In this document: positions 1 through 64,000 of the stretch, piece by piece
Layout of the letters: every line of letters begins with the position of its first letter
Position numbering within the stretch: the stretch's first letter is position 1
DNA from: Nitrospirota bacterium
Lineage (GTDB): Bacteria; Nitrospirota; Thermodesulfovibrionia; UBA6902
DNA length: 64,000 bases
Assembly: GCA_016217725.1 (NCBI GenBank)
Contig: JACRHB010000220.1
Span: forward strand, 11,970-75,969
Direction: 5' to 3'
Notes under the pieces: generated by a model
Databases searched by the model: none
Told to the model about the DNA's origin: nothing
The model's input: the letters and a program-made list of their open reading frames with translations, nothing else
Made by a program: the position numbers and the translations under genes

Positions 1-184
1 GGTGAGCTTTTAATTCTTCTGCCGTATTTATTACTGGATGTTTATTGTCTTTGACTTATTGTTATTAGTCTCGTTTGTCTCAGCAATTACATTGTTTGCA
101 TCAGCCACGGCTATGATGTAGTAGACGCCGGGAGTTAACCACGGAGACACGGAGAAAAAACACTTTAATGTTATTTGAGGCGTT

Positions 185-403
185 TTATGATGGGAATTTT
201 ACTTTTCTTCTTTTATATCCGACAGGGATGAAGTCGTCCTTTTCCTTTTCTTCCATCTTCTTTAATCCGACGTCCATAAGGACTCGTTTCTTCTCCTCGT
301 CTCTTTTAACGCTCTTTCTATACCTTTTAAAGCCGAGTTTGTCCTGCAAGACAAGCGATTCTACAGGCGATATATCTTCAAATTTCTTTATCCCCGGCTT
401 CAT
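185..403 (-). CDS. hypothetical small basic protein (72 aa), 4-nt overlap with the upstream nucleotidyltransferase-fold gene
   Basis: ORF overlaps the stop of 400..966 by 4 nt (ATGA-style coupling); Lys/Arg/Glu-rich; no recognisable motif. Confidence 0.3.
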   Translation of the reverse strand: MKPGIKKFEDISPVESLVLQDKLGFKRYRKSVKRDEEKKRVLMDVGLKKMEEKEKDDFIPVGYKRRKVKFPS

Positions 404-966
404 CGCTCCGCCTTCTTCTTCAATTCCAGAAGCTCGGACAGAGTATTGTTATCCGGCAGGGCTGCTTTTTTCTCCAGATAAGTCCAGTCCAATTCTTTTG
501 AATACCGCCGAACAAGCAGCTCCGCCATCTCACAGTCCATCTCTGATTTCCAATGCTTGCATGCATTCAAACGGTCTATTATCAAATCCTCTATCCCTAT
601 AATCGTGCATTGAAGGCCTTCCGTAAGCTCAACAATTTCAATCGGGGAATCTTCACCGACAAGCGATGATGCAGGAGCTTCAACAGCCATCTTCAACTCC
701 TCACTCACCCAGTACCTTCCCTCTTTCCGAAATCCGAGCTCCTTTAACACTGCGTCCAACGCCTCTCTGTCGGCATAAGCCAGATCCAGATCCGCAGTAA
801 AATAAACCTCTCTTGAGTAATACGACAAAGCACAGCCGCCTATAACTATCGGCGCAGGCTTGCCCTGCCGCTCAAGCAGGCTTGTAATCAATGCCGCCGT
901 GAGCAACTGCCTCTTTAAAGGAGACTCCGTCCGTTTTATTTTTTCGAGCGCTTCATTCGTATTCAT
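400..966 (-). CDS. minimal nucleotidyltransferase (MNT)-fold protein
   Basis: hG[GS]-x(9-13)-DhDh nucleotidyltransferase signature in 'IVIGGCALSYYSREVYFTADLDLAYA'; 188 aa; paired with a small downstream ORF. Confidence 0.5.
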   Translation of the reverse strand: MNTNEALEKIKRTESPLKRQLLTAALITSLLERQGKPAPIVIGGCALSYYSREVYFTADLDLAYADREALDAVLKELGFRKEGRYWVSEELKMAVEAPASSLVGEDSPIEIVELTEGLQCTIIGIEDLIIDRLNACKHWKSEMDCEMAELLVRRYSKELDWTYLEKKAALPDNNTLSELLELKKKAER

Positions 967-1104
967 TTCTTAATAATAGCAACTCCACGCCGTTACTACA
1001 AGTTATTCAAAGAAAAAGGCGGGGTTTACTTTTTAGACCGATTTTGATAATTTACATGCTTGATGCAACAGGGACTATTTAATTTTTTTAAGGAGGGTTC
1101 ATCT

Positions 1105-1374
1105 GTGGAAAAGATACAGATGCTTGAGGAGAAAATAACTAAAGTTATCGGCAAGATCAAAGCGCTCACGGAAGAAAATGAGCAATTAAACGTAAAGATA
1201 AACAAACTCCAGGATGAGTTGGCGGAGAAGGATGACGAGATGGCGGCGCTCAAGCGCGACCTGAGGAGCGCCGAGACCTGGAAGACGGATATAGAAAAGC
1301 TTAACAGCGAGCGTGAGGCGGTGAAGTCTCAGCTGGAGAATTTGATCAGAGAGCTTGAGTCGGTGGAGCTGTAA
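1105..1374 (+). CDS. zapB: ZapB-like coiled-coil cell-division protein (probable GTG start; ORF-track ATG at 1060)
   Basis: About 90 aa, entirely heptad-repeat coiled coil (LEEKI..KINKLQDELAEKDDEMAALKRDL..); AGGAGG 8 nt upstream of GTG at 1105; directly upstream of zapA. Confidence 0.5.
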   Translation: MEKIQMLEEKITKVIGKIKALTEENEQLNVKINKLQDELAEKDDEMAALKRDLRSAETWKTDIEKLNSEREAVKSQLENLIRELESVEL

Positions 1375-1379
1375 TATAA

Positions 1380-1646
1380 ATGCATTCCGTGGAAGTCCAG
1401 ATACTCGGCCAGAGCTATTCGATAAAAACCGACGAGGATGAGGCTTACATAAAGTCTCTGGCTAAATACATTGACGAAAAATTAAAAGAGATTTACAGCG
1501 TCGCCCCGAATATAAACCAGTCGAGGGCGATGGTCATGGCCGCCTTCGGTATAGCCGACGAGCTTTTCAAGCTTAGAGCGGAGCTTCAGCATCTGGATAG
1601 GATTATTGAGGAGAAGACGAAGATTTTATCGGGGTTCCTTGAATAG
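1380..1646 (+). CDS. zapA: cell division protein ZapA
   Basis: 88 aa; 'VEVQILGQSYSIKTDEDEAYIKSLAKYIDEKLKEI' matches the ZapA family N-terminal beta-strand plus coiled coil. Confidence 0.75.
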   Translation: MHSVEVQILGQSYSIKTDEDEAYIKSLAKYIDEKLKEIYSVAPNINQSRAMVMAAFGIADELFKLRAELQHLDRIIEEKTKILSGFLE

Positions 1647-1649
1647 GTT

Positions 1650-3152
1650 TTGAAGGATGAAGGCATAATGGAAGATTTAAACGACTTAATACAAGAGAGA
1701 CTCAAAAAGCTCAACAGGCTCCGTGAAGCGGGGATTGAGCCTTACGGGATGCCTTTTGCCGTCAAAGACAAGGCTGCGGAGGTAGCGAATAAGTTCGGCG
1801 GATTAAGCAAGGAAGAGCTTGAGGCCAAGAATGAAAGATGCACCCTTGCGGGACGCATGATCTCGTTCAGGGATTTCGGCAAGACCGCTTTCGCCCACAT
1901 ACAGGACGCCTCAGGAAAAATACAGGTCTATTTCTCAAAGGACGTTATCACGGGCAAACAGGATATTTTCAAAAACCTCGACATAGGAGACATAGTCGGG
2001 ATACACGGGCAGTTGTTCAGGACCAGGACGAATGAGCTTACCGTCCATGTAAATGATCTTACGATGCTCTGCAAATCCCTGAGACCCCTGCCGGAAAAAT
2101 GGCACGGCCTGAAAGACCTCGAGATCCGCTGCAGGCAGAGGTACGTCGACCTGATCGTCAATCCGCACGTTAAGGAGCTTTTTATCAAGCGGAGCAGGCT
2201 GGTAAAGGCGATCAGGAGCTATTTCGACGACCGGGGATTCATTGAAGTAGAGACCCCGATGATGCACCGAATCCCCGGAGGCGCGACCGCGCGGCCGTTT
2301 AAAACCCACCACAATGCATTGGGGATGGACCTTTATTTGAGGATAGCCCCCGAGCTTTATCTGAAAAAGCTCCTTGTCGGCGGTTTTGAAAGGGTCTATG
2401 AGCTCAACAGGAATTTCAGAAATGAAGGCATATCGGCAAAGCACAACCCTGAATTCACCATGCTCGAGTTCTACGTCGCTTACGAGGATTACAATTATCT
2501 GATGAGTTTTACGGAAGAGCTTATTCCTTATCTCTGCAAAGAAATAAACGGCGGCCTCCGCGTCCCATTCGGTGAGGAGAGCGGCGAATTCATTGATTTT
2601 ACACCTCCCTGGCCGCGTATAAGCATGATGGATGCGATGGCAAAGGAAGGCGTAGCCCCCGCTGTTTTCAAGGAGATGGATAAGGCGAGACAGTTCGCCC
2701 TTGACAACAAGATCGACGTCGACAGAAAAACCGTTCACGGCAAGCTACTCGATGAGATATTCAAAAAGAAGGTTGAGCCGAAGCTCATACAACCGACCTT
2801 TATAACGGACTATCCCGTAGAGCTTTCCCCTCTGGCAAAGAGGAAAAAAGACCACCCGGAGATGGCGGAGAGGTTTGAGCTTTTTATCGGCGGCAGGGAA
2901 GTCGCCAACGCCTTTTCAGAGCTGAACGACCCTGCGGACCAGCGGGAAAGATTTCAGGAGCAGGTGGAAGCGAGAAAACAGGGAGACGAAGAGGCGGGTT
3001 TTATGGACGAGGATTTTGTCAGGGCGCTGGAATACTGCATGCCCCCTGCCGCGGGCGAAGGGATAGGCATCGACAGGCTGATTATGCTGTTGACGAATAC
3101 TTTTTCCATACGCGACGTAATACTGTTCCCGCAGTTGAAGCCGGAACAGTAA
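1650..3152 (+). CDS. lysS: lysine--tRNA ligase, class II
   Basis: 500 aa; N-terminal OB anticodon-binding region and class II motifs (FRNEG, GGIGIDRL, ELFIGGREVANAFSELNDP). Confidence 0.95.
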   Translation: MKDEGIMEDLNDLIQERLKKLNRLREAGIEPYGMPFAVKDKAAEVANKFGGLSKEELEAKNERCTLAGRMISFRDFGKTAFAHIQDASGKIQVYFSKDVITGKQDIFKNLDIGDIVGIHGQLFRTRTNELTVHVNDLTMLCKSLRPLPEKWHGLKDLEIRCRQRYVDLIVNPHVKELFIKRSRLVKAIRSYFDDRGFIEVETPMMHRIPGGATARPFKTHHNALGMDLYLRIAPELYLKKLLVGGFERVYELNRNFRNEGISAKHNPEFTMLEFYVAYEDYNYLMSFTEELIPYLCKEINGGLRVPFGEESGEFIDFTPPWPRISMMDAMAKEGVAPAVFKEMDKARQFALDNKIDVDRKTVHGKLLDEIFKKKVEPKLIQPTFITDYPVELSPLAKRKKDHPEMAERFELFIGGREVANAFSELNDPADQRERFQEQVEARKQGDEEAGFMDEDFVRALEYCMPPAAGEGIGIDRLIMLLTNTFSIRDVILFPQLKPEQ

Positions 3153-3161
3153 CAAATAAAT

Positions 3162-3213
3162 AAAGTTGTTAGTTGTTAGTTTTTAGTCTAACAACTAACA
3201 ACTAACAACTTTA
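3162..3213. terminator. perfect palindrome (GTTGTTAG)n / (CTAACAAC)n between lysS and lolC; terminator-like hairpin
   Basis: aaagttgttagttgttagtttttagtctaacaactaacaactaacaacttt; the same word-palindrome recurs at 11652-11710. Confidence 0.6.
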
Positions 3214-3217
3214 CGAT

Positions 3218-4450
3218 ATGAATTTCCCCTATCATATTTTCATAGCCCTTCGTTATTTTAAATCAAAAAAGAAGCACCGGGGCATCTCCATCAACACGGT
3301 TATTTCCATAGCCGGGGTCGCGCTCGGGGTGATGACCCTCTTAACCGTGCTTTCCGTAATGAGCGGGTTTCATGAAGACCTGCAGGAGAAGATCCTCGGA
3401 GTTAATTCGCATGTCATAGTGCAGAGCTTTGACGGCAATATAAAGGATTATGAAGCGCTGAGAGAAAAGATCAACGGGCTCGAAGGCGTTGTCGGCTCCT
3501 CGCCGGTCGTATACGGGCAGGTTATGCTGCGGTTCGGCGGCAGGGCGTCGGGAGTCGTTGTAAGGGGCATTGACCCGGATATTGAGAAGGGCACGACCGA
3601 GATCCTTAACAAACTCAAAGCCGGCAGCGTTGACGGCCTGAAAGACGATACGGCAGGGACGCCGGGAATAATAATCGGCAGGGAATTAATGAGGAACCTG
3701 GGGTTATTCGTCGGAGACGATATAGAGATGATATCGCCGGTAGGCGAGCTCGGGCCGCTGGGCATGATCCCGAAGATGAAGAGGTTCAGGATAGCCGGCT
3801 ATTTTGAGGCGGGGATGTACGAATATGATTCGAGCCTCGCTTTTCTGAACTTGCACGTCGCCCAGGATTTTTTCGCATTGCGCGACGCGGTCACTACCAT
3901 TGAGGTAAAAATAAACAACCCGTATGACGCAAAGAGGACGGCGGAGAAAATCGACAAGCTTATCGGTCTTCCTTACATTGCAAGGGACTGGATGCAGATG
4001 AACAGGAACCTCTTCTCCGCGCTCAAACTCGAAAAGATCGTGATGTTCATAATCCTCACGCTGATAATACTTGTGGCTTCCTTCAACATTGTAAGCAATC
4101 TCATCATGATCGTCATTGAAAAGGCGAAGGAGATAGCCATTATGAAGGCTATGGGGGCGACCGGCAAGGGCGTCATGTCCATTTTTATGATACACGGCCT
4201 TATCATAGGCGTTTTGGGCACTGTAATCGGCGTTGTCGGCGGTTATACGCTCTGCCGGCTTTTGAAGACGTATAAATTTATAAATCTCCCTGCGGACGTG
4301 TACTACCTGAGTTATCTCCCCGTCAAGATAAATCCGTTTGATTTTTTGGTAGTCCCGGCAGCGGCGATTTTAATAAGCTTCCTGGCGACCGTATATCCGT
4401 CATGGCAGGCTTCAAAGCTCGACCCCGTGGAGTCGTTGAGGTATGAATGA
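3218..4450 (+). CDS. lolC: lipoprotein-releasing system permease, LolC/LolE (FtsX-like) family
   Basis: 410 aa; N-terminal TM, large periplasmic domain, three C-terminal TMs; FtsX/MacB-type permease motifs; followed by lolD. Confidence 0.85.
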   Translation: MNFPYHIFIALRYFKSKKKHRGISINTVISIAGVALGVMTLLTVLSVMSGFHEDLQEKILGVNSHVIVQSFDGNIKDYEALREKINGLEGVVGSSPVVYGQVMLRFGGRASGVVVRGIDPDIEKGTTEILNKLKAGSVDGLKDDTAGTPGIIIGRELMRNLGLFVGDDIEMISPVGELGPLGMIPKMKRFRIAGYFEAGMYEYDSSLAFLNLHVAQDFFALRDAVTTIEVKINNPYDAKRTAEKIDKLIGLPYIARDWMQMNRNLFSALKLEKIVMFIILTLIILVASFNIVSNLIMIVIEKAKEIAIMKAMGATGKGVMSIFMIHGLIIGVLGTVIGVVGGYTLCRLLKTYKFINLPADVYYLSYLPVKINPFDFLVVPAAAILISFLATVYPSWQASKLDPVESLRYE

Positions 4451-4463
4451 GTTTTTAAAAATA

Positions 4464-4560
4464 CACCCTCCCCTTCATCCCCTCCCATCAAGGGAGGGGA
4501 GATTAAAAAGTCTCCTCTCTCCTTGTGGGAGAGGGTTAGGGTGAGGGGGATTTGAGAGGG
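4464..4560. repeat. CCCCTC/GAGGGG hairpin-cluster repeat (family also at 39626-39731, 47556-47660, 60065-60165, 61576-61619)
   Basis: caccctccccttcatcccctcccatcaagggagggga...ctctctccttgtgggagagggttagggtgaggggga; arms of nested GC-rich stem-loops. Confidence 0.7.
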
Positions 4561-4564
4561 CTTT

Positions 4565-4822
4565 ATGCTTAAATTCTTTTTCAGGTCGATAATAGTTATT
4601 TTGATTGTAATATTTTTGTCGGCAGGGCTTGCCGTATGGAAAGGCGGGGAACCTTTCAGATGGCTCGGGGAAAGTATTGTAAGCGCGGGAGAGTCCATAC
4701 AGAGGCTCGGCGATTTTGTAGACAAGGTGAAAGAAGAAACCCCGAAGGCGAAGAAGACATATGATTTACTCAAAGAAATCTTCACTTCTGAAAAGGAGGA
4801 GGAGCAGGAAAGCAAAAAATAA
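4565..4822 (+). CDS. hypothetical small membrane protein (85 aa)
   Basis: One N-terminal TM helix (IIVILIVIFLSAGLAVW); stop abuts the lolD start (4822/4823), suggesting translational coupling. Confidence 0.4.
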   Translation: MLKFFFRSIIVILIVIFLSAGLAVWKGGEPFRWLGESIVSAGESIQRLGDFVDKVKEETPKAKKTYDLLKEIFTSEKEEEQESKK

Positions 4823-5494
4823 ATGGAGCCTTTGATAAGCGTCAGGGATTTAAATAAAATATTCATCACCCCGGGCAGCAGGATTCACGTGCTGAAAGAC
4901 ATTTCACTTGATATTCCCGGAGGAGGCTTGACCGCGCTCATGGGGCCTTCGGGGGTCGGCAAGAGCACGCTCCTTCATATACTCGGCACGCTCGACAGAC
5001 CTACGTCGGGCCATGTGCTTTATGAAGACAGGGATGTATTTGCGTTTAAGGACGACGAGCTGGCTGATTTCAGGAGCAGGGCGATAGGGTTTGTCTTTCA
5101 GTTCCATCATCTCCTGCCGGAATTCAATACCCTTGAAAACACGACAATGCCGGCGCTTATTACAGGCATGAGCTTCAGGGACGCAAGCGAAAAGGCAAGG
5201 CGTCTGCTTTCCGACGTCGGACTTTCGGAAAGACTGCTGCACAGGCCCGGTGAGCTTTCAGGAGGCGAGCAGCAGAGGGCCGCGGTTGCAAGGGCGTTAA
5301 TGCTCGACCCGAAAGTCGTGCTTGCCGATGAGCCTACGGGAAATCTCGACACCCAAACCGGCGAGGAATTATTCGGTCTCCTGATTGAGTTAAACAAGAA
5401 AGGCATAACCTTTATCATCGTTACCCATAATGAAAGCCTTGCAGCGCGGTGCGGCAGGATATTGCGAATGAAGGATGGGAGAATAATGGAGTGA
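4823..5494 (+). CDS. lolD: lipoprotein-releasing system ATP-binding protein LolD (ABC ATPase)
   Basis: Walker A GPSGVGKST, ABC signature LSGGEQQR, Walker B VVLADEPTGNLD; 223 aa. Confidence 0.9.
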   Translation: MEPLISVRDLNKIFITPGSRIHVLKDISLDIPGGGLTALMGPSGVGKSTLLHILGTLDRPTSGHVLYEDRDVFAFKDDELADFRSRAIGFVFQFHHLLPEFNTLENTTMPALITGMSFRDASEKARRLLSDVGLSERLLHRPGELSGGEQQRAAVARALMLDPKVVLADEPTGNLDTQTGEELFGLLIELNKKGITFIIVTHNESLAARCGRILRMKDGRIME

Positions 5495-5530
5495 AGGAGT
5501 TAAGAAGTCAAGGAGTGATGGAGTTTTTTA

Positions 5531-5570
5531 CTTCTGCACTTCTGCACTTTTGCACTTTTGCACTTCTTCG
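5531..5570. repeat. CTGCAC/TTTTGCAC word-repeat (half copy of the GTGCAGAAG-TGCAAAAG hairpin family; full copies at 50048-50212 and 51407-51517)
   Basis: cttctgcacttctgcacttttgcacttttgcacttcttc immediately downstream of the lolD stop. Confidence 0.6.
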
Positions 5571-5576
5571 CTTTTT

Positions 5577-6419
5577 ATGACTCACCTGTCTGACGACACT
5601 TTTGAGGCATTTCTGCCGATAATTTTAAATAGAGACACAATCGACTTGCGGGAGGTTGCTTTTATCGACCCTTTCGGAATGGTCGGTTTGCTTGAGACCG
5701 GAAGATATTTTACATTAACCCGAAAAAAACAAACCTTGCTGCTTCCCGGATCCGCAGAACTGCTCAAGTATCTTGAACGGATGGACTTCTTCAAGTTTGC
5801 GGGAAGATATTTCGAGCTTGTCCCGGAAGCGCCGGATCTCTCCGGCAAATATCTGAGAAGCGCCGTTACGGACGTTCTTCTTGAGATCACCCCGATAGAA
5901 AAATCGGACGACATCCATTACATAGTCGGAAAAGTTAAACAGCGCGCGCAGGCGATCCTTGCAAGGCACCTCCATTATAATGAAAGGGCGATAGATATTT
6001 TTATCGTCGCCCTTTCGGAAGTGTGTCAGAACATTCTCGAGCATAGTGAAAATACCGGCTTCGTAGGCATCCAGAAATATTTTTTCCAAAAACAGGAGAA
6101 GAACGTGGTGAAGATAGCGGTCATGGATCCGGGGCTGGGCTTCAGAAAAACCATCTCGGAGAGAATAGCCGTAAAAAACGATCTTGAGGCGATTGAGAAG
6201 GCTCTGCTTCACGGCGTGTCGAGATATGAAGACGCGGGAAGGGGGCACGGCCTTGCCGCGGTAAGGAGATTCGTGAGAGAATGGAATGGAAAAATCTCGA
6301 TACGGTCAGGGACGGCAAAATTGTCGATAATTCCGGATTGGGCCCGGGGGAGGGAGAAAGAAATCAATCTGACATATTTCCCCGGGGCGCAGATCAACAT
6401 AATGCTGCCGGAGGTATAA
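5577..6419 (+). CDS. GHKL-type ATPase domain protein (anti-sigma regulatory factor / Ser kinase-like); start uncertain (ORF-track start 5550 lies in the repeat)
   Basis: C-terminal region with ...NILEHSENTGFVGI...VMDPGLGF...GRGHGLAAVRRF resembling the HATPase_c N, G1 and G2 boxes; N-terminal about 100 aa unassigned. Confidence 0.5.
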   Translation: MTHLSDDTFEAFLPIILNRDTIDLREVAFIDPFGMVGLLETGRYFTLTRKKQTLLLPGSAELLKYLERMDFFKFAGRYFELVPEAPDLSGKYLRSAVTDVLLEITPIEKSDDIHYIVGKVKQRAQAILARHLHYNERAIDIFIVALSEVCQNILEHSENTGFVGIQKYFFQKQEKNVVKIAVMDPGLGFRKTISERIAVKNDLEAIEKALLHGVSRYEDAGRGHGLAAVRRFVREWNGKISIRSGTAKLSIIPDWARGREKEINLTYFPGAQINIMLPEV

Positions 6420-6424
6420 AGAAT

Positions 6425-6479
6425 GTAGCACCCCCGTTAACCGGGGGCGGTTATCGCCGGGGATAAACCCCGACGCTGC
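6425..6479. repeat. twin-hairpin element (family of 3 GC-stem/AT-loop twin-hairpin elements; the other two share a GTAGCG...CGCTAC frame, at 10500-10555 and 35205-35260)
   Basis: gtagcacccccgttaaccgggggcggttatcgccggggataaaccccgacgctgc: two adjacent G/C stems with 4-nt AT loops. Confidence 0.55.
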
Positions 6480-6605
6480 CGAAAGCAAGGTTATTGTGAT
6501 TGATATGGACAAAGAAGGCGTTCCGAATAGTCGCAACGCCTTCTTTTAAGCAATCTGTTCTGCTGCTGAATTAATTAGAGTCTATCCATAAACTCAAACA
6601 TTAAG

Positions 6606-6690
6606 CCGTCATTCCCGCAGTCTTTTGAGCGGGAATCCAGTCTTTTAAATAAGCTCTGGCTGCCCGATTACTGACTTCGGGCATGACGAA
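6606..6690. mobile_element. ~85-bp MITE-like element with GTCATTCCCG terminal inverted repeats and two internal hairpins (copies at 19926-20004 and 41897-41977)
   Basis: ccgtcattcccgcagtcttttgagcgggaatccag...gcccgattactgacttcgggcatgacg; the TIR cgtcat(t/g)cccg is shared by all three copies. Confidence 0.55.
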
Positions 6691-6732
6691 ATTGAAAATC
6701 TGTAATTTATAAACAGACTCTATTTAAGCTTG

Positions 6733-6984
6733 TTACGGCTTCTGGATAAAGATCTCCCAGTAGCCTTTGTCTTCGATTTTGATCAGCTCGAACGGAAAAC
6801 CCTGTTTCTCGCAGTATTTCGGTATGGTGTCTTCGGCGGACGCAGGCGCGTCGCAAAGCACTTTTAACAGGGTGCCGTTCGGCGCTTTCTCCATCGTCTT
6901 TTTTGTTATTACGAGCGGGTAAGGACAAACCCTTCCCAATACGTCCAGGGTCTGTGTCGGTGTTAGCGCTTTTAAGTCTGCCAT
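6733..6984 (-). CDS. tusA: TusA-family sulfurtransferase
   Basis: 83 aa; conserved CPxP active-site motif (LDVLGRVCPYPLV). Confidence 0.8.
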   Translation of the reverse strand: MADLKALTPTQTLDVLGRVCPYPLVITKKTMEKAPNGTLLKVLCDAPASAEDTIPKYCEKQGFPFELIKIEDKGYWEIFIQKP

Positions 6985-7020
6985 TATATGCCTCCTATTT
7001 TTATTTTAATTTTTAGCTTC

Positions 7021-7434
7021 TTAAAAGAAAAGCAGATGGTTCACTTCTTCCATCATCTTTGTTATGTCTGTAAAGGGAACGACTTTTACCGTTACTTCCG
7101 CGCCGAATTCTTCTGCATCGATCACAATGTCGTTCTCTGTTAAACCGAACCTGTCGAGGTCTTCTTTGCATACAAGAACGTTCAGATCGAGAAGGAGCGA
7201 CATCTTGATATGTGTTTCGGTGCTTGTAAGTTTATACAGATCCATCGCCTTCTGATCTTTTTTGCAGTTTAGAACGCCGTCGCCAATAAACGCAATGTCC
7301 GCCGTGACGACGTCGCCTTCATTCAGATAAACCTCAACGCTCTGGGACGCTATGGCATGAGTAATGGCCAGTTTTGGATTTTCACTCTTGTACCCCGGTC
7401 TTTGAACGATAAATCCGAGTTTAGTCGTTGCCAT
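7021..7434 (-). CDS. DsrE/DsrF (TusC/TusD)-family sulfur relay protein
   Basis: 137 aa; N-terminal KLGFIVQRPGY and ...VLVCKEDLDRFGL resemble the TusC/DsrF pattern; lies between dsrE-like and tusA. Confidence 0.6.
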   Translation of the reverse strand: MATTKLGFIVQRPGYKSENPKLAITHAIASQSVEVYLNEGDVVTADIAFIGDGVLNCKKDQKAMDLYKLTSTETHIKMSLLLDLNVLVCKEDLDRFGLTENDIVIDAEEFGAEVTVKVVPFTDITKMMEEVNHLLFF

Positions 7435-7436
7435 TG

Positions 7437-7796
7437 TTATTCACCTCCTATATGCAAAACCCTGTCGGCATCAAATGTGCTTGCAAGGTACCAGTCCATG
7501 CTGTGTCTCTTAAAACCTTCCATTGTATTTTCCTTGTGATAACCCCTGGCTTCAGCGCAGGCCTCACAGGCTGTCACGTTAAGGCCTTTTGCCATTAACT
7601 CTTTCAAGGGACCTTCAAGAAAAGAATAGTCTTTAAAAGCCCTCTGTCCCTTTATTGAAAGCATCGTCCCATTGCCTGAGACCCATAGATCAACTTTATG
7701 GCCTTTTTCCATGGCCGTACCTGCAAGCTTTACTGCAAAATCAAGGCTCATCGAGCCGACTAGTGAAGCAAAACAACCGATAGTAAGCTTTCCCAT
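7437..7796 (-). CDS. DsrE/TusD-like sulfur relay protein (start at internal MGKLTIG; ORF-track start 7820)
   Basis: Conserved Cys in ...NVTACEACAEARGY, comparable to the TusD/DsrE active-site region ICVAAALRRG. Confidence 0.6.
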   Translation of the reverse strand: MGKLTIGCFASLVGSMSLDFAVKLAGTAMEKGHKVDLWVSGNGTMLSIKGQRAFKDYSFLEGPLKELMAKGLNVTACEACAEARGYHKENTMEGFKRHSMDWYLASTFDADRVLHIGGE

Positions 7797-7810
7797 TGGT
7801 TCAATTCCTC

Positions 7811-8107
7811 CTATAACCAAGCAGTTTTATCGTATTCGTTGAAGATCAAATCTACTATATCGCTGTAACTTATAACCTTAACGTTGTCGGCGACGTCTGC
7901 ATTGCCCAGGCCCCTTGTCTGCAGGTCGTCTATCAGGACATAAAAGTCGGCTGTTTTTTGCAGCAGGGATGAGGGACTTCCTTTCTCTTTGGTTGTGGCA
8001 TGGTAAACGCCGTTTTGAACAAGTATAATGCAGAGCTTTTCAGGATTTAACCGGTCAAGAGTGTCTACATTAAGCCTGTAATCACTTACAAAAGCAGCTA
8101 ATTTCAT
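7811..8107 (-). CDS. DsrH/TusB-like protein (start at MKLAAF with AGGAGG RBS; ORF-track start 8188)
   Basis: 99 aa; ...LCIILVQNGVYHA... matches the DsrH/TusB LLLQDGV motif; GGAGG 7 nt upstream of ATG 8107. Confidence 0.6.
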   Translation of the reverse strand: MKLAAFVSDYRLNVDTLDRLNPEKLCIILVQNGVYHATTKEKGSPSSLLQKTADFYVLIDDLQTRGLGNADVADNVKVISYSDIVDLIFNEYDKTAWL

Positions 8108-8299
8108 ATGTACCTCCTGAATGGAAAATATGTTGGAAGTTTCTAAAAAAAGATGAATAATTTTATCCGGTAACCAGTTTTTTGTCAAGAAAGAATGAGG
8201 GTATAAAAATTCTTTATAAAAAAGCTTTGACGTAAGCCGTATCCGGTTAACGTGACCGTAAGAAACCGGACACGGACAACGGTCACGATCAACGTTTTT

Positions 8300-9640
8300 T
8301 CATCCTTCCAGCTTTCTCATTATCTCCATAAATCCCGGGAAAGACGTATTAATGCAATCCGTGTCGGAGACCACCGTCTCTCCGTCAGCCAAAAGCCCGG
8401 CGACAGCCAGCGACATTGCGATCCTGTGGTCGCCATAGCTTTGGACCACGGCGGATCTTAACTTTTCCCTACCTTCAATGATAAGGCCGTCTTCAAGCTC
8501 CGCAACATTGACCCCCATCTTCCGCAGCTCCGAAGCAACGGTCGCTATTCTGTCCGATTCCTTCACCCTCAATTCCTTTGCCCCGGTTATCTTTGTTTTT
8601 CCCTGAGCCAATGCCGCAGCTACGCAAAGAATCGGGAATTCGTCTATGGTCTTTGGAACCATCTCGCCGCCGAGATCTATCCCCGAAAGAGTTGAGTGTT
8701 TAACATAAATATCCGCAACGGGCTCTCCGGAGACTTCTCTCTCATTTTCGAGTCTGATGTCGGCGCCCATTGTCTGAAGTATCTCAAGCAACCCCGTTCT
8801 TGTCGGATTGACCCCGGTGTTTTTTATCAATATCTCCGAGCCGGGGACCAATATGCCGGCAGCGATGAAAAAAGCAGCCGATGAGAAATCCGCCGGCACG
8901 GTTAAATCCTGAGGACTTAATACAGTCCTCCCTTTAACGCGTGCCGTTGAACCCTCGACTTTTATCTCTGCTCCTGCCGCTTTCAACATGCGTTCGGTAT
9001 GGTCACGAGACTTTTCAGGCTCAGTTACGGTTGTAACGCCGTCGCAGTAAAGACCGGCAAGCAGAATGGCTGATTTAACCTGTGCGCTTGCAACGGGAGA
9101 TTTATAAGTTATCGGCTTGAGCTCCCCGCCCGTTACACTTAAAGGGGGATAACCGTTTTCCGATTTAAACACCGCGCCCATCTGAGTCAGAGGCTCCATT
9201 ACCCTTCTCATAGGCCTGCGTGTTAATGAGGCGTCGCCTTTCAACATTGCAGAGAACGGCTGACCCGCAAGGACGCCGCAGAGAAGTCTCATCGTTGTTC
9301 CTGAATTCCCGCAGTCTATGTCGCCTTGCGGCTTTCGCAAGCCCGATAGCCCGTTACCGTTGATTATTACTACCCCCCCTTGTTCCCCCCTTAGCAAGGG
9401 GGGGATGGGGGGGTGACTTCTGACTTCTGACTTCTGACTTCTGACTTCTATCTCCACCCCCATCTGTCTGAACGCCCCGACGGTGCTGAGGGGGTCTTCC
9501 GCGTGCAGGAAATTCCTTATAACGCTTTTGCCTTCTGCAAGGGCTGAAAGTATAACGGCGCGATGGGAGATCGATTTGTCCGGCGGGGGGATGAGCTCAC
9601 CGCGCAGAGGGTTTGTGAATTTAATTCTAATCTGATCCAA
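8300..9640 (-). CDS. aroA: 3-phosphoshikimate 1-carboxyvinyltransferase (EPSP synthase), with an in-frame ~23-aa repeat-derived insertion
   Basis: 446 aa; class II EPSPS motifs (ISHRAVILSAL, DCGNSGTTMRLL, RVKESDR); the extra loop VRSQKSEVRSHPPIPPLLRGEQG is encoded by the palindromic/tandem repeat at 9373-9448. Confidence 0.95.
   Translation of the reverse strand: MDQIRIKFTNPLRGELIPPPDKSISHRAVILSALAEGKSVIRNFLHAEDPLSTVGAFRQMGVEIEVRSQKSEVRSHPPIPPLLRGEQGGVVIINGNGLSGLRKPQGDIDCGNSGTTMRLLCGVLAGQPFSAMLKGDASLTRRPMRRVMEPLTQMGAVFKSENGYPPLSVTGGELKPITYKSPVASAQVKSAILLAGLYCDGVTTVTEPEKSRDHTERMLKAAGAEIKVEGSTARVKGRTVLSPQDLTVPADFSSAAFFIAAGILVPGSEILIKNTGVNPTRTGLLEILQTMGADIRLENEREVSGEPVADIYVKHSTLSGIDLGGEMVPKTIDEFPILCVAAALAQGKTKITGAKELRVKESDRIATVASELRKMGVNVAELEDGLIIEGREKLRSAVVQSYGDHRIAMSLAVAGLLADGETVVSDTDCINTSFPGFMEIMRKLEG
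9373..9448. repeat. G-rich palindrome plus (TTCTGAC)n tandem repeat embedded in-frame in aroA
   Basis: cccccccttgttccccccttagcaagggggggatgggggggtgacttctgacttctgacttctgacttc; the same style as the intergenic hairpin repeats. Confidence 0.7.
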
Positions 9641-10487
9641 GGAGTTTTCTTGCCTCTTGGGCCCTTATAAATTCTTTTTCAAGGCCGTCCCAGTCCGATC
9701 TTTCAATAAGCCCTGTTACGTGAGAGATGGAAGAGGAGAATTTTTTTAGACTCTTTAATATATTCTTTTTGTTGCAGGCGCATATATCCCGCCAGAGGCC
9801 CGGGGGGCTTAATGCGATCCTCGTCATGTCCCTCAATCCTCTGCCGCCGTAAGGGAGAATCTTGCCGTCAGCCTTCATGATGCCGTTTACCAATGCATAG
9901 GCGGCCACGTGCGGCATGTGGCTTACCGAGGCATAGATCATGTCATGCGCTTCAGGTTTCATAAGCAATGTTTTTGAGCCGACTGCCTTCCAGAGGGCAA
10001 TAATCGTTTTGAGCGCGTTTTTGTTCGTATTCGGACCGGGGGTAATGATGCAGCGAGCATTCCGATAAAGATCGGCAGAGGCGCAGCTTATGCCGGAGCA
10101 TTCCTTCCCCGCAATTGGATGCGCTCCCACAAAGTGCACGCCTTCCGGCATCAGAGGCTCAATCTTTTTAACTATCAGGGCCTTTACGCTGCCCACGTCG
10201 GTGACTATTGCGCCTTTCTTTATGCCGCCTCTTATATTTCCGACAATCGCTTCAAACTGCCCGACGGGGACCGCAAGTAAAATCAGGTCGGCGTCCTTTA
10301 TACCTTCCGCGTGAGAAGTGGAATAATTGTCTATGATCCCAAGCCTTTTTGCCTTGATTAAATTTTTCTTATTCCTTCCGATGCCGGTTATCCGGCCCTT
10401 GAACCCTTTCTTTTTAAGGGCCAGGGCGAATGAGCTGCCCATAAGTCCGACGCCGATTATTGCAATGTGTTTAAAATGTATGGTCAT
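9627..10487 (-). CDS. tyrA: prephenate (arogenate) dehydrogenase
   Basis: 286 aa; N-terminal Rossmann fold GVGLMGSSFA; TyrA-family core; located within the aromatic amino-acid operon. Confidence 0.85.
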   Translation of the reverse strand: MTIHFKHIAIIGVGLMGSSFALALKKKGFKGRITGIGRNKKNLIKAKRLGIIDNYSTSHAEGIKDADLILLAVPVGQFEAIVGNIRGGIKKGAIVTDVGSVKALIVKKIEPLMPEGVHFVGAHPIAGKECSGISCASADLYRNARCIITPGPNTNKNALKTIIALWKAVGSKTLLMKPEAHDMIYASVSHMPHVAAYALVNGIMKADGKILPYGGRGLRDMTRIALSPPGLWRDICACNKKNILKSLKKFSSSISHVTGLIERSDWDGLEKEFIRAQEARKLLGSD

Positions 10488-10499
10488 AAGTTGTTTTTT

Positions 10500-10555
10500 G
10501 TAGCGTCGGGGTTAATCCCCGACGATGAACGCCCCCGATAAACGAGGGCGCTACG
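10500..10555. repeat. GTAGCG...CGCTAC twin-hairpin element between tyrA and hisC
   Basis: gtagcgtcggggttaatccccgacgatgaacgcccccgataaacgagggcgctac. Confidence 0.55.
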
Positions 10556-11648
10556 TACGGGCGGGTTTTAAACCCGCCCCTTCTTCCTTCAACGCTTCCA
10601 TAAATCTCTTATTCTCCTCAGGGAGTCCTATTGTAACACGGACTGCGCCGGCTCCCATCGGTCTTATGATGACCCCCTTTTGAAGAAGGTCGTTGTACAG
10701 TTTGAAAGCCGTATCTTTTTTCAAAGGGATATAAATGAAATTTGCCTCTGTCGGAACGTAATCCATACCCAAAGCTTCAAGCTCCTTGTAAAGATATTTT
10801 TTGCCTCTTTCGTTTATCCTTTTGGTCTTTGCAAGGTGCTTCTCGTCTTTCAATGCCGCAAGGGCGGCCTTCTGCGCCGGAGAGTTTATGTTGAACGGCT
10901 GCCGCACCTTGTTCATTTCTGTAATTATGGATGCCTTTGCAATTGCATACCCTATCCTGAGACCGGCAAGACCGTATATTTTAGAAAAGGTCCTAAGGAT
11001 AAGTATATCCCTGTCCTGCCTGAAATACTTCATGCCGTCCGCATAATCCGGCGCAGAGACATATTCATAGTATGCTTCATCAACGACCACGAGTACCCCT
11101 TCGGGAATCTTCTCCATAAAGGCGTCCATTTCATCCTTTGTATTTATCGTTCCCGTAGGGTTATTGGGATTTGCAATAAAAATTATCTTTGTCTTTTCCG
11201 TTATCCTTGAAGCCATCTCCTGAAGGTCATGCCGCTGCCCTTTAAGCGGCACAATTATATTGTTGCCGTGCGCCGCCTGAGCAATCGAGGAGTATACGAC
11301 AAAAGAGGGGTGCGCCATTAACGCCTCGTCTCCGGGAGCGAGGAACGTCCTCACCGCCAATTCTATAATCTCATTAGAGCCGTTGCCGAATATTATCTCA
11401 TCCGGGCTGACCCGCAATTTCTCCGACAAGGCCTGACGGAGATAATGGCAGCTTCCGTCAGGATATCTGTTCAGGTCTTTTAAACCCTTGCGAAGCGCCT
11501 GGATTGCGAGAGGCGACGGGCCGAGAGGGTTTTCATTCGATGCAAGCTTTATCGAGCCTTTAATCCCCAGCTCCCGCTCAAGCTCTTCCAACGGCTTGCC
11601 CGGGACGTAAGGCGTTAAGGTTTTTATGTGTTCGGGGGCGTATATCAT
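10551..11648 (-). CDS. hisC: histidinol-phosphate / aromatic aminotransferase (class II PLP aminotransferase); the C-terminal 9 aa are encoded by a palindromic repeat
   Basis: 365 aa; ...KLASNENPLGPSP..., ...TFSKIYGLAGLRIGY (PLP lysine region); the C-terminus ...EEGAGLKPART comes from the gggcgggttttaaacccgccc element. Confidence 0.9.
   Translation of the reverse strand: MIYAPEHIKTLTPYVPGKPLEELERELGIKGSIKLASNENPLGPSPLAIQALRKGLKDLNRYPDGSCHYLRQALSEKLRVSPDEIIFGNGSNEIIELAVRTFLAPGDEALMAHPSFVVYSSIAQAAHGNNIIVPLKGQRHDLQEMASRITEKTKIIFIANPNNPTGTINTKDEMDAFMEKIPEGVLVVVDEAYYEYVSAPDYADGMKYFRQDRDILILRTFSKIYGLAGLRIGYAIAKASIITEMNKVRQPFNINSPAQKAALAALKDEKHLAKTKRINERGKKYLYKELEALGMDYVPTEANFIYIPLKKDTAFKLYNDLLQKGVIIRPMGAGAVRVTIGLPEENKRFMEALKEEGAGLKPART
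10558..10595. repeat. palindrome GGGCGGGTTTTAAACCCGCCC(CTTCTTCCTTCA), copy 1 (the hisC 3' end is encoded inside it); copy 2 at 14257-14294 lies in-frame inside the Mo-enzyme gene
   Basis: A ~35-nt block shared with 14257-14294; both encode ..EGAGLKPA.. on the minus strand. Confidence 0.7.
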
Positions 11649-11651
11649 GAG

Positions 11652-11710
11652 GAAGTTGTTAGTTGTTAGTTGTTAGTCCAAAAACTAAAAACTAACAACT
11701 AACAACTTTT
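11652..11710. repeat. (GTTGTTAG)n/(CTAACAAC)n palindrome between pheA and hisC (same family as 3162-3213)
   Basis: gaagttgttagttgttagttgttagtccaaaaactaaaaactaacaactaacaactttt. Confidence 0.65.
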
Positions 11711-11713
11711 TGT

Positions 11714-12781
11714 TCATTCCGCCGACGGGTAGGAACCCAGAACCTTCAGATAAAGACATTCCTTTTTTACTTCATTAAGCGCCTTCTTGACCCCTTTGTC
11801 TTCCATATGGCCTTCCATGTCTATGAAGAAGATGTATTCCCATGCCTTTCTCCTCGAAGGCCTGGATTCGATCTTTGTGAGGCTGATTTTGTTTCTCGCA
11901 AACGGCCTCAATATTGAATAAAGGGCGCCGGCTCTGTCTTTTATGGACAGCATGACCGACGTCTTGTCCTTGCCCGTCACGAGCGGCGATTCTTTTGCAA
12001 TCACCAGGAAGCGGGTGAAATTGTTTTTGTAGTCCTCTATTCCCTTTTCAACGAATTTGAGATTATAAACCGAGGCGGCAAGCTCGCTTGCAACCGCAGC
12101 CGCAGAGGGGTCTTTTGAGACGCGCTTGGCAGCAGCGGCGGTGCTCAGCTCCTCAACGACCGGCGTGCCCGGGAAATTCTTTTCGAGCCAGCCCTTGCAC
12201 TGCGCCGTCGCCTGCGGATAGGAATAGATCTTGTTTATGTCCGACCTTACGCCTGTTTTTGACAGGAGGTTGTGCCTTATCTCAAGCATTATCTCAAAGG
12301 CGATCTTTAAATCCGAATCGATAAATACGTCGAGGGTTGAATTGACCACCCCTTCGGTTGAATTTTCGATCGGCACCACTCCGTACTGCGCCTTCCCCCT
12401 CGCCACCGCTTCAAAGACGCCCTTTATGGTGCTTTCGGGCAGGTATTCCGCAGAGGAGCCGAATTTCCTGATCGATGCAAGATGCGTGAAAGTTGCGGTC
12501 GGCCCGAGATAGGCGACCTTTAAAGGCTGCTGCAGGGAGAGCGACGCGGAGAGGATTTCTTCATAGATCAGCTTTAGGGCATTGTCGGGAAACGGCCCCG
12601 GGTTGTTTCCCGAAAGTCTTCTCAGTACCTCTCTCTCTCTTTCGGGTGAATGGATGTTTAAATTCTTATCCTGTTTTGCCTTGCCGATCTCTATCGCGAT
12701 CTCCGCCCTCCTGTTCAGTAATTCGAGGATGCGGAGGTCGAGCTCGTCGATCTTTTTCCGGAGCTTATCGAGTTCAGACAT
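11714..12781 (-). CDS. pheA: bifunctional chorismate mutase / prephenate dehydratase (P-protein); start at MSELDKLRK (ORF-track start 12934)
   Basis: CM domain (LDKLRKKIDELDLRILELLNRRAEIAIEIG), PDT domain (VAYLGPTATFTHLA...) and C-terminal ACT domain. Confidence 0.9.
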   Translation of the reverse strand: MSELDKLRKKIDELDLRILELLNRRAEIAIEIGKAKQDKNLNIHSPEREREVLRRLSGNNPGPFPDNALKLIYEEILSASLSLQQPLKVAYLGPTATFTHLASIRKFGSSAEYLPESTIKGVFEAVARGKAQYGVVPIENSTEGVVNSTLDVFIDSDLKIAFEIMLEIRHNLLSKTGVRSDINKIYSYPQATAQCKGWLEKNFPGTPVVEELSTAAAAKRVSKDPSAAAVASELAASVYNLKFVEKGIEDYKNNFTRFLVIAKESPLVTGKDKTSVMLSIKDRAGALYSILRPFARNKISLTKIESRPSRRKAWEYIFFIDMEGHMEDKGVKKALNEVKKECLYLKVLGSYPSAE

Positions 12782-13047
12782 GATGAAGGTTAATTTAGCA
12801 ATTACCCCCGGATTTTTCAAGGGATGGGCTTTTAACTTAAGAACGGCAGTTATATCCACAGATTTCACAGATAAAGACAATGACATAAATGAGATAGTCA
12901 CATATTGTATATTCACCCAAAAGGTGAAAGGCAAAAGTCAGTTAAGCTTTTAATAACTCTGTGATAATCTGCGTTAATCTGTGGATAAATGCTTTTTTTA
13001 GGTTTAAGGATTTGTAGAAGCAAAAAACCGGCCTTGGCAGGAGTCAG

Positions 13048-13126
13048 GAGTTAAGAGTTAAGAGTTAAGAGTTAAGAGTTGAGAGTTAACGGGCTCTAAA
13101 ACTTTTAACTTTTAACTTTCAACTTC
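13048..13126. repeat. (GAGTTA)n ... (AACTTTTA)n imperfect palindromic word-repeat; overlaps the stop of the Mo-oxidoreductase gene
   Basis: gagttaagagttaagagttaagagttaagagttgagagttaacgggctctaaaacttttaacttttaactttcaacttc. Confidence 0.6.
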
Positions 13127-16100
13127 TTTAATCATCCTCACCATCACGTCCCCGAACCCGGGCATGCCGGTGAAAGGGGAAAGGTTATCCGGATCGAGGC
13201 ATTCATTGATATTCGGAATGTATTCGGAGACATTATTTATAAAACCCGGGCCGGAAGCCTTTTGTCCGCCGGGACCGAATGCGGTCTTGATGACGCCCGG
13301 CATTACTTCTTCCGTCAGAAAAACTTTCCCGCTCACCCGCTTTTTGAAGGGCGTTTCGAGCGCTATGACGTCTCCGTTTTTAACACCCAGCCGCTCGCCG
13401 TCGGAATTATTCACGGCTAAGACGGGAATGGAGCCCCCTTCATCCAGCCGCTTCATGCACTCCGTCTCCGTTTCCGCAAGATACGGGCAGACCGCCGTCA
13501 TCGTCATTGAATGATGGACCCTGCCTGTAATCAACTGGAACGGATACTCCCTGCTTATCTGTTTGTATTGTGAATTCTTCGGATTCCATTTGCAGTCTCT
13601 CCAGTAAAAGGTCGTCGGGAAACCGGTCCCGAGCCTTCTGTTGCTGTTTTCGAGGTAACCGAACTTGAATTCAAATTTCCCTGAGCCGGTCTTCGGATAT
13701 ACGCCGGATGAGGCGCCGGTTGACTTTCTGTGCCTGTAATAGCTTGCAGGCCATACCGCTGCGCCGTTATGTTTTCTGAGCCAGTCCACTGTGAGCGGTT
13801 CGCCCTGTTTGAGGAGCTTCTTTCCCCAGACGGCGGTCGGATTATCCGGTGCGCCGGTTATCAAACAGCCTTCCGGCAGATCCGGGTAAGGGAGCGGTTC
13901 TCCGACATTGTAATACCCCGGCGTTTCGGCAAGGAGCTCATTTATAAAATCCTCTTCTTCGTTATATCTCCGCCCGAAATCTTCCGCCCTGACGTCGGGA
14001 TCGCCGTTTCTTACTAATGCTTCGGAAAGGGTAAGCATAATTTCAAAGGGAGTCCTTGCTTCATAAAGAGGCTTGATTACCTGATCCCTGATCGCTATTT
14101 CCGGGCTCATTGTGTAAACGTCGCTGACTCCCATCCTTTCGAGATAACCGGCTTCGGGCAGAATTATGTCCGCATATTTCCCGGTTTCAGAAATGTGCGT
14201 GTCGATAAAGACTATAAGCTCAAGCTGGTATCTGCTTAAGGATTCCCCTTCATCCGTAGGGGCGGGTTTTAAACCCGCCCCTTCTCCTTCATCAAAAGGA
14301 AGGGGCAGGAGATCGTTTTTCAAGGTCAAGGCGTCAATCCAGTCCGGGGTGCTGCCTGCCGTCATGACGGGATTGCCCGCCCTTGTTATAAAGGCCTTTA
14401 CCGGGTAGGAATAGTCTTTAAAGACCCCGTGCTTTAGCTTTATCCCGTCCCTTATTTTTTGCGGCAGATCGGCCAACACGCCTTTCCATGCAGCCGGGAA
14501 ATCGCCGAAAAGATCTTTATGAAGCCCGGAAAGCTTGTCCGAAACCTCGCTCCCGTCAATATTTCTGCCGACGACCTTTTCCAGAAAATCTTTTCCTGCG
14601 GCTTTATCCCCCCTCCGGGGCTTTTGTGAATCGATGAATACAAGCCCTCCCGGCGTATCGATATTGCCCGTTATCAAGCAGAGCGCCGTCATGAGTATCG
14701 ATGAAACGTCGCCGTTTGCATGGTGTGAAACGCCGTGCATCCCCAGCTCGATCGAGGCGGGCTTTGTGCTGCCGAAAAGGTGCGATATCCTGATGATGTT
14801 TTCCGCGGATATCCCCGTCTTCTCCGCCGCCCATTCAAGGGTGAAAAATTTCATATCGTTTGAAGGGTCTCTCTTTTCCGAGTATGAAAGGAGCGCGTCT
14901 TTGAATTCCTCCCAGCCGTTTGTGTAATTTTTTATGAAATCGTGATCTATATATTTCTGCTCCGGATCATTCTGGATGATGTAATGGAGCATTGCCGCAA
15001 GCAGCGCCGCATCCGTCCCCGGTGTTATGGGAAGCCATATGTCCGCATGAGCGGCGGAATTGGTATATGCGGGGTCAATCACAATATACATGCATCCGTT
15101 TTCTTTTGCCGCAGGTATCCCCCGGGACATGTAATTGAATCTCGTCGCCACAAACGGGTTGGCCCCGAGATTCAGGATGAGCTTTGCGTCATGCTCCCTT
15201 TTGAGATGCAGCCCGCCGTCGTCATCTCTGATCAATAAAGGCCGTTGAACGTCGGGCAGCGGTCTTTCATCGCCTAACATAAGGCCCTGTCCCCATCTGC
15301 GGTTGGGATCGCAAATGCTGCCGTGGTTGTATGTGTTCGGAGTGCCGAAGGCATGAAACAGCCTGTAATACGCCTCTCTGTCGGTCACGTCGCCGCAGTC
15401 TAAAAAAACGGATTCCGCCCCGTATCTGTTTTTTATCTCGAGCAGCTTCTTTGCAATATAATCGGAAGCCTCCTCCCACGTGATTTCCTTCCATTTATCC
15501 TCGCCCCTTTCCCCGGTCCTTATCAGAGGGGTTTTTATCCTGTGAGGAGAGTATGTAAGCTGCAGCCCGGAAGCGCCCTTTGCGCAGAAGGCCCCGTTGT
15601 TTACAAGTGTATGCGGACTGCCGTATATTTTTTTGGCAATGCCGTTGTCAACAAGCACGGATATCCCGCATTCGGAAGGGCACATGGCGCATGATGAATA
15701 TCTTGATTTTAATGTGCCTTCTGTCTGTTCAGGAGATTTCTTTACCTTAATGCGTCGGGTAGATTTTGTGTCTGAGGGGATCGTATAATCCTTCAGCGGA
15801 GCATTGCAGACGTCACCTTTAAAGATGTAAAAGACCGAGGGGTTGGTCCCGAGCTCGGGATTGAGGACTTTTAACTGATGCTTGGAAAGCTCAGCCGATA
15901 TTTCACTTTTGGGGTCGTTTATGTCGCCGAAAAGCATCGCCCTCCCCATGCAGCTCTGCGCACAGACTGGCTGAAGACCCCTTGTAATTCTTTCATAGCA
16001 GAAATCGCATTTCTCGGCCTGTCCCGTGCTCGGGCTTATCTCGATCGCGTTATAAGGGCATTTATCCTCGCACATCTTGCAGCCGATACAGCCGCTCCCA

Positions 16101-16369
16101 TTCAAGATGACGACGCCGTCCTGATTTTTATAAAGGGCTTTCTCCTTGCATTCTTCAATGCACGGTGCAGTATCGCAGTGATTGCAGAGACGGGGAAGGA
16201 AAACTTTTTTGATTTGCGGATAACCGCCGGACCGATAAGTCTCAACCCTGCAGCGGAAAGCTCCAAACGGGATATTATATTCAGCCTTGCACGTTACCTG
16301 ACAGGCGTGGCATCCGATGCACCTGTCGAGGTCGATCAACATTCCGTATCTCTTTTGATGTTTCGCCAT
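13112..16369 (-). CDS. molybdopterin (MopB-family) oxidoreductase fused to an N-terminal 4x[4Fe-4S] ferredoxin module (PsrB/PsrA-like fusion); no Tat signal
   Basis: 1085 aa; the N-terminal ~190 aa carry four CxxCxxCxxxCP ferredoxin motifs (CIGCHACQVTC...CNHCDTAPCIEEC...CIGCKMCEDKCP...); then the MopB CxxCxxxC (CAMCPSECG) and Molybdop_Fe4S4, Molybdopterin and Molydop_binding regions. Confidence 0.85.
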   Translation of the reverse strand: MAKHQKRYGMLIDLDRCIGCHACQVTCKAEYNIPFGAFRCRVETYRSGGYPQIKKVFLPRLCNHCDTAPCIEECKEKALYKNQDGVVILNGSGCIGCKMCEDKCPYNAIEISPSTGQAEKCDFCYERITRGLQPVCAQSCMGRAMLFGDINDPKSEISAELSKHQLKVLNPELGTNPSVFYIFKGDVCNAPLKDYTIPSDTKSTRRIKVKKSPEQTEGTLKSRYSSCAMCPSECGISVLVDNGIAKKIYGSPHTLVNNGAFCAKGASGLQLTYSPHRIKTPLIRTGERGEDKWKEITWEEASDYIAKKLLEIKNRYGAESVFLDCGDVTDREAYYRLFHAFGTPNTYNHGSICDPNRRWGQGLMLGDERPLPDVQRPLLIRDDDGGLHLKREHDAKLILNLGANPFVATRFNYMSRGIPAAKENGCMYIVIDPAYTNSAAHADIWLPITPGTDAALLAAMLHYIIQNDPEQKYIDHDFIKNYTNGWEEFKDALLSYSEKRDPSNDMKFFTLEWAAEKTGISAENIIRISHLFGSTKPASIELGMHGVSHHANGDVSSILMTALCLITGNIDTPGGLVFIDSQKPRRGDKAAGKDFLEKVVGRNIDGSEVSDKLSGLHKDLFGDFPAAWKGVLADLPQKIRDGIKLKHGVFKDYSYPVKAFITRAGNPVMTAGSTPDWIDALTLKNDLLPLPFDEGEGAGLKPAPTDEGESLSRYQLELIVFIDTHISETGKYADIILPEAGYLERMGVSDVYTMSPEIAIRDQVIKPLYEARTPFEIMLTLSEALVRNGDPDVRAEDFGRRYNEEEDFINELLAETPGYYNVGEPLPYPDLPEGCLITGAPDNPTAVWGKKLLKQGEPLTVDWLRKHNGAAVWPASYYRHRKSTGASSGVYPKTGSGKFEFKFGYLENSNRRLGTGFPTTFYWRDCKWNPKNSQYKQISREYPFQLITGRVHHSMTMTAVCPYLAETETECMKRLDEGGSIPVLAVNNSDGERLGVKNGDVIALETPFKKRVSGKVFLTEEVMPGVIKTAFGPGGQKASGPGFINNVSEYIPNINECLDPDNLSPFTGMPGFGDVMVRMIKEVES

Positions 16370-16572
16370 CAGTTTTATATTACTAAACAGACCGTCTTTT
16401 TGTGAACTTTGGAACGTAATGAACAGCGTATGCAGAAAAAAATAAGTGAAAAAAATGACGCTGCAGAAAATTGAGAAGATGTTAAATCAAGCTTACTTGA
16501 CTTCCCATCTTCTCATTTAATGACATTTAAAAATAGGAGGGAGACATGATTGTAAATACGCTGCTTGCGTGG

Positions 16573-16947
16573 TCATTCAACAATCAACTTCCCTACCATT
16601 CCTCCCCAAAAGTAATGAAAACCTTTTTCGATATAACAGCCGTACTCAAATTCGCCTGTCTGAGAGGCGTAAAATTCGCCGGTTACTTTTTGACCTTTCG
16701 GAATCTTAAAGCGCAGATCATAGCCAACGAGTCTGAAATTGTAATCCCAGTCAACGCTTTCAACTTCAAGTATCACGTGGGAGCCTTTTTTAACCCTCAC
16801 AAGGTCGGGAATCCATTTGCAGTTATCACCTTTTATCTTGACTGTTTCAGTTGGAACTCCCGAGGGCATACCCTCCAGGGACATTAGTCTCTGCCCGGCA
16901 CATCCTATTAATAATATCAAAAGAATTGCCGTAAATATTTTTTTCAT
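16573..16947 (-). CDS. lipoprotein, possible cupredoxin-like fold (start at MKKIF; ORF-track start 16989)
   Basis: Signal peptide with lipobox LLIGC; C-terminal C-x6-H-x5-M spacing resembles type-1 copper ligand geometry, but weakly. Confidence 0.4.
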   Translation of the reverse strand: MKKIFTAILLILLIGCAGQRLMSLEGMPSGVPTETVKIKGDNCKWIPDLVRVKKGSHVILEVESVDWDYNFRLVGYDLRFKIPKGQKVTGEFYASQTGEFEYGCYIEKGFHYFWGGMVGKLIVE

Positions 16948-17229
16948 CACTGCCTCCTTTCCGCCTGTTTGTCTCCGTTTCTCACTCAATGCGAGGGGAG
17001 AAATCTCAAATATCTTTAGCTTTTATATATCATGTCAAACCTATATTGTCAACTCACCCCAATCAATCAAATGATTAAAAACTTTAATCTGACGCTTTTC
17101 GCGGAATGAATGTAATTGAATTATAAAAATTTCTAATTGTTCCTAAAATAAAATAGTATGTTATAATTTTTCGACGAAATTTCTTTTTCTAAAGGTTAAT
17201 CTGAATTACATCAGAGGATTTATTCTAAT

Positions 17230-18750
17230 ATGCTGCTTTATCTATTTCTAATAATATATTTTTTCGTCCTGATTACTGTTTTCATTTACGCGTCACACCG
17301 CTATTACATGGTTTATCTGTACTTCAAACATCAGAAAAACAAGCCTGTTCTTAAAAAAAAGCTGGAGCGCCTGCCGAGGGTGACCATCCAGCTTCCTATA
17401 TTTAATGAGATGTACGTCGTAAGGCGTTTGATCACAGCGTCATGCGGGATAGATTATCCGAGAGAGCTTCTCGACATACAGGTTCTTGATGATTCTACGG
17501 ATGAAACAGCGGCAGTTGCACAAAAATGCGTAAAGGAATTCAGGGAAAAAGGATTTGATATACACTATATCCATCGTGAAAACAGGGAAGGTTTTAAAGG
17601 AGGTGCCTTAGCTAACGGTCTCAAGTCTGCCCAGGGTGAATTCGTTGCAGTTTTTGACGCGGATTTTGTCCCGGGAAAAGATATATTGCAAAAGACCATT
17701 CATTATTTTGCCGACAAATCCGTCGGGATGGTGCAGACCAGGTGGACTTATTTGAACAGGGACTATTCGCTTTTAACCAGGATACAGGCCATCATGCTGG
17801 ACGGGCATTTTGTTATAGAGCATACTGCGAGGAACTGGTCCGGACGCTTTTTTAATTTTAACGGCACGGCCGGGGTCTGGAGAAAAGAGGCCATAGAGAC
17901 GGCAGGCGGCTGGCAAAATGATACGCTTACAGAAGACCTCGATTTGAGCTACAGGTCGCAATTGAAAGGCTGGAAGTTCGTCTTCCTGAAAGATGAGATT
18001 GCGCCTTCTGAGATCCCCGTGGACATCAATGCATTCAAGACCCAGCAGAACAGATGGGCCAAAGGCTCCATTCAAACGGCCAGGAAGCTCCTTTCACAAA
18101 TTTTCAAGAGCAAGCTCCCTCTGAAGGTTAAAATAGAGGCCTTCTTCCACCTGACAAACAATATGTCTTATCTTCTCATGCTGCTGCTTTCTTTACTAAT
18201 GTATCCTTCAATGGTTGCAAGGATCAACCTGGGATGGTTCCAGATGATAGTCACCGATGTGCCGTTTTTGCTTGTTGCGACCGTAGGGATATCGTTCTTT
18301 TACCTTTGCTCGCAGAAAGCGGCGTATAAGGACTGGAAATCGAGATTGATCTATATGCCCATGCTTATGTCCCTGGGCATAGGGCTTTCTGTCAACAATT
18401 CAAAGGCGGTCTTAGAGGCGTTGTTCAATATAAAGACGGAATTCAAGCGGACCCCGAAATACAAGATTGAAAAGAAAAGGGACCGATGGTTCGGCAAGAA
18501 ATACAGGGGAGAGATAAACCTTTCGGTCCTGATTGAGCTGCTCCTCGGGATTTATTTCACGTTCAATGTTTATTTTGCGTATATAAATAAAATATACGTC
18601 TCGATACCGTTTCTCATGATCTTCCAGATCGGTTTCTTTTATATTGCTTTTTTATCGCTCTATCAAGTAATATTGACAGGCATAGCTTCAAACCGATTTG
18701 CACGCCACTTTATTTCAAAAAGAGAAACGGAAGACGTAATGGCTGCATAA
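17230..18750 (+). CDS. processive family-2 glycosyltransferase (cellulose/chitin/NodC-like synthase) with C-terminal TM helices
   Basis: DDS...DAD (DxD) motifs and Q(Q/R)xRW motif (QQNRWAKG); multiple TM helices at both ends. Confidence 0.8.
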   Translation: MLLYLFLIIYFFVLITVFIYASHRYYMVYLYFKHQKNKPVLKKKLERLPRVTIQLPIFNEMYVVRRLITASCGIDYPRELLDIQVLDDSTDETAAVAQKCVKEFREKGFDIHYIHRENREGFKGGALANGLKSAQGEFVAVFDADFVPGKDILQKTIHYFADKSVGMVQTRWTYLNRDYSLLTRIQAIMLDGHFVIEHTARNWSGRFFNFNGTAGVWRKEAIETAGGWQNDTLTEDLDLSYRSQLKGWKFVFLKDEIAPSEIPVDINAFKTQQNRWAKGSIQTARKLLSQIFKSKLPLKVKIEAFFHLTNNMSYLLMLLLSLLMYPSMVARINLGWFQMIVTDVPFLLVATVGISFFYLCSQKAAYKDWKSRLIYMPMLMSLGIGLSVNNSKAVLEALFNIKTEFKRTPKYKIEKKRDRWFGKKYRGEINLSVLIELLLGIYFTFNVYFAYINKIYVSIPFLMIFQIGFFYIAFLSLYQVILTGIASNRFARHFISKRETEDVMAA

Positions 18751-18805
18751 AATGGTTTAATTTTTTAAATTAAAAAAATAAATTCTAAAACAAAGGAGCT
18801 ACACC

Positions 18806-19816
18806 ATGAAAAAGAAAATGACGATAATTTTCTTGTCCCTGGCAGCAAGTATTTTTCTTTGCAGTGAGGCTTTCTCGGCATGGACACAGGCAAAAGGGCA
18901 TTCGTACAATTCGCTCGGCTTCAGTTATTACAAGACCACGAAAAAATTTACCACTATGGAGAAAACGCCAAAATTTAACGATGAGATAATGCAATATGAA
19001 GAAGGCGACGTAGCATCCACGCACGGAGAGCTTATCAGAAGGGAAGAAGAGGAATTTACGTCTAAAAAGATTACGTATTACGGAGAGTACGGCATTATAG
19101 ATACGCTTACGGTTATTGCATCCATTCCATGGGACTGGCAGAAGTCCAATGATGCGGAGAAATACGGTGACAATGACGGACCCAGCGGGATCGGAGATAT
19201 AAATCTGGGTCTAAGGTATAATCTCACACAGAGCCTTCTCGGCTCCGGCACCGTTATGTCCGTCCAGGGAGAAGTAAAAATCCCGGAGGCCTATAAGTAT
19301 GAAAACCCCCTTACGCATTTAAGTCTCGGAGACGGACAATATGACGCCTCGCTGCTCCTTCAATTAGGCAGAGGGATCGGAAAAGGATACGCCGTATTCA
19401 GCGGAGGATATAAGTACAGATTTGAAAATGAAAAGATCCAAGACCATGAATTCAAACCATCCGACCAGTTTAAGGCCTCAATCAGCGGAGGATATGCTCT
19501 TACGCCCAAAATTTCGTTATTGGCTTCTTTAGACTGGTTCAGGTCCGTAGGAAACGCAAAGGTTTCCAACGAGCTCATAGCGAATGCTCCCGAGGCGGGC
19601 ATTAAGGCCGAGCACGCGGAAGGAGAGCTTATAAAAGATTCTCTGGGACTTGAGCCGTATGATTTAAACTGGTTTATCGGGGTGCAATATAGTATAACAG
19701 ATACGGTGCAAGTCGTAGCTTCCTACAACACGGACCTCGACGGTATCGGTCCTTTTAAGACGGAAAACTACGGACTCGGCGAAACCTTCGGCTTGTCCCT
19801 GGTTTATATACATTAA
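18806..19816 (+). CDS. secreted protein, possible outer-membrane beta-barrel (downstream of the GT2 synthase)
   Basis: Signal peptide (MKKKMTIIFLSLAASIFLCSEAFSA); alternating-hydrophobic beta-strand-like segments; Gly/Tyr-rich. Confidence 0.4.
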   Translation: MKKKMTIIFLSLAASIFLCSEAFSAWTQAKGHSYNSLGFSYYKTTKKFTTMEKTPKFNDEIMQYEEGDVASTHGELIRREEEEFTSKKITYYGEYGIIDTLTVIASIPWDWQKSNDAEKYGDNDGPSGIGDINLGLRYNLTQSLLGSGTVMSVQGEVKIPEAYKYENPLTHLSLGDGQYDASLLLQLGRGIGKGYAVFSGGYKYRFENEKIQDHEFKPSDQFKASISGGYALTPKISLLASLDWFRSVGNAKVSNELIANAPEAGIKAEHAEGELIKDSLGLEPYDLNWFIGVQYSITDTVQVVASYNTDLDGIGPFKTENYGLGETFGLSLVYIH

Positions 19817-19925
19817 GAACGCATTAAAAAATACCTTGCTGTATAATAAAGGCTGTTTTCTTCTTCAGGTTTCCTGGAAGAAAGCAGCCTTTTAATTTCA
19901 TGAAATTAATAAGCCGGCAATTAAT

Positions 19926-20004
19926 CCGTCATTCCCGCTTGTCGGGAATCGAACGACTTATCACGCTGAAAGTAAAGAAAGATTCCGGACAAGCCGGAAT
20001 GACA
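19926..20004. mobile_element. MITE-like GTCATTCCCG element, copy 2
   Basis: ccgtcattcccgcttgtcgggaatcg...gattccggacaagccggaatgacag. Confidence 0.55.
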
Positions 20005-20039
20005 GAATTCAAATATTTGCATGCCGGGTTAATAATAAT

Positions 20040-20654
20040 ATGAGGAATAAAAATAAATTTTTATTCCTCATATTATCATGCTCCCTTCTGGCGGTGTTAT
20101 CCTTCTACGTTATCGAAAACAGGCATACCCTCCTGGCAATTTTTTATCAGACTTTAAAGCTGCAGGACAAGGCGGTTGAGGAATTTACAAAAGCCGTAGA
20201 ATCAAGTCAAAGCAACGCATATGCATATTACCAGTTAGGCTTGATATACAAAGACCGGAATGATTTTGACAAGGCTGAGGACATATATTTAAAATTATTA
20301 AAGCTCTTTCCGGGTCATCCTTACGCCAACTATGATTTAGGTTTTGTATACAGAGAAAAACGCATGTACGATAAAGCGATGGAGCAGTATAAAAAGGCTC
20401 TGGGAATTAATCCGAAGAACGTTTTTGCCCTTTCCGATATAGCTTATATCTACAAGGAAAGCGGCCGATATGAAGAGGCGTTGTCGCAATACAGGAAGGT
20501 CCTCGAAATAGACCCGTCCCAGCGTTATGCCTTGTGGGACCTCGGCGTGGTTTATGAGAAGATGGGGATGAAAGACAAGGCTGAAGCGCAGCTCAAATAC
20601 TACCATGAAATGACGGACTGCAGTCTCAGGAGATTCTGGAATTGCCTTGACTGA
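20040..20654 (+). CDS. tetratricopeptide repeat (TPR) protein
   Basis: 204 aa; N-terminal signal/TM, then 5 TPR units (AYYQLGLIYKDRNDFDKAEDIY..., ANYDLGFVYREKRMYDKAMEQY...). Confidence 0.8.
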   Translation: MRNKNKFLFLILSCSLLAVLSFYVIENRHTLLAIFYQTLKLQDKAVEEFTKAVESSQSNAYAYYQLGLIYKDRNDFDKAEDIYLKLLKLFPGHPYANYDLGFVYREKRMYDKAMEQYKKALGINPKNVFALSDIAYIYKESGRYEEALSQYRKVLEIDPSQRYALWDLGVVYEKMGMKDKAEAQLKYYHEMTDCSLRRFWNCLD

Positions 20655-20725
20655 TGAACAATGAGCAACGAAGAAAAAGACACGTTCATTGTTCATCGTT
20701 CACCGTTCATTGTTGATTGTTGATT
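20650..20725. repeat. TGTTCATTG word-repeat hairpin overlapping the TPR stop codon and the GT-C start
   Basis: ctgatgaacaatgagcaacgaagaaaaagacacgttcattgttcatcgttcaccgttcattgttgattgttg. Confidence 0.55.
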
Positions 20726-22719
20726 TGAATATAGCGGCTTACATAATAATAAACCTGCTCTTATTTTCTTCCTGGCACGTCATCCTTTTCAGGCACAGAG
20801 AGACCTTATCGTTCGCCGACAGGATAATAGGCGTTTTTGTCTTAGGGCTGGCGCAGATAATAGCTACCGAGCTGCTGTTAGGCGTAGTGTTTAAAAGGCT
20901 TTTTGCGGCGCCGCTTTTTGGGGTGAACGCGGCAATCTCTTCTGCCGTCCTGATTTATTCCGCTGCCGCTTTCAAGACACAAAAAACCCGGGCCAGCGTC
21001 CTAACCGAGGTCGCCGACAACGTCGTCCGGTTTTTTAATATCTTAAAGACCAATCCGATATTGCTCTCTATTTTTATAATTTTTTCCATTTCGATCTGCT
21101 GGATAATTTTCTTGGGATATTTATTCCCTTCATACACGTGGGATGCCCTGTGGTATCATCTCCCCATAGTCGGCTATATAATGCAGAGCGGCGCCATCCG
21201 CGAGATACCGAACGATTTTATCATCTCTCAGTTTATAAACATCTTTCCAAAAAACATCGAGCTTTTTTTCGTCTGGAACATTATTTTCTTAAAAAGCGAA
21301 GTCCTGGCGGATCTGAGCCAACTCGCTTTTACGATTATCGGCCTCTTCACAATATACAGCATGTCGCTCAAATTGCAGCTCAAAGAGAAAAACGCCGTAT
21401 TCGCCGCGCTTCTATTCTTCTTTGCGCCGATAATAATTCTCCAGTCCACGACGAATTACGTTGACATCACCGTGTCCGTGCTGTTCCTTATCGCGGTGAA
21501 TTTTCTTATTAAGAACAACCCCGGAAATATAAAGGACCGTGCGCATGAACCCGGAGGGGGTATCCCCGTTGTTTTATCAGGACTGGCGGCGGGAATCTTA
21601 CTCGGGTCCAAAGGCTCCGGCCCTTTATTTATCATCGTATTGTCGGCCGCAATTGTAATTCAAGAAACAATTAAGTGTCTTTCCGAACGGAAGACCCCGG
21701 CCGTGCAAAAAAGGCGCGGCTTCGGAGCGAGCTCAAGGCTCCTTCTAATTTACTTTGCAACTCCGGTCCTTATCATGGGAGGTTACTGGTATTTTAAAAA
21801 TTGGGCGCTTTATAACAACCCTGTCTATCCGATGGAGGTTTCCATATTCAATATTACGCTCTTCAAAGGACTATACAAAGAGTTCCTTGAACCGGCTCCC
21901 GCGGTATTCAAAGATCTCTCGCCGCTGAAAAAACTTTTGTACGTCTGGATGGAAAGAGACGAATATTATTTCTACGATTCAAGGCGGAGCGGGTTCGGCC
22001 CTTTATGGTTTATTCTTTTCTTGCCCGCCCTCATATTTTCGCTGATACACGCCGCAATAAAGAAAAGGTACGGCTTCCTTGCCGTAAGCGCAATCCTTGT
22101 CTGCGCGTTTTTGTTATATCCGAGGAATTGGAACACGAGGTACGTTATATTCCTCTTCGGATTAGGCGCGCTGGCATATGGATATATACTTGACTATTCC
22201 AATGACAAAGGGAAGGCATTGGAAGTCATCGCCGTGCTGCTAGCAGGATATACCGCTCTTGCATCCAATTCACCGTGCGTAACGCCGTCGCAAATAAAAA
22301 AATTCCTAAGGCTGCCCGCAGGCGAACGGACCATAGCAAGGCACGCCCCGTTCAGCATTGATCTGCACGCGAGGCAGGAATACGGACACTGGATATGGAT
22401 AAGCAATAATATTTCAAAAGGAGACACCCTGGCCTATACCTTTGAGCCGCTGTTCCTCGCCCCTTTGTGGAATAGTGCATTTTCCAATAAGGTGGCTTAT
22501 ATTAAATCCGACAGTTATAATAACTGGTTAAAAAAGCTTGATGAAAATAACGCGGGATACGCCTTAATAAGACGGAATTCCGAAGAGGACAAGTGGATTG
22601 ACAGGGAGAGGGAGATATTCTCTTCCGCCGGATGGCTGGGCGGCTTGAAAGAGAGGTTCAAGATCGTATATTCCGATGAAAATTATAAGATAGCAAGATA
22701 TGAAAAGAATGAAGATTAA
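20689..22719 (+). CDS. GT-C fold membrane glycosyltransferase (ArnT/PMT-like, family 39/83-like); start uncertain
   Basis: 676 aa; ~11 predicted TM helices in the N-terminal two-thirds and a soluble C-terminal domain; followed by a DPM1-like GT2. Confidence 0.6.
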   Translation: MFIVHRSLLIVDLNIAAYIIINLLLFSSWHVILFRHRETLSFADRIIGVFVLGLAQIIATELLLGVVFKRLFAAPLFGVNAAISSAVLIYSAAAFKTQKTRASVLTEVADNVVRFFNILKTNPILLSIFIIFSISICWIIFLGYLFPSYTWDALWYHLPIVGYIMQSGAIREIPNDFIISQFINIFPKNIELFFVWNIIFLKSEVLADLSQLAFTIIGLFTIYSMSLKLQLKEKNAVFAALLFFFAPIIILQSTTNYVDITVSVLFLIAVNFLIKNNPGNIKDRAHEPGGGIPVVLSGLAAGILLGSKGSGPLFIIVLSAAIVIQETIKCLSERKTPAVQKRRGFGASSRLLLIYFATPVLIMGGYWYFKNWALYNNPVYPMEVSIFNITLFKGLYKEFLEPAPAVFKDLSPLKKLLYVWMERDEYYFYDSRRSGFGPLWFILFLPALIFSLIHAAIKKRYGFLAVSAILVCAFLLYPRNWNTRYVIFLFGLGALAYGYILDYSNDKGKALEVIAVLLAGYTALASNSPCVTPSQIKKFLRLPAGERTIARHAPFSIDLHARQEYGHWIWISNNISKGDTLAYTFEPLFLAPLWNSAFSNKVAYIKSDSYNNWLKKLDENNAGYALIRRNSEEDKWIDREREIFSSAGWLGGLKERFKIVYSDENYKIARYEKNED

Positions 22720-22847
22720 GGGCCGCGAAAACACTTTGCAGATATTGTTCATGCTTATCATCCTTGTATTAGCTGTCGTGTATTTTACGTTGCCTGAAAG
22801 AACGCTGTTTATCGAGAATCAGATGAAGTGGTGGGGAGAGTTTTGGG

Positions 22848-23558
22848 ATGTATTCGGAAAGTAAGAAGGTTACTGTAATAATACCGGCGTTGAATGAGGA
22901 GGAGTCTCTGCCCCTTGTTCTTAGAGACATCCCAAGAGACCTAGTTGGCGAAATCGTTGTTGTCGACAACGGCAGCACGGACAATACCTTCTCTGTCGCA
23001 AGGGACCACGGAGCAACGGTCTTAAAAGAGGATAAAAGAGGATACGGCTCCGCGTGCTGGAGAGGAATAGAATATATTAAAGAGCAGCCCCGGCGCCCGG
23101 AGATAATAGTCTTCCTTGACGCCGACTACAGCGATTATCCCGAAGAAATATCCCTGCTTGTAAAACCTATTCTGGAGGAAGGCTATGACATGGTGTTGGG
23201 TTCGAGGATCACGGGACGACGGGAGAAAGGCTCCATGACTCCGCAATCTTTTTACGGCAACAAGCTCGGAACTTTCCTCATGAAGCTGTTCTTCGGATTC
23301 CCTTATACGGACCTCGGCCCTTTCCGGGCGATTAAATACGATAAGCTTATGGACCTGAATATGCAGGACAGGACCTACGGCTGGACCGTAGAGATGCAGA
23401 TCAAGGCTGCAAAAAAGAAATATAAGATCAAAGAAGCTCCCGTCAACTACCGGGTAAGGATAGGCAAATCAAAAGTCTCCGGCACCGTAAAAGGCACATT
23501 GATGGCAAGCTATAAAATTTTATTGACCATATTCAAATACCTGTTTTCCCCGCCGTAA
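22848..23558 (+). CDS. polyprenyl-phosphate glycosyltransferase (GT2, DPM1/ArnC/GtrB-like)
   Basis: 236 aa; VTVIIPALNEEESLPLVLRDIP...VVVDNGSTDNT and DAD motifs typical of Dol-P/Und-P sugar transferases. Confidence 0.85.
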   Translation: MYSESKKVTVIIPALNEEESLPLVLRDIPRDLVGEIVVVDNGSTDNTFSVARDHGATVLKEDKRGYGSACWRGIEYIKEQPRRPEIIVFLDADYSDYPEEISLLVKPILEEGYDMVLGSRITGRREKGSMTPQSFYGNKLGTFLMKLFFGFPYTDLGPFRAIKYDKLMDLNMQDRTYGWTVEMQIKAAKKKYKIKEAPVNYRVRIGKSKVSGTVKGTLMASYKILLTIFKYLFSPP

Positions 23559-23581
23559 CGCTTCCCCGACGGCCTATCAGC

Positions 23582-23959
23582 TCATTCATATTCCCTCAAA
23601 TCCCTCTCGGAAAGTCCGAAATAATGGCCGACTTCATGGATGAGCGTTTTTCGTATCTGCTCGACAAGCTCCTTTTCGTTTGAACAAATGCTTTCAATGT
23701 TTTTCTGAAAGAGCATTATCCTGTCGGGTAATGGATAAGGGACATCAAAAAAACCCCTTTTATGCGGATACGGCACGCCGCTGAAAAGTCCGAGAAGGTG
23801 TTCTTTCTTCGTATTCATACGTCTTAAATCTTCCTTGTCCGGATAATCCTCCACGATAATAGTGATGTTCTCAAAATACGTTTTGTACTCATCCGGCAAT
23901 AATTCCAAAGCGTCCCCGGCAAGTCTTTCAAAACGCTCTCTGCTTACCCTGAAGGCCAT
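23582..23959 (-). CDS. zincin-like metallopeptidase family protein (HExxH)
   Basis: 125 aa; C-terminal HEVGHYFGLSERDL zinc-binding motif characteristic of the small Zincin_1-type proteins. Confidence 0.7.
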   Translation of the reverse strand: MAFRVSRERFERLAGDALELLPDEYKTYFENITIIVEDYPDKEDLRRMNTKKEHLLGLFSGVPYPHKRGFFDVPYPLPDRIMLFQKNIESICSNEKELVEQIRKTLIHEVGHYFGLSERDLREYE

Positions 23960-24041
23960 GAGTTTATTTTACCTTTTATTTCGTTGATTTCTACCATAAA
24001 AATCCTTATCCTTAATGAAACAGTAAATTATGGAAAGATCC

Positions 24042-25115
24042 ATGCCGAAAACAAATGAAGCGACTGATACGGATTTGAAAGTAATAGAGTGGCTTCAGCA
24101 GGTCGACCGGGAACGAGGGTGACGTCTTTGATAAACGCTGATGACATAAAAATCCTTATCAAAGAAGGGGAAGGGCTTACCGTCGAATTCAAAGAGCGTT
24201 TTACGTCGCGCATTGATGAAGATATTGTTGCATTTGCAAACACCAAGGGCGGGATAATTATTCTGGGCGTCAGAGATGACCGGACTGTAAGCGGCGAGAA
24301 ACTGACAAATGATCTTAAAGCCCGCATCAATTCCGTTGCAAGGAACTGTAATCCCCCGGTTCAGGTAAAGATAAAACAATTACAGAACATCATAGCCATA
24401 GAAGCGCCTCAGGGGGAGGAGAAACCGTATAGTTGCAGTTCCGGTTAATGCCGCCGTACTTTTCCTGATGAAGCATTTAAACCGCCGCAGCGAAATAAAA
24501 GGCATAAATCGTAACGACGTCTATGAGATACCTTTTGAGGCCTTGCGCGAGGCAATCGCCAACGCAATAATTCATCGGGACTACAGCGTGCGCGGCACAA
24601 GTCTTATGGTTGAAGTATATGACGACAGAGTTGAGATAATAAATCCGGGCATATTCCCGGGACGTCAAATGAAAGATTTCGGCAAGATTTCCGTTCGGAG
24701 AAACGAACGTATTGCCGACCTCTTTTTCCGTATGGATAAGGTGGAGCGCGCAGGTACGGGAATAAGGCGGATGAAAGAGGCAATGGCGGAGGCCGGCTTG
24801 CCTGTGCCGGACATTAGACAGACGGATTTTTATACAATTATATTTAAACGGCCAATTGAACGGGCCGGGGTAAAGGTCGGAAGAAAGTCGGAGAGAAAGT
24901 TGGGTGAAAAGTTGGGTGAAAAGTTGGGTGAAAATGAAAAAAGAGTTTTAGAAATTATTGTAAAAAATAAGTTCGCAACAATAACTGAGCTTTCCAGGTC
25001 ATTGGGAATAAGCACGACCGCTGTAGAAAATAATCTTGCAAAACTGAAAGCAAAAGAGATCATCAAACGCATAGGCCCTGATAAGGGAGGACATTGGGAG
25101 ATTATCGACTGCTAA
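24042..25115 (+). pseudogene. AlbA_2 (Schlafen-like) plus HATPase_c_4 plus HTH transcriptional-regulator-family gene, disrupted by frameshifts (fragments 24042-24122, 24089-24448, 24468-25115 in three frames)
   Basis: N-terminal AlbA_2 signature (GEGLTVEFKERFTSRIDEDIVAFANTKGGIIILGV), then a RecG-C-terminal-like ATPase domain (NAIIHRDYSVRGTSLMVEVYDDRVEIINPG) and a wHTH; homologues are single ~450-aa ORFs. Also contains a (GGGTGAAAAGTT)x3 tandem repeat at 24895-24936. Confidence 0.6.
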
Positions 25116-25284
25116 ATTTCAAAAACGATTTGATATTGTGTCGAAGGCAAATGAAGCGGCTGATGCGGATTTGGAAGCTGTTGAGAGGCAAAAGAGGGTT
25201 AGCAAGGCTTTCGTCTTTTTCAGAACTTTAAACTTTTATCAATTTTAAAGTAAAATTATCGAAGACAATTTTCAAGAGGAGATT

Positions 25285-26304
25285 ATGGATAACATAACTG
25301 TTAACCTTGATGGCATTCCAACTGAAATCAAACGATTAAAAATTCCCCTTAAGAAACTTATCCTCGATATAGAAAACCCCCGCATACAATATTTTCTTGA
25401 TACTCGCTTGAATGATGATGTAACTCAAGAGAAAATCAAGTTTGCTTTGGCTGAAGGCAATGACCAATACGAAAAGCTGAAAGAGCATATAGAAAGAAAT
25501 GGCGGCATTTACGATCCGATATGGGTTGTGCCCAAAGACGAATATTTTGTTGTCATCGAAGGCAACACAAGAGCTTTCATCTATGAGGAGTTGTCTGAAA
25601 AATATGTTAATGATGAGAAGTGGCATTCTATTGATGTATATCTTTTGCCATATAAGATCAATCGAAACGTTATTAATTTTATTCGATTGGAAAAGCACCT
25701 CTTTGGGCCTACACCGTGGGATGCTTATGAGAAGGCAAGAGAACTTTATCGACTAAATACAGATGAAGATTACTCACTGAAGCGACTCGAGCAACTAACG
25801 AAATTAAAAGCATCTGACATCAGAAATAATATTCAGGCTTTTATGGATATGGAGAAACAATATCTCCCTAAATACAATAAACCGGCTGAAAGACTCAAGT
25901 TCAGTTACTTTGTTGAATTCAGGAAAAATAAAGAACTGAAACGTATGGTCAAAGAGGGAAAAGTTTCACTTATGGATTTTTGTGATTGGGTTGGCGAAGG
26001 GAAGTTCAGACGCGGTGAAGATATACGTAAACTTCCATTAGTGCTTAAAGATGAACAATCAAGGCAAGCGCTTATTGATGATAGTTTTCAGGCAGCTCTT
26101 GATCAGTTGGAACAAAAGAACCCGGCGGCGAAATCAAAGCTTTTTGAGAAGATAGAGGATGTAGTTGAAGGACTTGAAGGTCTTCCTTTTGGCGAATTGG
26201 ACGAAATTAAAAGAGGACAACAACCGGCTAAGGTTGATTCCCTAAAAAGACTGCATTATGTGACAAAAAATCTTTTGGAAGATATAGGCACTCTTACTCA
26301 ATAG
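25285..26304 (+). CDS. ParB/Srx-fold (ParB N-terminal nuclease-like) domain protein, island gene 1
   Basis: ParB box-like LILDIENPRIQYF and arginine-finger-like VVIEGNTRAFIY; paralogous to 28124..29170 (shared ENPRI, V(I/V)EGNTR, WDAYEKA); ~33% GC. Confidence 0.55.
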   Translation: MDNITVNLDGIPTEIKRLKIPLKKLILDIENPRIQYFLDTRLNDDVTQEKIKFALAEGNDQYEKLKEHIERNGGIYDPIWVVPKDEYFVVIEGNTRAFIYEELSEKYVNDEKWHSIDVYLLPYKINRNVINFIRLEKHLFGPTPWDAYEKARELYRLNTDEDYSLKRLEQLTKLKASDIRNNIQAFMDMEKQYLPKYNKPAERLKFSYFVEFRKNKELKRMVKEGKVSLMDFCDWVGEGKFRRGEDIRKLPLVLKDEQSRQALIDDSFQAALDQLEQKNPAAKSKLFEKIEDVVEGLEGLPFGELDEIKRGQQPAKVDSLKRLHYVTKNLLEDIGTLTQ

Positions 26305-26711
26305 TGGCTGGGAACAGACATCAATTTATTCTTGGTTTGGTTGTTAAGAAGATGCGGGAAGAAGGGGCGGAGCTTTACGGCATTGATGGTAACTATCCAG
26401 GGCTCTTCGGCGAAAAAGTGCCATTGCCGCCTCAAATATTAAGACACCGCCCCGATGCGATAGGAATAAAAAGTAATGGGCAATTATGCATAGGGGAAGC
26501 AAAAACAGAGGGGGATATTCTCAATACAAGGACATATGAGCAGTTGCAGGACTTCACCAGTGTTGAAATAAACGGCTCAAAGTGCGAAGTATTTGTTGGC
26601 GCACCGCAATCCAGTGAAAATAATTTTGGAAAAAGTCTGGAGAAAACCGGATTGAAAGGATGTGATAATCTCCATGTACTTTATATTCCAGACGAAATAA
26701 TCAATGATTAA
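26304..26711 (+). CDS. small PD-(D/E)xK nuclease-fold-like protein, island gene 2
   Basis: 135 aa; ...HRPDAIGIKSNGQLCIGEAKTEGD gives the D...(E)xK spacing typical of restriction-endonuclease-like folds; start overlaps the stop of gene 1. Confidence 0.4.
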   Translation: MAGNRHQFILGLVVKKMREEGAELYGIDGNYPGLFGEKVPLPPQILRHRPDAIGIKSNGQLCIGEAKTEGDILNTRTYEQLQDFTSVEINGSKCEVFVGAPQSSENNFGKSLEKTGLKGCDNLHVLYIPDEIIND

Positions 26712-28134
26712 AGAGAAACAGCTTTTTGAACCAAAGACACAAGCCCTTCCACATCAAATAGAAGCTACTAATTATATTAATAATCACCAGGAGGTAGCTT
26801 TATTTGATGAGCAGGGATTGGGAAAAACAAAGATCGTCATTGATTCATTATGCTGTTCAATGAAGCACGGTGAAATTGAAGGGGTGCTTGTGGTATGTCC
26901 CATGTCTCTTATATACAATTGGGAGCAGGAGGTGCATAAACATTCTTTTCTTATTCCGGTTGTGCTTAAGGGCAGTGATAGAGAAAAAAGATATAAATTC
27001 ATGACAGGCGCAAACTTTTATATCACCAATTATGAAGCTGTTGTTGCTGAGACAAACAGAATAAAACGGTTTTGTAAGAGCCGCAAGGTTGCAATTGTGC
27101 TCGACGAATCTGCCCGCATAAAAGACCCTGCTACAAAAACCGCACAAGCGCTATTTGATTTGAGACCATTTTCAACAAAGAGAATAATCATTACCGGAAC
27201 CCCTGTTGCGAATAAGCCGATTGATCTATGGTCACAGTTTTATTTCCTTGATGGCGGGAAACTGTTCAGTGAAGACTTTAATGATTTCAAGGCAGAATTC
27301 AATGAGCGGCATACCTTATACAAGGATAATCTCGCTGAATTAAACACCATTGTTTCAGCCAACTCTCTCCGTCGCTGCAAAGACGATGTACTTGAACTTC
27401 CTGATAAGAGATTCATCAACGTATATGTCCGTCTTAAAGGGAAGCAGCTTGAACTCTACAATCAACTTCGCGAGGAATTAAAAATTGAAGTGCAGGACAT
27501 GGAGGGGAATGTTTTTGTTGATGAGGCCGAAAATATTCTCAAGAAATTACTCAGACTGACACAGATTGCAAGCAATCCTCTTTTAATTGATAAGGGGTAT
27601 GATGAGACTCCTTCCAAATTTATTATGCTTGATGACTTGCTCAACGATATTGCAGCAAGAAAGGAAAAGGCTATAATTTGGACAGGCTTTGTTGAAAATA
27701 TAATTATTTTAAAAAACAGGTTCAAACAATATAAGCCATTAATCATTCATGGTGATATTCCGGTTAAGGAACGGGCAGAAGCGGTCAAGGTCTTTCAGGA
27801 GTCAGAGAACAATATTATAATGATTGCAAATCCTTCTGCTGCACGTGAAGGGCTTACACTTACGAAGGCGAATAATGCGATTTACGTAGACAGAAATTTC
27901 AATCTTGTAGATTATTTGCAATCACAGGATAGAATACATAGAATATCTCAGACAAAAGAGTGTAATATATTCAAAATTCTTGCAAAAGATACAATTGATG
28001 AATATATTGATAGGGTCATTGATGTAAAAAAAGAAATAGCTGGTTATGTTCAAGGCGATTTAAAGAAAGTAAAAGTTGAAAGCCTTAATTTTCTTTTAAA
28101 CAAAACTGAACTCTTATGTATTCTTGGGGGGTAA
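26704..28134 (+). CDS. SNF2-family DEAD/DEAH-box helicase (compact, 476 aa), island gene 3
   Basis: Walker A DEQGLGKT, DExH VLDESARIKD, SNF2 motif TGTPVANKPIDLW, helicase-C motif VI QSQDRIHRISQ; 8-nt overlap with gene 2. Confidence 0.85.
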   Translation: MIKEKQLFEPKTQALPHQIEATNYINNHQEVALFDEQGLGKTKIVIDSLCCSMKHGEIEGVLVVCPMSLIYNWEQEVHKHSFLIPVVLKGSDREKRYKFMTGANFYITNYEAVVAETNRIKRFCKSRKVAIVLDESARIKDPATKTAQALFDLRPFSTKRIIITGTPVANKPIDLWSQFYFLDGGKLFSEDFNDFKAEFNERHTLYKDNLAELNTIVSANSLRRCKDDVLELPDKRFINVYVRLKGKQLELYNQLREELKIEVQDMEGNVFVDEAENILKKLLRLTQIASNPLLIDKGYDETPSKFIMLDDLLNDIAARKEKAIIWTGFVENIIILKNRFKQYKPLIIHGDIPVKERAEAVKVFQESENNIIMIANPSAAREGLTLTKANNAIYVDRNFNLVDYLQSQDRIHRISQTKECNIFKILAKDTIDEYIDRVIDVKKEIAGYVQGDLKKVKVESLNFLLNKTELLCILGG

Positions 28135-29170
28135 TGTGCCTGTAGAAACAATCACCGTATTAGGCAGAGATATAACTTATGAAATAAAAAATGTTGATAT
28201 ACACAACCTTGAATACTATCCGGAAAACCCTCGAATCAACTATATAATCAGCAGATATCCTCGTGGGAAAGTCACGCAGGATTTCATTGAACAAGAACTC
28301 TTAAAGTTAGATTCAACAAAGGAAAGGATAAAAGACCTCGAAGAAAATAAAGGTCTTTTAGATGAAGTCTATGTCGTTGAAAATAAAGTGGTCGAGGGAA
28401 ATACGCGGCTCTGTGCTTACAGAAGGTTGAGTCGAAAATATCCTGATGACACGCGATGGAAACGCATCAAATCCCGTATTCTTAAAGGTAAGATCAAAGA
28501 TGAAGAGCTTTTCTATATACTTGGCACTTTTCATATTAAAGGAAAGACAGAATGGGATGCATATGAAAAGGCCGCATATATACACAAAATGATCAGGATC
28601 CTCAATAAAAATCCTGAAGACATTGCAAAGCAATTAGGGAAACAGAAAAAGTCTATAGAAGCCATGCTAAGGGCATATGACGTTATGTCGAAAAAATACC
28701 TTACATCCTCTAATGAACCATCACTTGTAAACGGTGCGAGAGATGAACTTAAGAAATACAGTTACTTTGAGGCATTTTTTCTCCAAAAAGAACTGGCAAA
28801 AAAATCAGAGGATACTCCTGACTTTATCGATCAGTTTGTTGAATGGGTAAAGGAAGATAGGTTCAAGAAGGCGCAGAATGTTCGAGAGTTGCCAAAGATA
28901 TTAAGTCATAAGAAGGCGACGAAGGCTTTTTATGAAGGGGATGCTGAGGATGCATTTGATGAAGCCAAGCATATTCTTTATGAGCATAAGCCGGAGAAGG
29001 TTGACAGATTCTATAAAAAGGTAAGAGAATTTCGAGAGTTGATCCACGAGGCTGAGGCGTTTAAAATAAGAGATGAAATTGAGAGCAACAAGAATAAGAA
29101 AAATGAGTTAAGAGAGTGTTATAAAGATTTAAAGAGGTTTTGTAAGGAAGTGGGATTGGATGCTCAATAA
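28124..29170 (+). CDS. ParB/Srx-fold domain protein, paralog 2, island gene 4
   Basis: LEYYPENPRINYI and VVEGNTRLCAYRRL motifs; 11-nt overlap with the SNF2 gene. Confidence 0.55.
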   Translation: MGGNVPVETITVLGRDITYEIKNVDIHNLEYYPENPRINYIISRYPRGKVTQDFIEQELLKLDSTKERIKDLEENKGLLDEVYVVENKVVEGNTRLCAYRRLSRKYPDDTRWKRIKSRILKGKIKDEELFYILGTFHIKGKTEWDAYEKAAYIHKMIRILNKNPEDIAKQLGKQKKSIEAMLRAYDVMSKKYLTSSNEPSLVNGARDELKKYSYFEAFFLQKELAKKSEDTPDFIDQFVEWVKEDRFKKAQNVRELPKILSHKKATKAFYEGDAEDAFDEAKHILYEHKPEKVDRFYKKVREFRELIHEAEAFKIRDEIESNKNKKNELRECYKDLKRFCKEVGLDAQ

Positions 29171-30185
29171 GCCAAAGGAGAGGATCATGAAAAGAACATT
29201 TAAGGCGATTGAAATGGTACAAAATAAATGGAAGTTTTATGTGTTTAGTATAAAATCCGACTTGTTATACAAAATAGCTTATATCAGTAGGAGACACGAG
29301 AATAAGGAAGAAGGATATCAGCGAAATCTGTCAAAAAAACGCGCAAGAGAAATATATGATTATATTTTTACCTTACACGGTGTTATCCCCAATAATATTA
29401 TTCTGAACTTTGATACGAATCTAAATTATGATACAAAAAGTCAGACAATTTCCTTTAAAGATGATGAAAATATTGCGTGGATTATTGATGGTCAACATAG
29501 GCTGTATGGCTTGTCTTTAAGCAAAAAACCCATTGATGTTATGGTGGTAGCTTTTGAGAAATTAGATATACAAAATCAAGCAAAAATATTTAGGGTAATT
29601 AACTCCACCCAAAAAGGTGTTAATGCGTCACTTATCTATGATCTTATTGACTTGGTTAAAGATGCGAGTTTTCTTGAGGAACGTGCTCATGAACTTGCAA
29701 AAAAACTCAATAGCGACCCGGAGTCACCATGGTATATGCAAATAAAAATGTTGGGGATAGGGGCTGGCCTGATTTCTCAAAGCGCATTTGTAAATAACTT
29801 AATACTTTTGTTGGATGAAGAAAGACGGGCACCATTGCAGGTATATACAGAAGAAGAGCAATATGGCATATTAAAAAATTATTTCAATGCAGTCAAATAC
29901 TCATTCCCAAATGACTGGGGACAGGCGAATTCCTTACTCACTAAGACAATGGGATTTTACTCATTAATAGCCGTACTGCCAACTGTTTTACAAATGTGCT
30001 CAGGCAACTTTACGACTGATTCGGTAATTAAAATACTTGAACCAATAAAGGATTATAATTTTGCAAGTAGTGGACCATTGAAAGGCGTTTCCGGCAAGGC
30101 TGGGGTTGAGAGAATCACATCTGAAATAAACTCTCTTTTAACAGCAACAAGGAAATCAAAGAAGACGCCGATAATAAAGCTTTAA
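29160..30185 (+). CDS. DGQHR-domain protein (DndB/DpdB-like ParB-superfamily), island gene 5
   Basis: GYQRNLSKKRAREIYDYI ... WIIDGQHRLYGL: the diagnostic DGQHR motif, plus an FxxxN motif (FRVINSTQ); 11-nt overlap with gene 4. Confidence 0.8.
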   Translation: MLNKPKERIMKRTFKAIEMVQNKWKFYVFSIKSDLLYKIAYISRRHENKEEGYQRNLSKKRAREIYDYIFTLHGVIPNNIILNFDTNLNYDTKSQTISFKDDENIAWIIDGQHRLYGLSLSKKPIDVMVVAFEKLDIQNQAKIFRVINSTQKGVNASLIYDLIDLVKDASFLEERAHELAKKLNSDPESPWYMQIKMLGIGAGLISQSAFVNNLILLLDEERRAPLQVYTEEEQYGILKNYFNAVKYSFPNDWGQANSLLTKTMGFYSLIAVLPTVLQMCSGNFTTDSVIKILEPIKDYNFASSGPLKGVSGKAGVERITSEINSLLTATRKSKKTPIIKL

Positions 30186-30187
30186 TC

Positions 30188-31021
30188 ATGTTCCATAAAA
30201 TCGTTGCTAATTTTAGAGAAGTTAGTGGAGTGTGTGAAGGGTTTGTAAAAGATGCTGTCAGAACAAATCCTGCATTACCGTTATCTTTAATTACACATAA
30301 ATTCCAACCGTTTTATTCTAATGAGTTGAAAAATAAATTTTTCAAAGAAGTTAACCTTTATTTAGACAAGGCCATGTATCAATACATAATAAGTCGTTCC
30401 CTGTTGCATGAAGGTATTTTTTCTTGGGGAGCAGTAACACAATATTATGCCAATTTCTTTGCAATTTCTGGATTAATAAGGCTACATGAAAATGGATTTT
30501 CAAGGATAGGCAATTTAGATGTAGAGGTTCAACAGCAATCTGATATATATGAAATTAGAAAAACTAAAACAGAGGGACTACACAGAATTGTTTGGTCTAA
30601 ATTTTATGCCCTATACAAAGGGTTTGATTATAAGCCTCAGATCTTTTATACAGTCTATTCACCAATTAATAATAACAATTATTTTGAATCAGACAGGCGC
30701 AATGACATTAACTACAATCCAGCATCAGGATATCAAGAAATTTATCAAACGTATAGCACGGTGAAGTCTTTAATAAAAGAGCGCACAAAAGATGCCTATT
30801 CTGCGGACAAGATTGAATTAGCAAATGAATGGATTGATTCAGATACAAGAACTCAATACAGAATCAGATTGCTCGCAAATATTATTTCTGAAATAGACGC
30901 ACTTAGTCATTTCCCTACTCACGTCAAGGAACGATTAATAAATAGAGAGAAATTTATTCAACGATATGAAACGGACAAAAGATATCGGGTTCGTTTCTTA
31001 GGCTGGTTAACAGGTGAATAG
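30188..31021 (+). CDS. hypothetical protein (277 aa), island gene 6
   Basis: No recognisable motif; AT-rich codon usage as in the rest of the operon; 3-nt gap from gene 5 and 8-nt overlap with gene 7. Confidence 0.5.
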   Translation: MFHKIVANFREVSGVCEGFVKDAVRTNPALPLSLITHKFQPFYSNELKNKFFKEVNLYLDKAMYQYIISRSLLHEGIFSWGAVTQYYANFFAISGLIRLHENGFSRIGNLDVEVQQQSDIYEIRKTKTEGLHRIVWSKFYALYKGFDYKPQIFYTVYSPINNNNYFESDRRNDINYNPASGYQEIYQTYSTVKSLIKERTKDAYSADKIELANEWIDSDTRTQYRIRLLANIISEIDALSHFPTHVKERLINREKFIQRYETDKRYRVRFLGWLTGE

Positions 31022-32396
31022 AATGAATATACTTCTTGTTGAACCAGGTTACAAAAATAAATATCCACCTCTTGGTCTTATGAAAATATCTGCATTCCAC
31101 AAACAGCGCGGTGATAACGTACGTTTTATAAAGGGACTAAACAAAGAGGTCAAAGCACAAATGTGGGATAGAATTTATATAACCACCCTGTTTAGTTTTT
31201 ATTGGAATGAAACTATTAATACTATCAGATACTATGAATACAGCATACAAGACCCTCAGAATCTTTTTATAGGCGGGCCGATGGCAACGCTTATGTCAGA
31301 CGAAATAGAGAAAGAAACAGGATATAGGCCGGTAAAGGGATTACTGAATGAAAAAAGAAAATTGAGGTTGCCGAATGATTATAAAGTTGACAGCCTGGTT
31401 CCCGACTACAGCATCCTTGAACAAATAGAGTACAAGTATCCGGCATCAAACGCCTATTTTGCTCATGCAACAAGAGGCTGTATAAGAAAATGCCCGTTCT
31501 GCGCTGTTCCCAAAATTGAACCTTTTTATACAGATTATATCCCCTTAAAGAAACAGATAATAATGATTAATGAAAAATATGGAGAAAAGAAAGACCTTCT
31601 ATTGCTGGATAACAATGTCCTTGCATCTTCACAATTTGACAAAATAATTGATGAAATCAAAGAAGCGGGGTTTTATAGGGGAGCTAAATTAAATAACAGG
31701 AACAGATACGTAGACTTTAATCAGGGAATAGATCTGAGACTCCTTACGAAAGAGAAAATGAGGCTGTTGGCTGAACTTTCCATAAAGCCTTTGCGAATTG
31801 CCTTTGACCACATTAAATTGGAGAAGGAATACGTTAAAAGAGTAGAGTGGGCTTCTGAATTCGGAATAAACAATTTATCAAATTATATCCTATATAACTT
31901 TCATGACACTCCAGAAGATTTTTATAGACGGTTAGAAATAAACATTGAACTGAATGAAAGATTAGGGACTAAAATATTTTCATTTCCGATGAAATATATC
32001 CCCATAGATAATAGGGATCGAAAGCATAAAGGCAAGTATTGGAATCTTCGATACTTGAGAGGTATTCAATGTATTTTACAAGCCACACACGGAGTCGTAA
32101 GTCCCCAAAGAGAATTTTTTCATGCAGCATTCGGGAGAAACGTCGAAGCTTTCAAAAAGCTTCTTTTAATGCCTGATAACTATATTATCTTTCGCGAAAA
32201 TCACAAGAATAATGGTACTGCTGATTGGGCTAAGATATACGATTCCTTATCTAATGAGCAACAAAAGGAATTTCACGACATAGTTTTTGAGAATCAATTC
32301 AATAATGGATTGCTGTCGAAATATTCAAAGATAAATATTCTCTTAGCTCACTATAAGGTGCCGAAACAACAAGTTTCTCTAAAAGAGCTTTCTTAG
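31014..32396 (+). CDS. radical SAM enzyme with an N-terminal B12-binding-like (Rossmann) domain, island gene 7
   Basis: Canonical CxxxCxxC (ATRGCIRKCPFCAV); the N-terminus MNILLVEPGYKNKYPPLGLMKISAFHKQRGDNVRFI resembles the N-terminal domain of class-B radical SAM enzymes; ~34% GC. Confidence 0.7.
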   Translation: MNRMNILLVEPGYKNKYPPLGLMKISAFHKQRGDNVRFIKGLNKEVKAQMWDRIYITTLFSFYWNETINTIRYYEYSIQDPQNLFIGGPMATLMSDEIEKETGYRPVKGLLNEKRKLRLPNDYKVDSLVPDYSILEQIEYKYPASNAYFAHATRGCIRKCPFCAVPKIEPFYTDYIPLKKQIIMINEKYGEKKDLLLLDNNVLASSQFDKIIDEIKEAGFYRGAKLNNRNRYVDFNQGIDLRLLTKEKMRLLAELSIKPLRIAFDHIKLEKEYVKRVEWASEFGINNLSNYILYNFHDTPEDFYRRLEINIELNERLGTKIFSFPMKYIPIDNRDRKHKGKYWNLRYLRGIQCILQATHGVVSPQREFFHAAFGRNVEAFKKLLLMPDNYIIFRENHKNNGTADWAKIYDSLSNEQQKEFHDIVFENQFNNGLLSKYSKINILLAHYKVPKQQVSLKELS

Positions 32397-32604
32397 TGTA
32401 GAAAGATTTCCAACCTGACAACTATGGCAAGCCATAACACAGAATACAATCCACCCGGAGAAATAATGCAGGAGGAAAATCTTGACTAGGCAGGTAACCC
32501 CGAACAGATACGCCACCCTTATTGAACGTCTTGCGGACATTATCCATTTCGCATGGACAACCGCGCCCGCTTCTTGATATTTTCGTCGTCAAATAGCATG
32601 ATAT

Positions 32605-33777
32605 ATGACGACGATGGCGACAAAGGCGAAAAATCACGATGATATTTATATCGATAGAATATTGAGCCTGCCGGGGCTGTTGGAGAAAAAATCCTATTTC
32701 CTTTTCGGGCCCCGCCAGACGGGGAAATCGTCCCTTATCCGGCATACCCTGAAGGGCGCAAAGGTCTACGACCTCCTGGACACATCGATATTTCTGGCTC
32801 TGAGTCAAAACCCAGGCCGTCTGTCCCAGGAATTGAGCGCCGGAGACCGGATCGTGGTAATCGATGAAATACAGCGCCTGCCCATTCTGCTCAATGAGGT
32901 TCACCGGCTGATTGAAGAGAGAGGCCTTCGTTTTTTGCTCACCGGCTCGAGTGCCCGGAAGCTCCGCGGCGGCGGCGTGAACCTGCTTGGCGGGAGGGCG
33001 CGTACGAAAAATCTGCATCCTCTCACCTGCCGGGAGCTCGGGCGGCATTTCGACCTGTTCCGTGCAATCGAACGCGGCTTGCTGCCGTCCATATATTTTT
33101 CGGATGATCCACGCGCGGATCTTCGCGCCTATGCAGGCTCTTACCTGCAGCAGGAGATTATTGCCGAAGGGGCCGCCCGCAATGTGCCTGCCTTCAGCCG
33201 TTTCCTGAAGGTTGCCGCATTATGCAACGGCACGATCGTCAATTTTACTAATATAGCCAATGATGCCCAGGTGCCCCGCACGACAGTGTACGAGTATTTC
33301 GAGATCCTCAAAGACACTCTTATCCTCCACGAGCTTCCTGCCTGGCGCCGGTCATTAAGGCGCAAGCCTTTGGCCTCCTCGAAGTACTATTTTTTTGATA
33401 TCGGCATAGTGTCGGAGCTGCAGGGTCGAAGATTCAGGCCCGGCACGCCTGAATTCGGAGAGGCCTTTGAGACATATATTATGCATGAGCTCCGAAGCTA
33501 TATCGATTATATTTCTGCCGAGCCTCTCAGCTACTGGCGGTCGACGTCAGGTTTTGAGGTGGATTTCATCCTGGGCGATCATACGGCCATTGAGGTGAAG
33601 GCAAAAGAGAATGTATCGGTACAGGAGCTTAAATCGCTGCGTGCCCTTAAGGAAGAAAAGATATTGAAGCGCTACCTTTGTGTAAGTCTCGAATCCCGTA
33701 CAAGAACGGTCGACGGAATTATTATTCTGCCATACCGGAAATTTCTCGACGGCTTATGGAGCGGAGAGTATTCATGA
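32605..33777 (+). CDS. AAA-family ATPase (AAA_14 plus DUF4143 architecture)
   Basis: Walker A GPRQTGKS, Walker B VVIDEIQ; C-terminal DUF4143-like region; GC-rich (~60%). Confidence 0.85.
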   Translation: MTTMATKAKNHDDIYIDRILSLPGLLEKKSYFLFGPRQTGKSSLIRHTLKGAKVYDLLDTSIFLALSQNPGRLSQELSAGDRIVVIDEIQRLPILLNEVHRLIEERGLRFLLTGSSARKLRGGGVNLLGGRARTKNLHPLTCRELGRHFDLFRAIERGLLPSIYFSDDPRADLRAYAGSYLQQEIIAEGAARNVPAFSRFLKVAALCNGTIVNFTNIANDAQVPRTTVYEYFEILKDTLILHELPAWRRSLRRKPLASSKYYFFDIGIVSELQGRRFRPGTPEFGEAFETYIMHELRSYIDYISAEPLSYWRSTSGFEVDFILGDHTAIEVKAKENVSVQELKSLRALKEEKILKRYLCVSLESRTRTVDGIIILPYRKFLDGLWSGEYS

Positions 33778-33836
33778 TCCTGGGCAAGCTGTGGTAAAAT
33801 CGCTTTGTCCGGTTAAGCCCGGAGAGAGGAGGGCGT

Positions 33837-34367
33837 ATGGAAATCAAAATCAACAAAAGCACATTGTCACTGGTTGAAGGCGATATTACAAAACAGGACA
33901 CGGACGCAATAGTGAATGCGGCGAATAAAACCCTTCGCGGCGGAGGCGGCGTTGACGGGGCGATCCACAGGGCGGGCGGCCCGAAGATCCTTGAGGAATG
34001 TATAAAGATTGGCGGCTGCGAGACCGGCGAGGCTGTGATAACCACGGGCGGGAATCTCAAGGCCAAATATGTAATCCATACGGTCGGTCCGGTTTACAGG
34101 GACGGCCTGCACAATGAGCCGAAGCTTCTTGAGAACGCTTATAGAAACAGTCTGAAACTTGCTTCGTCGAAGGGTATAAAAAGCATCGCCTTCCCGTCAA
34201 TAAGCACGGGAGCTTACGGTTATCCATTGGAAGATGCAGCGGAGATCGCATTAAAGACCGCGATTAATTATCTCTGGGAGCATCCCGACATAGAACTGGT
34301 CCGTTTTGTCCTTTTCGGACAGAAGACGCTTGAGGTTTATGAGAAGAAACTGAAGCCACTGGTTTAG
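33837..34367 (+). CDS. macro-domain protein (O-acetyl-ADP-ribose deacetylase, YmdB/MacroD-like)
   Basis: 176 aa; DIT..DAIVNAAN..L.GGGGVDGAIHRAAG and ...AFPSISTGAYGYP motifs. Confidence 0.9.
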   Translation: MEIKINKSTLSLVEGDITKQDTDAIVNAANKTLRGGGGVDGAIHRAGGPKILEECIKIGGCETGEAVITTGGNLKAKYVIHTVGPVYRDGLHNEPKLLENAYRNSLKLASSKGIKSIAFPSISTGAYGYPLEDAAEIALKTAINYLWEHPDIELVRFVLFGQKTLEVYEKKLKPLV

Positions 34368-34451
34368 CAGGAAACTCAAAGTGTCATGCTGAACTTGTTT
34401 CAGCATCTAAAGACCCTGAACCAAGTTCAGGGTGACAAAATGGGACAAGAT

Positions 34452-35111
34452 TTAGATACCCAGATTGACGTACATGACGTTTTTTGGGCCTTCCGCCTGT
34501 CCCGTCAATTTGCGGTATGCATAAGCGTAAGCCGTCAGTGAGGTCGGGATCGTTGCGAACAGTCCGACAAGCAGGAACAGGGCGCCTGCCAGATTGATGA
34601 GTCCCAGCAGCCCCCCGAGTAAAAACAAATCCCATTTTGCGCCTTCAGTCGCTTTGCCGCTCGCCTTAAGCGCCTCAAGCGGGCCGAGGCCTTTATCGAC
34701 GATGAAGTAAGAGTAAAGACTGAACTTAACTCCCCATATGACGCCGGGGACAATGAATAGGATAAATCCCCCGAGCATAATAAGGGCATAAACCAAAGAG
34801 CTTGCGATAAACGTTAGTAGAAGGTTGAAAGAGGACAGGAGGTCGTCAAGCTGTCCCTTTATGCCGTCGCAAAACTTAAGGCCGATCTTGATAAGGCCCA
34901 TCTGCACGACAAAGCCCAGGACCCAGCTTGCAAAATACAGCGTAACACTTATAAAGGGGAGCGCTTCACGCACGAAGTTCGCTATTATCGCGGGAAGGTT
35001 CTCAATGAGAAAGGCGACGGTAAGAAGCCCGAGGAAGAACCCGATATGGTCCTTCATTATTGCCCATCCGAACTTTACGGCCTCGCCGATTGAAAGCTTT
35101 TTCCCGTCCAT
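34452..35111 (-). CDS. integral membrane protein (6 TM, DUF975-like)
   Basis: 219 aa; six hydrophobic helices; no catalytic motif. Confidence 0.55.
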   Translation of the reverse strand: MDGKKLSIGEAVKFGWAIMKDHIGFFLGLLTVAFLIENLPAIIANFVREALPFISVTLYFASWVLGFVVQMGLIKIGLKFCDGIKGQLDDLLSSFNLLLTFIASSLVYALIMLGGFILFIVPGVIWGVKFSLYSYFIVDKGLGPLEALKASGKATEGAKWDLFLLGGLLGLINLAGALFLLVGLFATIPTSLTAYAYAYRKLTGQAEGPKNVMYVNLGI

Positions 35112-35204
35112 TCCGTCTCTCCTTTATAAAAGCTGTAAGACTTTATCAATATAAGCTGATTATGTCAATGAATAAGAAAAGTTAAAAGTTAAAAGTTGAA
35201 AGTG

Positions 35205-35260
35205 TAGCGTTGGGGTTTATCCCCAACGAAAAAATCGCCCCCAATAAATGAGGGCGCTAC
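35205..35260. repeat. GTAGCG...CGCTAC twin-hairpin element, copy 3, flanked by (AAAAGTT)n words
   Basis: gtagcgttggggtttatccccaacgaaaaaatcgcccccaataaatgagggcgctac, preceded by aaaagttaaaagttaaaagttgaaagt. Confidence 0.55.
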
Positions 35261-35388
35261 TTAACTTTTGATATTCGTGGCTAAACGCCGTTTTCAGGCT
35301 TGTTGAATTGTGTGTTCGGAGGGGAGTGTGAGAGACCGGAGGGAGGCTGTCCCTCCGGTCTGTTCGATTGTTTTATGATCGGAAGCCG

Positions 35389-36873
35389 TCAGCCTATTCC
35401 TTCGTACTTCTTCATCCTCCAGTATTCCGCATTGAGGGTCTCCACGATATAGTCAACCCTGCGCGTTCTTATCAGCTTTCCGAGCGCGTCAAGAAAGACC
35501 TTCGGGTGTCTGAAGAGTATGGTGAACAGTATGGAGTAGAAGCTTATGTTGGTCTTCTGTGTGAAATAATTCTTCACAAAGAAGGCGTTCTGCAATTTTC
35601 TTCGGATGTCCCTGAGCTCCTCTTTCTTGAACGTTATCGCCATGAGGGGAAGCTCGGGCTGTCTGTGCGCCCATATTTCGGAGAACGGCAGATTGGGATC
35701 CAGCCAGCCGTTTTTAATAGCCATGTCATAAATGTCGGTTCCGGGATAGGGCGTCAGGAAATAAAAGGCGGTATAGTCCGCCTGGATATCTTTTGCCACC
35801 TGGAAGCTCTGCTCTATATCGTCTCTGGTTTCTTCAGGGTTTCCGATAATAAAGGTTGCCAGGGTCCTGATGTCGAGGTCCTTGCAGAGTTTGAAGGAAT
35901 GTCTTATCTGCGCGGTCCTGTCTCCGGCGCCTCCTTTACCGAGCACCCTGAGGATCTTTTCGGAGCCGCTTTCAACGCCGAAATCAAGCTGCACGAGACC
36001 GCTGTCTTTCATCATTTTCATCAAACCCATGTCCGTCTGGTCCACCCTGGACTGGCAGCCCCACTTGATGTTCAGGTTTCTACGCTTTAATTCCTCGCAA
36101 TATTCTTTCACCCATTTGGGACTCAGCGTAAAGGTGTCGTCGCAGTAATATATTCCCTTTATGTCGTAATTTTTATAGAGATATTCTATTTCATCAACTA
36201 CGTTCTTCACCGAGCGTCTTCTTGTTTTTCTGCCGAAGATGTTATGGCTGCCGCAATAGATGCATTTGAAAGGGCAGCCCCTGCTTGTAACAATGGTGGT
36301 CTGGTTCTTGGTTGCGTAGCCTCTTATTATTCCGGGCGGCTTGAGGTACGGCTTCATGTCGATAAGGTGCCGCGCAGGGAAAGGGATGGTATCCAGGTCT
36401 TGTATCATTTCGCGCCTGCCGTTATCTACGATGCCGACGTTGTCGCGGTACATGACGCCTTTGACGCCTGCAAGGCTTTGGTTGTTTCCCAGCTTCTCGC
36501 ATACCTCGACAATTGTGTCTTCGCCTTCGCCGACCACTATAAAATCAACGCCGAACTCTTCCATGGTCTCTTTCGGCTTTACGGTCGTATGAACTCCGCC
36601 GGAGCAGAATATTTTGCCGGGCAATTCCTTTTTCAGGTTTTGCATCAGATGCAGCGCCCTCTGGTATCCTACCGTCAGGAAGCTGAGGCCTATCAAGTCA
36701 GGGTTGAAATCCTTTATCTCATTCAGCATGCTTGCCTGATATTCGGGGTCTGAATCATAAATCTGAACGGCGTGTCCCGCCTTTTCAAGGACTGCGGCGA
36801 TATACATCAGTCCCAACGGCGGCACAACGTTGTTGCCGTCTAACACTTGAGCATTAACCAATGTTACTCTCAT
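35389..36873 (-). CDS. B12-binding domain radical SAM protein (class B)
   Basis: N-terminal B12-binding Rossmann fold (VTLVNAQ...VVPPLGLMYIAAVLEKAGHAVQIYD) and CxxxCxxC (SRGCPFKCIYCGS). Confidence 0.85.
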   Translation of the reverse strand: MRVTLVNAQVLDGNNVVPPLGLMYIAAVLEKAGHAVQIYDSDPEYQASMLNEIKDFNPDLIGLSFLTVGYQRALHLMQNLKKELPGKIFCSGGVHTTVKPKETMEEFGVDFIVVGEGEDTIVEVCEKLGNNQSLAGVKGVMYRDNVGIVDNGRREMIQDLDTIPFPARHLIDMKPYLKPPGIIRGYATKNQTTIVTSRGCPFKCIYCGSHNIFGRKTRRRSVKNVVDEIEYLYKNYDIKGIYYCDDTFTLSPKWVKEYCEELKRRNLNIKWGCQSRVDQTDMGLMKMMKDSGLVQLDFGVESGSEKILRVLGKGGAGDRTAQIRHSFKLCKDLDIRTLATFIIGNPEETRDDIEQSFQVAKDIQADYTAFYFLTPYPGTDIYDMAIKNGWLDPNLPFSEIWAHRQPELPLMAITFKKEELRDIRRKLQNAFFVKNYFTQKTNISFYSILFTILFRHPKVFLDALGKLIRTRRVDYIVETLNAEYWRMKKYEGIG

Positions 36874-36904
36874 AATTCCCTTCCCCTTTTCTTATTCAAA
36901 AATT

Positions 36905-39313
36905 TTAACCGCAGGCGCAGCACCCGCATTCCACCTTAGGTTTTGAGCCTTTCATGGTTACTGAATAAAACTGTATAAACTGAACTTTCTTATAGAGATA
37001 ATTCTTCGTCAATTGGACGTCGGGGAAGCCTGCGTTTTCAGCGGCGTCTTTGAACCTCTTATCCGTGAGGGCTCCCGACAGGCAGGCGTTCCACAGCTCT
37101 TTGTCCCTTTTCAGATATCCGGGGACGGGCTTGTCCGAGACAATATCCGAGATGATAAATCTGCCGCCGGGCTTTAAAATCCTGTAGATCTCATCAAGAA
37201 CCTTTGTCTTGTCTTCCGTAAGGTTGATGACGCAATTGGAGATGACGAGGTCGACCGTATTGCTCTCAACCGGCAGCTCCATTATGTTCCCGCTTTTGAA
37301 TTCGACGACGTTGTAACCCAGAACCTTTGCGACTTTCTCAGCGCTTACCGTCGCCTTTCCCACCATTTCATCGGTCATGTCTATCCCGATTACTTTACCT
37401 TTAGGCCCCAGCTTTTTTGCGGCTATGAAGCAGTCTATGCCTCCGCCCGCGCCCAAATCCACGATAGTCTCTCCTTCTTTTATATCCGCAAGGGCGGCGG
37501 GATTTCCGCAGCCGTAAGACACGTCAAGGACTTCGTTCGGAATATGCTCCAGGTCTTTCGGGCTGTACCCGGTAGGGCAGTAATAATCGGCAACCGGCAT
37601 ATTGGCGGCCTTTGAAAATTTTTTCTTCACGGTCTTTGTAACGTGGCCTTTTATCTCGGGCTTGCATACTTCCTCGTCGTCTTCAACGTCTACAGACAGG
37701 ACGCAGGAGCAGTGGTAGCATCCGACCTCGAATTTCTTATCGAGCGGCTTGATCCCCGCGCCGAGATGCGACGGCAGCTTTGAGTCCATTGCGTTATAGA
37801 CAAGCGGCGCAGAGTATCCTTTACCGTCTTGTGCCGGAACCCCTTCTGAGGCCAGCTCCCAGATTATATCTTCAAACAGCGCCTTGTATGTCAAACAATA
37901 AGGGTCCCGCGCGGTTACGGAGCCTTTGCCGGTGTCAACCTCGCTTGCGTAATAACTGTGCGAGGTGCAGCCTCCCCCGCAAAAGAACTCAAGATAGCAA
38001 TCCCTGCATGCCGGTTTGTTGTGCACGCTGTTGGCCCTGCCCCTTGCCATGACCTTTGAATTCAGCCAGATGTCCTTCAGGGATTTCTTTCTTACCGAAC
38101 CGGCGTCAAAATAAGGGTCGCCGTTCAAGGATGCGCACGGATAAACATGGCCATCCGAGTTTACGCAGACTTTTTCAAAGCAGTTATTGCAAAGGTCGTT
38201 CTTCCGGCCTCTTTTTGTGCGCACGCGCACTTTCAGGGATTCTATATTATCGAGGATGAGATCCTGCTCCTTGTATGACTTTTTAAGGTTTTTCATGGCA
38301 AGGGCGATGCGCTCCGAAGGCACGAATAATTCATTAACGTTATTTGCGCCCCGGCCCTTTGCGTGCATCCAGAGGATGTTATGCTCTTTAATTCCCAGCT
38401 TTGATAAAAACCGGGAAGTCTTTAATATCTCTTTCTCGTTATATTTATTGATCGCCGTTGAGATGATAGGGGTTATTCCGATGCCGACAAGTTTTTTAAT
38501 ACCGTTCACGGCGGCGTCAAAGCTGCCTTTGCCGCGCAGCTTGTCATGGATCCCGGCATTCGGGCCTTCCAGGCTTACCTGGAGGAGGAGTTTCGGACCC
38601 ATCACCTTTTTCAACTCGGCAATCCTCCTGTCGTCAAAGAGGGTGGCGTTTGTGAGGACGATGAGCTCGCGCTTCTTTATTTTTGTAATATATTTTATGA
38701 GCTCAAATATCCCTTCTTTAATAAACGGCTCCCCCCCCGTAATATAAAACCGTTTAACGCCGAGCTTTATCGCTTCATCTACGACGCCTTTGATCTCTTC
38801 CGTAGTTAATTCCTTTTTCAGGCTGCTCCCTGCGCTGACAAGACAGTGCTTGCACCTGAGATTGCAGGCGAGGGTGTAGTATATCCACAACTCGTCCAAT
38901 TTATAAGGCGCGATCGCATTGCTTCTGCCGGGATATTCAGGTCGTTCGAGCTTTTTATTGGATACGAACTCAAGCAGTCCGGCGGCGCTGAGAAAATCGG
39001 CGACCTCTTTTCCGGCCTGTGCGGTGTCCGGGACGTTATATTTTTTACGGACGGCTTCCTGTATCTCTGAAACCGTGTGTCTGCCGTCACACAGCTTGAT
39101 GATCTCCGCCCCCGTATTATTCACGCTGATCCAGTTGGGCGCCTTGGGATCAATGAAAAGGGCTATCCCGTCTCTTTGTTTTTTAACGTATTCAGGAGCG
39201 TACAGGACGTCGTCGGGACGGAATTCCTTGAGCTCGGGATTTGTGACCCTCCAGTAATCCAGACTGTATTTTTTTATCCGATCTTCTCTTGTATCGCAGC
39301 AGCCTTGCGCCAT
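36905..39313 (-). CDS. fusion protein: PqqD-like RRE domain, radical SAM/SPASM domain and a C-terminal class I SAM-dependent (ArsM-like) methyltransferase
   Basis: 802 aa; N-terminus matches the PqqD pattern (RPDDVLYAPEYV...DGIALFIDPKAPNWISVNNTGAEIIKLCDGRHTVSEIQEAV); radical SAM CNLRCKHC; SPASM CRDCYLEFFCGGGC; MT motif I VLDVSYGCGNP...IVDLGAGGGIDCF; Cys-rich C-terminus CGCCACG. Confidence 0.8.
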   Translation of the reverse strand: MAQGCCDTREDRIKKYSLDYWRVTNPELKEFRPDDVLYAPEYVKKQRDGIALFIDPKAPNWISVNNTGAEIIKLCDGRHTVSEIQEAVRKKYNVPDTAQAGKEVADFLSAAGLLEFVSNKKLERPEYPGRSNAIAPYKLDELWIYYTLACNLRCKHCLVSAGSSLKKELTTEEIKGVVDEAIKLGVKRFYITGGEPFIKEGIFELIKYITKIKKRELIVLTNATLFDDRRIAELKKVMGPKLLLQVSLEGPNAGIHDKLRGKGSFDAAVNGIKKLVGIGITPIISTAINKYNEKEILKTSRFLSKLGIKEHNILWMHAKGRGANNVNELFVPSERIALAMKNLKKSYKEQDLILDNIESLKVRVRTKRGRKNDLCNNCFEKVCVNSDGHVYPCASLNGDPYFDAGSVRKKSLKDIWLNSKVMARGRANSVHNKPACRDCYLEFFCGGGCTSHSYYASEVDTGKGSVTARDPYCLTYKALFEDIIWELASEGVPAQDGKGYSAPLVYNAMDSKLPSHLGAGIKPLDKKFEVGCYHCSCVLSVDVEDDEEVCKPEIKGHVTKTVKKKFSKAANMPVADYYCPTGYSPKDLEHIPNEVLDVSYGCGNPAALADIKEGETIVDLGAGGGIDCFIAAKKLGPKGKVIGIDMTDEMVGKATVSAEKVAKVLGYNVVEFKSGNIMELPVESNTVDLVISNCVINLTEDKTKVLDEIYRILKPGGRFIISDIVSDKPVPGYLKRDKELWNACLSGALTDKRFKDAAENAGFPDVQLTKNYLYKKVQFIQFYSVTMKGSKPKVECGCCACG

Positions 39314-39625
39314 TTGCTGAAAAAACCTTTTATAGTAAGATTAAATTAATTTAAGAGTTACCGCCGCCTTATGTCAAGCATTTTAGAATCCATTGCCTCG
39401 ATTCCCTGAATGAGAACGGGAATGTTGATGGTTAATTCAAAGCGTCATTTTACTTTGTGTTTTATACGGAAAATCATCCGAAAAACTTGAGTAAAGCAAC
39501 TATGAATGAAGGATTTGAAAAAACCGGAACATATAAAGCGTCACGTTTAATTATAAACATTTAACCATAAATTAACAACAGTGAATTTGCTCGTATCCCT
39601 TCAGTGGAGCGTAGGGTGTTTAATT

Positions 39626-39731
39626 CCCCTCTTTGACAAAGAGGGGTTAGGGGAGATTTTTAAATAATTTAATCTAAAAATCCCCCTACATCCCCAAATC
39701 CCCCTACATCCCCCTTTTCCAAAGGGGGATT
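39626..39731. repeat. CCCCTC/GAGGGG hairpin-cluster repeat, copy 2
   Basis: cccctctttgacaaagaggggttaggggagatttttaaat...aaaaatccccctacatccccaaatccccctacatcccccttttccaaagggggatt. Confidence 0.7.
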
Positions 39732-39837
39732 AATTTCTTCCAGTCTAATATAGGGTAACCACCACTCTTCACTGAGTTATCTTTGTTCGGCAAGCGGACT
39801 TATGGCTTTTGTTATGTTTCTTTTGTAATAATATTGA

Positions 39838-40692
39838 ATGATTGAGTCAAAGGTCATGAAAAAATACGACGAAGGATTAGGCACGGTTTATGAGAGGTTT
39901 ATGCTTAATGATTATTTCGAGCGCTTAATGAATTCCCACGACATAAAAAACATTCTTGAAGTTCCCTTTTACGGCATGACGGGTTTGACGGGCATCAACA
40001 GTGTCTATTTTGCCGGGAAGGGTTGCAGCATAGTATTAGTGGATACAAAAAAAGAAAACGTCTCGGAAGCGGAGAAGCTTTTGGGAGAGCTGCCTATCAA
40101 AGGGAAGTATGATGTTTTACTGCATGAAGAGCTTTCAAAGCTGCCTTTCGGCGACGACAGTTTTGATCTTGTATGGAACTTTGCTGCAATCTGGCATGTG
40201 AAGGACGCCGATCTATTACTGAAAGAGATGGCAAGGGTTTCATCCAATCTCTTATTGATCTTTATTCCAAATAAAAAACAAATAGGATATACTTTAAGGA
40301 AATATCTTATCGACAGGAAATTCTTTGATACGGTTGACGAATCGTGGATCAACCTTGATCGAATTACCGCTCATCTGAAGAAGCAGGGGATGAAGATAGT
40401 CGAAGAGGGGCTGATAGACATCCCTTTTTGGCCGGATACCGCGATCCCCGTTAAAAATATTTTTAAAAGGAATATTAAGAAAAGCACTGAATCTGACGAT
40501 AATAAGTCTACTGAAACAAAAAAGATATTTGACGGATTCTGGAATTGGGATATAATGAGCTATTATATGGGAAACAACCCCCGTCTGAAAGATAAGATGG
40601 AGAAATTGTCTTTTCTCGAAAAGATGCCGCTGCCTAAGAAAGTAAAGACTTTTTGGGCCCATCACTTGTACATTTTATGTTCAAAGCAATGA
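39838..40692 (+). CDS. class I SAM-dependent methyltransferase (Methyltransf_11/25-like)
   Basis: ...SIVLVDTKKENVSEAEKLL... and ...LPFGDDSFDLVWNFAAIWHV... pattern (motifs I-III); 284 aa. Confidence 0.55.
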   Translation: MIESKVMKKYDEGLGTVYERFMLNDYFERLMNSHDIKNILEVPFYGMTGLTGINSVYFAGKGCSIVLVDTKKENVSEAEKLLGELPIKGKYDVLLHEELSKLPFGDDSFDLVWNFAAIWHVKDADLLLKEMARVSSNLLLIFIPNKKQIGYTLRKYLIDRKFFDTVDESWINLDRITAHLKKQGMKIVEEGLIDIPFWPDTAIPVKNIFKRNIKKSTESDDNKSTETKKIFDGFWNWDIMSYYMGNNPRLKDKMEKLSFLEKMPLPKKVKTFWAHHLYILCSKQ

Positions 40693-40704
40693 GGAGGTAA
40701 AAAT

Positions 40705-41526
40705 ATGTCGGACCATACCAACCATGAGCATGATCACCATCATGACCACCACCAGGAACACGAGCATCACCATGAGCATGAGCACCAGCACGATCATCAT
40801 CATGACCATGATCATAAACCCGTAAAGGTTAAATTCAGAAGCTTCAAGATGGACAGGGCTTTTGCCTTTGACCCTAAGAAGGGCGAGAAGGGAATAATAA
40901 CCTATACTATAACGGAGCCTGCGAGGATAAGCATAAAGGTAATTAAAAAAGGGACGAGAGAGCTGTACCTTTCGACTATATTAAACTGGGAAATGCGCGA
41001 TGCGGGGACGCATACCGAGTACTGGGACGGTAAGGATTACAGCGGTAATATCATTGAAGACCTGTCTTCGGTTTTAATGGTGATGGAAGGAGAGCCGATG
41101 TCTACGTTCAAACCCGGCGCTTATTCCGTCGAAGGCCTGTCGGACGAAGAGATCATACACGGCCATAAATGGGGACATCCTCATAATTACTATCAGGAAG
41201 GCACAAATGTAATACCGGTGATCTCGATAACTTCCGTCAAAGACGGAGACGTTCTTTCAGGTATTGTGAAAGTTGAATCAAGGCTTGAAACGAGCGAAAG
41301 AGGCTACGGTGAAAAAGTCGGCTACGGCGTCAGGTACTATTTAAATAATATTCTTGTGACCGAAGAATTTTATGACTCAAAGAGCGACGGTAAATTTTCG
41401 TATGACATCGATACGACCGCCTTCCCCGACGGGGAATATATGCTGTACGTAGGGATGTGCGATCATCATCAGCACACAACCTCAAGGGGCTGCAAGGTTA
41501 AGATAAACAACAATTCCGGGAATTGA
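40705..41526 (+). CDS. His-rich (N-terminal HDHHHDHH..HEHEH..) Ig-like/FlgD-like beta-sandwich protein
   Basis: The N-terminal 37 aa are >60% His/Asp/Glu; the rest is paralogous to 42027..42737 (FDPKKGEKGIITYTITEPARISIKV / FDPALGKPATISYKLTKAGTIRLRI; YWDGKDYSGNIIED / QWDGRDASGNIIDN). Confidence 0.6.
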   Translation: MSDHTNHEHDHHHDHHQEHEHHHEHEHQHDHHHDHDHKPVKVKFRSFKMDRAFAFDPKKGEKGIITYTITEPARISIKVIKKGTRELYLSTILNWEMRDAGTHTEYWDGKDYSGNIIEDLSSVLMVMEGEPMSTFKPGAYSVEGLSDEEIIHGHKWGHPHNYYQEGTNVIPVISITSVKDGDVLSGIVKVESRLETSERGYGEKVGYGVRYYLNNILVTEEFYDSKSDGKFSYDIDTTAFPDGEYMLYVGMCDHHQHTTSRGCKVKINNNSGN

Positions 41527-41582
41527 GCGGGGGTTAAAGCCTGCGCGTTGATGCAATTGATTTTTTTAAAAGGAGACAACCG

Positions 41583-41861
41583 ATGAGCAATAACGTCATA
41601 CTTGCAAATAATGAATGGATTGAGGTCACGCCGAGGGTAAAGGTTTCAGGCCCCCACCATGAGATTTTTTTAGAAGGGGTTGTCAGCACCCAGCCGGAGA
41701 ATGACGACGAAGACATCAGATACGAAAACGGCAGGATCTTTGTAAGGCGCAGAAACGACAAGGACGACGACAGACACTTTGTCATAACTTACAGGGTCAG
41801 CGTTTACGGGCAGGAGACTTTCACGAACACACGGGTTATCGTGAGAAAGCCGTCTAAATAG
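41583..41861 (+). CDS. hypothetical protein (92 aa)
   Basis: ORF with a plausible RBS (aaggagacaaccgATG) between the two His-rich/Ig-like paralogs. Confidence 0.4.
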   Translation: MSNNVILANNEWIEVTPRVKVSGPHHEIFLEGVVSTQPENDDEDIRYENGRIFVRRRNDKDDDRHFVITYRVSVYGQETFTNTRVIVRKPSK

Positions 41862-41896
41862 AGTCTGTTTATAAATGGCATAAAACGTTCAACAAG

Positions 41897-41977
41897 GTGT
41901 CATTCCCGCAGTCTGTTGAGCGGGAATCCAGAGAATACAAAGATAGATTCCGGCTTAAGGACTGCCGGAATGACAGA
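41897..41977. mobile_element. MITE-like GTCATTCCCG element, copy 3
   Basis: ggtgtcattcccgcagtctgttgagcgggaatccag...gattccggcttaaggactgccggaatgacagac. Confidence 0.55.
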
Positions 41978-42026
41978 CACGCAAATTGAATTAATACACA
42001 GACACTAATCAAGGAGAGATTTATCT

Positions 42027-42737
42027 ATGAGCATAGATTCAAAAGAAAAAAATGAAGGGACGAATAAGCTGCATAAGATAAAGATAAATACGCCGGATAC
42101 GGGATATGAGCCTTTCCCGGTATATATAATCAACAGGTCTACATATGAAGCGCTGAATTTCGATCCGGCGCTCGGCAAGCCTGCGACCATCTCGTATAAG
42201 CTGACTAAGGCCGGCACGATACGACTGAGAATTGCAAGAAGGGATAACCCCGGGCTGATACTCTTAACCCTTCTGGACTGGACCGAACAGCCGTTCGGTG
42301 AACATAAAGTCCAATGGGACGGCCGTGACGCGTCGGGGAATATCATCGACAACAAAAAAATATTGATACACTTTGACGCCAAAGACCAGGCCTTAGGCGG
42401 GAAACATCGGGAGCATGACAAACTCAACTGCGGTGATCCGAAGCTTATTATCAAGACAAATCCGGAGACGCTCCGGAACATTAAAGGTAATTTAGAGCTC
42501 AGGGCTTCTTTTTCCGACGGACCGGACCGGATAAAATGGAGCTCCGGCTGCGAGGTCAAATATTTTATTGATTACGGTCTGATTAAAAAGGAAGTCTTTC
42601 AGAAAGTTCAAAACGAGTTCTCTCTTGTAATAGACACTTCAAAGTTAAGCGCCGGCGAGCATCTCATCACTGTTAATATCAGCGACATGAACGATCACGT
42701 GGGAACCGCCGGTTTAAGAATTACCGTCGCCGGTTAA
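42027..42737 (+). CDS. Ig-like/FlgD-like beta-sandwich protein, paralog of 40705..41526, lacking the His-rich N-terminus
   Basis: Shared blocks as listed for 40705..41526. Confidence 0.6.
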   Translation: MSIDSKEKNEGTNKLHKIKINTPDTGYEPFPVYIINRSTYEALNFDPALGKPATISYKLTKAGTIRLRIARRDNPGLILLTLLDWTEQPFGEHKVQWDGRDASGNIIDNKKILIHFDAKDQALGGKHREHDKLNCGDPKLIIKTNPETLRNIKGNLELRASFSDGPDRIKWSSGCEVKYFIDYGLIKKEVFQKVQNEFSLVIDTSKLSAGEHLITVNISDMNDHVGTAGLRITVAG

Positions 42738-42943
42738 AAAATTACGTATGCCTAAGAACGGGCACATGATCAGATTTGGAGCTGGAGCACCATAAGCATA
42801 CTCATATAATCTCGTCGCTTCACATGTGACGCTGCCTGAAATATCAGGAAGCGGCTTGAGCTAACGCCGTAAAAGAAATTGCACATATCCTTCCCGGCTG
42901 CAGATATGTATATGTGACCGAGAGGGCGAAGCATTGCCGATTA

Positions 42944-43099
42944 CCGTGATCCGTGTCCGTTTAACGTGACCGTAAAAGAGGAAGGATCAATGAACAATGT
43001 GCAATTAACAATTAAAATCTCGCTTCCGCAATTGCTCATTGATAATTGTTCATTGTTAATTGTTTTTACGGACACGTTAACCGGACACGGTTCACAAGA
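42944..43099. repeat. ~155-bp long hairpin element (GTGTCCG / CAATGAACAATTG words) immediately upstream of cbiM; partner copy at 46001-46165 downstream of cbiO
   Basis: Outer arms cgtgatccgtgtccgtttaacgtgaccgtaaaa / ttttacggacacgttaaccggacacggttcac; inner palindromes caattaacaatt and caatgaacaat/attgttcattg. Confidence 0.7.
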
Positions 43100-43111
43100 A
43101 AGGAATACCCC

Positions 43112-44134
43112 ATGCATATCCCCGACGGTTATCTGAGTCCGCAAACGTATATACCTCTTTACGGGATAATGCTCCCGGTCTGGTACTGGGGCTCCAGGAT
43201 ATTAAAGAAGACTTTAAATGCGCGGCAGATACCTTTTTTGGCCCTCGGCGCCGCTTTTTCATTCGTCATCATGATGTTCAATATCCCGATACCCGGCGGC
43301 TCGACGGGGCATGCAGTCGGCGCTGCATTGATCGCAATTCTGTTAGGACCGTGGGCGGCGCTTATGGCCGTATCCATGGCGCTCATAATACAGGCGCTGC
43401 TTTTCGGCGACGGAGGGATTACCGCAATAGCGGCGAACTGTTTTAATATGGCTTTTATAATGTCTTTTTCAGGATATTATATTTATAAGCTTCTGAGTTT
43501 AAATTCCGGCTCCAATATCGCCCGAAGGGTCTTTGCTGCAAGTGTGGCGGCGTATATATCTATAAACCTGTCCGCCTTTTTTACCGCTGTAGAATTTGGA
43601 ATTCAACCGTACATTGCGCACAAGCCGGACGGCACTCCTTTGTACGGGCCTTACGGCTTGAACGTAGCGGTCCCGATAATGACGATTGAGCACCTTGCAT
43701 TTTTTGGATTTGTAGAGGCGCTGGTGACGGGATTGGTAGTCGCTTACATTGCGAAGACCGAGCCGGAGATGCTGAACATCTCCACTCCTGCGTTACAGAC
43801 GGCAGCAGACCGGCCGGCTTTTTCAAAGACGGCGAAAAGGCTCTGGATCGGACTCGCCGTACTTATTATTCTGACGCCCCTCGGGCTTATCGCCTCAGGA
43901 ACCGCATGGGGAGAATGGGGAGCGGAGGATCTGCTCGCAATATTCGGCTTTGTGCCTCAGGGGTTGAAAGGGCTTTCTAACGTTTGGCATTCTTTTTTCC
44001 CGGATTACTCGGTTCCGGGGATGGAGGGTCCCTTAATGCTTGCAGCGGGATATATCCTCTCCGCGCTTATCGCTACGGGTTTGATAGTGTTGACGGCCTT
44101 CGTCATCAGCAGGATAATGTTCAGAGGAAGATAG
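43112..44134 (+). CDS. cbiM: ECF-type cobalt/nickel transporter substrate-capture component CbiM/NikM with an extra C-terminal 2-TM (CbiN/PDGLE-like) extension; start at MHIPDGYLS
   Basis: Hallmark N-terminus MHIPDGYLS; ~7 TM in the first 245 aa; additional ~95 aa with 2 TM. Confidence 0.85.
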   Translation: MHIPDGYLSPQTYIPLYGIMLPVWYWGSRILKKTLNARQIPFLALGAAFSFVIMMFNIPIPGGSTGHAVGAALIAILLGPWAALMAVSMALIIQALLFGDGGITAIAANCFNMAFIMSFSGYYIYKLLSLNSGSNIARRVFAASVAAYISINLSAFFTAVEFGIQPYIAHKPDGTPLYGPYGLNVAVPIMTIEHLAFFGFVEALVTGLVVAYIAKTEPEMLNISTPALQTAADRPAFSKTAKRLWIGLAVLIILTPLGLIASGTAWGEWGAEDLLAIFGFVPQGLKGLSNVWHSFFPDYSVPGMEGPLMLAAGYILSALIATGLIVLTAFVISRIMFRGR

Positions 44135-44135
44135 A

Positions 44136-45065
44136 TTGTCTTTCCATTGGCTTAAAACAGACCACAGCCTTCCACCGGCTCCTCAGTCAAACGGAGCTCC
44201 AAATAAGAAGGGATACCTCGAGAAGACCCTCAGGGAGATCACGTCGTTTTTTGTCAACGGGATATTCTCGGAGGAGACAACCGCAAAGGCGGGATTTCTT
44301 CAGGCGCTGGACCCCAGGGCCAAGGTTTTTACCCTGGGGATTTTCGTTATAGCGGTCACCCTGTATAAAAACATCTACATCCTACTCGGCGCATACGCAT
44401 TTACTATTTTATTAGCGCATCTTTCAAAAATCGGCATCGGATTTTTTCTGATCCGAGTCTGGCTTTTTATCCCGCTGTTTTCAGGGATCATAGCCCTTCC
44501 GGCGGTGCTTAATATCTTTGTCCCGGGGGATCCGCTTGTTGACCTTGTTACATTAGAAAAAGAGATTATGCTTGGCCCGCTGAAAATTCCTCAGACCGTC
44601 TCGGTGACGAAACAGGGACTTTTATCGGCGTCCGTATTTGTTATGAGAGTTGCAACGTCGGTATCCCTTGTAGTGCTTCTGACCCTCACGACAAAGTGGC
44701 CTCATATTCTGAAGTCGCTGAGCGTATTCAGGGTGCCCCAGTTCTTCACCTTTATTCTCGGCATGACGTACAGGTACATACATCTGCTATTGCGGCTTAT
44801 TGAAGACGTGCATCTTGCGCGGCGAAGCAGGACTATTGGAAAGGAGAAGGCGAGCTCGGGACGGAAATGGATCATATCACAGATAAGGTTTGTCATGAAG
44901 AAGTCGCTCAGCACGGGGGAGCAGGTTTATTCGGCTATGGTTTCAAGGGGATTTATGTATGAGCTGAAGACAGCCGATAATTTCAAGATAAAGCCTATTG
45001 ATTATGCCTGGTCGGCGTTTGCCGTCACTGTAACGGCTGTCACACTGGTGTTAAATTGGATATAG
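44136..45065 (+). CDS. cbiQ: ECF transporter transmembrane (T) component CbiQ
   Basis: 309 aa; 5-6 TM; Arg-rich cytoplasmic loop (...HLARRSRTIG...) typical of EcfT/CbiQ coupling helices. Confidence 0.8.
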   Translation: MSFHWLKTDHSLPPAPQSNGAPNKKGYLEKTLREITSFFVNGIFSEETTAKAGFLQALDPRAKVFTLGIFVIAVTLYKNIYILLGAYAFTILLAHLSKIGIGFFLIRVWLFIPLFSGIIALPAVLNIFVPGDPLVDLVTLEKEIMLGPLKIPQTVSVTKQGLLSASVFVMRVATSVSLVVLLTLTTKWPHILKSLSVFRVPQFFTFILGMTYRYIHLLLRLIEDVHLARRSRTIGKEKASSGRKWIISQIRFVMKKSLSTGEQVYSAMVSRGFMYELKTADNFKIKPIDYAWSAFAVTVTAVTLVLNWI

Positions 45066-45117
45066 ATTCAAATAAGGAGGCTGAACGCCTCCTTGAATTA
45101 TCTTTGGGAAGTTTGAT

Positions 45118-45999
45118 ATGGACATAGACATCAAATTAGATTCGGAGCTCGACAATATCTTTGAAGTCAGAAACCTTCATTACTCTTTCCTGGGAAGATA
45201 TCCGGCGCTGTGCGACGTTTCCTTCGATGTTAAAAGAGGAGAAAGGGTGGTCGTGCTCGGGGCCAACGGCTCCGGGAAGTCAAGCCTCATGAACCTCCTT
45301 GACGGACTGGTTTTCCCACAGAAGGGCGAGATCAGATTCATGGGGCGGGAGATAAGCGAGCAAAATCTGAAGGATGAGAATTTCAACAGGTTCTTCAGGA
45401 ACAAGGTGGGTTTTGTATTCCAGAATTCCGACGTCCAGCTCTTTTCGAGCACTGTTTGGGATGAAATCGCGTTCGGCCCTTTGCACCTCGAGCTGCCTCA
45501 CGATGAGGTGAAAGCGAGGGTTGAAGATATATCGGGCCTGTTAGGGATAAAGAAATTGTGGGAAAGGGCGCCGTACCAATTGAGCGGCGGCGAGAAGAAA
45601 AAGGTAGCCATTGCATCCACGGTCGTCGTCAATCCGGACGTCCTTTTATTGGACGAGCCGACAAACGGCCTGGACCCGAGGAGCCAGGCCGAGCTTGTCG
45701 ATTTCCTGCAGGAGCTGTATCAGGCGGGCAAGACGATAATAATCTCCACTCATGACCTGAACATCGCCAAAATGATCTCGGACCGCGCGATAGTCCTGAA
45801 TGAATCCCATACCGTTGAGGCTGAAGGAGCCACCCGCGACATCCTTGAAAACACCGAGCTCCTTCTGAAAGCCAATCTCATCCATGAGCATATACATTGC
45901 CACGACGGCGAGATCCACAGGCACCCTCACGGCCACGTCGGAGAGCACGACCACGAGCACGGCCGCGGCCATGCGCACAAACACAGTCATAAGCATTAA
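45118..45999 (+). CDS. cbiO: ECF transporter ATPase CbiO with a C-terminal His-rich tail
   Basis: Walker A GANGSGKSS, signature LSGGEKKKVAIA, Walker B LLLDEPTNGLD; the C-terminal ~40 aa HEHIHCHDGEIHRHPHGHVGEHDHEHGRGHAHKHSHKH. Confidence 0.9.
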   Translation: MDIDIKLDSELDNIFEVRNLHYSFLGRYPALCDVSFDVKRGERVVVLGANGSGKSSLMNLLDGLVFPQKGEIRFMGREISEQNLKDENFNRFFRNKVGFVFQNSDVQLFSSTVWDEIAFGPLHLELPHDEVKARVEDISGLLGIKKLWERAPYQLSGGEKKKVAIASTVVVNPDVLLLDEPTNGLDPRSQAELVDFLQELYQAGKTIIISTHDLNIAKMISDRAIVLNESHTVEAEGATRDILENTELLLKANLIHEHIHCHDGEIHRHPHGHVGEHDHEHGRGHAHKHSHKH

Positions 46000-46000
46000 A

Positions 46001-46165
46001 ACTCATACGTGTCCGGTTAGCGTGTCCGTGTCCGTAAAACAATTATCAATGAACAATTACCAATGAGCAATTGCGGCAATAGTTTTTTAATTGTTAATTG
46101 CACATTGTTCATTGATCATTCCTCTTTTACGGTCACGAAAAACGGACACGGATCACGAAATCGGT
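46001..46165. repeat. ~160-bp long hairpin element downstream of cbiO (partner of 42944-43099)
   Basis: acgtgtccggttagcgtgtccgtgtccgtaaaacaattatcaatgaacaatt...aattgttaattgcacattgttcattgatcattcctcttttacggtcacgaaaaacggacacggatcacg. Confidence 0.7.
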
Positions 46166-46169
46166 TGAT

Positions 46170-46889
46170 ATGCCTTCCGTTGCCGGAATAAAAGCGAGAG
46201 ACGGTTATCTGTTTTTCGTCAACGCCTTGACCGAAGATCCCAGGAACACATCGGCAGTCGTCGAATTGAGCGACCGCTGCGGGGCCTTGGTCCTTACGAG
46301 CAATGAGAAGCAATTGCAGAGATTAAATAACGTCCTCAATAAGTGCGTATCCTGTACACTGAATAAGACGGATGACTTAAGCGATGACCTCGTCAACAAG
46401 GCCGTCTCTTTTCTGAAGAAAGAATTTCATGAGGAGCCGTCGTATAAGACCAAACCTCTGACCTTCCTCCTTCTCGTGGTCGGGACGAACAGTGGCGCGC
46501 AGGGGCGACTTGAATACATCTATATAAGGCACAGGGTTTCGGAAAGGCTTGAAAAAGAGGGCGCGCGGGAGTTCGTGACAACGTTTGACGTAGAGCCTCC
46601 CGTGCCTGCGCATAATGTCTTTTACGGCGATTCGGACATTATCCAGTATCTTGCGCAGCAGGCGGACGGAGAGAATATCCCGATGAATGCCGTCAAGATC
46701 CTGGCCTGTCTTTCAATCCCCGAAGCTTACTATAAGGATAGCGCATTACAGTCAGGCGTCAGCATGGCGTTGCTCTCTGCTGAAAACGGTTTCGAATGGG
46801 TCAGGACGGATGAAGTTCTTTCATTGGCCGACAAAGCTGAAAAAGTTAATTCAATGCTTGTCGAAGGGCTGAATGATATATGGACATAA
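46170..46889 (+). CDS. hypothetical protein, weak proteasome alpha/beta-fold-like N-terminus
   Basis: VAGIKARDGYLFFVNALTED...VVELSDRCGALVLTSNEKQ loosely resembles the proteasome-subunit pattern TAVGIKGKDGVVLAVEK...KIFKIDDHIGCAFAGL; no Thr1. Confidence 0.35.
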   Translation: MPSVAGIKARDGYLFFVNALTEDPRNTSAVVELSDRCGALVLTSNEKQLQRLNNVLNKCVSCTLNKTDDLSDDLVNKAVSFLKKEFHEEPSYKTKPLTFLLLVVGTNSGAQGRLEYIYIRHRVSERLEKEGAREFVTTFDVEPPVPAHNVFYGDSDIIQYLAQQADGENIPMNAVKILACLSIPEAYYKDSALQSGVSMALLSAENGFEWVRTDEVLSLADKAEKVNSMLVEGLNDIWT

Positions 46890-47557
46890 TCGAAGGCATA
46901 GAAAAAAGAAAGAGCATCAGGGCCTTCAAGCCTGATCCGGTGCCGAGGAAAGCCCTTGAAAAAGTCTTGCAAGCCGCTGTTGCCGCGCCTTCCAAAGGCA
47001 ATTCGCAGATATGGGAGTTCGTCGCCATTACCGGTAATGAGCTGAAAGATATCAAGGTGATGCTCGGGGAGCTGCTTAAAACCGACTTTATCCCTTTAAT
47101 GAAGCTAACGGATGAAGAAGCGCCAAGCCCCGCCCTTGAAAAGGCAAAGATCAGGAGCAGCCGGAATAAAGAAGAGATGTCAAAGATATTAAATCCGATG
47201 GGCCTTGATTTTGATGACTTTATGCTTGAAGGGACTTTCAGATTCTTCGATGCCCCCGCAGCCGTTATGGTTTTCATAGAGGATATTTATTTGAAAAACC
47301 TTCCCCATCTTTTAAGTGTCGGGGCGGCGGTCCAAAATATGCTGTTGTCCGCGCAGACGCTCGGGTTAGGCACGTGCTGGATAGGAGGCGTATGGAGATA
47401 TACAAAGCAGATAAGAAAGATCCTTGGAATACCTGATAACAAGATGCTGGTCTCATCGGTAGCCATAGGATATCCTGATAACGACTCTCCGATAAACAAA
47501 TATAAATCAGGCAGGGACTCTATCGACGATTTGGTTCAATGGAAGGGATTTGAATAA
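46880..47557 (+). CDS. nitroreductase-family (FMN-dependent) oxidoreductase
   Basis: N-terminal RKSIRAFKPDPVP...L..AAVAAPSKGNSQIWEFV and C-terminal CWIGG nitroreductase signatures. Confidence 0.85.
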   Translation: MDIIEGIEKRKSIRAFKPDPVPRKALEKVLQAAVAAPSKGNSQIWEFVAITGNELKDIKVMLGELLKTDFIPLMKLTDEEAPSPALEKAKIRSSRNKEEMSKILNPMGLDFDDFMLEGTFRFFDAPAAVMVFIEDIYLKNLPHLLSVGAAVQNMLLSAQTLGLGTCWIGGVWRYTKQIRKILGIPDNKMLVSSVAIGYPDNDSPINKYKSGRDSIDDLVQWKGFE

Positions 47558-47660
47558 ATCCCCCTACATCCCCCTTTTTCAAAGGGGGACCTTCCCCTCT
47601 AACAAGAGGGGTTAGGGGTGTGTTCCCCTCTTTTGCAAAGAGGGGTGAGGGGAGATTTTC
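47556..47660. repeat. CCCCTC/GAGGGG hairpin-cluster repeat, copy 3 (starts inside the nitroreductase stop codon)
   Basis: aaatccccctacatccccctttttcaaagggggaccttcccctctaacaagaggggttaggggtgtgttcccctcttttgcaaagaggggtgaggggagattttc. Confidence 0.7.
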
Positions 47661-47683
47661 AGATCAAATAAAGGAGCAGTATT

Positions 47684-48400
47684 TTGTCTCTGACAATATT
47701 ATTAAGATCGCCTGACGGCATCGTCATGGCGGCTGACAGCAGGGTGACGGAGGGCTATACTCTGCAGGGACCGAAGACCAAGGACGACTCCGTTAAGTTC
47801 ATTCGGTTGAGTGATGATTTCGGGGTCATGACGCACGGTCTTTACGACATAGGCACTGACGGGATCAATGCATTAAAAGAGAAGGTCGGCGGAAGCGGGA
47901 ATGGGATTTCATCTTTAGCAGAGCTTATCGGCAATGCGAAGAAAATCTTTGCAGAGGTAAATAATGAATGGTCCGTGAAGAACCCGGAAGTAAAACGAAG
48001 GGACAAAGATACCGGTTTCATAATTGGCGGGTTCGACAGACGGGAAGCGGCGTTTAAAGTCTATAACTTTGAAAGCCCTGAATTTGCTCCGAAACCGGTG
48101 GCCGGCAATTTCTTCATCGCAGGCCAGTGGCAGATAGCCAGGTTTTTGCTGATGAAATTGAACGGCGGTAAAAAGAATATCAATTCCCTTAAAAAGCTGT
48201 CAGCCGTTCTGCTTACGGCAACGGCTTCGGTCGACAAAACAGTCGGCGGCCCCATGCGTATTGCCTCCATTACGGCATCAGAAGGATTTCGATGGGTCGA
48301 TGACGAGGAGATGAAAAAGCTGGCGGACTTTAATGCGTCGTTCCGCAGGGTATTTCAGGAGACCCTCGAAGCGTCTCTGAACGCAGTTTCAAAAAATTAG
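47684..48400 (+). CDS. proteasome beta-subunit-like Ntn-hydrolase fold protein (HslV/20S-beta/Anbu-like)
   Basis: N-terminus MSLTILLRSPDGIVMAADSRVTEGY matches the proteasome-type consensus T-[IL]-h-h-x-x-x-DG-hhhAAD-[ST]-R-x-T; 238 aa. Confidence 0.6.
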   Translation: MSLTILLRSPDGIVMAADSRVTEGYTLQGPKTKDDSVKFIRLSDDFGVMTHGLYDIGTDGINALKEKVGGSGNGISSLAELIGNAKKIFAEVNNEWSVKNPEVKRRDKDTGFIIGGFDRREAAFKVYNFESPEFAPKPVAGNFFIAGQWQIARFLLMKLNGGKKNINSLKKLSAVLLTATASVDKTVGGPMRIASITASEGFRWVDDEEMKKLADFNASFRRVFQETLEASLNAVSKN

Positions 48401-48567
48401 CCACGAATAAACACGAATGAACACGAAGGAATAAAAAAACAAAAAATGAATTTGGACGCAGATAAACGCAGATTATCAAGATTTAAAGAAACAAACTTAT
48501 CTGCGTATATCCGCGAAAATCTGCGTCCTAATTTTATTCGAGTTAATTCGAGTTAATTCGTGGCTAA
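48397..48567. mobile_element. ~170-bp MITE-like element with 12-bp perfect TIRs TTAGCCACGAAT/ATTCGTGGCTAA; second copy at 63155-63323
   Basis: Perfect TIRs; internal inverted repeats (ggacgcagat...atctgcgtcc) and ACACGAAT word repeats; ~85% identity between copies; the left TIR contains the TAG stop of 47684..48400. Confidence 0.7.
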
Positions 48568-48611
48568 AAAGTTTTTTTAGTATTTAACACATAGTAAAAG
48601 GAATAAAACAT

Positions 48612-50120
48612 ATGAACGTGATCTTGGTTCAACCCGCGACTTCGGACAGGGGATTTATTCATCTGGGATTGGGCTTTATTGCAGCCTCCCTGGAGCAAAG
48701 GGGGCATAAGGTAAGCATCCTCGATCTCGGGATAGAAGGCGAGTCCTCAAAAAAGATAAGAAGGATAATCCAGGAGGCGGCCCCGGAAGTGGCGGGGATA
48801 ACGGCGCTTACCCCTACTTATCCGACGGCGCTCAGGATGGCGCAGTTGATAAGGGAGATAAATCCCCGGTGCATAACCGTCTTCGGAGGGACTCATCCCA
48901 CTATATTGACCGAGGAGGTCCTTAATGAGCCCTTCGTGGACATTGTGGTAAGGGGCGAAGGGGAGATAACCATGTGCGAAATATTGGACGCCCTGAAGGA
49001 CGGAAAAGGCCTTTCGAGTATTTCAGGCATTGTCTATAAGGAAAACGGGAAAACGGTCTATAACCCCGACAGGCCTTTCATAGAAGACCTGGACACTCTC
49101 CCGCCGATACCCTGGCATCTCTTTAAAGTGGAAAAATATACCGGCAACCTGAACGGGAGAAGGGCGGTGGGCCTCTCCGCTGCCAGGGGATGTCCTTTCA
49201 GTTGTGTCTTTTGCTACAGAGGCCCGGCTGCCGGCAAGGTCGTAAGGTACTGGAGCCCTGAAAGGGTCGTAAAGGAGGTCAAGCGCGTTAAGGAAAAATA
49301 TAATATAACGGCCTTCCACTTCTGGAACGACGTATTTACTTACGACAAAAAGTGGGCGATCACCCTGTGCGATATGATCATAAAGGAGAAACTGGACATT
49401 GAATGGGACTGTCAGACCAGGGCGGACCTGATCAATGAGGAAGTATTGAGGAAGATGAAAGAGGCGGGCTGCACCGCGATAATGTTAGGCGTGGAGAGCG
49501 GGAGCAATGAGATCCTGAAGCACGTGAACAAGAAGCTGACCAAAGAGCAGATATATGACTCCTTCCAATTGCTCCATCAGGTGGGTTTTGAGACCACCGC
49601 AACTTTTACAATGGGTCTTCCCTGGGACACCAAAGAGACCATCCAGGAAACCATCGATTTCGCCAAGGCGATAAACCCGAGTTTTGCGATGTTCTACGTA
49701 GCCACTCCGTTCCCCGGCTCCCCCATCTGGGAGATCTGCCTTCAGAAAGGGATACCGCTTTCGAGAGACTGGGAGAATTACAGGATCATTCCTTTTGAGA
49801 TAGACCTCGATAAATTCGCCCCTGTCTTTGATACGTCCAGATTGTCCGTAGAGGATTTAAAGAGGTTCATCAAGACCGCCCAGATAGAATTTCAGGTCGG
49901 CAGATTTAAAAAGGGGCAGAGATTAAGGGGTCTGAAAAATATCTACGAGATCTTCGCCTTGATATTCAGACGGAGCAAATCGGTGACAAAGCTGATGCAA
50001 TTGATTTTCAGGGTGCTCGGGGATACGCTCTATCTCATCAGAATAAAGTGCAGAAGTGCAAAAGTGCAAAAGAGCAATAGCGCAGAAGAGCAGAAGAACA
50101 AAAGTGCAAAAGAGCAATAG
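48612..50120 (+). CDS. B12-binding domain radical SAM protein; the C-terminal tail is encoded by a word-repeat
   Basis: MNVILVQP...HLGLGFIAASLEQRGHKVSILD B12-like domain; CxxxCxxC (ARGCPFSCVFCYR); the last ~25 aa (KCRSAKVQKSNSAEEQKNKSAKEQ) read through the GTGCAGAAG repeat. Confidence 0.85.
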   Translation: MNVILVQPATSDRGFIHLGLGFIAASLEQRGHKVSILDLGIEGESSKKIRRIIQEAAPEVAGITALTPTYPTALRMAQLIREINPRCITVFGGTHPTILTEEVLNEPFVDIVVRGEGEITMCEILDALKDGKGLSSISGIVYKENGKTVYNPDRPFIEDLDTLPPIPWHLFKVEKYTGNLNGRRAVGLSAARGCPFSCVFCYRGPAAGKVVRYWSPERVVKEVKRVKEKYNITAFHFWNDVFTYDKKWAITLCDMIIKEKLDIEWDCQTRADLINEEVLRKMKEAGCTAIMLGVESGSNEILKHVNKKLTKEQIYDSFQLLHQVGFETTATFTMGLPWDTKETIQETIDFAKAINPSFAMFYVATPFPGSPIWEICLQKGIPLSRDWENYRIIPFEIDLDKFAPVFDTSRLSVEDLKRFIKTAQIEFQVGRFKKGQRLRGLKNIYEIFALIFRRSKSVTKLMQLIFRVLGDTLYLIRIKCRSAKVQKSNSAEEQKNKSAKEQ

Positions 50121-50212
50121 TGCAGCGCCGGGAAGACTGACTTTCATTGTTTTCCCTTTTGCACTTCTGCACTTTTGTACTTTTGCACTTCTGCACTTTT
50201 GTACTTTTGCAC
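50048..50212. repeat. long hairpin of GTGCAGAAG/TGCAAAAG words (left arm coding, right arm reverse complement)
   Basis: gtgcagaagtgcaaaagtgcaaaagagcaatagcgcagaagagcagaag... / ...ttttgcacttctgcacttttgtacttttgcacttctgcacttttgtacttttgcac. Confidence 0.7.
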
Positions 50213-50233
50213 TAAAGAATCAAGAAAAATTTA

Positions 50234-51448
50234 ATGGACTACAACAAATTAAAAGAAGCCGTCATCACTGAAATCGATAAGCTGGCGGAAGAGATGAAGG
50301 CCGTTGCAAAGGCCATTCATGAAAAACCCGAAATAGGTTATCAGGAATACGAAGCCTCACGGCTCCTCTGCGGCTTTCTCGAAAAAAACGATTTTAAAGT
50401 GAAGCGCAATATCGCAGGGATGGAGACGGCTTTTGCCGCCTCCTATCCTGAAAAGGCGGACGGTCCGACAATCGCCTTGTTGGCCGAATATGACGCCCTG
50501 CCCGGCCTCGGGCACGGATGCGGACATAACCTCATCGGCACTGCGAGCGTCGGGGCTGCCGTCGGATTAAGTAAGGTTTTACCGAAGCTGAAAGGAAGAA
50601 TAGCTGTAATGGGCTGTCCTGCGGAAGAGGCCGGGATAGACAACGCAGGGGGGAAGGTCCGGCTGATCAAAAAAGGATCATTCAAAGATATCGACGCCGC
50701 GTTCATCTTTCATCCCTTCCCCATGACGACGGTCGGGGGAGAGACCACAACGCTGCTCGGGCTTGAATTTAATTTTAAAGGTAACCCCGCACATGCCGCA
50801 GGAAATCCCTGGGACGGGATCAACGCGCTGGACGGTGTATTGCTGACCTTCAACGCGATCAACGCCCTCAGGCAGCATATACGCGACGGCGTGCGCATTC
50901 ACGGCATCATAACCCACGGAGGCGACGCCCCGAATATAGTGCCGGAAAAGGCGTCCGCGCGTTTCTTTCTCCGCACGGAGAATAAAGAGTCTCTGCTCGA
51001 GATAATTCAAAAGGTCAAGGCCTGCGCCGAAGGGGCGGCGACGGCGACGGGGACCAAGCTTGAGGTCAATACTTTCTGCAATCTCTATGACTCAATGAAG
51101 AGCAATTCCGTTCTCGCAAGTATCCTCGAAAAGAACCTGAACGCACTCGGCTTGAGCGTTGAAGGCAGGAAAAAGGGGAAAGGCTCCACGGATTTCGGAA
51201 ACGTGACAAGGGTTGTGCCTGCCTGCGAGCTGGGCCTCAGGCTCGGAAACGGCATCGTCCCGCACACGAGGGAGTTTTTGCACGCGGCGAATTCCGAAGA
51301 GGGCTTCAAGGTAATGATGCAGGGAGCAAAGGTGCTGGCCTTAAGCGCGCTGGACCTTCTCTACTCGGACGGCTTACTTGAGAAGGCGAAAAAGGAATTT
51401 GAAGGAGTGCAGAAGTGCAACAGTACAAAAGTGCAAAAGGAAAAATAA
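50234..51448 (+). CDS. M20-family amidohydrolase (M20D; hippurate hydrolase / aminobenzoyl-glutamate utilisation-like)
   Basis: 404 aa; ...ALLAEYDALPGLGHGCGHNLIGTASVGAA... metal-binding region; the C-terminal tail (VQKCNSTKVQKEK) is encoded by the repeat. Confidence 0.85.
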   Translation: MDYNKLKEAVITEIDKLAEEMKAVAKAIHEKPEIGYQEYEASRLLCGFLEKNDFKVKRNIAGMETAFAASYPEKADGPTIALLAEYDALPGLGHGCGHNLIGTASVGAAVGLSKVLPKLKGRIAVMGCPAEEAGIDNAGGKVRLIKKGSFKDIDAAFIFHPFPMTTVGGETTTLLGLEFNFKGNPAHAAGNPWDGINALDGVLLTFNAINALRQHIRDGVRIHGIITHGGDAPNIVPEKASARFFLRTENKESLLEIIQKVKACAEGAATATGTKLEVNTFCNLYDSMKSNSVLASILEKNLNALGLSVEGRKKGKGSTDFGNVTRVVPACELGLRLGNGIVPHTREFLHAANSEEGFKVMMQGAKVLALSALDLLYSDGLLEKAKKEFEGVQKCNSTKVQKEK

Positions 51449-51517
51449 AGAAGGACCATCTTCCGGAAGCCGGTCTTCTGAACTTTTGATCTTCTGCTCT
51501 TTTGCTCTTTTGCACTG
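51407..51517. repeat. GTGCAGAAG/TGCAAAAG word-repeat hairpin, copy 3
   Basis: gtgcagaagtgcaacagtacaaaagtgcaaaagg...tcttctgctcttttgctcttttgcac. Confidence 0.65.
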
Positions 51518-51526
51518 TTTGAAAAA

Positions 51527-52711
51527 TTGATAAAAATTTTTCTAATTGGCTGGTTCGGCGCGGGGAACGTCGGGGATGAGGCGATACTCCTTACGGAATT
51601 GTTGGCGATAAGAAACAGGATAAAGGGAGCAAGGTTTTATATTTTATCTTTTGATAAAGAGAAGACCAAAAAACTTACCGGCGAAATTTCCGAAGTCGAA
51701 AGGATCATTGAGCTCGGCGCCAAAAAGAGATTTTTTAGATCGGATTTCAGGGGGTTGCTGAGCGCGTTCAAAAATTCCGATGCGGTCGTAATAGGCGGTG
51801 GCGGCATTTTTCAGGACCTTTACAATTACTATCCGGTCCCGTTTTTTACCTTAATGGCCCTTATGGCGAGACTATTCAGGAAGCTGCTTGTGCTTCACGC
51901 CGTCGGGATAGGCCCCCTTAACAAGCTTATCAGCAGGAGATTGTGCAGGACGGCCGCCGGGCTCGCGCACATGATCTCTGTAAGGGACTTTGAATCAAAA
52001 GAGCTTTTAAAAGAAATCGGGGTAAACAAAGAGATACACGCAGCGGCGGACCCTGTCTTTTTGCTCAGGGACCTGCTCGGGGAAAAGATCGAAAGACTTA
52101 TGGACAGGCATAAAACCGGCAAAGAACGGCCCACAGTCGGGATCTGCATCCAGAACCTCCTTTCCTGGAGCCGGGATAATAAGCAGGCGCTTGCCGCTGC
52201 GCTCGACGCACTTGCAAGAGAAAGAAATACGCGCCTCGTGTTTATACCTTTCGGCGTTTACCCGGACGGATGGTTCCGAAAAGAAGATACCGAGCCTATA
52301 GACGTTATCGCCTCCAAGGAGCTGGCAGGCCTGCTGAAAAGCGAGCATTCCATTATGACGTCGCATACGACCCCCGAAGAGACCATGGCCGTTATCGGGG
52401 GGCTGGACCTTGTGATCAGCATGAGACTTCACGGAATAATCATGGGCCTCAGTATGGGTGTGCCGGTCCTCGCGCTTACATACGCCGACGAGTCAAAGAT
52501 AAGCAACCTCATGAAGCGGGTAGGGCGTGAAGAAGACGTCTTCCATGTAAACGATCTGGATGCTGAAAAATTACTGAGCAGGCTAAAAGCCGTTCTTGCA
52601 AGAAATGACGAATTCAAGAGGGACCTAAGAGAAAAGGTAATTCATTTAAAGAGGGAAGCTGAAAAAAGTTTTGAGCTATTGTCGGGAAGATTATCGCTGT
52701 CGCCCCATTAG
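51527..52711 (+). CDS. polysaccharide pyruvyl transferase family protein (CsaB/WcaK-like)
   Basis: IFLIGWFGAGNVGDEAIL...AVVIGGGGIFQD... and ...LVISMRLHGIIMGLSMGVPVLAL matching the PS_pyruv_trans family. Confidence 0.8.
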   Translation: MIKIFLIGWFGAGNVGDEAILLTELLAIRNRIKGARFYILSFDKEKTKKLTGEISEVERIIELGAKKRFFRSDFRGLLSAFKNSDAVVIGGGGIFQDLYNYYPVPFFTLMALMARLFRKLLVLHAVGIGPLNKLISRRLCRTAAGLAHMISVRDFESKELLKEIGVNKEIHAAADPVFLLRDLLGEKIERLMDRHKTGKERPTVGICIQNLLSWSRDNKQALAAALDALARERNTRLVFIPFGVYPDGWFRKEDTEPIDVIASKELAGLLKSEHSIMTSHTTPEETMAVIGGLDLVISMRLHGIIMGLSMGVPVLALTYADESKISNLMKRVGREEDVFHVNDLDAEKLLSRLKAVLARNDEFKRDLREKVIHLKREAEKSFELLSGRLSLSPH

Positions 52712-54236
52712 CCGGGACCTTCCGGGTAATTATCTGCGCGTCGGCGTAATGGTGTTTTTTTTCCCCATCGCCCTGTATCTGTTTACCCTCGCGCCGACCG
52801 TGATCTGGGGGGACAGCGCAAGGTTCGCGCTGGAAGTCAAAAACCTGTATCTCGGCTACAGCGCGGACAGCCACCCGCTTTTCATTGTGCTGGGAAAGGC
52901 CTTCTCTTTCCTGCCGTTTGAATTGGCATACAGCCTCAATCTGCTCGCAGCGGTATCGGCCTCCGCAGCGGTATTTCTCGTCTATCTTATTCTCATTGAG
53001 ATAACGCGATCTAAAATATCCGCCGTTGTCGGCGCCCTCGCCTTATGCGTATCGCATGCCTTCTGGCTCCATGCGGTAACGGCTGAAGTCTATGACCTGA
53101 ACGCGGCGTTTGTCGCGGCAGTGATATTATGCCTGCTGAAGTGGAGGAAAGACCCGGACCGCCGCGCTCCGTTATATGCTGCCGCTTTGTTATTCGGACT
53201 GGGTATGACCAACCATCGGATCATCCTGATCGATCTGATAGGCATAGTAATATTCGTGCTTGTCACAGACTTTAAAATTATCAAAAGGGGCAGGGCGCTG
53301 CTGTCGGTCTTTATTTCATTCTTCGCCGGCAGCCTTTTACTTGTCTACGTCATAATTCAGAAGATGCTTGATAAGCCCGTTACGGTAGTAGCCGACACGT
53401 TCTCCGCAGAGGGATACAAAGACGCCGTCGTCAAATATTCTCCGAAAATTCTTGAAGAGATAGGAATGTATCTTTCATACCTTTTTTATCAGTTCCCCCT
53501 TGCCGGGTTCATCCTCGGCCTTGCAGGGATTGTCGCTCTTTTCAGAAAAGATAAAAAACTCGCCCTGCTCTTTTGCCTGCTGATAATTATGAACTGGCTT
53601 CTATTATTCAAGCTCGGCCCGAGTTACGGTCATTCAAAATACACCTTCTATATCTCGGCATATACGGTCTTCTCGATATTGATCGGCTACGGTTTCTTCT
53701 CACTGAAAAATTACCTGGAGGACAAAGGGCGCTCCGTTGAGAAGCTCTCTCTTATAACGGCCGCATCAGTTGTTCTGCTGCCTGCGCTTCTTTATAATGT
53801 CACTCCGCACCTGACAAAAAGGCTCGGCATCGACCTTCTTCACGCAAGGCCGGTCCCCTACAGGGATAATGATGAATTTTTCCTGAACCCCTCAAAAAGA
53901 GGCTACACCGGGGCGGAGAGGTATGCCAAAGAAGCCTTTGAGACGGCCTCGGCAGGCTCGGTAATAATCTCGGATTATACGCCTTATACGGTGCTTAAAT
54001 ACCTGCAGGATGTAAAGGGCGTAAGGACCGACGTCCTTCTCATCAGGATCGCGGGCCACGGCGGCGTCATCCCGAAGATTTTATCCGAATACTCCGGTAA
54101 GAGAGACATATATTTGGCCGATACGGGCATTCCAAAGTCTTACAAAATGCGCTACCTGGCAAAAAAGTACGCCATCGTCCGGCAGGGCGTATTGCACAAG
54201 CTCATCCAAAAGGAAGTCCCTCCAGCTACCAATTAA
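52671..54236 (+). CDS. DUF2723/TMEM260-like GT-C fold membrane protein (probable start at MVFFF, 52749)
   Basis: ~11 TM helices; the conserved acidic first loop (VIWGDSARF) is typical of PMT/ArnT-like GT-C enzymes. Confidence 0.55.
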   Translation: MSYCREDYRCRPISRDLPGNYLRVGVMVFFFPIALYLFTLAPTVIWGDSARFALEVKNLYLGYSADSHPLFIVLGKAFSFLPFELAYSLNLLAAVSASAAVFLVYLILIEITRSKISAVVGALALCVSHAFWLHAVTAEVYDLNAAFVAAVILCLLKWRKDPDRRAPLYAAALLFGLGMTNHRIILIDLIGIVIFVLVTDFKIIKRGRALLSVFISFFAGSLLLVYVIIQKMLDKPVTVVADTFSAEGYKDAVVKYSPKILEEIGMYLSYLFYQFPLAGFILGLAGIVALFRKDKKLALLFCLLIIMNWLLLFKLGPSYGHSKYTFYISAYTVFSILIGYGFFSLKNYLEDKGRSVEKLSLITAASVVLLPALLYNVTPHLTKRLGIDLLHARPVPYRDNDEFFLNPSKRGYTGAERYAKEAFETASAGSVIISDYTPYTVLKYLQDVKGVRTDVLLIRIAGHGGVIPKILSEYSGKRDIYLADTGIPKSYKMRYLAKKYAIVRQGVLHKLIQKEVPPATN

Positions 54237-55517
54237 ATGCTGAGATCTTTATTTTTACTCAGGGAGCTTCAGAGCAATCTAAAGCTTAAAAGAGACGAAC
54301 TGGAGCGGATACAGCTCGGGAAGCTTAAGGCCTTGCTCAGGCACGCATACGAAAACGTCCGCTATTACAGAGGGCTTCTTGATTCCGCCGGTATTAAGCC
54401 CGACGACGTTCAGACCTTAAGCGACCTCCGTCTAATTCCCGTAACGGAGAAGGCCGCGTTGCGAAAGCTGGACTTGCAGGAGAAGACCGCAGGGAACATA
54501 GACGTCAAAGCTTGTGTGAAAGTCTTTACAAGCGGCTCCACCGGCATGCCGACACATATCTATTTCACCCGTTATGACCATCTCATGATCGATATGGTGT
54601 ATTTAAGGTCTTTCCTTGTAAACGGGCTCCGGTTCAGGGACAAGAGGGCGTTCATACTCGACCCCCACAGCTTCGAGACAAAAAAATGCTGGTACCACCG
54701 CCTGGGATTGGCCGCATACGAAAACATCTCCTGTTTTACCGACGCCGGGGAGCAGCTGGAGAGGCTGAGGCGCATTCAGCCTGATTTTATCCACGGATAC
54801 CCGTCAAGCCTGGCGCTCATAGCCCGCCTGATGCTTGAAAAAGGGACCAAGGACGTAAGACCGCGCCTGGTCTCGACGTCAGCAGAGCTCCTTCATCAAA
54901 AACAGAGGGAGACGATCAACGCCGCCTTCGGCATAAGTCTCTATGACAGGTACGCCGCAAGGGAATGCGGCAATATCGCATGGGAATGCGACAGGCATGA
55001 CGGATACCATATAAACATCGACACTTCGGTAGTGGAGATCATCAGAGACGACAAGCCCGCCGGATACGGAGAGCCCGGCGACGTAATTGTCACGAACCTC
55101 CATTCATATGCAATGCCTTTTATCAGATATAAGATCGGCGACATAGGCGCTTTGTCCGACCGAACCTGTCCGTGCGGCGTCGAAACGCCTCTGATGCGGA
55201 CCGTCGAAGGAAGGGACGAAGACTTCATCATACTTAAAGACGGGAGGCTCATATCCCCTATGATGGTGACGGGCACCCTCGATTATGTGCCGGGCATACG
55301 ACAGTTCAGAGTGGTTCAGGAAAGCATGGACGTCGTAACTGCGCTCCTTGCAAAAGGCGACGGCTTTGCGCCCGAAACCGTAGATAAGGCGAAGGAGAGC
55401 CTGAGAGAGATATTCGGCAGCGGTATCGAGATAAGGTGCAGCGCGGTCGAAGAGCTCCCGGGAGAGAATAATGGAAAAGTGCGGGCGGTGCTTTCAAAGG
55501 TGCGTGAAACAAATTAG
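54237..55517 (+). CDS. phenylacetate-CoA ligase-like adenylate-forming enzyme (PaaK / CapK / coenzyme F390 synthetase family)
   Basis: 426 aa; P-loop-like FTSGSTGMPT; N-terminal YENVRYYRGLLDSAGIKPDDVQTLSDLRLIPVTEK matches the PaaK-family N-terminus; paralog at 60206..61510. Confidence 0.8.
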   Translation: MLRSLFLLRELQSNLKLKRDELERIQLGKLKALLRHAYENVRYYRGLLDSAGIKPDDVQTLSDLRLIPVTEKAALRKLDLQEKTAGNIDVKACVKVFTSGSTGMPTHIYFTRYDHLMIDMVYLRSFLVNGLRFRDKRAFILDPHSFETKKCWYHRLGLAAYENISCFTDAGEQLERLRRIQPDFIHGYPSSLALIARLMLEKGTKDVRPRLVSTSAELLHQKQRETINAAFGISLYDRYAARECGNIAWECDRHDGYHINIDTSVVEIIRDDKPAGYGEPGDVIVTNLHSYAMPFIRYKIGDIGALSDRTCPCGVETPLMRTVEGRDEDFIILKDGRLISPMMVTGTLDYVPGIRQFRVVQESMDVVTALLAKGDGFAPETVDKAKESLREIFGSGIEIRCSAVEELPGENNGKVRAVLSKVRETN

Positions 55518-55579
55518 CTGCATCCGGCAACGGAGCTGTTTTTATGATAATAAAATCAAGCTGAACAAATAACCGCGAT

Positions 55580-56863
55580 ATGAAAATTCTATTAATAAAA
55601 CCCGATCAATTAAATGCAAACGGAGATAAACTGGGAATGAAGACGCCCATGAGGACCCTGAACCTTCCTTATCTGGCTGCTTTGACACCCCGTGAAATTA
55701 CCGTTGAAATAGTCGATGACAGCATGGAGGAAATAAATTTCACCGGCGCTTATGACTTCATAGGCATAACGGCAATGACAGGTCAGGCGACCAGGGCCTA
55801 TCAAATAGCCGATAAATTCAGAGAGAAAGGCCGGAAAGTCATAATGGGCGGCATTCACGCCACCGCGCTTCCGGAGGAGGCGCTTCAACACTGCGATTCC
55901 GTTGTTATCGGGGAAGTGGAGAATTTATGGAAAGACATTCTTGAAGATTTCAGATCGGGAAAACCTGAACAGATTTATAAAGCGGAACAGTTGGCCGATC
56001 TCAGGAGCTTGCCGATGCCGAGGTATGAGCTCCTCAAACAGAAGAAATTCTTTTCTCCTTTTGTCCCGATCCAGGCGACCAGGGGATGTCCTCATAATTG
56101 CAATTTCTGCGCTGTAAGCACATATTACGGCAATAAATACCGGTTCCGGCCGGTAGAAGACGTGGTAAAAGAAATAGTCGGCTCCGGTTATAAAAAATTT
56201 TATTTTTGCGATGACAATATTACGGCGAATAGAAAATATTCGCGCGAATTATTTAAGGCCCTGATACCTCTCAAGATAAACTGGGTGGGCCAGTCTACGG
56301 TAAACCTGGGGAGGGACGAGGAGCTTTGTAAATTGGCGGCGGCGAGCGGCTGCCACTTCATGTGTCTCGGGATAGAGAGCGTGGATCAGGATAATCTCAT
56401 ATCCATGAACAAGGGATGGAGCAAGGTTTCGGATTTCCACGTCTTATTGAACAACATGCGCAGAAACGGCTTGAGCTTTGTCCTGAACATGATCGTAGGG
56501 TTTGATAAGGACGACAACAAGGTGTTCTCAAAGATATATGATTTTTCAATGGAGTGCAAGACATTTTTTCTTGCATTGAATACCCCGATCCCGTATCCCG
56601 GGACGAAATTTGCGCAGGAGCTGGAGGATAACGGGAGGCTTTTACATAAAGACTGGTCGAAATACGTGCAGGGCGGCATAGTCTACAAATTGCAAAACAT
56701 GGATCCTGAGGAGCTGAGAGACGGTTATTGGAGGCTTCTGCGGAAATTCTTCTCTATAAGATCCATCTTGATAAGAGCGGGCGGACAGCCTCTGCATAAT
56801 CTGGCTTTTTATTTTGACAGGAATATCGGCACATACCTGTCTGTGAAGAAAGGGCGGTATTAG
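55580..56863 (+). CDS. B12-binding domain radical SAM protein
   Basis: KILLIKP...LNLPYLAAL...; CxxxCxxC (TRGCPHNCNFCAV). Confidence 0.85.
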   Translation: MKILLIKPDQLNANGDKLGMKTPMRTLNLPYLAALTPREITVEIVDDSMEEINFTGAYDFIGITAMTGQATRAYQIADKFREKGRKVIMGGIHATALPEEALQHCDSVVIGEVENLWKDILEDFRSGKPEQIYKAEQLADLRSLPMPRYELLKQKKFFSPFVPIQATRGCPHNCNFCAVSTYYGNKYRFRPVEDVVKEIVGSGYKKFYFCDDNITANRKYSRELFKALIPLKINWVGQSTVNLGRDEELCKLAAASGCHFMCLGIESVDQDNLISMNKGWSKVSDFHVLLNNMRRNGLSFVLNMIVGFDKDDNKVFSKIYDFSMECKTFFLALNTPIPYPGTKFAQELEDNGRLLHKDWSKYVQGGIVYKLQNMDPEELRDGYWRLLRKFFSIRSILIRAGGQPLHNLAFYFDRNIGTYLSVKKGRY

Positions 56864-57023
56864 AGCCAATTTGTAGAAATTTGCGGCTGATATCTTTTCC
56901 TCCTGCTGGTTCAATCTTGTAGATTGAACCAACCGTTTAACAGACATTAAATATAAAGGTTCAAACTACAAGCCTGAACCAGCAGAGTCGGCTGTTAGCT
57001 GATAGCTGTCAGCTTTTTACATC

Positions 57024-58637
57024 ATGAGCATATTCTCCAACATCCCTGTCTTATACAAACACTACAAGGCCACCTCCGCCATATTGAGGAAGGTCTTTAA
57101 ATATCCTTTAACGCCCGACAAGAGCGGGCAGATAATTGCGGACAGGCTCAGCAGGCGGAATGAAAATTTTCTTGAGACCGTGGAGAAGACGATATATGCT
57201 TTCCCCTCGAGTCCGTACAGGCTGCTCCTGGAGCGCGCCGGGTATGGGTTTCAGGACATATATAAGCTCGTGATGACGAAAGGGCTCGAAGACACCCTCG
57301 GGGATTTATATTCAAAAGGGGTCTACATCGACATATTGGAATTCAAGGGCAAGAAAACAGCGGTGAGAGGTGATTCGAGCTTCAATTTCAAAGAGAAGGA
57401 TTTCTCCAACCCTCTGCTTACAACGGGACTGGACACAAAGAGCGGCGGCACGAGGAGCGCGGGCACGAGCATTGTGGTTCCCCTTGAGTACATTGAGCAG
57501 CATAACGCTTACGGCGTATTTGCCGCCCGTGAAAACAATATGATGAAGAACCCGGCCGTCATCTGGCTTCCCATCCTGCCTGCCGGTGAAGGCCTGTTCT
57601 TCAACCTGAGGTTTGCGGCAATGGGCAACCCGCCCGTGAAATGGTTTTCACAGGTCGACGAAAAATACATAAAGCCCTCCATGACCGACAAGCTGAAGAC
57701 AAAGACCTCGATATGGACTGCTGCGTTTTACGGCAAAAAGATACCGGCGCCGGAGTTCGTAGACATGAGGAAGACGGTGAGCATTGCGCGATGGATGAAC
57801 GGGAATCTCGGTAAGGCAGCCGGCTTCTCGGTGGTGACATATGCAAGCTCCGCGCTCCGGCTGATAACCGAGGCGAAGAAACATGATCTCAGGCTCGGGG
57901 AAACGGCCTTCTGGCTGATGGGCGAGCCGCTGACCGATAAAATATCGGATGAGATCAGGGATTTCGGGTGCAGGGCGTATTCGCTTTACGGCTGCAACGA
58001 GCTGATGATAATAGGGCAGGGCTGCGCAAACCCTCGCGAGCCCGACGACATGCATTTCTGCAAGGACAAGCTCGCGGTCCTTCAGCGCAAAACAGAAGTA
58101 GAGCATTCCGACGTCTCCGTCGATGCGTTTTACTTCTCGACGATATTGAAATCCAGCCCGAAGATATTCCTCAACACCCAGACCGGAGATTATGGAGTGA
58201 TCGAAAAAAGGAGCTGCGGCTGCGGCTTTGAAAAGCTCGGTTTCACCGAGCACATACACACCGTGAGGAGCTTTGAAAAACTCACTGCGGAGGGCGCGAC
58301 CTTTATCGGCAGCGACCTTATCCCGCTCGTGCAAAAGATCCTGCCTTCGGAATTCGGCGGCGACGCAACGGACTATCAATTCGTGGAGGAGCCGGATGAA
58401 AGCGGCTTCCCCAGGCTCTTCATACTGGTAAACCCCGACCTGGGCGAGCTTGACGATACCAAAATGAAAGCGCTGGTGTTTGAGACCATGGGCGCGGGGG
58501 AATATTCGCATGCGTACTCAAGGTCCTACTGGAGCCAGGCGGACACTGTCCGGATAAAAAGGGAGCATCCGATACCGACCGCGCGCGGGAAGATAGTCCC
58601 GCTGCACATAAGAAAAAAAACTGGAGGGAATTCTTGA
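57024..58637 (+). CDS. hypothetical protein, possibly a divergent adenylate-forming enzyme (PaaK/LuxE/GH3-like)
   Basis: 537 aa; ...DTKSGGTRSAGTSIVVP... resembles the Ser/Thr/Gly-rich AMP-binding P-loop; otherwise unassigned. Confidence 0.4.
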   Translation: MSIFSNIPVLYKHYKATSAILRKVFKYPLTPDKSGQIIADRLSRRNENFLETVEKTIYAFPSSPYRLLLERAGYGFQDIYKLVMTKGLEDTLGDLYSKGVYIDILEFKGKKTAVRGDSSFNFKEKDFSNPLLTTGLDTKSGGTRSAGTSIVVPLEYIEQHNAYGVFAARENNMMKNPAVIWLPILPAGEGLFFNLRFAAMGNPPVKWFSQVDEKYIKPSMTDKLKTKTSIWTAAFYGKKIPAPEFVDMRKTVSIARWMNGNLGKAAGFSVVTYASSALRLITEAKKHDLRLGETAFWLMGEPLTDKISDEIRDFGCRAYSLYGCNELMIIGQGCANPREPDDMHFCKDKLAVLQRKTEVEHSDVSVDAFYFSTILKSSPKIFLNTQTGDYGVIEKRSCGCGFEKLGFTEHIHTVRSFEKLTAEGATFIGSDLIPLVQKILPSEFGGDATDYQFVEEPDESGFPRLFILVNPDLGELDDTKMKALVFETMGAGEYSHAYSRSYWSQADTVRIKREHPIPTARGKIVPLHIRKKTGGNS

Positions 58638-58638
58638 C

Positions 58639-60057
58639 ATGAAGATAACGTTGGTATATCCGGGGATCGCGCAGATCGGCTTCGGCAGCTTCGGCCGTGG
58701 CACGCCGACTACGAACCTTATGAGCCTCGGCCTCGGCTATCTCGGGGCGTCTATAAAAAAGAATACAAAACACGAAGTAGACGTCCTAGACCTGAGGAAG
58801 ATGAAGGGATGGGATGACTTCGGCAGGGAGCTGAAAGAGAGGTCGTGCGACATTGCCGGCATTTACACGAATACGGTTAACTTCGAATATGCGATGAAGT
58901 GCGCGGAAATCACCCATAAGATGGGCAAGACGGTAATTGCCGGAGGCCCCCACGCAACGCTCGCCCCTCAGGAGCTTCTCGATACGGGCCACGTCGACCA
59001 CGTCATCACGGGTGAAGCCGAGTTTACCATCGTTGACGTGCTTGAAAAATTTGACAGGGGTCTCGGGATGGAAAAAATTATCCAGGGTCAGCCCGTGGAA
59101 AACCTTGACGAGCTGCCGTTTCCGGACAGGGACCTGTTCAATCTGGACAAACGTCTCAAATACCTTCCGGGCATATTCCCCTTCCCTCCGAGATACGCGG
59201 GCGTGCTTGCGAGCAGGGGCTGCGGCTTCAACTGCAAGTTCTGTCAGCCCCTTGAAAGGAAGATTTTCGGCAAGAGGCTTAAATTTCGCTCTGTAGACAA
59301 CATCATAAAGGAAGTCGCGCAGTTGAAAGAGCGCTACGGCGTCGAGTTCATCATGTTCCAGGACGACCAGCTTACGCAGAACAGGGAATGGGTGCTCGAC
59401 CTGAGCGCCGAGATGAAAAAAGTAGGCATAGACTGGGGCGCGCTCGCAAGGGTGGATACGATAAACGAGCACGTGGTCAAGAGCATGAAGGAGGCGGGAT
59501 GTCTCGTGCTCCAGTTCGGCTTTGAAAGCGGCTCGCAGAAGATACTCGACTTCCTGAGGAAGAGGGCCGGGGTCGAGCAGGCGGTAGAGGCGGCAAGGCT
59601 CTGCCATGAAAACGGCGTGCTCATCTTTGCGAATTATATGATGGGCATCCCGACCGAGACAGAGGAAGACGTTGAAGCGACTTACGAGCTTATGAAAAAA
59701 ATTAACCCTGAGATCCATGCGCTGAGCTATTTCTCACCGATACCTGGAAGCGACCTCTACGATTACTGCAAGGAAAGAGACCTGATAAACGTGACTTCTT
59801 ACGACATGTATGCGCGGGGCGCCGTCGAGAACAAGCTGAAAGGGATAGATTACAAGGCGCTCGACCGTATGAAGAAGAAGATCGAAAAATGCACCCCCGC
59901 ATGGTATCAGGAGAGCTATTACGCCTCATGCGTTATGAAACGGTGGAGGAAGCTCGCAAAACAGGGGCATACCGTACACATGATAAAGGAGCTCGTGACC
60001 CACACGCCTATGCTCGACAGTACGGTGGGGGCGGTCTACAGGATGGTGAAAAGATAG
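58639..60057 (+). CDS. B12-binding domain radical SAM protein
   Basis: ITLVYPGIAQIG...LMSLGLGYLGASIKK...; CxxxCxxC (SRGCGFNCKFCQP). Confidence 0.85.
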   Translation: MKITLVYPGIAQIGFGSFGRGTPTTNLMSLGLGYLGASIKKNTKHEVDVLDLRKMKGWDDFGRELKERSCDIAGIYTNTVNFEYAMKCAEITHKMGKTVIAGGPHATLAPQELLDTGHVDHVITGEAEFTIVDVLEKFDRGLGMEKIIQGQPVENLDELPFPDRDLFNLDKRLKYLPGIFPFPPRYAGVLASRGCGFNCKFCQPLERKIFGKRLKFRSVDNIIKEVAQLKERYGVEFIMFQDDQLTQNREWVLDLSAEMKKVGIDWGALARVDTINEHVVKSMKEAGCLVLQFGFESGSQKILDFLRKRAGVEQAVEAARLCHENGVLIFANYMMGIPTETEEDVEATYELMKKINPEIHALSYFSPIPGSDLYDYCKERDLINVTSYDMYARGAVENKLKGIDYKALDRMKKKIEKCTPAWYQESYYASCVMKRWRKLAKQGHTVHMIKELVTHTPMLDSTVGAVYRMVKR

Positions 60058-60064
60058 AGTTGTT

Positions 60065-60165
60065 ATCCCCTCTCCCTTGATGGGAGAGGGTTAGGGGGAG
60101 GGTGAATCAACAGAATGTCTGAATCACCCTCCCCTTAATCCCCTCCCATCAAGGGAGGGGAAAAG
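60065..60165. repeat. CCCCTC/GAGGGG hairpin-cluster repeat, copy 4 (~45-bp arms)
   Basis: cccctctcccttgatgggagagggttagggggagggtgaatcaacagaatgtctgaatcaccctccccttaatcccctcccatcaagggagggga. Confidence 0.7.
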
Positions 60166-60205
60166 ATAAGAGACACATAGGAACGTCTGCGGAATTGAAG
60201 TTAAA

Positions 60206-61510
60206 ATGATCCTCAACTCCCTCCGACAGTTAAAGCATTTGAAAAAGAATCAGTACCTCTCCACATCGGAGCTAAGGTCGCTTCAGGAAGAGAAGCTGAG
60301 GAATATCGTCGCGCATGCTTACAAAAACGTCCGCTACTACCGGAGGCTTTTTGACGGCGCGGGGATCAGGCCGGACGATATCAGGACGCTCGACGACCTA
60401 TGCAAAATTCCCATCACGACAAAAAAAGACCTGCAGGGTTTGAAGCAGGAGGAGATAGTCTCCGGAGGCGCTGATATGGATAAATGCGTGGTCAAATACA
60501 CGAGCGGCTCCACGGGGCAGCCGTTAAAAATATTCCTGAGCCCCGGAGAGAGGGATTACCAAATCTTGCTTAACCTCCGCATACTCATGGAGAACGGCCT
60601 GCGCCTGACGGACAAGGTGGCTTATCTCATCAACCCTTACAGGTTCCCCAAATCGAAATTCTGGTTTCAGCGCTCGGGTATACTGAGGCGTGAATATCTC
60701 TCCGTATTCGATTACCCTGAAAAACACGCGGCGCTTCTTATGAGAATGAAGCCGGACGTGCTTTACGGTTATCCTTCAAACCTGACGCTTCTGGCGCTGC
60801 ATATAAAGGAAAATGCAATTAACGAGATCCGTCCCAGGCTCGTCTTTTCCGTCGCAGAGGCGCTTGAGCCGAATGCGAGGAAGGCGATAGACTCGATAAT
60901 GAACGTCAGTACCTGTGATATTCTCGGGACCATAGAAATCGGAGACATCGCATGGCAATGCGAAGCGCGCAGCGGCTATCACGTCAGCGCGGATGCGGCG
61001 CTTGTCGAATTCCTGAAAGACGACGGCAGGCCTGCGGGTCCGGGCGAAGAAGGCAAGCTGATCTGCACAAGCCTTTACGGTTACACCATGCCCCTTATAC
61101 GCTATGCCGTCAACGACATATGCGTGCCGTCAGACAGGACCTGCTCCTGCGGGAGGACGCTGCCTATGATGGAGAGTATAAAGGGACGCGCCAACGACTT
61201 CATCATACTGCCCGACGGGAAGGTGATCGCCTCGTGCTTCCTTGTAATAATCATGCAGGCCTTTCACGACGTGGCGCAGTACCGGATAGTGCAGGAAGAT
61301 AAGGCGAGGCTGATCGTGAGCCTTGTGAAGGGAAAGGATTTCAACGCGCGCACGCCGGACCTGATACGGAAGGAGATCGACAGGATCACCGGAAACGCGC
61401 TCAGGGTGGATATGGAGATATTGGATGAATTGCCGAGAGACAAGAGCGGGAAGATAAGGACGGTCGTTTCGAAGGTCATCCCCGGCATGCAGGAGAAGAT
61501 CAGCGTTTAA
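60206..61510 (+). CDS. phenylacetate-CoA ligase-like adenylate-forming enzyme (PaaK/CapK family), paralog 2
   Basis: YTSGSTGQPLK P-loop; N-terminal YKNVRYYRRLFDGAGIRPDDIRTLDDLCKIPITTKKDL, parallel to 54237..55517. Confidence 0.8.
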   Translation: MILNSLRQLKHLKKNQYLSTSELRSLQEEKLRNIVAHAYKNVRYYRRLFDGAGIRPDDIRTLDDLCKIPITTKKDLQGLKQEEIVSGGADMDKCVVKYTSGSTGQPLKIFLSPGERDYQILLNLRILMENGLRLTDKVAYLINPYRFPKSKFWFQRSGILRREYLSVFDYPEKHAALLMRMKPDVLYGYPSNLTLLALHIKENAINEIRPRLVFSVAEALEPNARKAIDSIMNVSTCDILGTIEIGDIAWQCEARSGYHVSADAALVEFLKDDGRPAGPGEEGKLICTSLYGYTMPLIRYAVNDICVPSDRTCSCGRTLPMMESIKGRANDFIILPDGKVIASCFLVIIMQAFHDVAQYRIVQEDKARLIVSLVKGKDFNARTPDLIRKEIDRITGNALRVDMEILDELPRDKSGKIRTVVSKVIPGMQEKISV

Positions 61511-61575
61511 TTGATTATTTGCCACAGAGAACACAGAGGACACAGAGGAAAATAGAAGATGAGCGCGTGCAGAGA

Positions 61576-61619
61576 TACCCTCTCCCTTGACGGGAGAGGG
61601 TTAGGGAGAGGGTGAATCA
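61576..61619. repeat. CCCTCTCCC/GGGAGAGGG hairpin (single arm of the family) plus upstream (ACAGAGGA)n tandem words at 61522-61550
   Basis: accctctcccttgacgggagagggttagggagagggtgaatcat. Confidence 0.6.
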
Positions 61620-63138
61620 TTGGTGGGCATCAGGAAAAATGAATAGAGGCATATTATTCGGCGGTGTTGCCGTATTGGTCCTTGCGGTCTTCTATCCCGT
61701 CATCGACAGTTTTTTTGTCACCGACGACATGCGGTTGATATATATCTCTTCCCCGATTTCATCGCAAGGCATAACGGATTTCTTTTCTTCCTCCGGAGGA
61801 TGGTTCGCAGGGTTTTACAGGCCGCTCATAAGGACGGCCTTCTTCGTCGATTATTCGTTATATAACTTGAACCCGGCCGGTTATCACATAACCAACCTGC
61901 TGTTTCATATCGCCTCTGCAATAATCGTATTTTACCTTGCAAGGCTTTTGACGGGCAGTGAAAAGACGGGGGCCTTCGCAGCCTTCATCTTCGCCGTGCA
62001 GCCGCTTCACACAGAGGCGGTGTCATGGATTTCGGGCCGGGGGGACGTGATGTTTACTTTTTTTTACCTCGCCGCTCTGTTAAGCTTTCTCAAGTTCAAA
62101 TCGGACGAAGACGGGGAAAAGCCTTATCTTGTCTTATCCGTTATCTGTTTTATACTTTCTTTACTGGCAAAAGAATCGGCGGTTACCCTGCCCGTCATGC
62201 TCTTTCTGACAGAATGGCTCTACAACCGCCGGGCCCCGGATAATACACGTCACGGGATAAAATTCGCGCATCACGCGCCTTTTGTTTTTGTTCTCATCCT
62301 CTACGCCCTCTTTAAATATTTTTTTATCGGGGGCGGCATGTATGACCATGGGATCGGGACCATTACGTTTCTGAGAACGGTATATCATTTCTTTCAACTG
62401 TTCGCGCCGGTAAATATCGACACCTTTAGATTCGGCAACATGCCCGGCTTTATCCTTAATTCAATAATTGTATTGAACCTCGCAGTCCTGCTGTTTGCAT
62501 ATCTGTATTTATGCCGCAATAAAAAAGGGGCGCTGCCTCTCTTTGCATACTGCGCCCTATGGCTGGTGATAACGTCCTTCCCTCTGTACTTTGTGCCGGG
62601 AGTAAGGTTCCTGTATGTTTCATCGGTCGCATCTTCCATTCTCATGGGCGTTATCCTGACCGGGCTAGCGGGCGCCGTGAAAGAGCGGCGCACGAAGGTC
62701 CCGGCGGTTTTAGTCCCCCTGCTGATTCTCAGCATAATTCTCACCTCTTCCGTCAGGACCTTTCAGAGGAACGGCATCTATGATTACGCCGGCGGCATTG
62801 CGGAAAGGGCGCTGGCTCAATTGAAAGATAAACATCCGGAATTCCCCGCGGGCTCCGTTCTTTATTGCATAAATTTCCCGCAGGACTGGGTGCGGGATAC
62901 CGAGGCGTGGGTCAAGCCCATCCCGGTAATGAGCATGGCGGTCAAGGTGAAATACGCGAATGATTCCCTGATCGTGCACGGCGCAATAAAAGGGCTCTCA
63001 ACTTTTGAAGAGAAGCTGGAGTTCCTCGAGAAAAATTCCCTGCGCAAGCACGTAGAGGAAGGCAGGAGCATATACGTTTTCGAGTACAAGGACGGCAGCG
63101 TAATCGAGACGACGGGGCTTTTCAGAAAAGAGATATGA
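61612..63138 (+). CDS. GT-C fold membrane protein (PMT/ArnT-like) with a soluble C-terminal domain
   Basis: 508 aa; ~10 TM; acidic first-loop motif (FFVTDDMRL) characteristic of GT-C family 39/83 enzymes. Confidence 0.55.
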   Translation: MNHWWASGKMNRGILFGGVAVLVLAVFYPVIDSFFVTDDMRLIYISSPISSQGITDFFSSSGGWFAGFYRPLIRTAFFVDYSLYNLNPAGYHITNLLFHIASAIIVFYLARLLTGSEKTGAFAAFIFAVQPLHTEAVSWISGRGDVMFTFFYLAALLSFLKFKSDEDGEKPYLVLSVICFILSLLAKESAVTLPVMLFLTEWLYNRRAPDNTRHGIKFAHHAPFVFVLILYALFKYFFIGGGMYDHGIGTITFLRTVYHFFQLFAPVNIDTFRFGNMPGFILNSIIVLNLAVLLFAYLYLCRNKKGALPLFAYCALWLVITSFPLYFVPGVRFLYVSSVASSILMGVILTGLAGAVKERRTKVPAVLVPLLILSIILTSSVRTFQRNGIYDYAGGIAERALAQLKDKHPEFPAGSVLYCINFPQDWVRDTEAWVKPIPVMSMAVKVKYANDSLIVHGAIKGLSTFEEKLEFLEKNSLRKHVEEGRSIYVFEYKDGSVIETTGLFRKEI

Positions 63139-63154
63139 TCCTAAAAAACGGGAA

Positions 63155-63323
63155 TAGCCACGAATGAGCACGAATAAACACGAAGGAATAAAAAACAAAA
63201 AATAAATTTGGACGCGGATGAACGCAGATTATCAGGATTTAAAAAACCAAACTCATCTGCGTATATCTGCGAAAATCTGCGTCCTGATTTTATTCGTGAT
63301 AATTTGTGAAAATTCGTGGCTAA
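63155..63323. mobile_element. MITE-like element with TAGCCACGAAT TIRs, copy 2
   Basis: atagccacgaatgagcacgaataaacacgaagg...ggacgcggatgaacgcagatt...atctgcgtatatctgcgaaaatctgcgtcc...aattcgtggctaat. Confidence 0.7.
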
Positions 63324-63368
63324 TAAGGTTGTTAGGGTAATCACAGTATGAAAGGAGATTTCAACAAC

Positions 63369-64000
63369 ATGCCGATTGACCAAAAAGACGGCGGGAGGAA
63401 GTATTCCGTCCTGCTCGCAATATTGATATTGTTTCACGTGACAAGCAATTTGATAATCGTGACCGCAGACAATACTCCGCTGCTCTGGGACGGGGGCGAT
63501 TACTTTTACAAGAGCCTGAAATATTATGACGTCTTTAGAAACTTCGACTCCGGCTTCTTTTCGAGGTTCAATGACGTAAGCCATTACAGACCGCCTCTGC
63601 TTATGCTTACGTCGCTGCCTCTTTATGCCGTATTCGGCAGGTCGGTCGACACGGCTATCATGACCAACACGCTTTATCTCATAATCCTCGTGCTTTCGGT
63701 TTACGGGCTCGGCAGGAGGCTGTATAGCAATGAGGTCGGCTTTTTGTCCGCCGTCCTGGTCATGTTTTTCCCCATCATCTTCGGCTTGAGCAGGTCGTAC
63801 TGGCAGGATTTCCCTGTTACCGCGATGGTCTCACTCAGTGTGTATCTGCTCCTGAGGACCGATTATTTCAGATGCAGAAAATACTCCCTGCTCTTCGGCA
63901 TATCGTTAGGCCTCGGCATGCTTACGAAGTGGATCCATTTTGTATTTCTGACAGGCCCTTTCCTTTACATTTTATTTCTGTCGTTGAAGCAGGACGTAAA
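63369..64000 (+). CDS. GT-C fold membrane glycosyltransferase (ArnT/PMT_2-like), 5' partial (runs off the window)
   Basis: AAAGGAG RBS 11 nt upstream of ATG 63369; open frame to the window end; TM helices and a ...WDGGDYFY... first-loop acidic motif. Confidence 0.55.
   Translation, partial: MPIDQKDGGRKYSVLLAILILFHVTSNLIIVTADNTPLLWDGGDYFYKSLKYYDVFRNFDSGFFSRFNDVSHYRPPLLMLTSLPLYAVFGRSVDTAIMTNTLYLIILVLSVYGLGRRLYSNEVGFLSAVLVMFFPIIFGLSRSYWQDFPVTAMVSLSVYLLLRTDYFRCRKYSLLFGISLGLGMLTKWIHFVFLTGPFLYILFLSLKQDV

Follow-up and report, generated by a model that had tools for sequence, protein, structure and literature searches.

Within a 64,000-nucleotide stretch of a Nitrospirota genome (hereafter the window) we identified a single polypeptide that joins an RRE/PqqD-like domain, a radical SAM/SPASM module and an ArsM-type methyltransferase, and for which our leading, though tentative, explanation is a bifunctional enzyme of organoarsenical biosynthesis with its radical SAM half substituting for ArsS. 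Comparative sequence analysis suggests that the products of this protein are carbon-arsenic compounds and not a modified peptide. The gene, at 36905..39313 on the reverse strand, is an uninterrupted ORF with an ATG start coding for 802 aa, and its parts are, in order, an N-terminal Cys motif, the RRE/PqqD-like domain, the radical SAM core, SPASM, a linker, the ArsM-type methyltransferase and a Cys-rich tail. The initial annotation had proposed the three-domain fusion from the ORF and its translation; Pfam, NCBIfam, PDB sequence matches, an AlphaFold2 model (pLDDT 85.1, pTM 0.77) and Foldseek searches with it agree on this architecture, and the motifs it had singled out (CNLRCKHC, CNNCFEKVCVNSDGHVYPC, CRDCYLEFFCGGGC, YGCGNP and DLGAGGGIDCF) are each found in the translation. 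In an NCBIfam profile search no model scored the 802-aa protein at or above its cutoff.

The C-terminal domain (aa 532-795; 36929..37720, reverse strand) is, judged by its sequence, of the ArsM type, and this identity is strong. It matches Methyltransf_31 in Pfam (aa 611-758, 114 bits), and among NCBIfam models the 802-aa protein scores best with PRK11873, an arsenite methyltransferase subfamily, which covers aa 573-776 and profile positions 38-236 of 272 with 248.9 bits, narrowly missing the curated cutoff of 263. PDB sequence searches with the C-terminal part retrieved CrArsM and CmArsM with E values of 1e-34 to 1e-32, and Foldseek aligned it with CmArsM at 35% identity (rmsd 2.4-2.7 Å), with the ArsM structures 4fr0, 6cx6 and 5evj at 35-37% identity (rmsd 1.9-2.7 Å over 221-237 columns) and with human AS3MT at 33%. 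With CmArsM, CrArsM and AS3MT, at 33-37% identity, the domain has in common its class I fold, an N-terminal ArsM subdomain and four cysteines. In line with the ArsM resemblance claimed earlier, these four, C579, C602 (in YGCG), C694 (NCV) and C744 (CLSGA), line up with cysteines of CmArsM and CrArsM; in CmArsM we take the As(III)-binding residues to be Cys44, Cys72, Cys174 and Cys224. C602, C694 and C744 occur in 70-71 of the 71 family members, and C579 is kept in two of three clades and is Asn in the Desulfobulbaceae type. The domain also contains an HCSC motif (C535, C537) and an extra, family-specific cysteine, C628, in motif I. Unlike stand-alone ArsM, the window protein has this additional cysteine, scores just under the subfamily cutoff and lacks the ArsM C-terminal domain, which the anammox and Desulfobulbaceae-type members of the family do have.

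Both ends of the protein are marked by cysteines. The C-terminal tail reads ECGCCACG (36905..36928 with the stop codon, reverse strand), its terminal CC pair is kept in all three clades, and it is probably flexible, given a pLDDT below 50. The N-terminal 30 residues (39224..39313, reverse strand), likewise probably flexible in view of their low pLDDT, carry a GCC motif whose Cys5 and Cys6 are kept in 25-26 of 26 Thermodesulfovibrionia-type members and are missing from the other clades.

The RRE/PqqD-like domain (aa 36-113; 38975..39208, reverse strand), which the initial annotation had recognized at the N-terminus, is matched by the Pfam PqqD HMM at aa 54-109 with 41.4 bits against a cutoff of 23.4, and is modeled as three strands followed by a helix-strand-helix-helix unit with pLDDT above 90. 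Its residues D55, P59, N60 and W61 vary little or not at all between clades, with the P-x-W pattern invariant in all of them inside a nearly invariant PNW motif. The radical SAM core follows (aa 145-303; 38405..38881, reverse strand; Pfam Radical_SAM, 95.9 bits) with C150-x3-C154-x2-C157, invariant in 71 of 71 members, and T192, G193, G194 and E195, equally invariant in the family and including the GGE motif at 193-195; the invariance of the CX3CX2C and GGE motifs argues that the N-terminal half is catalytic. The SPASM auxiliary-cluster region (aa 375-473; 37895..38191, reverse strand; Pfam SPASM at aa 375-440, 40.4 bits) holds nine cysteines, complete in all 26 Thermodesulfovibrionia-type members, partially lost in the anammox group, mostly gone in the Elusimicrobia/Omnitrophica type and completely gone in the Desulfobulbaceae type, with the RRE retained in the latter two. 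In PDB sequence searches the N-terminal part matches SkfB (from fusion aa 50 onward), CteB and PqqE, and Foldseek on the model recovers SkfB, CteB and SuiB, of which CteB and SuiB superimpose along their full length, RRE included. Its best radical SAM-type NCBIfam matches include StsB, MftC, WgkB and AlbA. The ArsS model TIGR04167 (cutoff 300) is absent from the best 25 NCBIfam matches of the fusion, which reach down to 86.6 bits.

RRE domains normally bind a peptide. One rival reading is a RiPP or protein maturase, in which a peptide from a distant gene of the same genome is recruited by the RRE, the radical SAM/SPASM module cross-links or otherwise modifies it, the ArsM-like domain methylates it (e.g. 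on Cys thiols) and a B12 enzyme C-methylates it. We consider this unlikely, albeit with several features on its side. The likeness to SkfB, CteB, SuiB, AlbA and MftC, spanning the N-terminal 500 residues as RRE, TIM-barrel radical SAM and SPASM, is accompanied in the clade of the window by the full Cys set; the PqqD match lies above its cutoff and the RRE fold is confidently modeled; the nearest solved structures and best radical SAM-type matches are peptide maturases; the RRE is kept across all clades; and the cobalamin-binding neighbor described below matches the RiPP C-methylase-type models ApyD and TIGR03975. However, every maturase model scores far under its cutoff (StsB 143.3 of 625 bits, MftC 127.3 of 265, AlbA 94.3 of 850, anSME 89.3 of 349), the auxiliary clusters are dispensable across most of the family while the RRE stays, and the methyltransferase, itself foreign to RRE-dependent maturases, retains the specific arsenic-binding cysteines of ArsM.

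The genomic surroundings also weigh against a peptide substrate. The initial annotation had seen no precursor gene, and our clustering of ORFs of 15-110 aa lying outside large genes, from -5 to +6 kb relative to the fusion at approximately 75 loci, likewise recovered no conserved short ORF. The sole recurrent clusters were conserved non-coding DNA and a His-rich membrane peptide of 40 aa that goes with RNase H synteny in Desulfobulbaceae, both of which we rejected as precursors. The gap upstream of the fusion (39314-39837), described before as holding a single 11-codon ORF, in fact contains six ORFs of 20-35 codons, none of them conserved in related loci, together with the hairpin repeat noted there. 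Among the neighbors of the fusion there is no consistently associated protease, leader peptidase or exporter; genes for an M50 (site-2 protease-type) protein and Lon recur convergently in about eight close loci, which we read as local synteny. Furthermore, family members lie in sugar- or lipid-type cassettes rather than in RiPP clusters.

As to regulation, we rejected a riboswitch or any other RNA element in the upstream gap of 524 nt, Rfam giving no matches at E values up to 1 across 34000-43200. A σ54 activator is encoded divergently upstream of the fusion in many relatives; σ54 control was equally rejected, as no -24/-12 promoter was found ahead of the fusion, be it in the window or at any other locus, and the activator probably serves another operon. 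Consensus scans returned a promoter-like site, TTGACA-18-TAAATT (39348..39377, reverse strand, 35-64 nt before the ATG), which is weak evidence because the regional count of such sites is not above that in shuffles, and a terminator-like hairpin with a T-run (35236..35256, reverse strand) about 130 nt past the stop of the next gene, which, again as weak evidence, suggests a two-gene transcript.

That second gene of the operon, 31 nt past the fusion, encodes a 494-aa cobalamin-binding (class B) radical SAM protein (35389..36873, reverse strand; B12-binding PF02310, 88.3 bits; Radical_SAM PF04055, 77.6 bits). The initial annotation had described a compact cassette of three neighbors, from which this gene emerges as the conserved one: in 27 of 30 close loci it is the gene immediately downstream of the fusion, on the same strand at a spacing of 31-210 nt and with 77-94% identity, whereas conservation does not extend to the second methyltransferase or the Co/Ni transporter. 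These two, i.e. a Methyltransf_11 protein (39838..40692, forward strand) and CbiMNQO, along with His-rich/Ig proteins, adjoin the fusion here and in no related locus, were rejected as cassette members, and are a divergent transcription unit of their own. The cobalamin-binding enzyme resembles BchE, HpnJ, ApyD and PhpK in having a B12-binding domain and a radical SAM core, but its best NCBIfam matches (BchE 207.6 bits, cutoff 481; HpnJ 196.5; ApyD 170.4) are far under the cutoffs of each named family, and it reaches 60 bits on the ArsL model (cutoff 450). It is a subfamily outside the named ones, so far encountered nowhere but next to the fusion in Thermodesulfovibrionia. In three loci of the clade of the window the pair is followed by a PiT transporter gene. 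A classical ars operon context was rejected, no ArsR, ArsC or Acr3/ArsB being found among 88 neighbor proteins. Thioredoxin-like or disulfide reductase genes are often neighbors of the fusion.

The database search called for by the initial annotation recovered the same three-domain fusion in more than 579 genome loci, from Thermodesulfovibrionia, anammox bacteria, Elusimicrobia, Omnitrophica, Desulfobulbaceae and others. It is thus a large, uncurated family, widespread but unstudied, and our literature search found nothing on a radical SAM-ArsM fusion. Lineages of groundwater, the subsurface and sediments, sulfur disproportionators among them, carry this family in abundance. Its modules are also shuffled: one protein (P0135) has the reverse order of methyltransferase, radical SAM and SPASM, and the radical SAM and methyltransferase modules also exist as separate proteins, which argues that they are functionally linked. 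In a sister family, the same N-terminal module is fused to TusA in place of ArsM.

A different kind of contextual evidence comes from distant members. In Elusimicrobia and Omnitrophica the fusion is found in tight co-directional operons with genes for a PHO4/PiT transporter, an MptA_B-type membrane glycosyltransferase, DUF547, VTT/DedA, Pyr_redox_2, AhpC-like and patatin proteins. Counted over 84 sequences (83 loci and the window), the most frequent partners are PiT (15), VTT (10), MptA_B (9), DUF547 (7) and DUF2064 (7). At three loci (L044, L050 and L079) the fusion lies beside genes scoring above the curated NCBIfam cutoffs of TIGR04282 and/or TIGR04283, families which, by their names, we take to be arsenosugar biosynthesis glycosyltransferases. 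By tblastn alone, L057 has both types, L046 a weak TIGR04283-like match and L033 just a TIGR04282-type gene, which clusters with that of L044; three further loci have genes of the accessory set near the fusion by tblastn or precomputed Pfam matches only. A metagenome scan with an alignment of four of these glycosyltransferases uncovered three loci (L111, L144 and L161) where the same accessory set surrounds separate ArsM and ArsS genes, and two (L133 and L146) with ArsS in which ArsM was not detected; the ArsS proteins of these control loci score 443-458 bits on TIGR04167, above its cutoff of 300. One more locus has a stand-alone fusion-type radical SAM protein with the same partners. Hence, by gene-neighborhood comparison, the fusion appears to take the place of ArsM and ArsS within one cassette, i.e. 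a case of non-orthologous displacement. Of the three products proposed by the initial annotation, the organo-metalloid gains from this ArsM- and ArsS-type cassette, the RiPP is weakened and the metallophore is supported by nothing that we found.

Two aspects bound this argument. The TIGR04282/TIGR04283 pair alone is no proof of arsenic, as it also accompanies a KamA-like radical SAM (about 10 loci) and the TusA fusion, that is, non-arsenic radical SAM enzymes. Neither the window nor its 30 close relatives were found to have the glycosyltransferase cassette within ±8 kb of the fusion; the context argument accordingly rests on proteins 29-44% identical to that of the window, and the same function would be carried over to its clade from the cassette-embedded members, which are 36-44% identical. 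Homologs of the B12-radical SAM enzyme beside TIGR04283 genes at two metagenome loci belong to a different subfamily, with a PhpK-like best match, and are convergently oriented; they were set aside as evidence.

In the proposed mechanism of organoarsenical synthesis, the ArsM-type domain would hold As(III) on its cysteine triad or tetrad and methylate it with SAM, and the N-terminal radical SAM module would fill the position of ArsS in the arsenosugar pathway. ArsS, the TIGR04167 radical SAM enzyme, adds a 5'-deoxyadenosyl group to dimethylarsenite. In the fusion a second SAM would be reductively cleaved and a SAM-derived carbon radical, most likely the 5'-deoxyadenosyl radical, joined to the methylated trivalent arsenic to give a further C-As bond. 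Toxic, oxygen-labile methylarsenite could then pass straight between the two active sites, with the flexible Cys-rich N- and C-terminal tails as candidate arsenic shuttles. In this lineage the cobalamin-dependent radical SAM enzyme, presumably co-transcribed with the fusion, may then methylate or rearrange the product, standing in for the glycosyltransferase set of other lineages. Most of the family can do without the SPASM clusters, which suits the addition of a radical to arsenic better than it would suit the making of thioether cross-links. Against this explanation stand the family-wide retention of the RRE, which it does not account for, the full SPASM Cys set of the window's clade, as in peptide maturases, and the lack of family-level homology between the radical SAM half and ArsS.

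The fusion might instead be a self-contained arsenic (or antimony) detoxifying methyltransferase of strict anaerobes, with radical SAM/SPASM supplying low-potential electrons, regenerating thiols or acting as a C-As lyase/demethylase, and forming no new C-As bond. The ArsM domains of anaerobes are indeed repeatedly fused to redox domains, such as in the named ArsM/AhpD and ArsM/DUF2284 families of NCBIfam, a CMD/AhpD-2xMT fusion (P0170) and the Desulfobulbaceae-type members with a Cys-rich DUF5714; many members, including L078, L083 and most Desulfobulbaceae loci, stand alone without a cassette; and the frequent thioredoxin-like and disulfide reductase neighbors would suit such a role. Nevertheless, we regard it as improbable: a pure electron-transfer domain has no need of the invariant GGE and CX3CX2C motifs, the auxiliary clusters, which would be the electron carriers, are precisely what gets lost, and the conserved B12-radical SAM partner and the ArsS-type cassette point to biosynthesis.

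Slightly less probable still is that the heteroatom is not arsenic and that the ArsM-like domain presents Se, Te, Sb or a sulfur species toward a C-Se or C-S compound. Here one may point to the TusA sister family, whose genes are followed by TusA and DsrE sulfur-relay genes and share DUF2064, GT2 and MptA_B genes (with patatin in one locus) with the accessory set, to a DsrE gene in the Omnitrophica fusion cassette, to ArsM relatives classified as NCBIfam selenoprotein families of unassigned substrate, and to the resemblance of the PiT-type transporter to the sulfate permease CysP (73.7 bits). Against it, the four-Cys pattern and fold match structurally characterized As(III) methyltransferases at 35% identity, and the separate-gene cassettes carry ArsM and ArsS. 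A broader and more speculative proposal, to which we give a modest chance, takes the RRE-radical SAM(-SPASM) module as a general former of carbon-heteroatom bonds acting on an atom from a fused carrier, As(III) on the ArsM triad or persulfide on TusA, so as to build, in anaerobes, new arsenic or sulfur glycolipid-like metabolites with DUF2064, GT2 and the membrane GT-C enzyme (plus patatin); the Thermodesulfovibrionia version with its cobalamin enzyme would then yield a new type of organoarsenical.

Organoarsenical synthesis by the fusion would have two known counterparts. Like the ArsM and ArsS pair, it combines an ArsM-type methyltransferase with a radical SAM enzyme, and its distant members have in common with that pair the accessory cassette of PiT, TIGR04282, TIGR04283, DUF547, VTT and Pyr_redox_2. 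It differs in having both activities in one polypeptide, in drawing its radical SAM half from the RRE and SPASM lineage closest to SkfB, CteB and MftC, and, in the clade of the window, in having the B12-radical SAM enzyme as sole fixed partner, without glycosyltransferases. In the ArsL and ArsM system of arsinothricin the radical SAM enzyme makes a C-As bond on Cys-bound As(III), with ArsM methylation before or after; the Cys-rich ends are comparable, in that the ArsL tail binds arsenic and the fusion ends in CGCCACG and starts with GCC. ArsL, however, is a B12-binding-like, non-SPASM radical SAM enzyme using a 3-amino-3-carboxypropyl radical, and the radical SAM half of the fusion has no match to the ArsL model, which its B12 neighbor alone matches, weakly. 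ArsS appends 5'-dA to arsenic, the C-terminal CCXXC tail of ArsL binds As(III), and these two are the only radical SAM enzymes known to form C-As bonds (bioRxiv 10.64898/2026.04.29.721666).

If organoarsenical synthesis is borne out, the fusion would represent a third independent radical SAM lineage recruited to C-As chemistry, after ArsS and ArsL, a single-polypeptide system for handing a toxic intermediate from a methyltransferase to a radical SAM site, and the first RRE domain retained in a non-RiPP setting; were the module a general catalyst, the RRE would gain a role other than peptide binding, or one in carrier docking. No less unusual would be a RiPP maturase whose methyltransferase domain binds arsenic. 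To our knowledge, little is understood of how most natural organoarsenicals, arsenolipids and arsenobetaine among them, are made, or of arsenic metabolism in strict anaerobes in general. The arsM-like genes of metagenomes are now all counted as markers of methylation or detoxification, a reading that would change if the fusion is an ArsS-independent former of C-As bonds.

The ORF for the fusion protein (36905..39313, minus strand) is intact, has an ATG start and encodes 802 residues, and every one of the sequence motifs quoted in the initial annotation is found in its translation. The proposed PqqD/RRE N-terminus holds, with the Pfam PqqD model matching residues 54-109 at 41.4 bits against a gathering score of 23.4, and is followed by the Pfam Radical_SAM (145-303), SPASM (375-440) and Methyltransf_31 (611-758) domains. 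Among NCBIfam models, the full-length protein scores best with PRK11873, an arsenite methyltransferase subfamily (248.9 bits, cutoff 263, residues 573-776); the radical SAM half recovers the StsB, NirJ2, MftC, AhbD, WgkB and AlbA-type models, each far under its cutoff, and none of the NCBIfam models reaches cutoff for the fusion. In PDB sequence searches CrArsM and CmArsM are recovered with the last 270 residues (E 1e-34 to 1e-32), the residue-level alignment covering the YGCG, NCV and CLxGA cysteines. With the first 520 residues the matches are SkfB, aligned from residue 50 with its RRE included, CteB and PqqE. A confident AlphaFold2 model based on a 66-sequence alignment (pLDDT 85.1, pTM 0.77) folds residues 43-113 as a three-strand sheet plus helices at pLDDT >90. 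Foldseek relates the N-half to SkfB, CteB (482 aligned columns, target TM 0.70) and SuiB, and the C-half to CmArsM, CrArsM and human AS3MT (33-37% identity, rmsd 1.9-2.7 A), so that profile, PDB sequence and structure matches all bear out the ArsM-like methyltransferase call.

The identical protein in NCBI, from a Nitrospirae MAG, is named 'methyltransferase domain-containing protein'; database names of family members are all generic, and our literature search found no published account of the fusion. At 67-86% identity there are more than 120 clusters, nearly all from Nitrospirae/Thermodesulfovibrionia MAGs; complete Thermodesulfovibrionia genomes, such as CP070788.1, are also among the carriers. 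A scan of one genome per species finds at least 579 loci encoding relatives, and an exhaustive search of 1.84 billion representatives recovers the complete architecture in roughly 50-60 clusters at 50% identity. The best 80 of the at least 579 loci fall into three groups. The first comprises Thermodesulfovibrionia members of ~802 aa (73-89% identity). The second comprises members of ~850 aa (36-44% identity), which carry the ArsM C-terminal domain, from Scalindua and other anammox bacteria, Gemmatimonadota, Vicinamibacterales, some Thermodesulfobacteriota and one archaeon. The third, from Desulfobulbaceae, Desulfocapsa and Desulfurivibrio, two cultured strains among them (Desulfurivibrio dismutans AMeS2, locus L060, and Hydrosulfovibrio ferrireducens CB1MN, locus L069), has members of 1020-1125 aa (29-33% identity) with an extra, Cys-rich C-terminal DUF5714 domain (210 bits; loci L053-L077, e.g. 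L060), of which we found no mention in the literature searched. A search seeded with a deltaproteobacterial member shows the middle group to be very large, reaching Elusimicrobia, Omnitrophica, Nitrospiria, Nitrospinae, Wallbacteria and Latescibacteria. Variants among the 1.84 billion representatives include a protein with the reverse domain order of methyltransferase, radical SAM and SPASM (P0135) and stand-alone RRE-radical SAM-SPASM proteins; a sister family carries TusA in place of ArsM (P0145, P0156). Separately, one protein combines CMD/AhpD with two ArsM-like domains (P0170), and other ArsM-like multi-domain proteins (P0175 and P0197 among them) show two tandem ArsM-like domains or two such domains with an FGE-sulfatase domain of the EgtB/SenA type, the latter hinting at further metalloid or chalcogen chemistry.

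An alignment of 71 near-full-length members shows the CX3CX2C cysteines and the linker cysteine C537 (motif HxNCVLS) to be invariant, the core ArsM cysteines C602, C694 and C744 to be kept in 70-71 of the 71, and C628 in motif I in 70. Two clades retain the fourth ArsM cysteine, C579, which the Desulfobulbaceae type replaces by Asn; the terminal CC pair is common to all clades and an N-terminal GCC motif is confined to the window's clade. In the 66-sequence alignment the GGE SAM-binding motif is invariant, as is the P-x-W of the first RRE strands, which lies inside a near-invariant PNW motif. The full set of nine SPASM cysteines is seen in the window's clade only: it is partially lost in the anammox group, most are gone from the Elusimicrobia/Omnitrophica-type consensus, and the Desulfobulbaceae-type members (L053-L077) have lost all of them together with the first ArsM cysteine while gaining DUF5714. 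These alignments indicate selection on the radical SAM core, on the RRE-like domain and on the arsenic-binding site, whose residues are conserved across clades, but not on the auxiliary clusters, whose cysteines are lost in clades. A role in detoxification, with the Fe-S half serving the ArsM domain as an integral redox module, would parallel other ArsM-redox fusions, but it leaves the invariant SAM-cleavage motifs unexplained and appears to us quite improbable.

Immediately 3' of the fusion on the same strand lies the gene for a protein with Pfam B12-binding and radical SAM domains (35389..36873), and in 27 of 30 related Thermodesulfovibrionia-type loci the same gene (77-94% identity) follows after a gap of 31-210 nt; the remaining three loci end or break immediately after the fusion. 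A promoter-like site 35-64 nt 5' of the fusion and a hairpin terminator ~130 nt 3' of the B12 gene, both from consensus scans with counts not above shuffles, weakly suggest a two-gene transcript. The compact cassette originally envisaged is thereby reduced to this pair: the second methyltransferase (39838..40692, Pfam Methyltransf_11), two His-rich/Ig-like proteins and CbiM/CbiQ are absent from all other related loci examined and form a separate divergent unit in the window. Other recurring neighbours are of housekeeping character (a sigma-54 activator, G6PD/6PGD, CobA/HemD, Lon, an M50 peptidase and a ThiL-like gene), and a PhoU_div protein and a PiT-family transporter come next in L002, L004 and L013. 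No sigma-54 promoter precedes the fusion in the window or any locus, and no Rfam family matches the region.

The gap at 39314-39837 had been credited with a single 11-codon ORF, but it holds six ORFs of 20-35 codons; the statement that no precursor peptide gene is evident stands, as no short ORF is conserved near the fusion in related loci. The radical SAM half is a structural member of the RRE-SPASM maturase class, but without the precursor gene that defines that class. The RRE, the complete set of SPASM cysteines and the nearest structural relatives of the N-half favour a maturase of RiPPs or proteins whose precursor is encoded elsewhere; we nevertheless regard this as unlikely, given the missing precursor, the lack of a consistently associated protease or exporter, the SPASM losses and the specific ArsM cysteines.

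Several further features of the window were recorded. The B12-radical SAM gene is closely followed by one for a DUF975-like membrane protein (34452-35111, minus strand), which was not found in other Thermodesulfovibrionia loci. Within a set of 979 proteins, phmmer finds it weakly similar (E 2e-6 to 4e-4) to a ~200-aa membrane protein encoded 10-200 nt 5' of the fusion in six Desulfocapsa-type loci (L070-L076); this could mean that the association is recurrent, or could be an artefact of transmembrane composition. Two paralogues with weak Ig-like (Big_7/FlgD_ig) matches (40705-41526 and 42027-42737), situated between the stand-alone methyltransferase and CbiM-CbiQ and not conserved beside the fusion elsewhere, may be Ni/Co-binding proteins tied to the ECF Co/Ni transporter; the first ~37 residues of the former are nearly all His, Asp and Glu (MSDHTNHEHDHHHDHHQEHEHHHEHEHQHDHHHDHDHK). 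A dispersed REP-like intergenic element (39626-39730 and 47556-47660) contains an 18-nt unit, AAATCCCCCTACATCCCC, tandemly duplicated in the gap 5' of the fusion and present once more at 47556 (three exact copies versus 0.02 expected by chance); both copies of the element are bordered by the same G/C-rich hairpins, CCCCTCTTTG/CAAAGAGGGG and CCCCCTTTT/AAAGGGGG, as two hairpin-containing modules in swapped order. Finally, a low-GC stretch (24000-32400; 35-41% versus ~48% elsewhere) looks like an acquired defence or DNA-modification island, with an SNF2-type helicase (26704..28134; ZorD/DrmD-like matches far under cutoffs), a DpdB-like DGQHR-domain protein (29160..30185; TIGR03187, 181 bits, above cutoff) and several ORFs without a family match.

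The neighbourhoods of the distant members show a characteristic set of partners. In locus L044 the order is a TIGR04282-family transferase, the fusion, a patatin-like lipase and a TIGR04283-family transferase, and in L050 the gene after the fusion is a fused TIGR04283+TIGR04282 transferase; the respective scores are 188.8 and 192.2 for TIGR04282 (cutoff 134) and 234.7 and 221.9 for TIGR04283 (cutoff 182). A TIGR04282-type gene follows the fusion in L033 (by tblastn and clustering with the L044 gene), and tblastn detects relatives of both in L057 and a weak TIGR04283-like match in L046. Precomputed Pfam annotation reveals two tightly packed operons, an elusimicrobial one (L079) of PHO4/PiT, fusion, MptA_B/GT87, GT2 (TIGR04283, 230.4 bits), DUF2064 (TIGR04282, 208.1 bits), DUF547, VTT, Pyr_redox_2, AhpC and patatin, and one from Omnitrophica (L080) of MptA_B, GT2, GT2-DUF2064, fusion, VTT, Pyr_redox_2, DUF547, GH1, DsrE and PHO4, besides a partial cassette in two loci and none in two. 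Scalindua operons encode PiT, GT2, DUF3179, an MptA_B-like membrane protein, an AhpD-like protein and DUF547, and VTT lies directly 3' of the fusion in several Desulfobulbaceae-type loci. Across 84 sequences (83 fetched loci and the window), the partners are PiT (15), VTT (10), MptA_B and DUF3179 (9 each), DUF547 and DUF2064 (7 each), Pyr_redox (6) and a TIGR04283-like GT2 (6, including a weak generic match in the window that is under the TIGR04283 cutoff).

As a control, the TIGR04283-like transferase served as the query for a metagenome scan, and the longer of the loci recovered were annotated. One (L111) shows the order ArsM-type methyltransferase, ArsS, PiT, Pyr_redox-VTT fusion, DUF547, GT2 and DUF2064; L144 and L161 have an ArsM-type gene and an ArsS-size radical SAM gene alongside the same partners, and L133 and L146 combine ArsS, GT2 and DUF2064 (with VTT too in L133), no ArsM being detected. 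The ArsS genes tested (L111, L144, L133, L146) score 443-458 bits on TIGR04167 (cutoff 300). In L112 a stand-alone 509-aa homologue of the fusion's N-half adjoins VTT, GT2 and DUF2064. Thus, judged from gene order, one accessory cassette can house either the ArsM + ArsS pair or the fusion (or the latter's radical SAM half), and it is chiefly this alternation that leads to the proposal of an ArsS-like role for the radical SAM half. The TIGR04283/TIGR04282 pair itself is not specific to arsenic pathways, since it recurs in about ten loci together with genes for a KamA-like radical SAM enzyme of the aminomutase type (TIGR00238, 298.8 bits, above cutoff), a dCTP-deaminase-like protein (PRK07559, 504.6 bits) and a membrane protein of 136 aa. 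The gene order is identical in all ten (L087, L088, L090, L097, L104, L113, L124, L130, L143, L145); both transferases occur in eight, L145 has GT2 only, and neither was detected in L124. The arsenosugar roles of the two transferase families are NCBI's inference, not experiment.

The closest relatives of the apparently uncharacterised TusA fusions (PqqD + radical SAM + SPASM + TusA, ~650 aa; Chloroflexia and other lineages), after their own kind, are the ArsM fusions (34-40% identity). In each of the three TusA-fusion loci examined (L164, L165, L166; proteins P0391, P0406, P0397) the fusion is followed by TusA and DsrE and, further along and in varying order, by DUF2064, GT2, a second small radical SAM/SPASM gene and MptA_B/GT87, this downstream set being on the opposite strand in L165; a DoxD-like gene occurs in two of the three and a patatin nearby in one. 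The TusA family appears to be the sulfur-relay counterpart of the arsenic cassette. As the same radical SAM lineage is fused to either an arsenic-handling or a sulfur-relay domain beside the same glycosyltransferase set, the comparison speaks for a radical SAM module that acts on a heteroatom which the attached domain presents to it; in some cases this element may be other than arsenic. That the ArsM fusions themselves act on Se, Te, Sb or S is consistent with this sister family and with the DsrE neighbours, though we consider it very improbable.

Our tentatively preferred reading, to which we give somewhat less than an even chance, is that the fusion combines ArsM methylation with an ArsS-like radical SAM step on arsenic. 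Its architecture and residues are solid; the contextual evidence comes from members that are only 29-44% identical, and the window's clade is without the glycosyltransferases. By homology and residue conservation, the ArsM domain would bind As(III) on C602, C694 and C744 with C579 and methylate it with SAM. The radical SAM domain would then cleave SAM, and a carbon radical, most simply 5'-deoxyadenosyl, would add to the methylated trivalent arsenic, as suggested by the cassette displacement and the precedent of ArsS and ArsL. The arsenic would reach this domain without leaving the polypeptide, perhaps carried by the flexible, Cys-rich tails; the terminal CCXXC of ArsL binds arsenic (bioRxiv 10.64898/2026.04.29.721666). 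The cobalamin radical SAM enzyme might modify the product, as the operon structure suggests, and the RRE ligand may be a carrier segment, a partner or a peptide.

Like the ArsM + ArsS and ArsL + ArsM systems, the fusion would pair metalloid methylation with radical SAM chemistry, but its radical SAM half is a member of neither ArsS nor ArsL. The fusion represents an uncurated, abundant family, whose function, as we infer it, is testable. A third radical SAM lineage tied to ArsM, and still carrying its RRE, would be surprising for radical SAM and arsenic biochemistry, and is directly amenable to experiment.

Follow-up and report, generated by a model that had tools for sequence, protein, structure and literature searches.

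Cytoplasmic Ig-like proteins of a Nitrospirota bacterium as the possible core of a conserved, nickel-linked gene cluster

Three neighbouring genes of a Nitrospirota bacterium encode two Ig-like proteins, here called A and B, and between them a small protein of 92 amino acids (s92). We propose, with a rough probability of 0.4, that these three proteins are the core of a conserved cluster concerned with intracellular nickel, in which they would capture nickel and hand it over. The cluster spans phyla and is tied to nikR and to a nickel importer, yet no known nickel enzyme or chaperone is encoded inside it, and Ig-like proteins are unusual in the cytoplasm, the predicted location of A and B. To our knowledge, only a handful of types of nickel-trafficking protein are known, nearly all through the maturation of hydrogenase, urease or CODH. 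If A and B bind nickel, they would constitute a new structural class of nickel-handling proteins and would imply a nickel-dependent process not yet described among the bacteria of anaerobic groundwater and sediments; at present, the genes of the system are all annotated as 'hypothetical protein'. The features of the window, i.e., the whole stretch of 64,000 nucleotides that was analysed, are listed in Table 1. They were compared with the neighbourhoods of 50 related loci (L numbers below) from several phyla, the cluster being found in MAGs labelled Nitrospirota, 'Deltaproteobacteria', Pseudomonadota and Ca. Aerophobus.

Table 1. Features of the cluster and their positions in the window
Feature	Position	Strand	Evidence or remark
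Class I SAM-dependent methyltransferase (MT)	39838..40692	+	Pfam Methyltransf_11 E=9.8e-13
Protein A (HZA14_12875)	40705..41526	+	ORF, 273 aa, start MSDHTNHEHDHHHDHHQEHEHHHEHEHQHDHHHDHDHKP
His-rich N-terminal tail of A, 37 aa, predicted disordered	40705..40815	+	pLDDT <50 for residues 1-32
s92, small highly conserved single-domain Ig-like protein, 92 aa	41583..41861	+	
Inverted repeat between s92 and B	41898..41975	+	16-nt arms, 94% complementary
Protein B (HZA14_12885), A paralogue without His tail, 236 aa	42027..42737	+	ORF
Conserved motif ATGTGACCGAGAGGGCGAAGC	42912..42936	+	Spacer alignment with L003, L011, L016 nikR-nikM spacers
150-bp palindromic element between ATGTGACCGAGAGGGCGAAGC motif and nikM	42946..43095	.	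32-nt arms, 91% complementary
Nik(MN), ECF S-component CbiM/NikM fused to PDGLE (NikN-type)	43109..44134	+	Pfam CbiM E=2.5e-61, PDGLE E=4.9e-12
NikQ/CbiQ, ECF T-component	44136..45065	+	Pfam CbiQ E=1.3e-28; TIGR02454 153.8 bits, cut-off 111.8
NikO/CbiO ATPase	45118..45999	+	ABC_tran E=2.8e-33
u239, paralogue of u238	46170..46889	+	hhalign vs u238 family: probability 97.4%, E=1.4e-11
Nitroreductase-family flavoprotein	46880..47557	+	Pfam Nitroreductase E=2.7e-30; syntenic in 9 loci
u238, remote proteasome/Anbu-like Ntn-hydrolase candidate	47684..48400	+	Pfam Proteasome E=0.0018, sub-threshold

The database entries of the three genes, MBI5410248/49/50, bear the name 'hypothetical protein' and come from a Nitrospirae/Nitrospirota MAG; MBI5410250 is 100% identical to B. 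The conservation of the genes in other genomes, where 71 (A), 41 (B) and 14 (s92) clusters were found, indicates that they are real genes, and all three ORFs, including the small one between A and B, lie where the preliminary description had placed them. It had also considered A and B to be related; in a single BLASTP comparison the two share 22% identity over nearly their full structured length with an E value of 8e-18, which is well past chance, and A and B are paralogues. The small protein s92 is very highly conserved (58–92% identity), and its gene is located directly upstream of B in 18 of 18 loci. On its other side, A is translationally coupled to the gene for MT (deposited as MBI5410247), whose stop codon overlaps the strong ribosome-binding site of A, GAGGAGGT; an MT orthologue was found directly upstream of A in 17 of the 20 group-a loci with room for one. 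No family in Pfam, NCBIfam or PDB accommodates A, and all of its public copies are named 'hypothetical protein'.

A Kyte-Doolittle scan over 19 residues detected no hydrophobic segment in A, s92 or B (maximum means of 1.17, 0.24 and 0.79, respectively), and only 4, 15 and 6 codons separate the preceding in-frame stop from their start codons, so that a hidden signal peptide is impossible. The earlier remark that A and B have no obvious signal peptide is thus borne out, and signal peptides and TM segments were also absent from s92 and from all close relatives of the three proteins, which are by prediction cytoplasmic.

The AlphaFold model of A (pLDDT 85.9, pTM 0.80) consists of two beta-sandwich domains, and it is predicted with confidence that A comprises a FlgD_ig-like and a Big_7-like domain following its poly-His/Asp/Glu tail; two beta-sandwich domains, one of each kind, are also the best explanation for B. 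The proteins of the window score below the Pfam gathering cut-offs (15.6–19.2 vs 27 bits for FlgD_ig and 18.4–18.6 vs 24.1 bits for Big_7). A profile based upon 67 sequences of the A family retrieves hundreds of multi-repeat FlgD_ig and Big_7 proteins, in which the Pfam domains (E=2e-71 for FlgD_ig and E=3e-105 to 4e-118 for Big_7) lie exactly at the match positions of the profile. Together with the model, these distant matches place A at the level of fold in the FlgD_ig (PF13860) and Big_7 (PF17957) superfamilies and answer the question, raised previously, of whether the fold is FlgD/Ig-like. The N-terminal domain of A and B carries the WDGxDxxG signature of FlgD_ig, and it is the C-terminal domain that retrieves the multi-repeat Big_7 proteins. 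Although such domains usually occur in secreted or surface proteins, A and B are predicted to be cytoplasmic and score sub-cut-off, and their family-specific His/Cys motifs are absent from generic FlgD_ig and Big_7 domains. No solved relative was found when the A-family profile was searched against PDB sequences (E<=1). The sub-threshold FlgD_ig match extends over 18–23 residues, Pfam detected no PF03963, and the NCBIfam flagellar rod modification model gave an E value of 0.079 (12.2 vs 258 bits), all of which sets A apart from FlgD itself. A consistent association with flagellar or adhesin loci had been named as the observation that would speak against a role in metal handling; flagellar genes were found neither in the window nor in any of the 50 related loci.

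In the 67-sequence alignment of A, the motifs HGHxxGHxHN (H158, H160) and GMCDHHQH (C252, D253, H254, H257) are invariant, and in the B family H127, H130, C135, H212 and D220 are invariant and D223 and H224 nearly so. Of these, D253 is weak evidence for a metal site, since it matches a residue that we take to be generic to Big_7 domains; a 2-His-1-carboxylate site composed of D253, H257 and H160 was dropped for this reason. The 37-residue poly-His/Asp/Glu N-terminus reported earlier for A is indeed present, with 20 His and 11 Asp/Glu, and in the DNA it corresponds to a (CATGAG)n array, imperfect and about 15.5 copies long. A His-rich tail is found in 40 of 41 group-a homologues, and its retention while its sequence and length (14–53 aa) vary points to selection on composition.

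His-rich stretches are also known from nickel accessory and storage proteins, in the N-terminal region of HypB, in the C-terminal tails of UreE and SlyD, in CooJ and in Hpn/Hpn-2, Hpn being a protein of roughly 60 aa that consists almost only of His. Like these His-rich nickel proteins, A is predicted to be cytoplasmic and has a disordered stretch very rich in His, Asp and Glu, and its gene lies beside genes for nickel uptake and regulation; a storage or chaperone role for A is suggested only by analogy with other His-rich tails. The match of the tail to HypB_prefix_1 is weak and compositional (E=2.5e-4, 22.4 vs 30 bits), and the tail also touches ZIP and RcnA loops. However, outside the tail A, like B, consists of two Ig-like beta-sandwiches, and no match to a G3E GTPase, UreE N/C, FKBP-IF or CooJ coiled-coil domain was found in Pfam or NCBIfam, which places them outside the HypB, UreE, SlyD, CooJ and Hpn families. 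A further differs from these proteins in being part of a paralogous pair accompanied by a third Ig-like protein and a methyltransferase, and genes for hydrogenase, urease or CODH were not found nearby in the cluster. SoxYZ-type Ig-like carrier heterodimers are also among the closest known systems.

The connection with nickel is provided by the neighbourhood of the genes. Importers of the NikR-regulated Nik(MN)QO and NikKMLQO types, which are ECF systems for nickel, were reportedly treated by Rodionov et al. in 2006. The gene after B is nikR in 12 of 14 related loci from other lineages, with Nik(MN)QO, a proteasome-like pair and a nitroreductase coming next, and the NikR proteins of these relatives keep the nickel-site signature H..H...HVHLD...C. 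A gap of 4 nt in L003 makes it probable that nikR is co-transcribed with B in the relatives. The position of nikR immediately upstream of Nik(MN)QO is the classical nickel-predicting arrangement, adjacency to nikR being an accepted predictor of nickel specificity (PMC2667541), and the downstream genes of the window are the standard Nik(MN)QO set of NikR-regulated ECF nickel importers (Zhang et al., 2009; PMC2667541). Additionally, in L009 the s92-B-nikR unit is found beside another nickel uptake component, CbiM fused to DUF4198. A B-NikR fusion protein (P0099) was left out as evidence, as it comes from a single metagenome contig and its junction may be a frameshift. The link to a Ni/Co transporter that had been suggested for the window is therefore not accidental. 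However, the A family is not found with the transporter only: four loci (L001, L026, L032, L033) have an MT-A pair with no s92, B or transporter within 5–10 kb, and distant homologues are periplasmic or membrane-anchored, lack a transporter and are tied to cytochrome c. The module is much larger than positions 40705-42737 and also includes the methyltransferase, the proteasome-like pair and the nitroreductase.

No nikR was found in the window. Its B-nikM spacer is homologous to the nikR-nikM spacers of relatives (aligned with L003, L011 and L016), and by this comparison the window has lost nikR. The ATGTGACCGAGAGGGCGAAGC motif of this spacer corresponds to the right half of a palindrome, TGTCAGT-N11/12-ACTGACA, located just upstream of nikM in Nitrospirota relatives, the copy in the window being degenerate. 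This palindrome, which was found only upstream of nikM and in three Nitrospirota loci, is a candidate NikR operator. An operator common to all operons was not found upstream of MT-A or s92-B, where the other motifs were unconvincing palindromes; several MT-A promoters look sigma-54-dependent.

The true start of Nik(MN) is MHIPDG, as in every orthologue. The NikO ATPase ends in a His/Cys-rich tail (NLIHEHIHCHDGxxHxHxHGH...), which is kept in 8 of 9 cluster-linked orthologues with 11–16 His in the last 45 residues, and we know of no description of such a conserved tail on NikO. A, s92 and B themselves correspond to no described transporter component: they contain no TM segment or signal peptide and show no similarity to NikK, NikL or NikN (no match to DUF4198, PF10670, at E<=1), and the role of NikN is already taken by the PDGLE domain fused to NikM. 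Of the further downstream genes, u239 comes after nikO or, in L009 and L022, directly after nikR, and its product is likely the non-catalytic partner of the proteasome-like pair. The u238 family, whose profile matches only proteasome and Anbu chains in PDB (E=0.002-1), has an invariant N-terminus MSL(T)...AADSR.T.; its invariant residues are S2, D18, R20, T22 and K38.

In the nickel hand-over that we propose, the Nik(MN)QO importer, whose ATPase carries its own His/Cys tail, would bring Ni(II) into the cell, and the disordered tail of A would capture and concentrate the incoming ions. These would then pass to a structured site of A, formed by invariant His/Cys residues (H158, H160, C252, H254, H257) of the linker between the domains and of the final hairpin of domain 2. 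B, with an analogous His/Cys site and no tail, would act together with s92 as the partner of A that passes nickel on, and the acceptor in most relatives would be a thiolate-rich protein beginning with Cys-Cys-Gly. Several observations argue against this scheme. The His/Cys motifs would suit Zn, Cu, Co or Fe equally; besides the MT-A pairs that stand alone, the distant periplasmic group is linked to cytochrome c without nikR or a transporter; no common NikR operator was found upstream of MT-A or s92-B; and the methyltransferase, the nitroreductase and the proteasome-like pair would have no role in pure capture and transfer. As the window has neither nikR nor the Cys-Cys-Gly partner, the proposed acceptor would here be absent or encoded elsewhere.

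A and B are accompanied most constantly by this Cys-Cys-Gly/Ser protein, and not by the transporter, its gene following A in most relatives. Loci of the cytoplasmic group encode it as a peptide made up of 1–7 tandem, nearly identical CCGTAKSPCIEVELHPDVAEN units (21-residue repeats) and an acidic tail; it begins with M-CCG, continues with repeats of the form ...EN|CCG... and has no leader. The peptide gene is found right after A in 10 loci, where it is translationally coupled to s92, and a hairpin lies downstream of the peptide-s92 unit. At 9 of 9 loci of the distant periplasmic group, the partner is secreted and would be cleaved at ...A|CCG, and the motif forms the N-terminus of folded proteins of 110–270 aa. 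The order A, CCG-protein, B is observed in all nine periplasmic loci and in most cytoplasmic ones. About a third of the cytoplasmic loci, including the window, have no peptide gene nearby. In the window, neither the CCG repeat peptide nor any other ORF with an N-terminal CC[GS] was found, and the 56-bp gap between A and s92 contains no peptide remnants; remnant mini-ORFs are present between A and s92 in L010 and L003. A comparison of s92 with the Ig-like domain of the periplasmic CCG proteins was at first not significant (probability 0.9%) and, with more sequences, gave a collinear but weak match (E=0.0017, probability 15%) that is no more than suggestive of homology.

Metal centres arising from N-terminal processing include the 'nickel hook' of NiSOD (HCxxPC after SodX cleavage), with Asn-Cys-Cys tripeptides as N2S2 nickel models, and the histidine brace of LPMO/CopC/X325, which arises after signal-peptide cleavage. 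Similarly, the periplasmic protein after A would start with Cys-Cys-Gly/Ser once cleaved, and its free amine and two adjacent thiolates would be chemically suited to a planar N2S2 nickel site. The N-terminus of the cytoplasmic peptide, M-CCGTAKSPC, recalls MCTTCGC, the high-affinity nickel site of E. coli HypB, and the EEGCC motifs of Hpn. However, the CCG proteins have no sequence similarity to NiSOD or histidine-brace proteins, and the motif-bearing gene is absent from the window. The partners thus offer a concrete chemical hypothesis, an N2S2-type thiolate site, and connect the cytoplasmic and periplasmic versions of one system.

Fusions of B to cytochrome c are frequent in the periplasmic group, where tandem duplications of B occur as well, and the link to cytochrome c points to redox chemistry and not to simple storage. 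A, s92 and B could accordingly belong, as subunits, to a metallo-redox enzyme or electron-transfer complex of a new kind, nickel-dependent in its cytoplasmic form; this is the best placed of the alternatives and is, in our estimation, unlikely. The active site would then consist of the invariant His/Cys motifs, with the Cys-Cys-Gly at the N-terminus of the partner serving as a thiolate-ligated metal centre or carrier arm. Electrons would be supplied by cytochrome c in the periplasm and by the nitroreductase-type flavoprotein in the cytoplasm, and the His tail of A would serve only in acquiring the cofactor metal, as do the tails of His-extended Cu,Zn superoxide dismutases. Fusions of B to di-haem cytochrome c (L006/L015, L007/L013, L048, L049), the synteny of the nitroreductase-family protein across cytoplasmic loci and the shared order of A, CCG-protein and B are in accord with such a complex, and the strong conservation of s92 is more in keeping with a core role, catalytic or structural, than with that of a buffer. 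Nevertheless, no substrate or reaction can be named, A and B resemble no known enzyme fold beyond generic Ig-like domains, a copy number of 1–7 CCG units would be odd for an enzyme subunit, and in the window A, s92 and B occur without a CCG protein.

Ranked below the redox complex, and doubtful, is the idea that A, s92 and B are the machinery of an undescribed metal centre, a 'thiolate hook' formed by an N-terminal Cys-Cys-Gly. In the cytoplasmic version, linked to nikR and nickel import, the hook would sit on the tandem-repeat peptides; in the periplasmic, cytochrome c-linked version it would sit on the Ig-domain proteins once their signal peptide is removed. A and B, the Ig-like paralogues, would load the centre, hold it or cycle it between redox states, and the methyltransferase, the flavoprotein and the proteasome-like pair would process it. 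If true, the hook would be a nickel (or nickel/copper) thiolate protein cofactor of a new class, so far seen only in uncultivated Nitrospirota, Desulfobacterota-like, Aerophobota, Acidobacteriota and Bacteroidota lineages.

The tandem peptide could instead be the multi-core precursor of a RiPP-like maturation pathway, a reading that carries still less conviction. In such a pathway A, B and s92 would bind the peptide as scaffolds or modify it, and its tailoring and cleavage would fall to the methyltransferase, the nitroreductase-type dehydrogenase, the proteasome-like pair and an M20 amidohydrolase; what emerges would be a small nickel-binding peptide or cofactor rich in thiolates. The near-identical units with their acidic tail, coupled to s92, would fit such a precursor, a hairpin like the one after the peptide-s92 unit often follows precursor genes of high expression, u238 and u239 are paralogues with a remote relationship to the proteasome family, and the M20 amidohydrolase and nitroreductase are syntenic across taxa. 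However, no RRE, YcaO, lanthionine synthetase, MNIO or radical SAM protein is conserved in the cluster, and a PqqD-rSAM/SPASM-ArsM fusion encoded upstream in the window, next to MT, is without counterpart at the other loci. Furthermore, the peptide lacks a leader and its gene is missing from the window and the other peptide-less loci, and in the periplasm the CCG motif starts a folded protein and not a peptide; the window is thus not a recognised RiPP cluster. Literature searches on nickel with RiPP or NikR, on proteasome-like, nitroreductase and nickel, and on the peptide sequence yielded no described system; a paper on nickel in cable bacteria was set aside, as it concerns different proteins.

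That the module handles cobalt, for the benefit of the many cobalamin-dependent radical SAM enzymes whose genes surround it in this genome, is very improbable. The window does contain five genes for B12-binding radical SAM proteins (35389-36873, 48612-50120, 55580-56863, 58639-60057, plus related ones), NCBIfam labels the S-component as 'cobalt transporter CbiM' (402.8 bits vs a cut-off of 401), and nikR is missing there. Against this, orthologous transporters of 64–74% identity adjoin a nikR with an intact nickel site, and at most other loci the B12-rSAM genes show no synteny with it. The N component is PDGLE/NikN-like and scores far under the threshold of the CbiN model (16.9 vs 142 bits), CbiN being the cobalt-specific component (PMC2667541). 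Rfam gave zero matches over the whole window, which therefore contains no cobalamin or NiCo riboswitch. Lastly, the notion that A and B are extracytoplasmic NikK/NikL-like capture components, or surface, adhesin or FlgD-type structural proteins, to which the typically secreted FlgD_ig and Big_7 folds, the signal peptides or anchors of distant homologues and the PEP-CTERM proteins in the cluster at L002, L004 and L023 might point, is the least credible and already largely refuted by the lack of signal peptides and TM segments in the window and all close relatives, of DUF4198/NikK similarity, of the FlgD N-terminal domain and of flagellar genes (0 of 50 loci), and by the MT-A pairs and periplasmic homologues that occur without a transporter.

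Two non-coding elements of the window may also be mentioned. The inverted repeat between s92 and B, which has GC-rich hairpins as counterparts at the same position in L004, L011, L022, L030, L034 and L045, is possibly an attenuator or terminator hairpin. The 150-bp palindromic element upstream of nikM is absent from the relatives, and a 27-nt arm of it is a dispersed repeat, with 4 copies in the window where 0 would be expected by chance.

The three open reading frames A, s92, and B (see the table) were all present in the ORF table exactly as the preliminary description had reported them, and their products, from a Nitrospirae/Nitrospirota MAG, are all deposited under the name 'hypothetical protein'. 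The proposal that A, which carries a His-rich N-terminal tail, and the tail-less B are related was upheld by BLASTP, which aligned them with 22% identity across the whole structured length (E=8e-18), and they are therefore true paralogues. Of the first 37 residues of A, 20 are His and 11 are Asp/Glu, and the DNA coding for this tail is an imperfect (CATGAG)n repeat; the strong Shine-Dalgarno sequence of A overlaps the stop codon of the methyltransferase gene (MT) that precedes it. A signal peptide, which had been thought absent, is indeed lacking, as no hydrophobic segment was found in A, s92, or B and there is no room for a hidden one, their start codons lying only 4, 15, and 6 codons, respectively, after the preceding in-frame stop.

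Positions of the features discussed (L numbers denote related loci fetched for comparison; all other positions refer to the window)
Feature	Position	Strand	Remarks
A	40705..41526	+	273 aa, begins MSDHTNHEHDHHHDHHQEHEHHHEHEHQHDHHHDHDHKP; ORF table; MBI5410248
s92	41583..41861	+	92 aa; ORF table; MBI5410249
B	42027..42737	+	236 aa; ORF table; MBI5410250
Motif conserved in the spacer before nikM	42912-42936		
Palindromic element	42946-43095		150 bp, inserted before nikM
27-nt arm of the palindrome	8237-8263, 42951-42977, 43064-43090, 46125-46151	+, +, -, -	CCGTGTCCGTTTAACGTGACCGTAAAA; dispersed intergenic repeat
CbiM fused to PDGLE domain	43109 (true start, MHIPDG)		downstream of B, then CbiQ, CbiO
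C-terminal tail of CbiO/NikO	45880-45999		His/Cys-rich; HEHIHCHDGEIHRHPHGHVGEHDHEHGRGHAHKHSHKH
u239	46170-46889		
u238	47684-48400		
CCG repeat peptide, cytoplasmic type			CCGTAKSPCIEVELHPDVAEN
CCG repeat peptide genes	L002 6319-6540(-), L003 5600-5818(+), L004 3970-4434(-), L012 2157-2450(+), L017 1258-1614(+), L034 1946-2107(+), L045 350-709(+)		others besides
Remnant mini-ORFs	L010 10754-10783; L003 between 8228 and 8357		LCCRAVKNQ-stop; MCSGTTLSLVI-stop
Group-b CCG proteins	L006 8938-9456, L007 8963-9484, L008 2128-2934, L014 1129-1593, L039 1156-1593, L040 3394-3723, L048 2641-3105, L049 3554-4066, L050 2383-2829		
PEP-CTERM genes	L002 6586-7314(-), L004 4463-5176(-) and 5415-6095(-), L023 1147-1908(-), L001 ~6440-6530		
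Sigma-54 promoter matches			MT-A operon or peptide gene; TGGCACGTTATTTGCT, TGGCACGATAGTTGCT, TGGCATAACATTTGCG, TGGCATATTATTTGCT
802-aa fusion gene	36905-39313	-	
Radical SAM genes	31014-32396, 35389-36873, 48612-50120, 55580-56863, 58639-60057	+, -, +, +, +	
Low-GC stretch	24000-32000		
DndB-like gene	29160-30185		within low-GC stretch
Palindromes	~3174-3215, 11671-11712		TTAGTTGTTAGT...ACTAACAACTAACAAC; palindrome scan

Searches of Pfam and NCBIfam yielded no match above threshold: the structured parts matched FlgD_ig and Big_7 below it, and the tail of A gave only compositional matches (ZIP loop, HypB prefix, RcnA-type loop). The AlphaFold model of A, which was built on 67 homologues and is confident (pLDDT 85.9, pTM 0.80), comprises a disordered region (residues 1–32), a beta-sandwich (~44–131), a linker with one short helix (132–172) and a second beta-sandwich (173–267). 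When 1.84 billion representative proteins were searched with a profile, 68 matches were obtained at E<=1e-30, about half of which are two-domain proteins of ~230–325 aa, along with some short fragments. The others are giant proteins built of many repeats, which correspond to the N-domain in some cases and to the C-domain in others and are assigned to FlgD_ig and Big_7 by Pfam. The two modelled sandwiches and these distant relatives bear out the earlier guess of a FlgD/Ig-like fold, and A and B are each predicted to consist of a FlgD_ig-like and a Big_7-like domain. Although the fold of A belongs to these superfamilies, its identification as FlgD was rejected. The family is distinguished by invariant potential metal ligands, viz. 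HGHxxGHxHN in the linker of A (H158, H160), GMCDHHQH in its last hairpin (C252, D253, H254, H257), and KHxxHDxxxCxDP and GEH...DDxxDH in B (H127, H130, C135, H212, D220).

The homologues of A form two groups, and those of B divide in the same manner. Group a (at least 60% identity to A) contains no signal peptide, and 40 of its 41 proteins possess a His-rich tail of 14–53 residues, usually beginning MH(D/E)H and ending HPEGHGGH; its sources are labelled as Nitrospirota/Thermodesulfovibrionia, 'Deltaproteobacteria', Pseudomonadota, and Ca. Aerophobus MAGs. Group b (38–53% identity), from Acidobacteriota and one Bacteroidota MAG, carries a signal peptide, a lipobox or a membrane anchor at the N-terminus, and in many cases a shorter His-rich stretch comes next. 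The family is rare, with only six loci, all from MAGs, among 185,579 species-representative genomes.

Of the 50 related loci that were fetched, 47 were mapped with the cluster proteins by tblastn, and L048–L050 were read from gene calls and translations. Among non-duplicate group-a loci with room, a Methyltransf_11 gene is located directly upstream of A in 17/20, s92 directly upstream of B in 18/18, and nikR after B in 12/14, the exceptions being the window and L002. The order Nik(MN)-NikQ-NikO-u239-nitroreductase-u238 then follows in nine group-a loci, in eight of which an M20 amidohydrolase and a CsaB-like pyruvyl transferase are found further along. MT-A also occurs without the rest of the cluster (L001, L026, L032, and L033), and the cluster therefore consists of two sub-units, MT-A and (peptide)-s92-B-nikR-transporter with the genes after it. 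Across taxa, the trio u239-nitroreductase-u238 keeps its synteny with nikR/nikO. The nitroreductase is a generic representative of its family, and the u238 and u239 proteins that flank it are paralogous (hhalign probability 97.4%). In the PDB the u238 profile matched only proteasome and Anbu chains, weakly (E=0.002–1), and u238 itself gave a sub-threshold match to Pfam Proteasome (E=0.0018). Its invariant N-terminus, MSL(T)..(A)ADSR.T, aligns with the Thr1/Asp17 region of beta subunits, and u238 is a candidate remote proteasome/Anbu-like Ntn-hydrolase.

The assignment of nickel to this cluster is based upon several characteristics. Its NikR proteins retain the nickel-site signature H..H...HVHLD...C, and the S-component of the importer, which begins MHIPDG, carries a PDGLE/NikN-type domain and not CbiN, the cobalt-specific component (PMC2667541). 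The core of the NikO tail, NLIHEHIHCHDGxxHxHxHGH, is kept in 8/9 cluster-linked orthologues, and this tail resembles an extension with which the importer itself might bind metal on the cytoplasmic side. Lastly, in L009 the neighbour of the s92-B-nikR unit is another kind of nickel uptake gene, a CbiM-DUF4198 fusion. The transporter of the window is an ordinary example of the Nik(MN)QO importers.

The tblastn maps also revealed a small gene that starts directly at M-CCG and encodes 1–7 tandem 21-residue units, CCGTAKSPCIE(I/V)ELHP(D/S)V(A/E)EN, with an acidic tail; no match for this repeat was found in the searchable literature. In 10 loci it separates A from s92, the start of which it often overlaps (translational coupling), and in 4–5 more it is found elsewhere in the cluster. 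In two Nitrospirota loci (L010 and L003) with no repeat peptide at this position, remnant mini-ORFs stand between A and s92 behind good ribosome-binding sites, suggesting that the peptide gene may have decayed recently in this lineage. In loci of the deltaproteobacterial type, the repeat-peptide gene is immediately preceded by genes for secreted proteins of the PEP-CTERM (exosortase-sorted) kind.

In group b, A is followed in 9/9 loci by the gene for a secreted protein with a signal peptide ending in ...A↓CC(G/S). This was seen in six loci (L006, L007, L008, L014, L039, and L040), and when tried as a prediction on three further loci it fitted all of them (L048 TVSA↓CCGTWEPPP, L049 PADA↓CCGALYPP, L050 VVYA↓CCGNGPVPPP). 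After the predicted cleavage, the mature protein would begin with Cys-Cys-Gly/Ser. Its remainder is variable, in most cases with an LWPPNHK-type domain for which hhalign gave a collinear but weak alignment to s92 (E=0.0017, probability 15%). B comes next; in L006, L007, L048, and L049 it carries a fused di-haem cytochrome c, and in L008, L014, and L050 it is duplicated. The layouts of the two groups therefore define a universal core of A, an N-terminal Cys-Cys-Gly/Ser protein, and B; this core is linked to nickel import and sensing in its cytoplasmic version and to cytochrome c in its periplasmic one.

The window is an atypical member of the cluster, as two informative parts, nikR and the CCG protein, are missing from it. 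Its B-nikM spacer of 370 bp can be aligned, including a conserved motif, with the sequence lying between nikR and nikM in L003, L011, and L016. The palindromic element before nikM, the arm of which has four copies in the window versus 0 expected by chance, may be of the REP/MITE type or serve as a binding site for a regulator. Neither a CCG peptide gene nor a remnant of it is present in the window, where the gap between A and s92 is only 56 bp.

The cluster is real, conserved, uncharacterised and chemically suggestive. The data establish the paralogy of A and B, their fold, motifs and location, and the conserved linkage with nikR and nikMNQO. Our preferred reading, with a probability of about 0.4, is that A and B bind nickel in the cytoplasm. 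The tail of A would capture the nickel that Nik(MN)QO delivers and feed it to a structured His/Cys site, and B and s92 would be the partners handing it to a thiolate-rich acceptor. The earlier interpretation as a metal-handling module stands in part, viz. for the Ig-like fold and the nickel context; metal handling itself, like metal binding, the identity of the metal, complex formation, the roles of the methyltransferase, flavoprotein and proteasome-like pair and every other functional reading of the cluster, is what we infer from context. A redox enzyme, which draws real support from the B-cytochrome c fusions and the syntenic flavoprotein, we nonetheless regard as unlikely, and a peptide-maturation pathway as somewhat less probable still; it would account for the accessory enzymes, but no known maturase or recognition element occurs in the cluster. 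Three minor readings (cobalt handling, a role as transporter accessory, and a flagellar or adhesin role) have been largely excluded; homologues at flagellar or adhesin loci would have spoken against the preliminary description, an objection that does not arise because flagellar genes are present in none of the 50 loci.

If A is such a nickel-binding protein, its His tail may work in a manner comparable to those of HypB, UreE, SlyD, CooJ, and Hpn. Membership of A in any of these families was ruled out because their defining domains are absent, and we rate it as a putative nickel-handling accessory whose His-rich tail is carried by an entirely different scaffold. Literature searches brought up no counterpart of the A/s92/B trio, of the CCG repeat peptide or of the whole cluster. 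There is a small but real chance that the system is categorically new, with an N-terminal Cys-Cys-Gly metal centre served by its own machinery.

Good matches to sigma-54-type promoters (TGGCAC-N5-TTGC) precede MT in L018/L019/L027, L034, and L003, and also the repeat peptide in L003, and in L002 a HisKA/sigma-54 activator pair is located right after A; the window contains no clear match to such a promoter. Transcribed divergently from the MT-A operon of the window is an 802-aa fusion of PqqD-like, radical SAM/SPASM and arsenite-methyltransferase-like domains (NF008823, E=6e-74), which ends in a Cys-rich tail (...VECGCCACG) and is not conserved beside A in other loci. Other radical SAM genes are unusually dense in the window. 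Four of those listed encode paralogous B12-binding proteins of the BchE/HpnJ-like class; genes for a TMEM260-like glycosyltransferase and a CsaB-like pyruvyl transferase lie among them, an arrangement suggestive of a distinct cluster for modification of the envelope or of lipids, with high cobalamin demand. The low-GC stretch (0.35–0.41 vs. ~0.48 elsewhere), which shows strong positive GC and AT skew and contains a DndB-like gene, was probably acquired horizontally, as an island for defence or DNA modification. Lastly, two near-identical palindromes in the first part of the window are likely shared terminator or repeat elements.

Follow-up and report, generated by a model that had tools for sequence, protein, structure and literature searches.

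The cbi operon in this stretch of DNA is flanked by two similar long hairpins in opposite orientation, and we consider it likely that both are lineage-specific, non-coding palindromic repeats of a nested, REP/BIME/MITE-like kind that were copied locally, with effects on mRNA that would be at most side effects. The genome of this groundwater Nitrospirota is saturated with such hairpins in its intergenic gaps. Among the gaps of at least 50 nt in the window, by which we mean the whole 64,000-nucleotide stretch of the MAG, 18 of 35 hold a hairpin with z of −3 or lower, and these belong to many unrelated families. If the flanking elements are repeats of this kind, the precise bracketing of the operon described in the earlier note reflects the location of free gaps and no designed regulatory unit.

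That the operon lies between two related long-hairpin elements was borne out. Element A occupies positions 42945-43095 on the plus strand and element B positions 46008-46164 on the minus strand. A repeat search of the window returned inverted arms at 42945-43066 and 46036-46157 (122 nt, 90% complementary), and blastn aligned the two elements over 132 nt at 90%. Aligned with A, B is its reverse complement, with similarity over 46008-46157 and a further 7 nt of common flank; this inverted orientation was absent from the earlier description. The borders are about where they had been placed, except that 16 nt separate the end of the A hairpin (43095) from the cbiM ATG (43112), and the similarity in B begins at 46008, 9 nt past the cbiO stop codon (45997-45999). 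The next ATG (46170) follows the end of element B by 5 nt and the end of its hairpin by 12 nt. Both elements are about 150 nt long and start with CGTGATCC. Folding, a check that had been proposed, gave a long, stable, imperfect hairpin for each (−63.4 kcal/mol for A and −59.6 kcal/mol for B, z −6.2 each), and none of 200 shuffles was equally stable. The 10% difference between A and B and a gene order like that of the relatives spoke against an assembly artefact, which was rejected.

Each element is a nested composite, with an inner hairpin of the CAATGAA heptamer type in the loop of an outer hairpin of the CGTGTCC type. In A, the outer left arm (42945-42977, units CGTGATC CGTGTCC GTTTAA CGTGACC GTAAAA) and the outer right arm (43063-43095, TTTTTACGGACACGTTAACCGGACACGGTTCAC) pair nearly perfectly, and so constitute terminal inverted repeats such as are found in MITEs. 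The inner part (42978-43062) consists of an unpaired GAGGAAGGAT bulge followed by a hairpin of CAATGAA/CAATTAA heptamers and their complements. Element B repeats the entire composite in inverted orientation, with both the outer arms and the inner hairpin. Taken together, the arm units are CGTGATC/CGTGTCC/GTTTAA/CGTGACC and CAATGAA/CAATGTG/CAATTAA, with their complements. No target-site duplication was found at either element (the flanks are GATTAC and AAGAAA for A, TCATA and AAATCGG for B), and neither carries the GTAG or CGTC tag that marks the 20-40 nt palindromes of REPs and REPINs. A and B differ at 8 of 109 paired positions versus 8 of 39 unpaired ones, a difference that may reflect a degree of constraint on the stems; none of the 59 pairs shows a compensatory change and seven are broken in B, in a comparison of two sequences only.

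The genes between the elements are those named before. cbiM, fused to a PDGLE domain (43112-44134, 340 aa; Pfam PF01891 and PF13190, NCBIfam NF005598), encodes a protein 100% identical to MBI5410251.1. It is followed, also on the plus strand, by cbiQ for the ECF T component (44136-45065) and by cbiO for the ATPase, with a His-rich C-terminal tail (45118-45999), both assigned by domain searches. The operon is a NikR-type Ni/Co ECF importer. NikR-controlled Nik(MN)QO/CbiMNQO importers of the ECF type have reportedly been described as a group, and the present operon resembles them in its CbiM with PDGLE, CbiQ and CbiO, in the His-rich tails, in the position of nikR directly upstream in relatives and, in L017 and L021, in the HycI/HypF neighbours; it differs in that the local nikR is a pseudogene. 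The absence of a cobalamin riboswitch, as the earlier note had it, agrees with the lack of any Rfam match in the window at gathering score (at E ≤ 10 only chance miRNA and snoRNA matches appeared, E 0.66-7), but its statement that no NikR box was recognised upstream needs correction. Searches by tblastn with NikR of five relatives located a nikR pseudogene upstream of A (42748-42910, plus strand), in which the N-terminal 15 codons (42748-42792) are followed by out-of-frame remnants of residues ~79-127 and the ribbon-helix-helix part is deleted. An intact nikR stands at the corresponding position, directly upstream of cbiM, in L017, L019, L023, L024, L028 and L030, and here a second, intact nikR is probably present at a paralogous locus on the same contig. 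Next to the pseudogene, an alignment of six leaders revealed a conserved motif (42910-42938, plus strand, ATATGTGACCGAGAGGGCGAAGCATTGCC; AATGTAACTGAGAGGGCGGAGCAGTG in relatives), found 25-37 nt before the ATG in the relatives, which is probably the promoter/operator region of the operon. The ribosome-binding region of cbiM is read as 43096-43105 (plus strand, AAGAAAGGAA, homologous to AATAAAGGAG in L017) and is not engaged by the predicted A hairpin. A scan of 42500-46400 for promoters and terminators gave a weak promoter-like site inside A (42991-43018, 9/12), with counts not above those in shuffles, and neither a terminator-like site nor a U-tract at A or B (tails GGTTCACAAG and AAATCGGTTG).

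Seven syntenic relatives (L017, L019, L023, L024/L025, L028/L029 and L030) have the same cbiM(PDGLE)-cbiQ-cbiO operon at this site, but all of them lack the pair of elements. Shared neighbours are a methyltransferase, a His-rich 275-aa protein and proteins of 90 and 233 aa upstream, and a 243-aa protein, a nitroreductase and a 235-aa protein downstream. Compared with L017, the closest relative, CbiMQO show 75-86% identity and the products of the flanking genes 54-90%. As the relatives are syntenic and protein identities within the operon resemble those of the flanking genes, the operon is ancestral and vertically inherited at this site, and the elements are lineage-specific additions to it. 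The comparison of operon plus flanks across relatives, which had been suggested as a check, thus found the operon without the elements, and replacement of a cassette by horizontal transfer was rejected, identity being even across the block. The composite is missing from both sites in L019, L023, L024, L028 and L030; L017 has a half element, the homologous left arm only, in its cbiM leader and a hairpin of another family at the B site. A and B are thus present or absent at orthologous sites, as MITEs are. The orthologous gaps are short or occupied by other families: in the gap 3′ of cbiO, the hairpin of L017 is of the AGTTGTT family and that of L028/L029 of the CCCCCT/GGGGAG family, L030 shows no more than a small GC hairpin within its 57 nt, and L019, L023 and L024 have no hairpin. 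The AGTTGTT and CCCCCT/GGGGAG families also occur in the window, in other gaps (3153-3217, 11649-11713 and 47556-47671).

The 20-nt outer-arm pattern occurs four times in the window, against 0.02 expected, and the window holds two full and two partial copies. The shorter relatives noted earlier are real, although each matches one part of the composite only: 8229-8290, between aroA and dsrH, is a short stand-alone hairpin of the outer CGTGTCC family (25 nt, 92%), and 20650-20725, a TGAACAA/TTGTTCA hairpin, shares inner-type heptamer units only (17 nt, 94%) and is a weak relative. All four lie between co-directional genes. More generally, strong hairpins were found in 15 of 29 tandem gaps, in both convergent gaps and in one of the four divergent ones, and also in gaps within the pheA-hisC-tyrA-aroA gene string. 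Copies of one family often lie close together, as at 50076-50195 and 51400-51519 around a single gene, and further nested composites were seen at 48401-48583, 63138-63333 and 35190-35290. GTAG-tagged true REP doublets occur elsewhere in the window (6425-6488, 10491-10554 and ~35213-35262). By our estimate, palindromic repeats make up about 4-5% of it. The earlier note had held that scattered copies would make the element generic REP-like DNA; this applies to the hairpins of many families that fill more than half of the gaps, but not to the composite itself, of which only these two copies are known.

Beyond the window, the outer hairpin was found alone in L001, L004, L006, L007, L010 and L012, and its family extends to other Nitrospirota and to Geobacteraceae and Syntrophaceae MAGs. 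The loop of these short outer hairpins is just 4-15 nt where A holds the inner part; of their 15 pairs, only two show covariation, and the others do not vary. Distant taxa share a conserved left-arm sequence, CGTGTCCGKTTAACGTGACCGTAAA, and half elements occur in L017 and L007. CGTGTCC hairpins directly follow the last, degenerate repeat of a CRISPR array in a Geobacteraceae MAG and in bacterium BMS3Abin06, and probably also in a Nitrospirae MAG. The full composite is known from A and B only, in the window and the JGI metagenomes: a search of the latter with the junction pattern CGTGWCCGTAAAN{0,30}CAATGAACAAT returned two matches, both by chance in high-GC coding DNA. The outer-arm pattern had no match in viral contigs, and plasmid and phage searches were empty. 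Neither a transposase nor a recombinase nor a RAYT was found among the window ORFs scanned for domains, and the window and the loci retrieved from relatives showed no autonomous IS whose ends match those of the elements.

Under the REP/MITE-like reading, a CGTGTCC-type hairpin would have entered the cbiM leader in a common ancestor with L017, which keeps the left arm only. A second hairpin, of CAATGAA-type heptamers, would then have come into its loop, and a copy of the composite would finally have been placed, in inverted orientation, directly after cbiO, where the next free gap between genes lay, 3 kb further downstream. We infer that copying took place either in trans by an enzyme or by recombination or template switching. 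Transcribed with the operon, A and B would form stem-loops of about 70 bp in the 5′ and 3′ UTRs and may there, in keeping with reports on REP and Correia elements, shield the ends of the RNA or recruit RNase III. Several observations sit less easily with this reading: the composite is known from two copies; target-site duplication, transposase and RAYT were all lacking in the window; paired positions have diverged less than unpaired ones; the cbiO 3′ gap has gained three different families, perhaps through selection for a hairpin there and not by neutral insertion; and conservation of the outer hairpin core across phyla is unusual for repeats of the REP type.

Some of these observations would suit an RNA insulation or processing module, akin to the transcriptional insulation suggested in the earlier note, in which A in the 5′ UTR and B in the 3′ UTR define and stabilise the nikMQO transcript, either as two local hairpins or as a duplex of ~150 bp between A and B that loops out the operon and is cut by RNase III; such a module could serve to offset the decay of the local nikR. 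The two elements fall between the leader motif and the next gene, inside what is probably the transcribed region, and leave the ribosome-binding site free. Their RNAs are complementary to each other by prediction: the A+B cofold reaches −222.5 kcal/mol, far below the separate hairpins (−62.5 plus −55.5), and a control pair from another hairpin family gains almost nothing from cofolding. The lower divergence of the stems and the recurrence of hairpins at the cbiO 3′ gap in three lineages point the same way. We nevertheless regard such a module as unlikely, since the stems of A and B show no compensatory changes and seven broken pairs, four of the seven syntenic lineages keep the operon without a repeat-family hairpin at either position (the small GC hairpin of L030 set aside), local hairpins form first during transcription and the probable intact nikR at the paralogous locus would leave nothing to compensate.

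Somewhat less probable still is that the arms are binding sites of a nucleoid-associated or other DNA-binding protein, as proposed for the "global regulator binding sites" of Geobacter metallireducens. The architecture matches that of the sites in this species, with paired tandem repeats of 7-9 nt (Aklujkar et al., 2009; PMC2700814), and both the conservation of the left arm across distant taxa and the half elements would fit. However, a dozen unrelated unit sequences of the same architecture in the window are too many for one protein, and there is no known candidate protein.

It seems very improbable that the 122-nt, 90% repeats serve as a DNA recombination substrate, inverting the 2.97-kb operon relative to its promoter as an on/off switch or mobilising it as a cassette. 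Long inverted repeats do flank the segment, with the leader/promoter motif outside them, but gene order and orientation are the same as in all relatives, 10% divergence lowers RecA recombination, and vertical inheritance of the operon together with the lack of a recombinase or transposase in the window leads us to abandon the mobilisable cassette of the earlier note. Another of its proposals, a metal-responsive 5′ leader (riboswitch or attenuator) controlling cbiM, is hardly credible: a large stable structure does lie directly upstream of the ribosome-binding site, and a uORF-like start at 42990 (GAGGAAGGATCAATG) opens a frame that continues across the right arm and into cbiM, yet there is no cobalamin, NiCo or other Rfam match, the same sequence, "uORF" start included, lies antisense at the operon 3′ end, the leaders of L019, L023, L024, L028 and L030 lack it, and relatives use NikR. 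A leader peptide in A (42990-43139) was rejected separately, its start region being equally conserved in the antisense copy.

A bolder extension of the repeat reading, which we think improbable, sees in the pair a first glimpse of a hitherto undescribed kind of element: tiny hairpins that propagate themselves, with arms of tandem 7-10-nt units, which would home into the loops of other hairpins, giving nested composites, and into the 3′ ends of transcription units and cross phyla without a known transposase, with pairing of the A and B UTRs into a 150-bp duplex creating an RNase III-dependent expression unit. Homing into 3′ ends is proposed because three families arrived independently in the cbiO 3′ gap and CGTGTCC hairpins lie at the ends of CRISPR arrays. 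If the long-range pairing of A with B is used, it would be for an mRNA what the processing stems are for rRNA.

For annotation, hairpins that flank operons in such MAGs should not be taken as cassette borders, riboswitches or terminators. The elements are best seen as part of a lineage-specific bloom of palindromic repeats, and they offer a compact, clear example of how repeats turn over at orthologous gaps, with one hairpin family nested in the loop of another and a hairpin core common to Nitrospirota and Desulfobacterota-type MAGs that recurs at CRISPR array ends.

Among known systems, the RNase III stems that flank 16S and 23S rRNA resemble A and B only in a possible mode of action, the complementary ends of a transcript giving a long enclosing duplex; they differ in that A and B can each fold on themselves and are not conserved in relatives. 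Heptamer repeats (STRR) and nested "small dispersed repeats" have reportedly been described in cyanobacteria. TAACTGA heptamer repeats show the same unit in unrelated phyla without a known vector (MacGregor, 2015; PMC4679880). These repeats share with A and B intergenic tandem heptamers or tiny elements inside other repeats, but they are mostly direct arrays that lack arm/complement hairpins, and they have no sequence relation to A and B.

REP/BIME elements of enterobacteria and REPINs of Pseudomonas are likewise extragenic hairpin palindromes, found in either orientation, combined in mosaics and located, like A, B and the other hairpins of the window, mostly between co-directional or convergent genes. 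REPs are transcribed into mRNA ends and can stabilise RNA (Di Nocera, 2013, PMC3733652; Bertels and Rainey, 2011, PMC3116915), and by definition are palindromes of 20-40 nt, one end of which bears an unpaired tag, GTAG or CGTC (PMC3733652). A and B, in contrast, are 150 nt long, have arms that are arrays of 7-nt units, lack the tag, have no RAYT in the window and are known from two full copies only; REPINs are also strictly lineage-bound, whereas the outer core of A and B is common to several phyla. The Geobacter metallireducens sites consist of three to five tandem units of 7-9 nt with the complement on the other strand at a variable distance; they are intergenic, fall into several families per genome and were read as sites for IHF/HU (Aklujkar et al., 2009; PMC2700814). 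A and B have the same architecture, which defines an architectural class and no homology family; the Geobacter units differ in sequence, and nesting and operon flanking are not described there. Correia elements of Neisseria and ERIC/IRU elements, MITE-like imperfect palindromes of 100-155 bp, are of the same size class as A and B and share with them a long imperfect UTR hairpin, insertion in either orientation and presence or absence among relatives. Processing by RNase III and the creation of promoters are documented for Correia elements. A and B differ from the Correia and ERIC/IRU elements in showing neither a TA target duplication nor defined terminal inverted repeats with a cognate IS, and in being built from two families, one nested within the other.

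A repeat search of the window recovered inverted arms at 42945-43066 and 46036-46157, 122 nt long, 90% complementary and spaced by 2969 nt; by blastn, the similarity reaches 132 nt at 90%. This bears out the pair of hairpin elements that the earlier note placed at the ends of the operon: element A (42945-43095) lies 5' of cbiM and element B (46008-46164) 3' of cbiO, with cbiM (fused to a PDGLE domain), cbiQ and cbiO confirmed between them. Aligned, A and B run as reverse complements of each other from CGTGATCCGTGTCCG through CCGGACACG and have about 6 nt of flank (CCGATT) in common. Each element is self-complementary, and both fold as RNA into long hairpins (-63.4 kcal/mol for A and -59.6 for B; z -6.2 for either); no shuffle out of 200 was equally stable. 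The window contains four matches to a 20-nt arm pattern, versus an expectation of 0.02.

Both elements have a nested, composite build. Units of about 7 nt (CGTGATC, CGTGTCC, GTTTAA, CGTGACC and GTAAAA) make up the outer stem, with their complements in the opposite arm. The inner stem (CAATGAA, CAATGTG, CAATTAA and complements) occupies exactly the position of the 4-15 nt loop of stand-alone outer hairpins. The 'shorter relatives' reported earlier are only partly similar to A and B: 8229-8290 is a stand-alone outer hairpin that shares the outer arms alone, and 20650-20725 shares only the heptamer kind of the inner part. Stand-alone outer hairpins were also found in Nitrospirae MAGs (twice in L001, and in L004 and L006), bacterium BMS3Abin06 (L010) and a Geobacteraceae MAG (several in L012), and an outer left arm without its right arm in a Syntrophaceae MAG (L007). 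The core of the stand-alone hairpins, CGTGTCCGKTT...AAMCGGACACG, is almost invariant, with covariation (G:C or T:A) at one position.

Some hairpins of the CGTGTCC type adjoin CRISPR repeats (L010 4535-4700; L012 3480-3650, 6560-6840 and 7360-7640; L001 1-170). In the Geobacteraceae MAG and bacterium BMS3Abin06 they directly follow the last, degenerate repeat (one array of at least 17 repeats and one of 12), and in the Nitrospirae MAG one lies beside an orphan repeat; the common junction is the repeat followed by GG(A/T)AAAG(G/A)nCGTG. Cas1 follows one such hairpin in L012. At L012 6847-7194, CGGACAC-type arms flank the gene of a 23S rRNA-intervening-sequence protein (PF05635, Avd-like four-helix-bundle family); with a matching left arm at a distance of 576 nt, this gene could occupy the loop of such a hairpin.

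When all intergenic gaps of the window were folded, 18 of the 35 that span 50 nt or more held a strong hairpin (z<=-3): 15/29 co-directional, 2/2 convergent and 1/4 divergent. The long hairpins fall into about a dozen unrelated families; most of them follow the pattern [short unit]n-loop-[complement]n with units of 7-10 nt, including AGTTGTT, AAGTGCAR, GAGTTAA, GCTGWYA and CACAGAGRA. Examples lie at 3153-3217, 11649-11713, 5500-5583, 50038-50232, 51397-51535, 12955-13111, 56864-57023 and 61520-61550. Hairpins also lie between pheA, hisC, tyrA and aroA, so not all of them can be strong terminators. Nesting recurs at 48401-48583 and 63138-63333 (outer CACGAATRAA, inner GCAGATWA hairpin; 88% over 144 nt, 14.7 kb apart) and at 35190-35290, where AAAGTTA arms enclose two small GC hairpins. 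Same-family copies are often neighbours, as at 50076-50195 and 51400-51519 on either side of one gene. Paired small GC-rich hairpins within GTAGC...GCTAC (6425-6488, 10491-10554 and about 35213-35262) resemble classic GTAG-tagged REP doublets (REPIN-like); thus, the rest of the genome may encode a RAYT. No transposase or recombinase domains were found in the window ORFs scanned. A hairpin-poor stretch (24089-34367) carries defence-like genes (Schlafen/AlbA_2, HATPase_c_4/HTH, SNF2 helicase, DndB-like, radical SAM, DUF4143 ATPase and Macro domain).

The suggestion that the elements form a metal-responsive structured leader was rejected; no Rfam family matched, even at E<=10. A mobilisable cassette, the operon and its flanks moving as a unit, was likewise discarded on comparison of the locus in seven related lineages (L017/L018, L019, L023, L024/L025, L028/L029, L030). 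All seven carry, in the same place, genes for a methyltransferase, a His-rich 275-aa protein, a 90-aa protein, a 233-aa protein and NikR, then cbiM, cbiQ, cbiO and genes for a 243-aa protein, a nitroreductase and a 235-aa protein. Identity to L017, the closest relative, is 82, 75 and 86% for CbiM, CbiQ and CbiO and 54-90% for the flanking genes. Thus, the operon is ancestral and was vertically inherited here. Directly after cbiO, where the window has B, L017 carries an AGTTGTT-family hairpin (family also at window 3153-3217 and 11649-11713), L028/L029 a CCCCCT/GGGGAG-family hairpin (also at window 47556-47671), L030 only a small GC hairpin within a gap of 57 nt, and L019, L023 and L024 a gap of 16-35 nt without a hairpin. 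Elsewhere in the block, too, gaps are expanded in the window alone. Such a distribution across orthologous gaps is the pattern of mobile or fast-turnover repeats. In relatives, cbiQ and cbiO overlap by 10 nt, whereas in the window a 52-nt spacer (45066-45117) carries a small hairpin, TAAGGAGGCTGAACGCCTCCTTG, in which a Shine-Dalgarno-like AAGGAGG is base-paired.

The leader of cbiM also differs among relatives. The motif AATGTAACTGAGAGGGCGGAGCAGTG precedes cbiM in the window, L017, L019, L022, L023, L024, L028 and L030, and forms the right half of a palindrome in several relatives (e.g. CTGTTAGTTGCATAAATGTAACTGACAG in L023). The leaders of L019, L023, L024, L028 and L030 have this conserved motif alone, 25-37 nt before the ATG. 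In L017 it is followed by the outer left arm alone and a homologous RBS; in the window (42910-42938) by the full composite and the same RBS. The most parsimonious history, whose polarity we infer, would have the outer hairpin gained in an ancestor that L017 shares with the window genome, one outer arm then lost in L017, and the inner hairpin gained in the window genome. A uORF-like frame (42990-43139) with a good SD (GAGGAAGGA) begins within A and stops 28 nt into cbiM; as its start region is no less conserved in B, where it lies antisense, it is probably no gene.

The motif is a candidate NikR operator/promoter; its copy in the window (42910-42938) is slightly degraded. Intact nikR lies directly 5' of cbiM in all syntenic relatives; in the window (42748-42910) it is a pseudogene, reduced by internal deletion and loss of frame to out-of-frame fragments (residues 1-15 and about 79-127). 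The window CbiM is identical to MBI5410251.1 (Nitrospirae/Nitrospirota MAG) and 78% identical to a paralogue outside the window, MBI5410201.1, 50 accession numbers away and probably on the same contig. A protein identical to the paralogue adjoins an intact nikR on locus L016 (P-II, nikR, porin-like Phenol_MetA_deg, cbiM), so that the genome probably retains NikR, and this second locus probably supplies it in trans. NikR, the HycI/HypF neighbours in L017 and L021 and the His-rich CbiO tail point to nickel uptake. His-rich stretches at 40705-40830 (N-terminus of the upstream 273-aa protein) and 45900-45996 (CbiO C-terminal tail, HEHIHCHDGEIHRHPHGHVGEHDHEHGRGHAHKHSHKH) are consistent with metal handling.

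As to insulation, no terminator (stem plus U-tract) was found at A or B. Between the two, 8/109 paired positions differ versus 8/39 unpaired; no changes are compensatory (46 pairs unchanged, 7 broken, 1 changed on one side). Because A and B are inverted on one probable transcript, their RNAs are complementary. The cofold of A (42937-43100) with B (46000-46170) reaches -222.5 kcal/mol versus -118 for two separate hairpins, and a control pair from another family showed no comparable gain. The predicted pairing could form a 150-bp duplex enclosing the operon. An effect of the elements on the nik mRNA is possible.

A search of JGI metagenomes did not recover the composite junction, and the outer-arm pattern had no match in viral contigs; blastn matched element A to no plasmid or phage. 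A and B are best classed as new members of the REP/BIME/MITE-like intergenic palindromic repeats, with an architecture that has been described before in Geobacter metallireducens (PMC2700814) but was left unexplained there.
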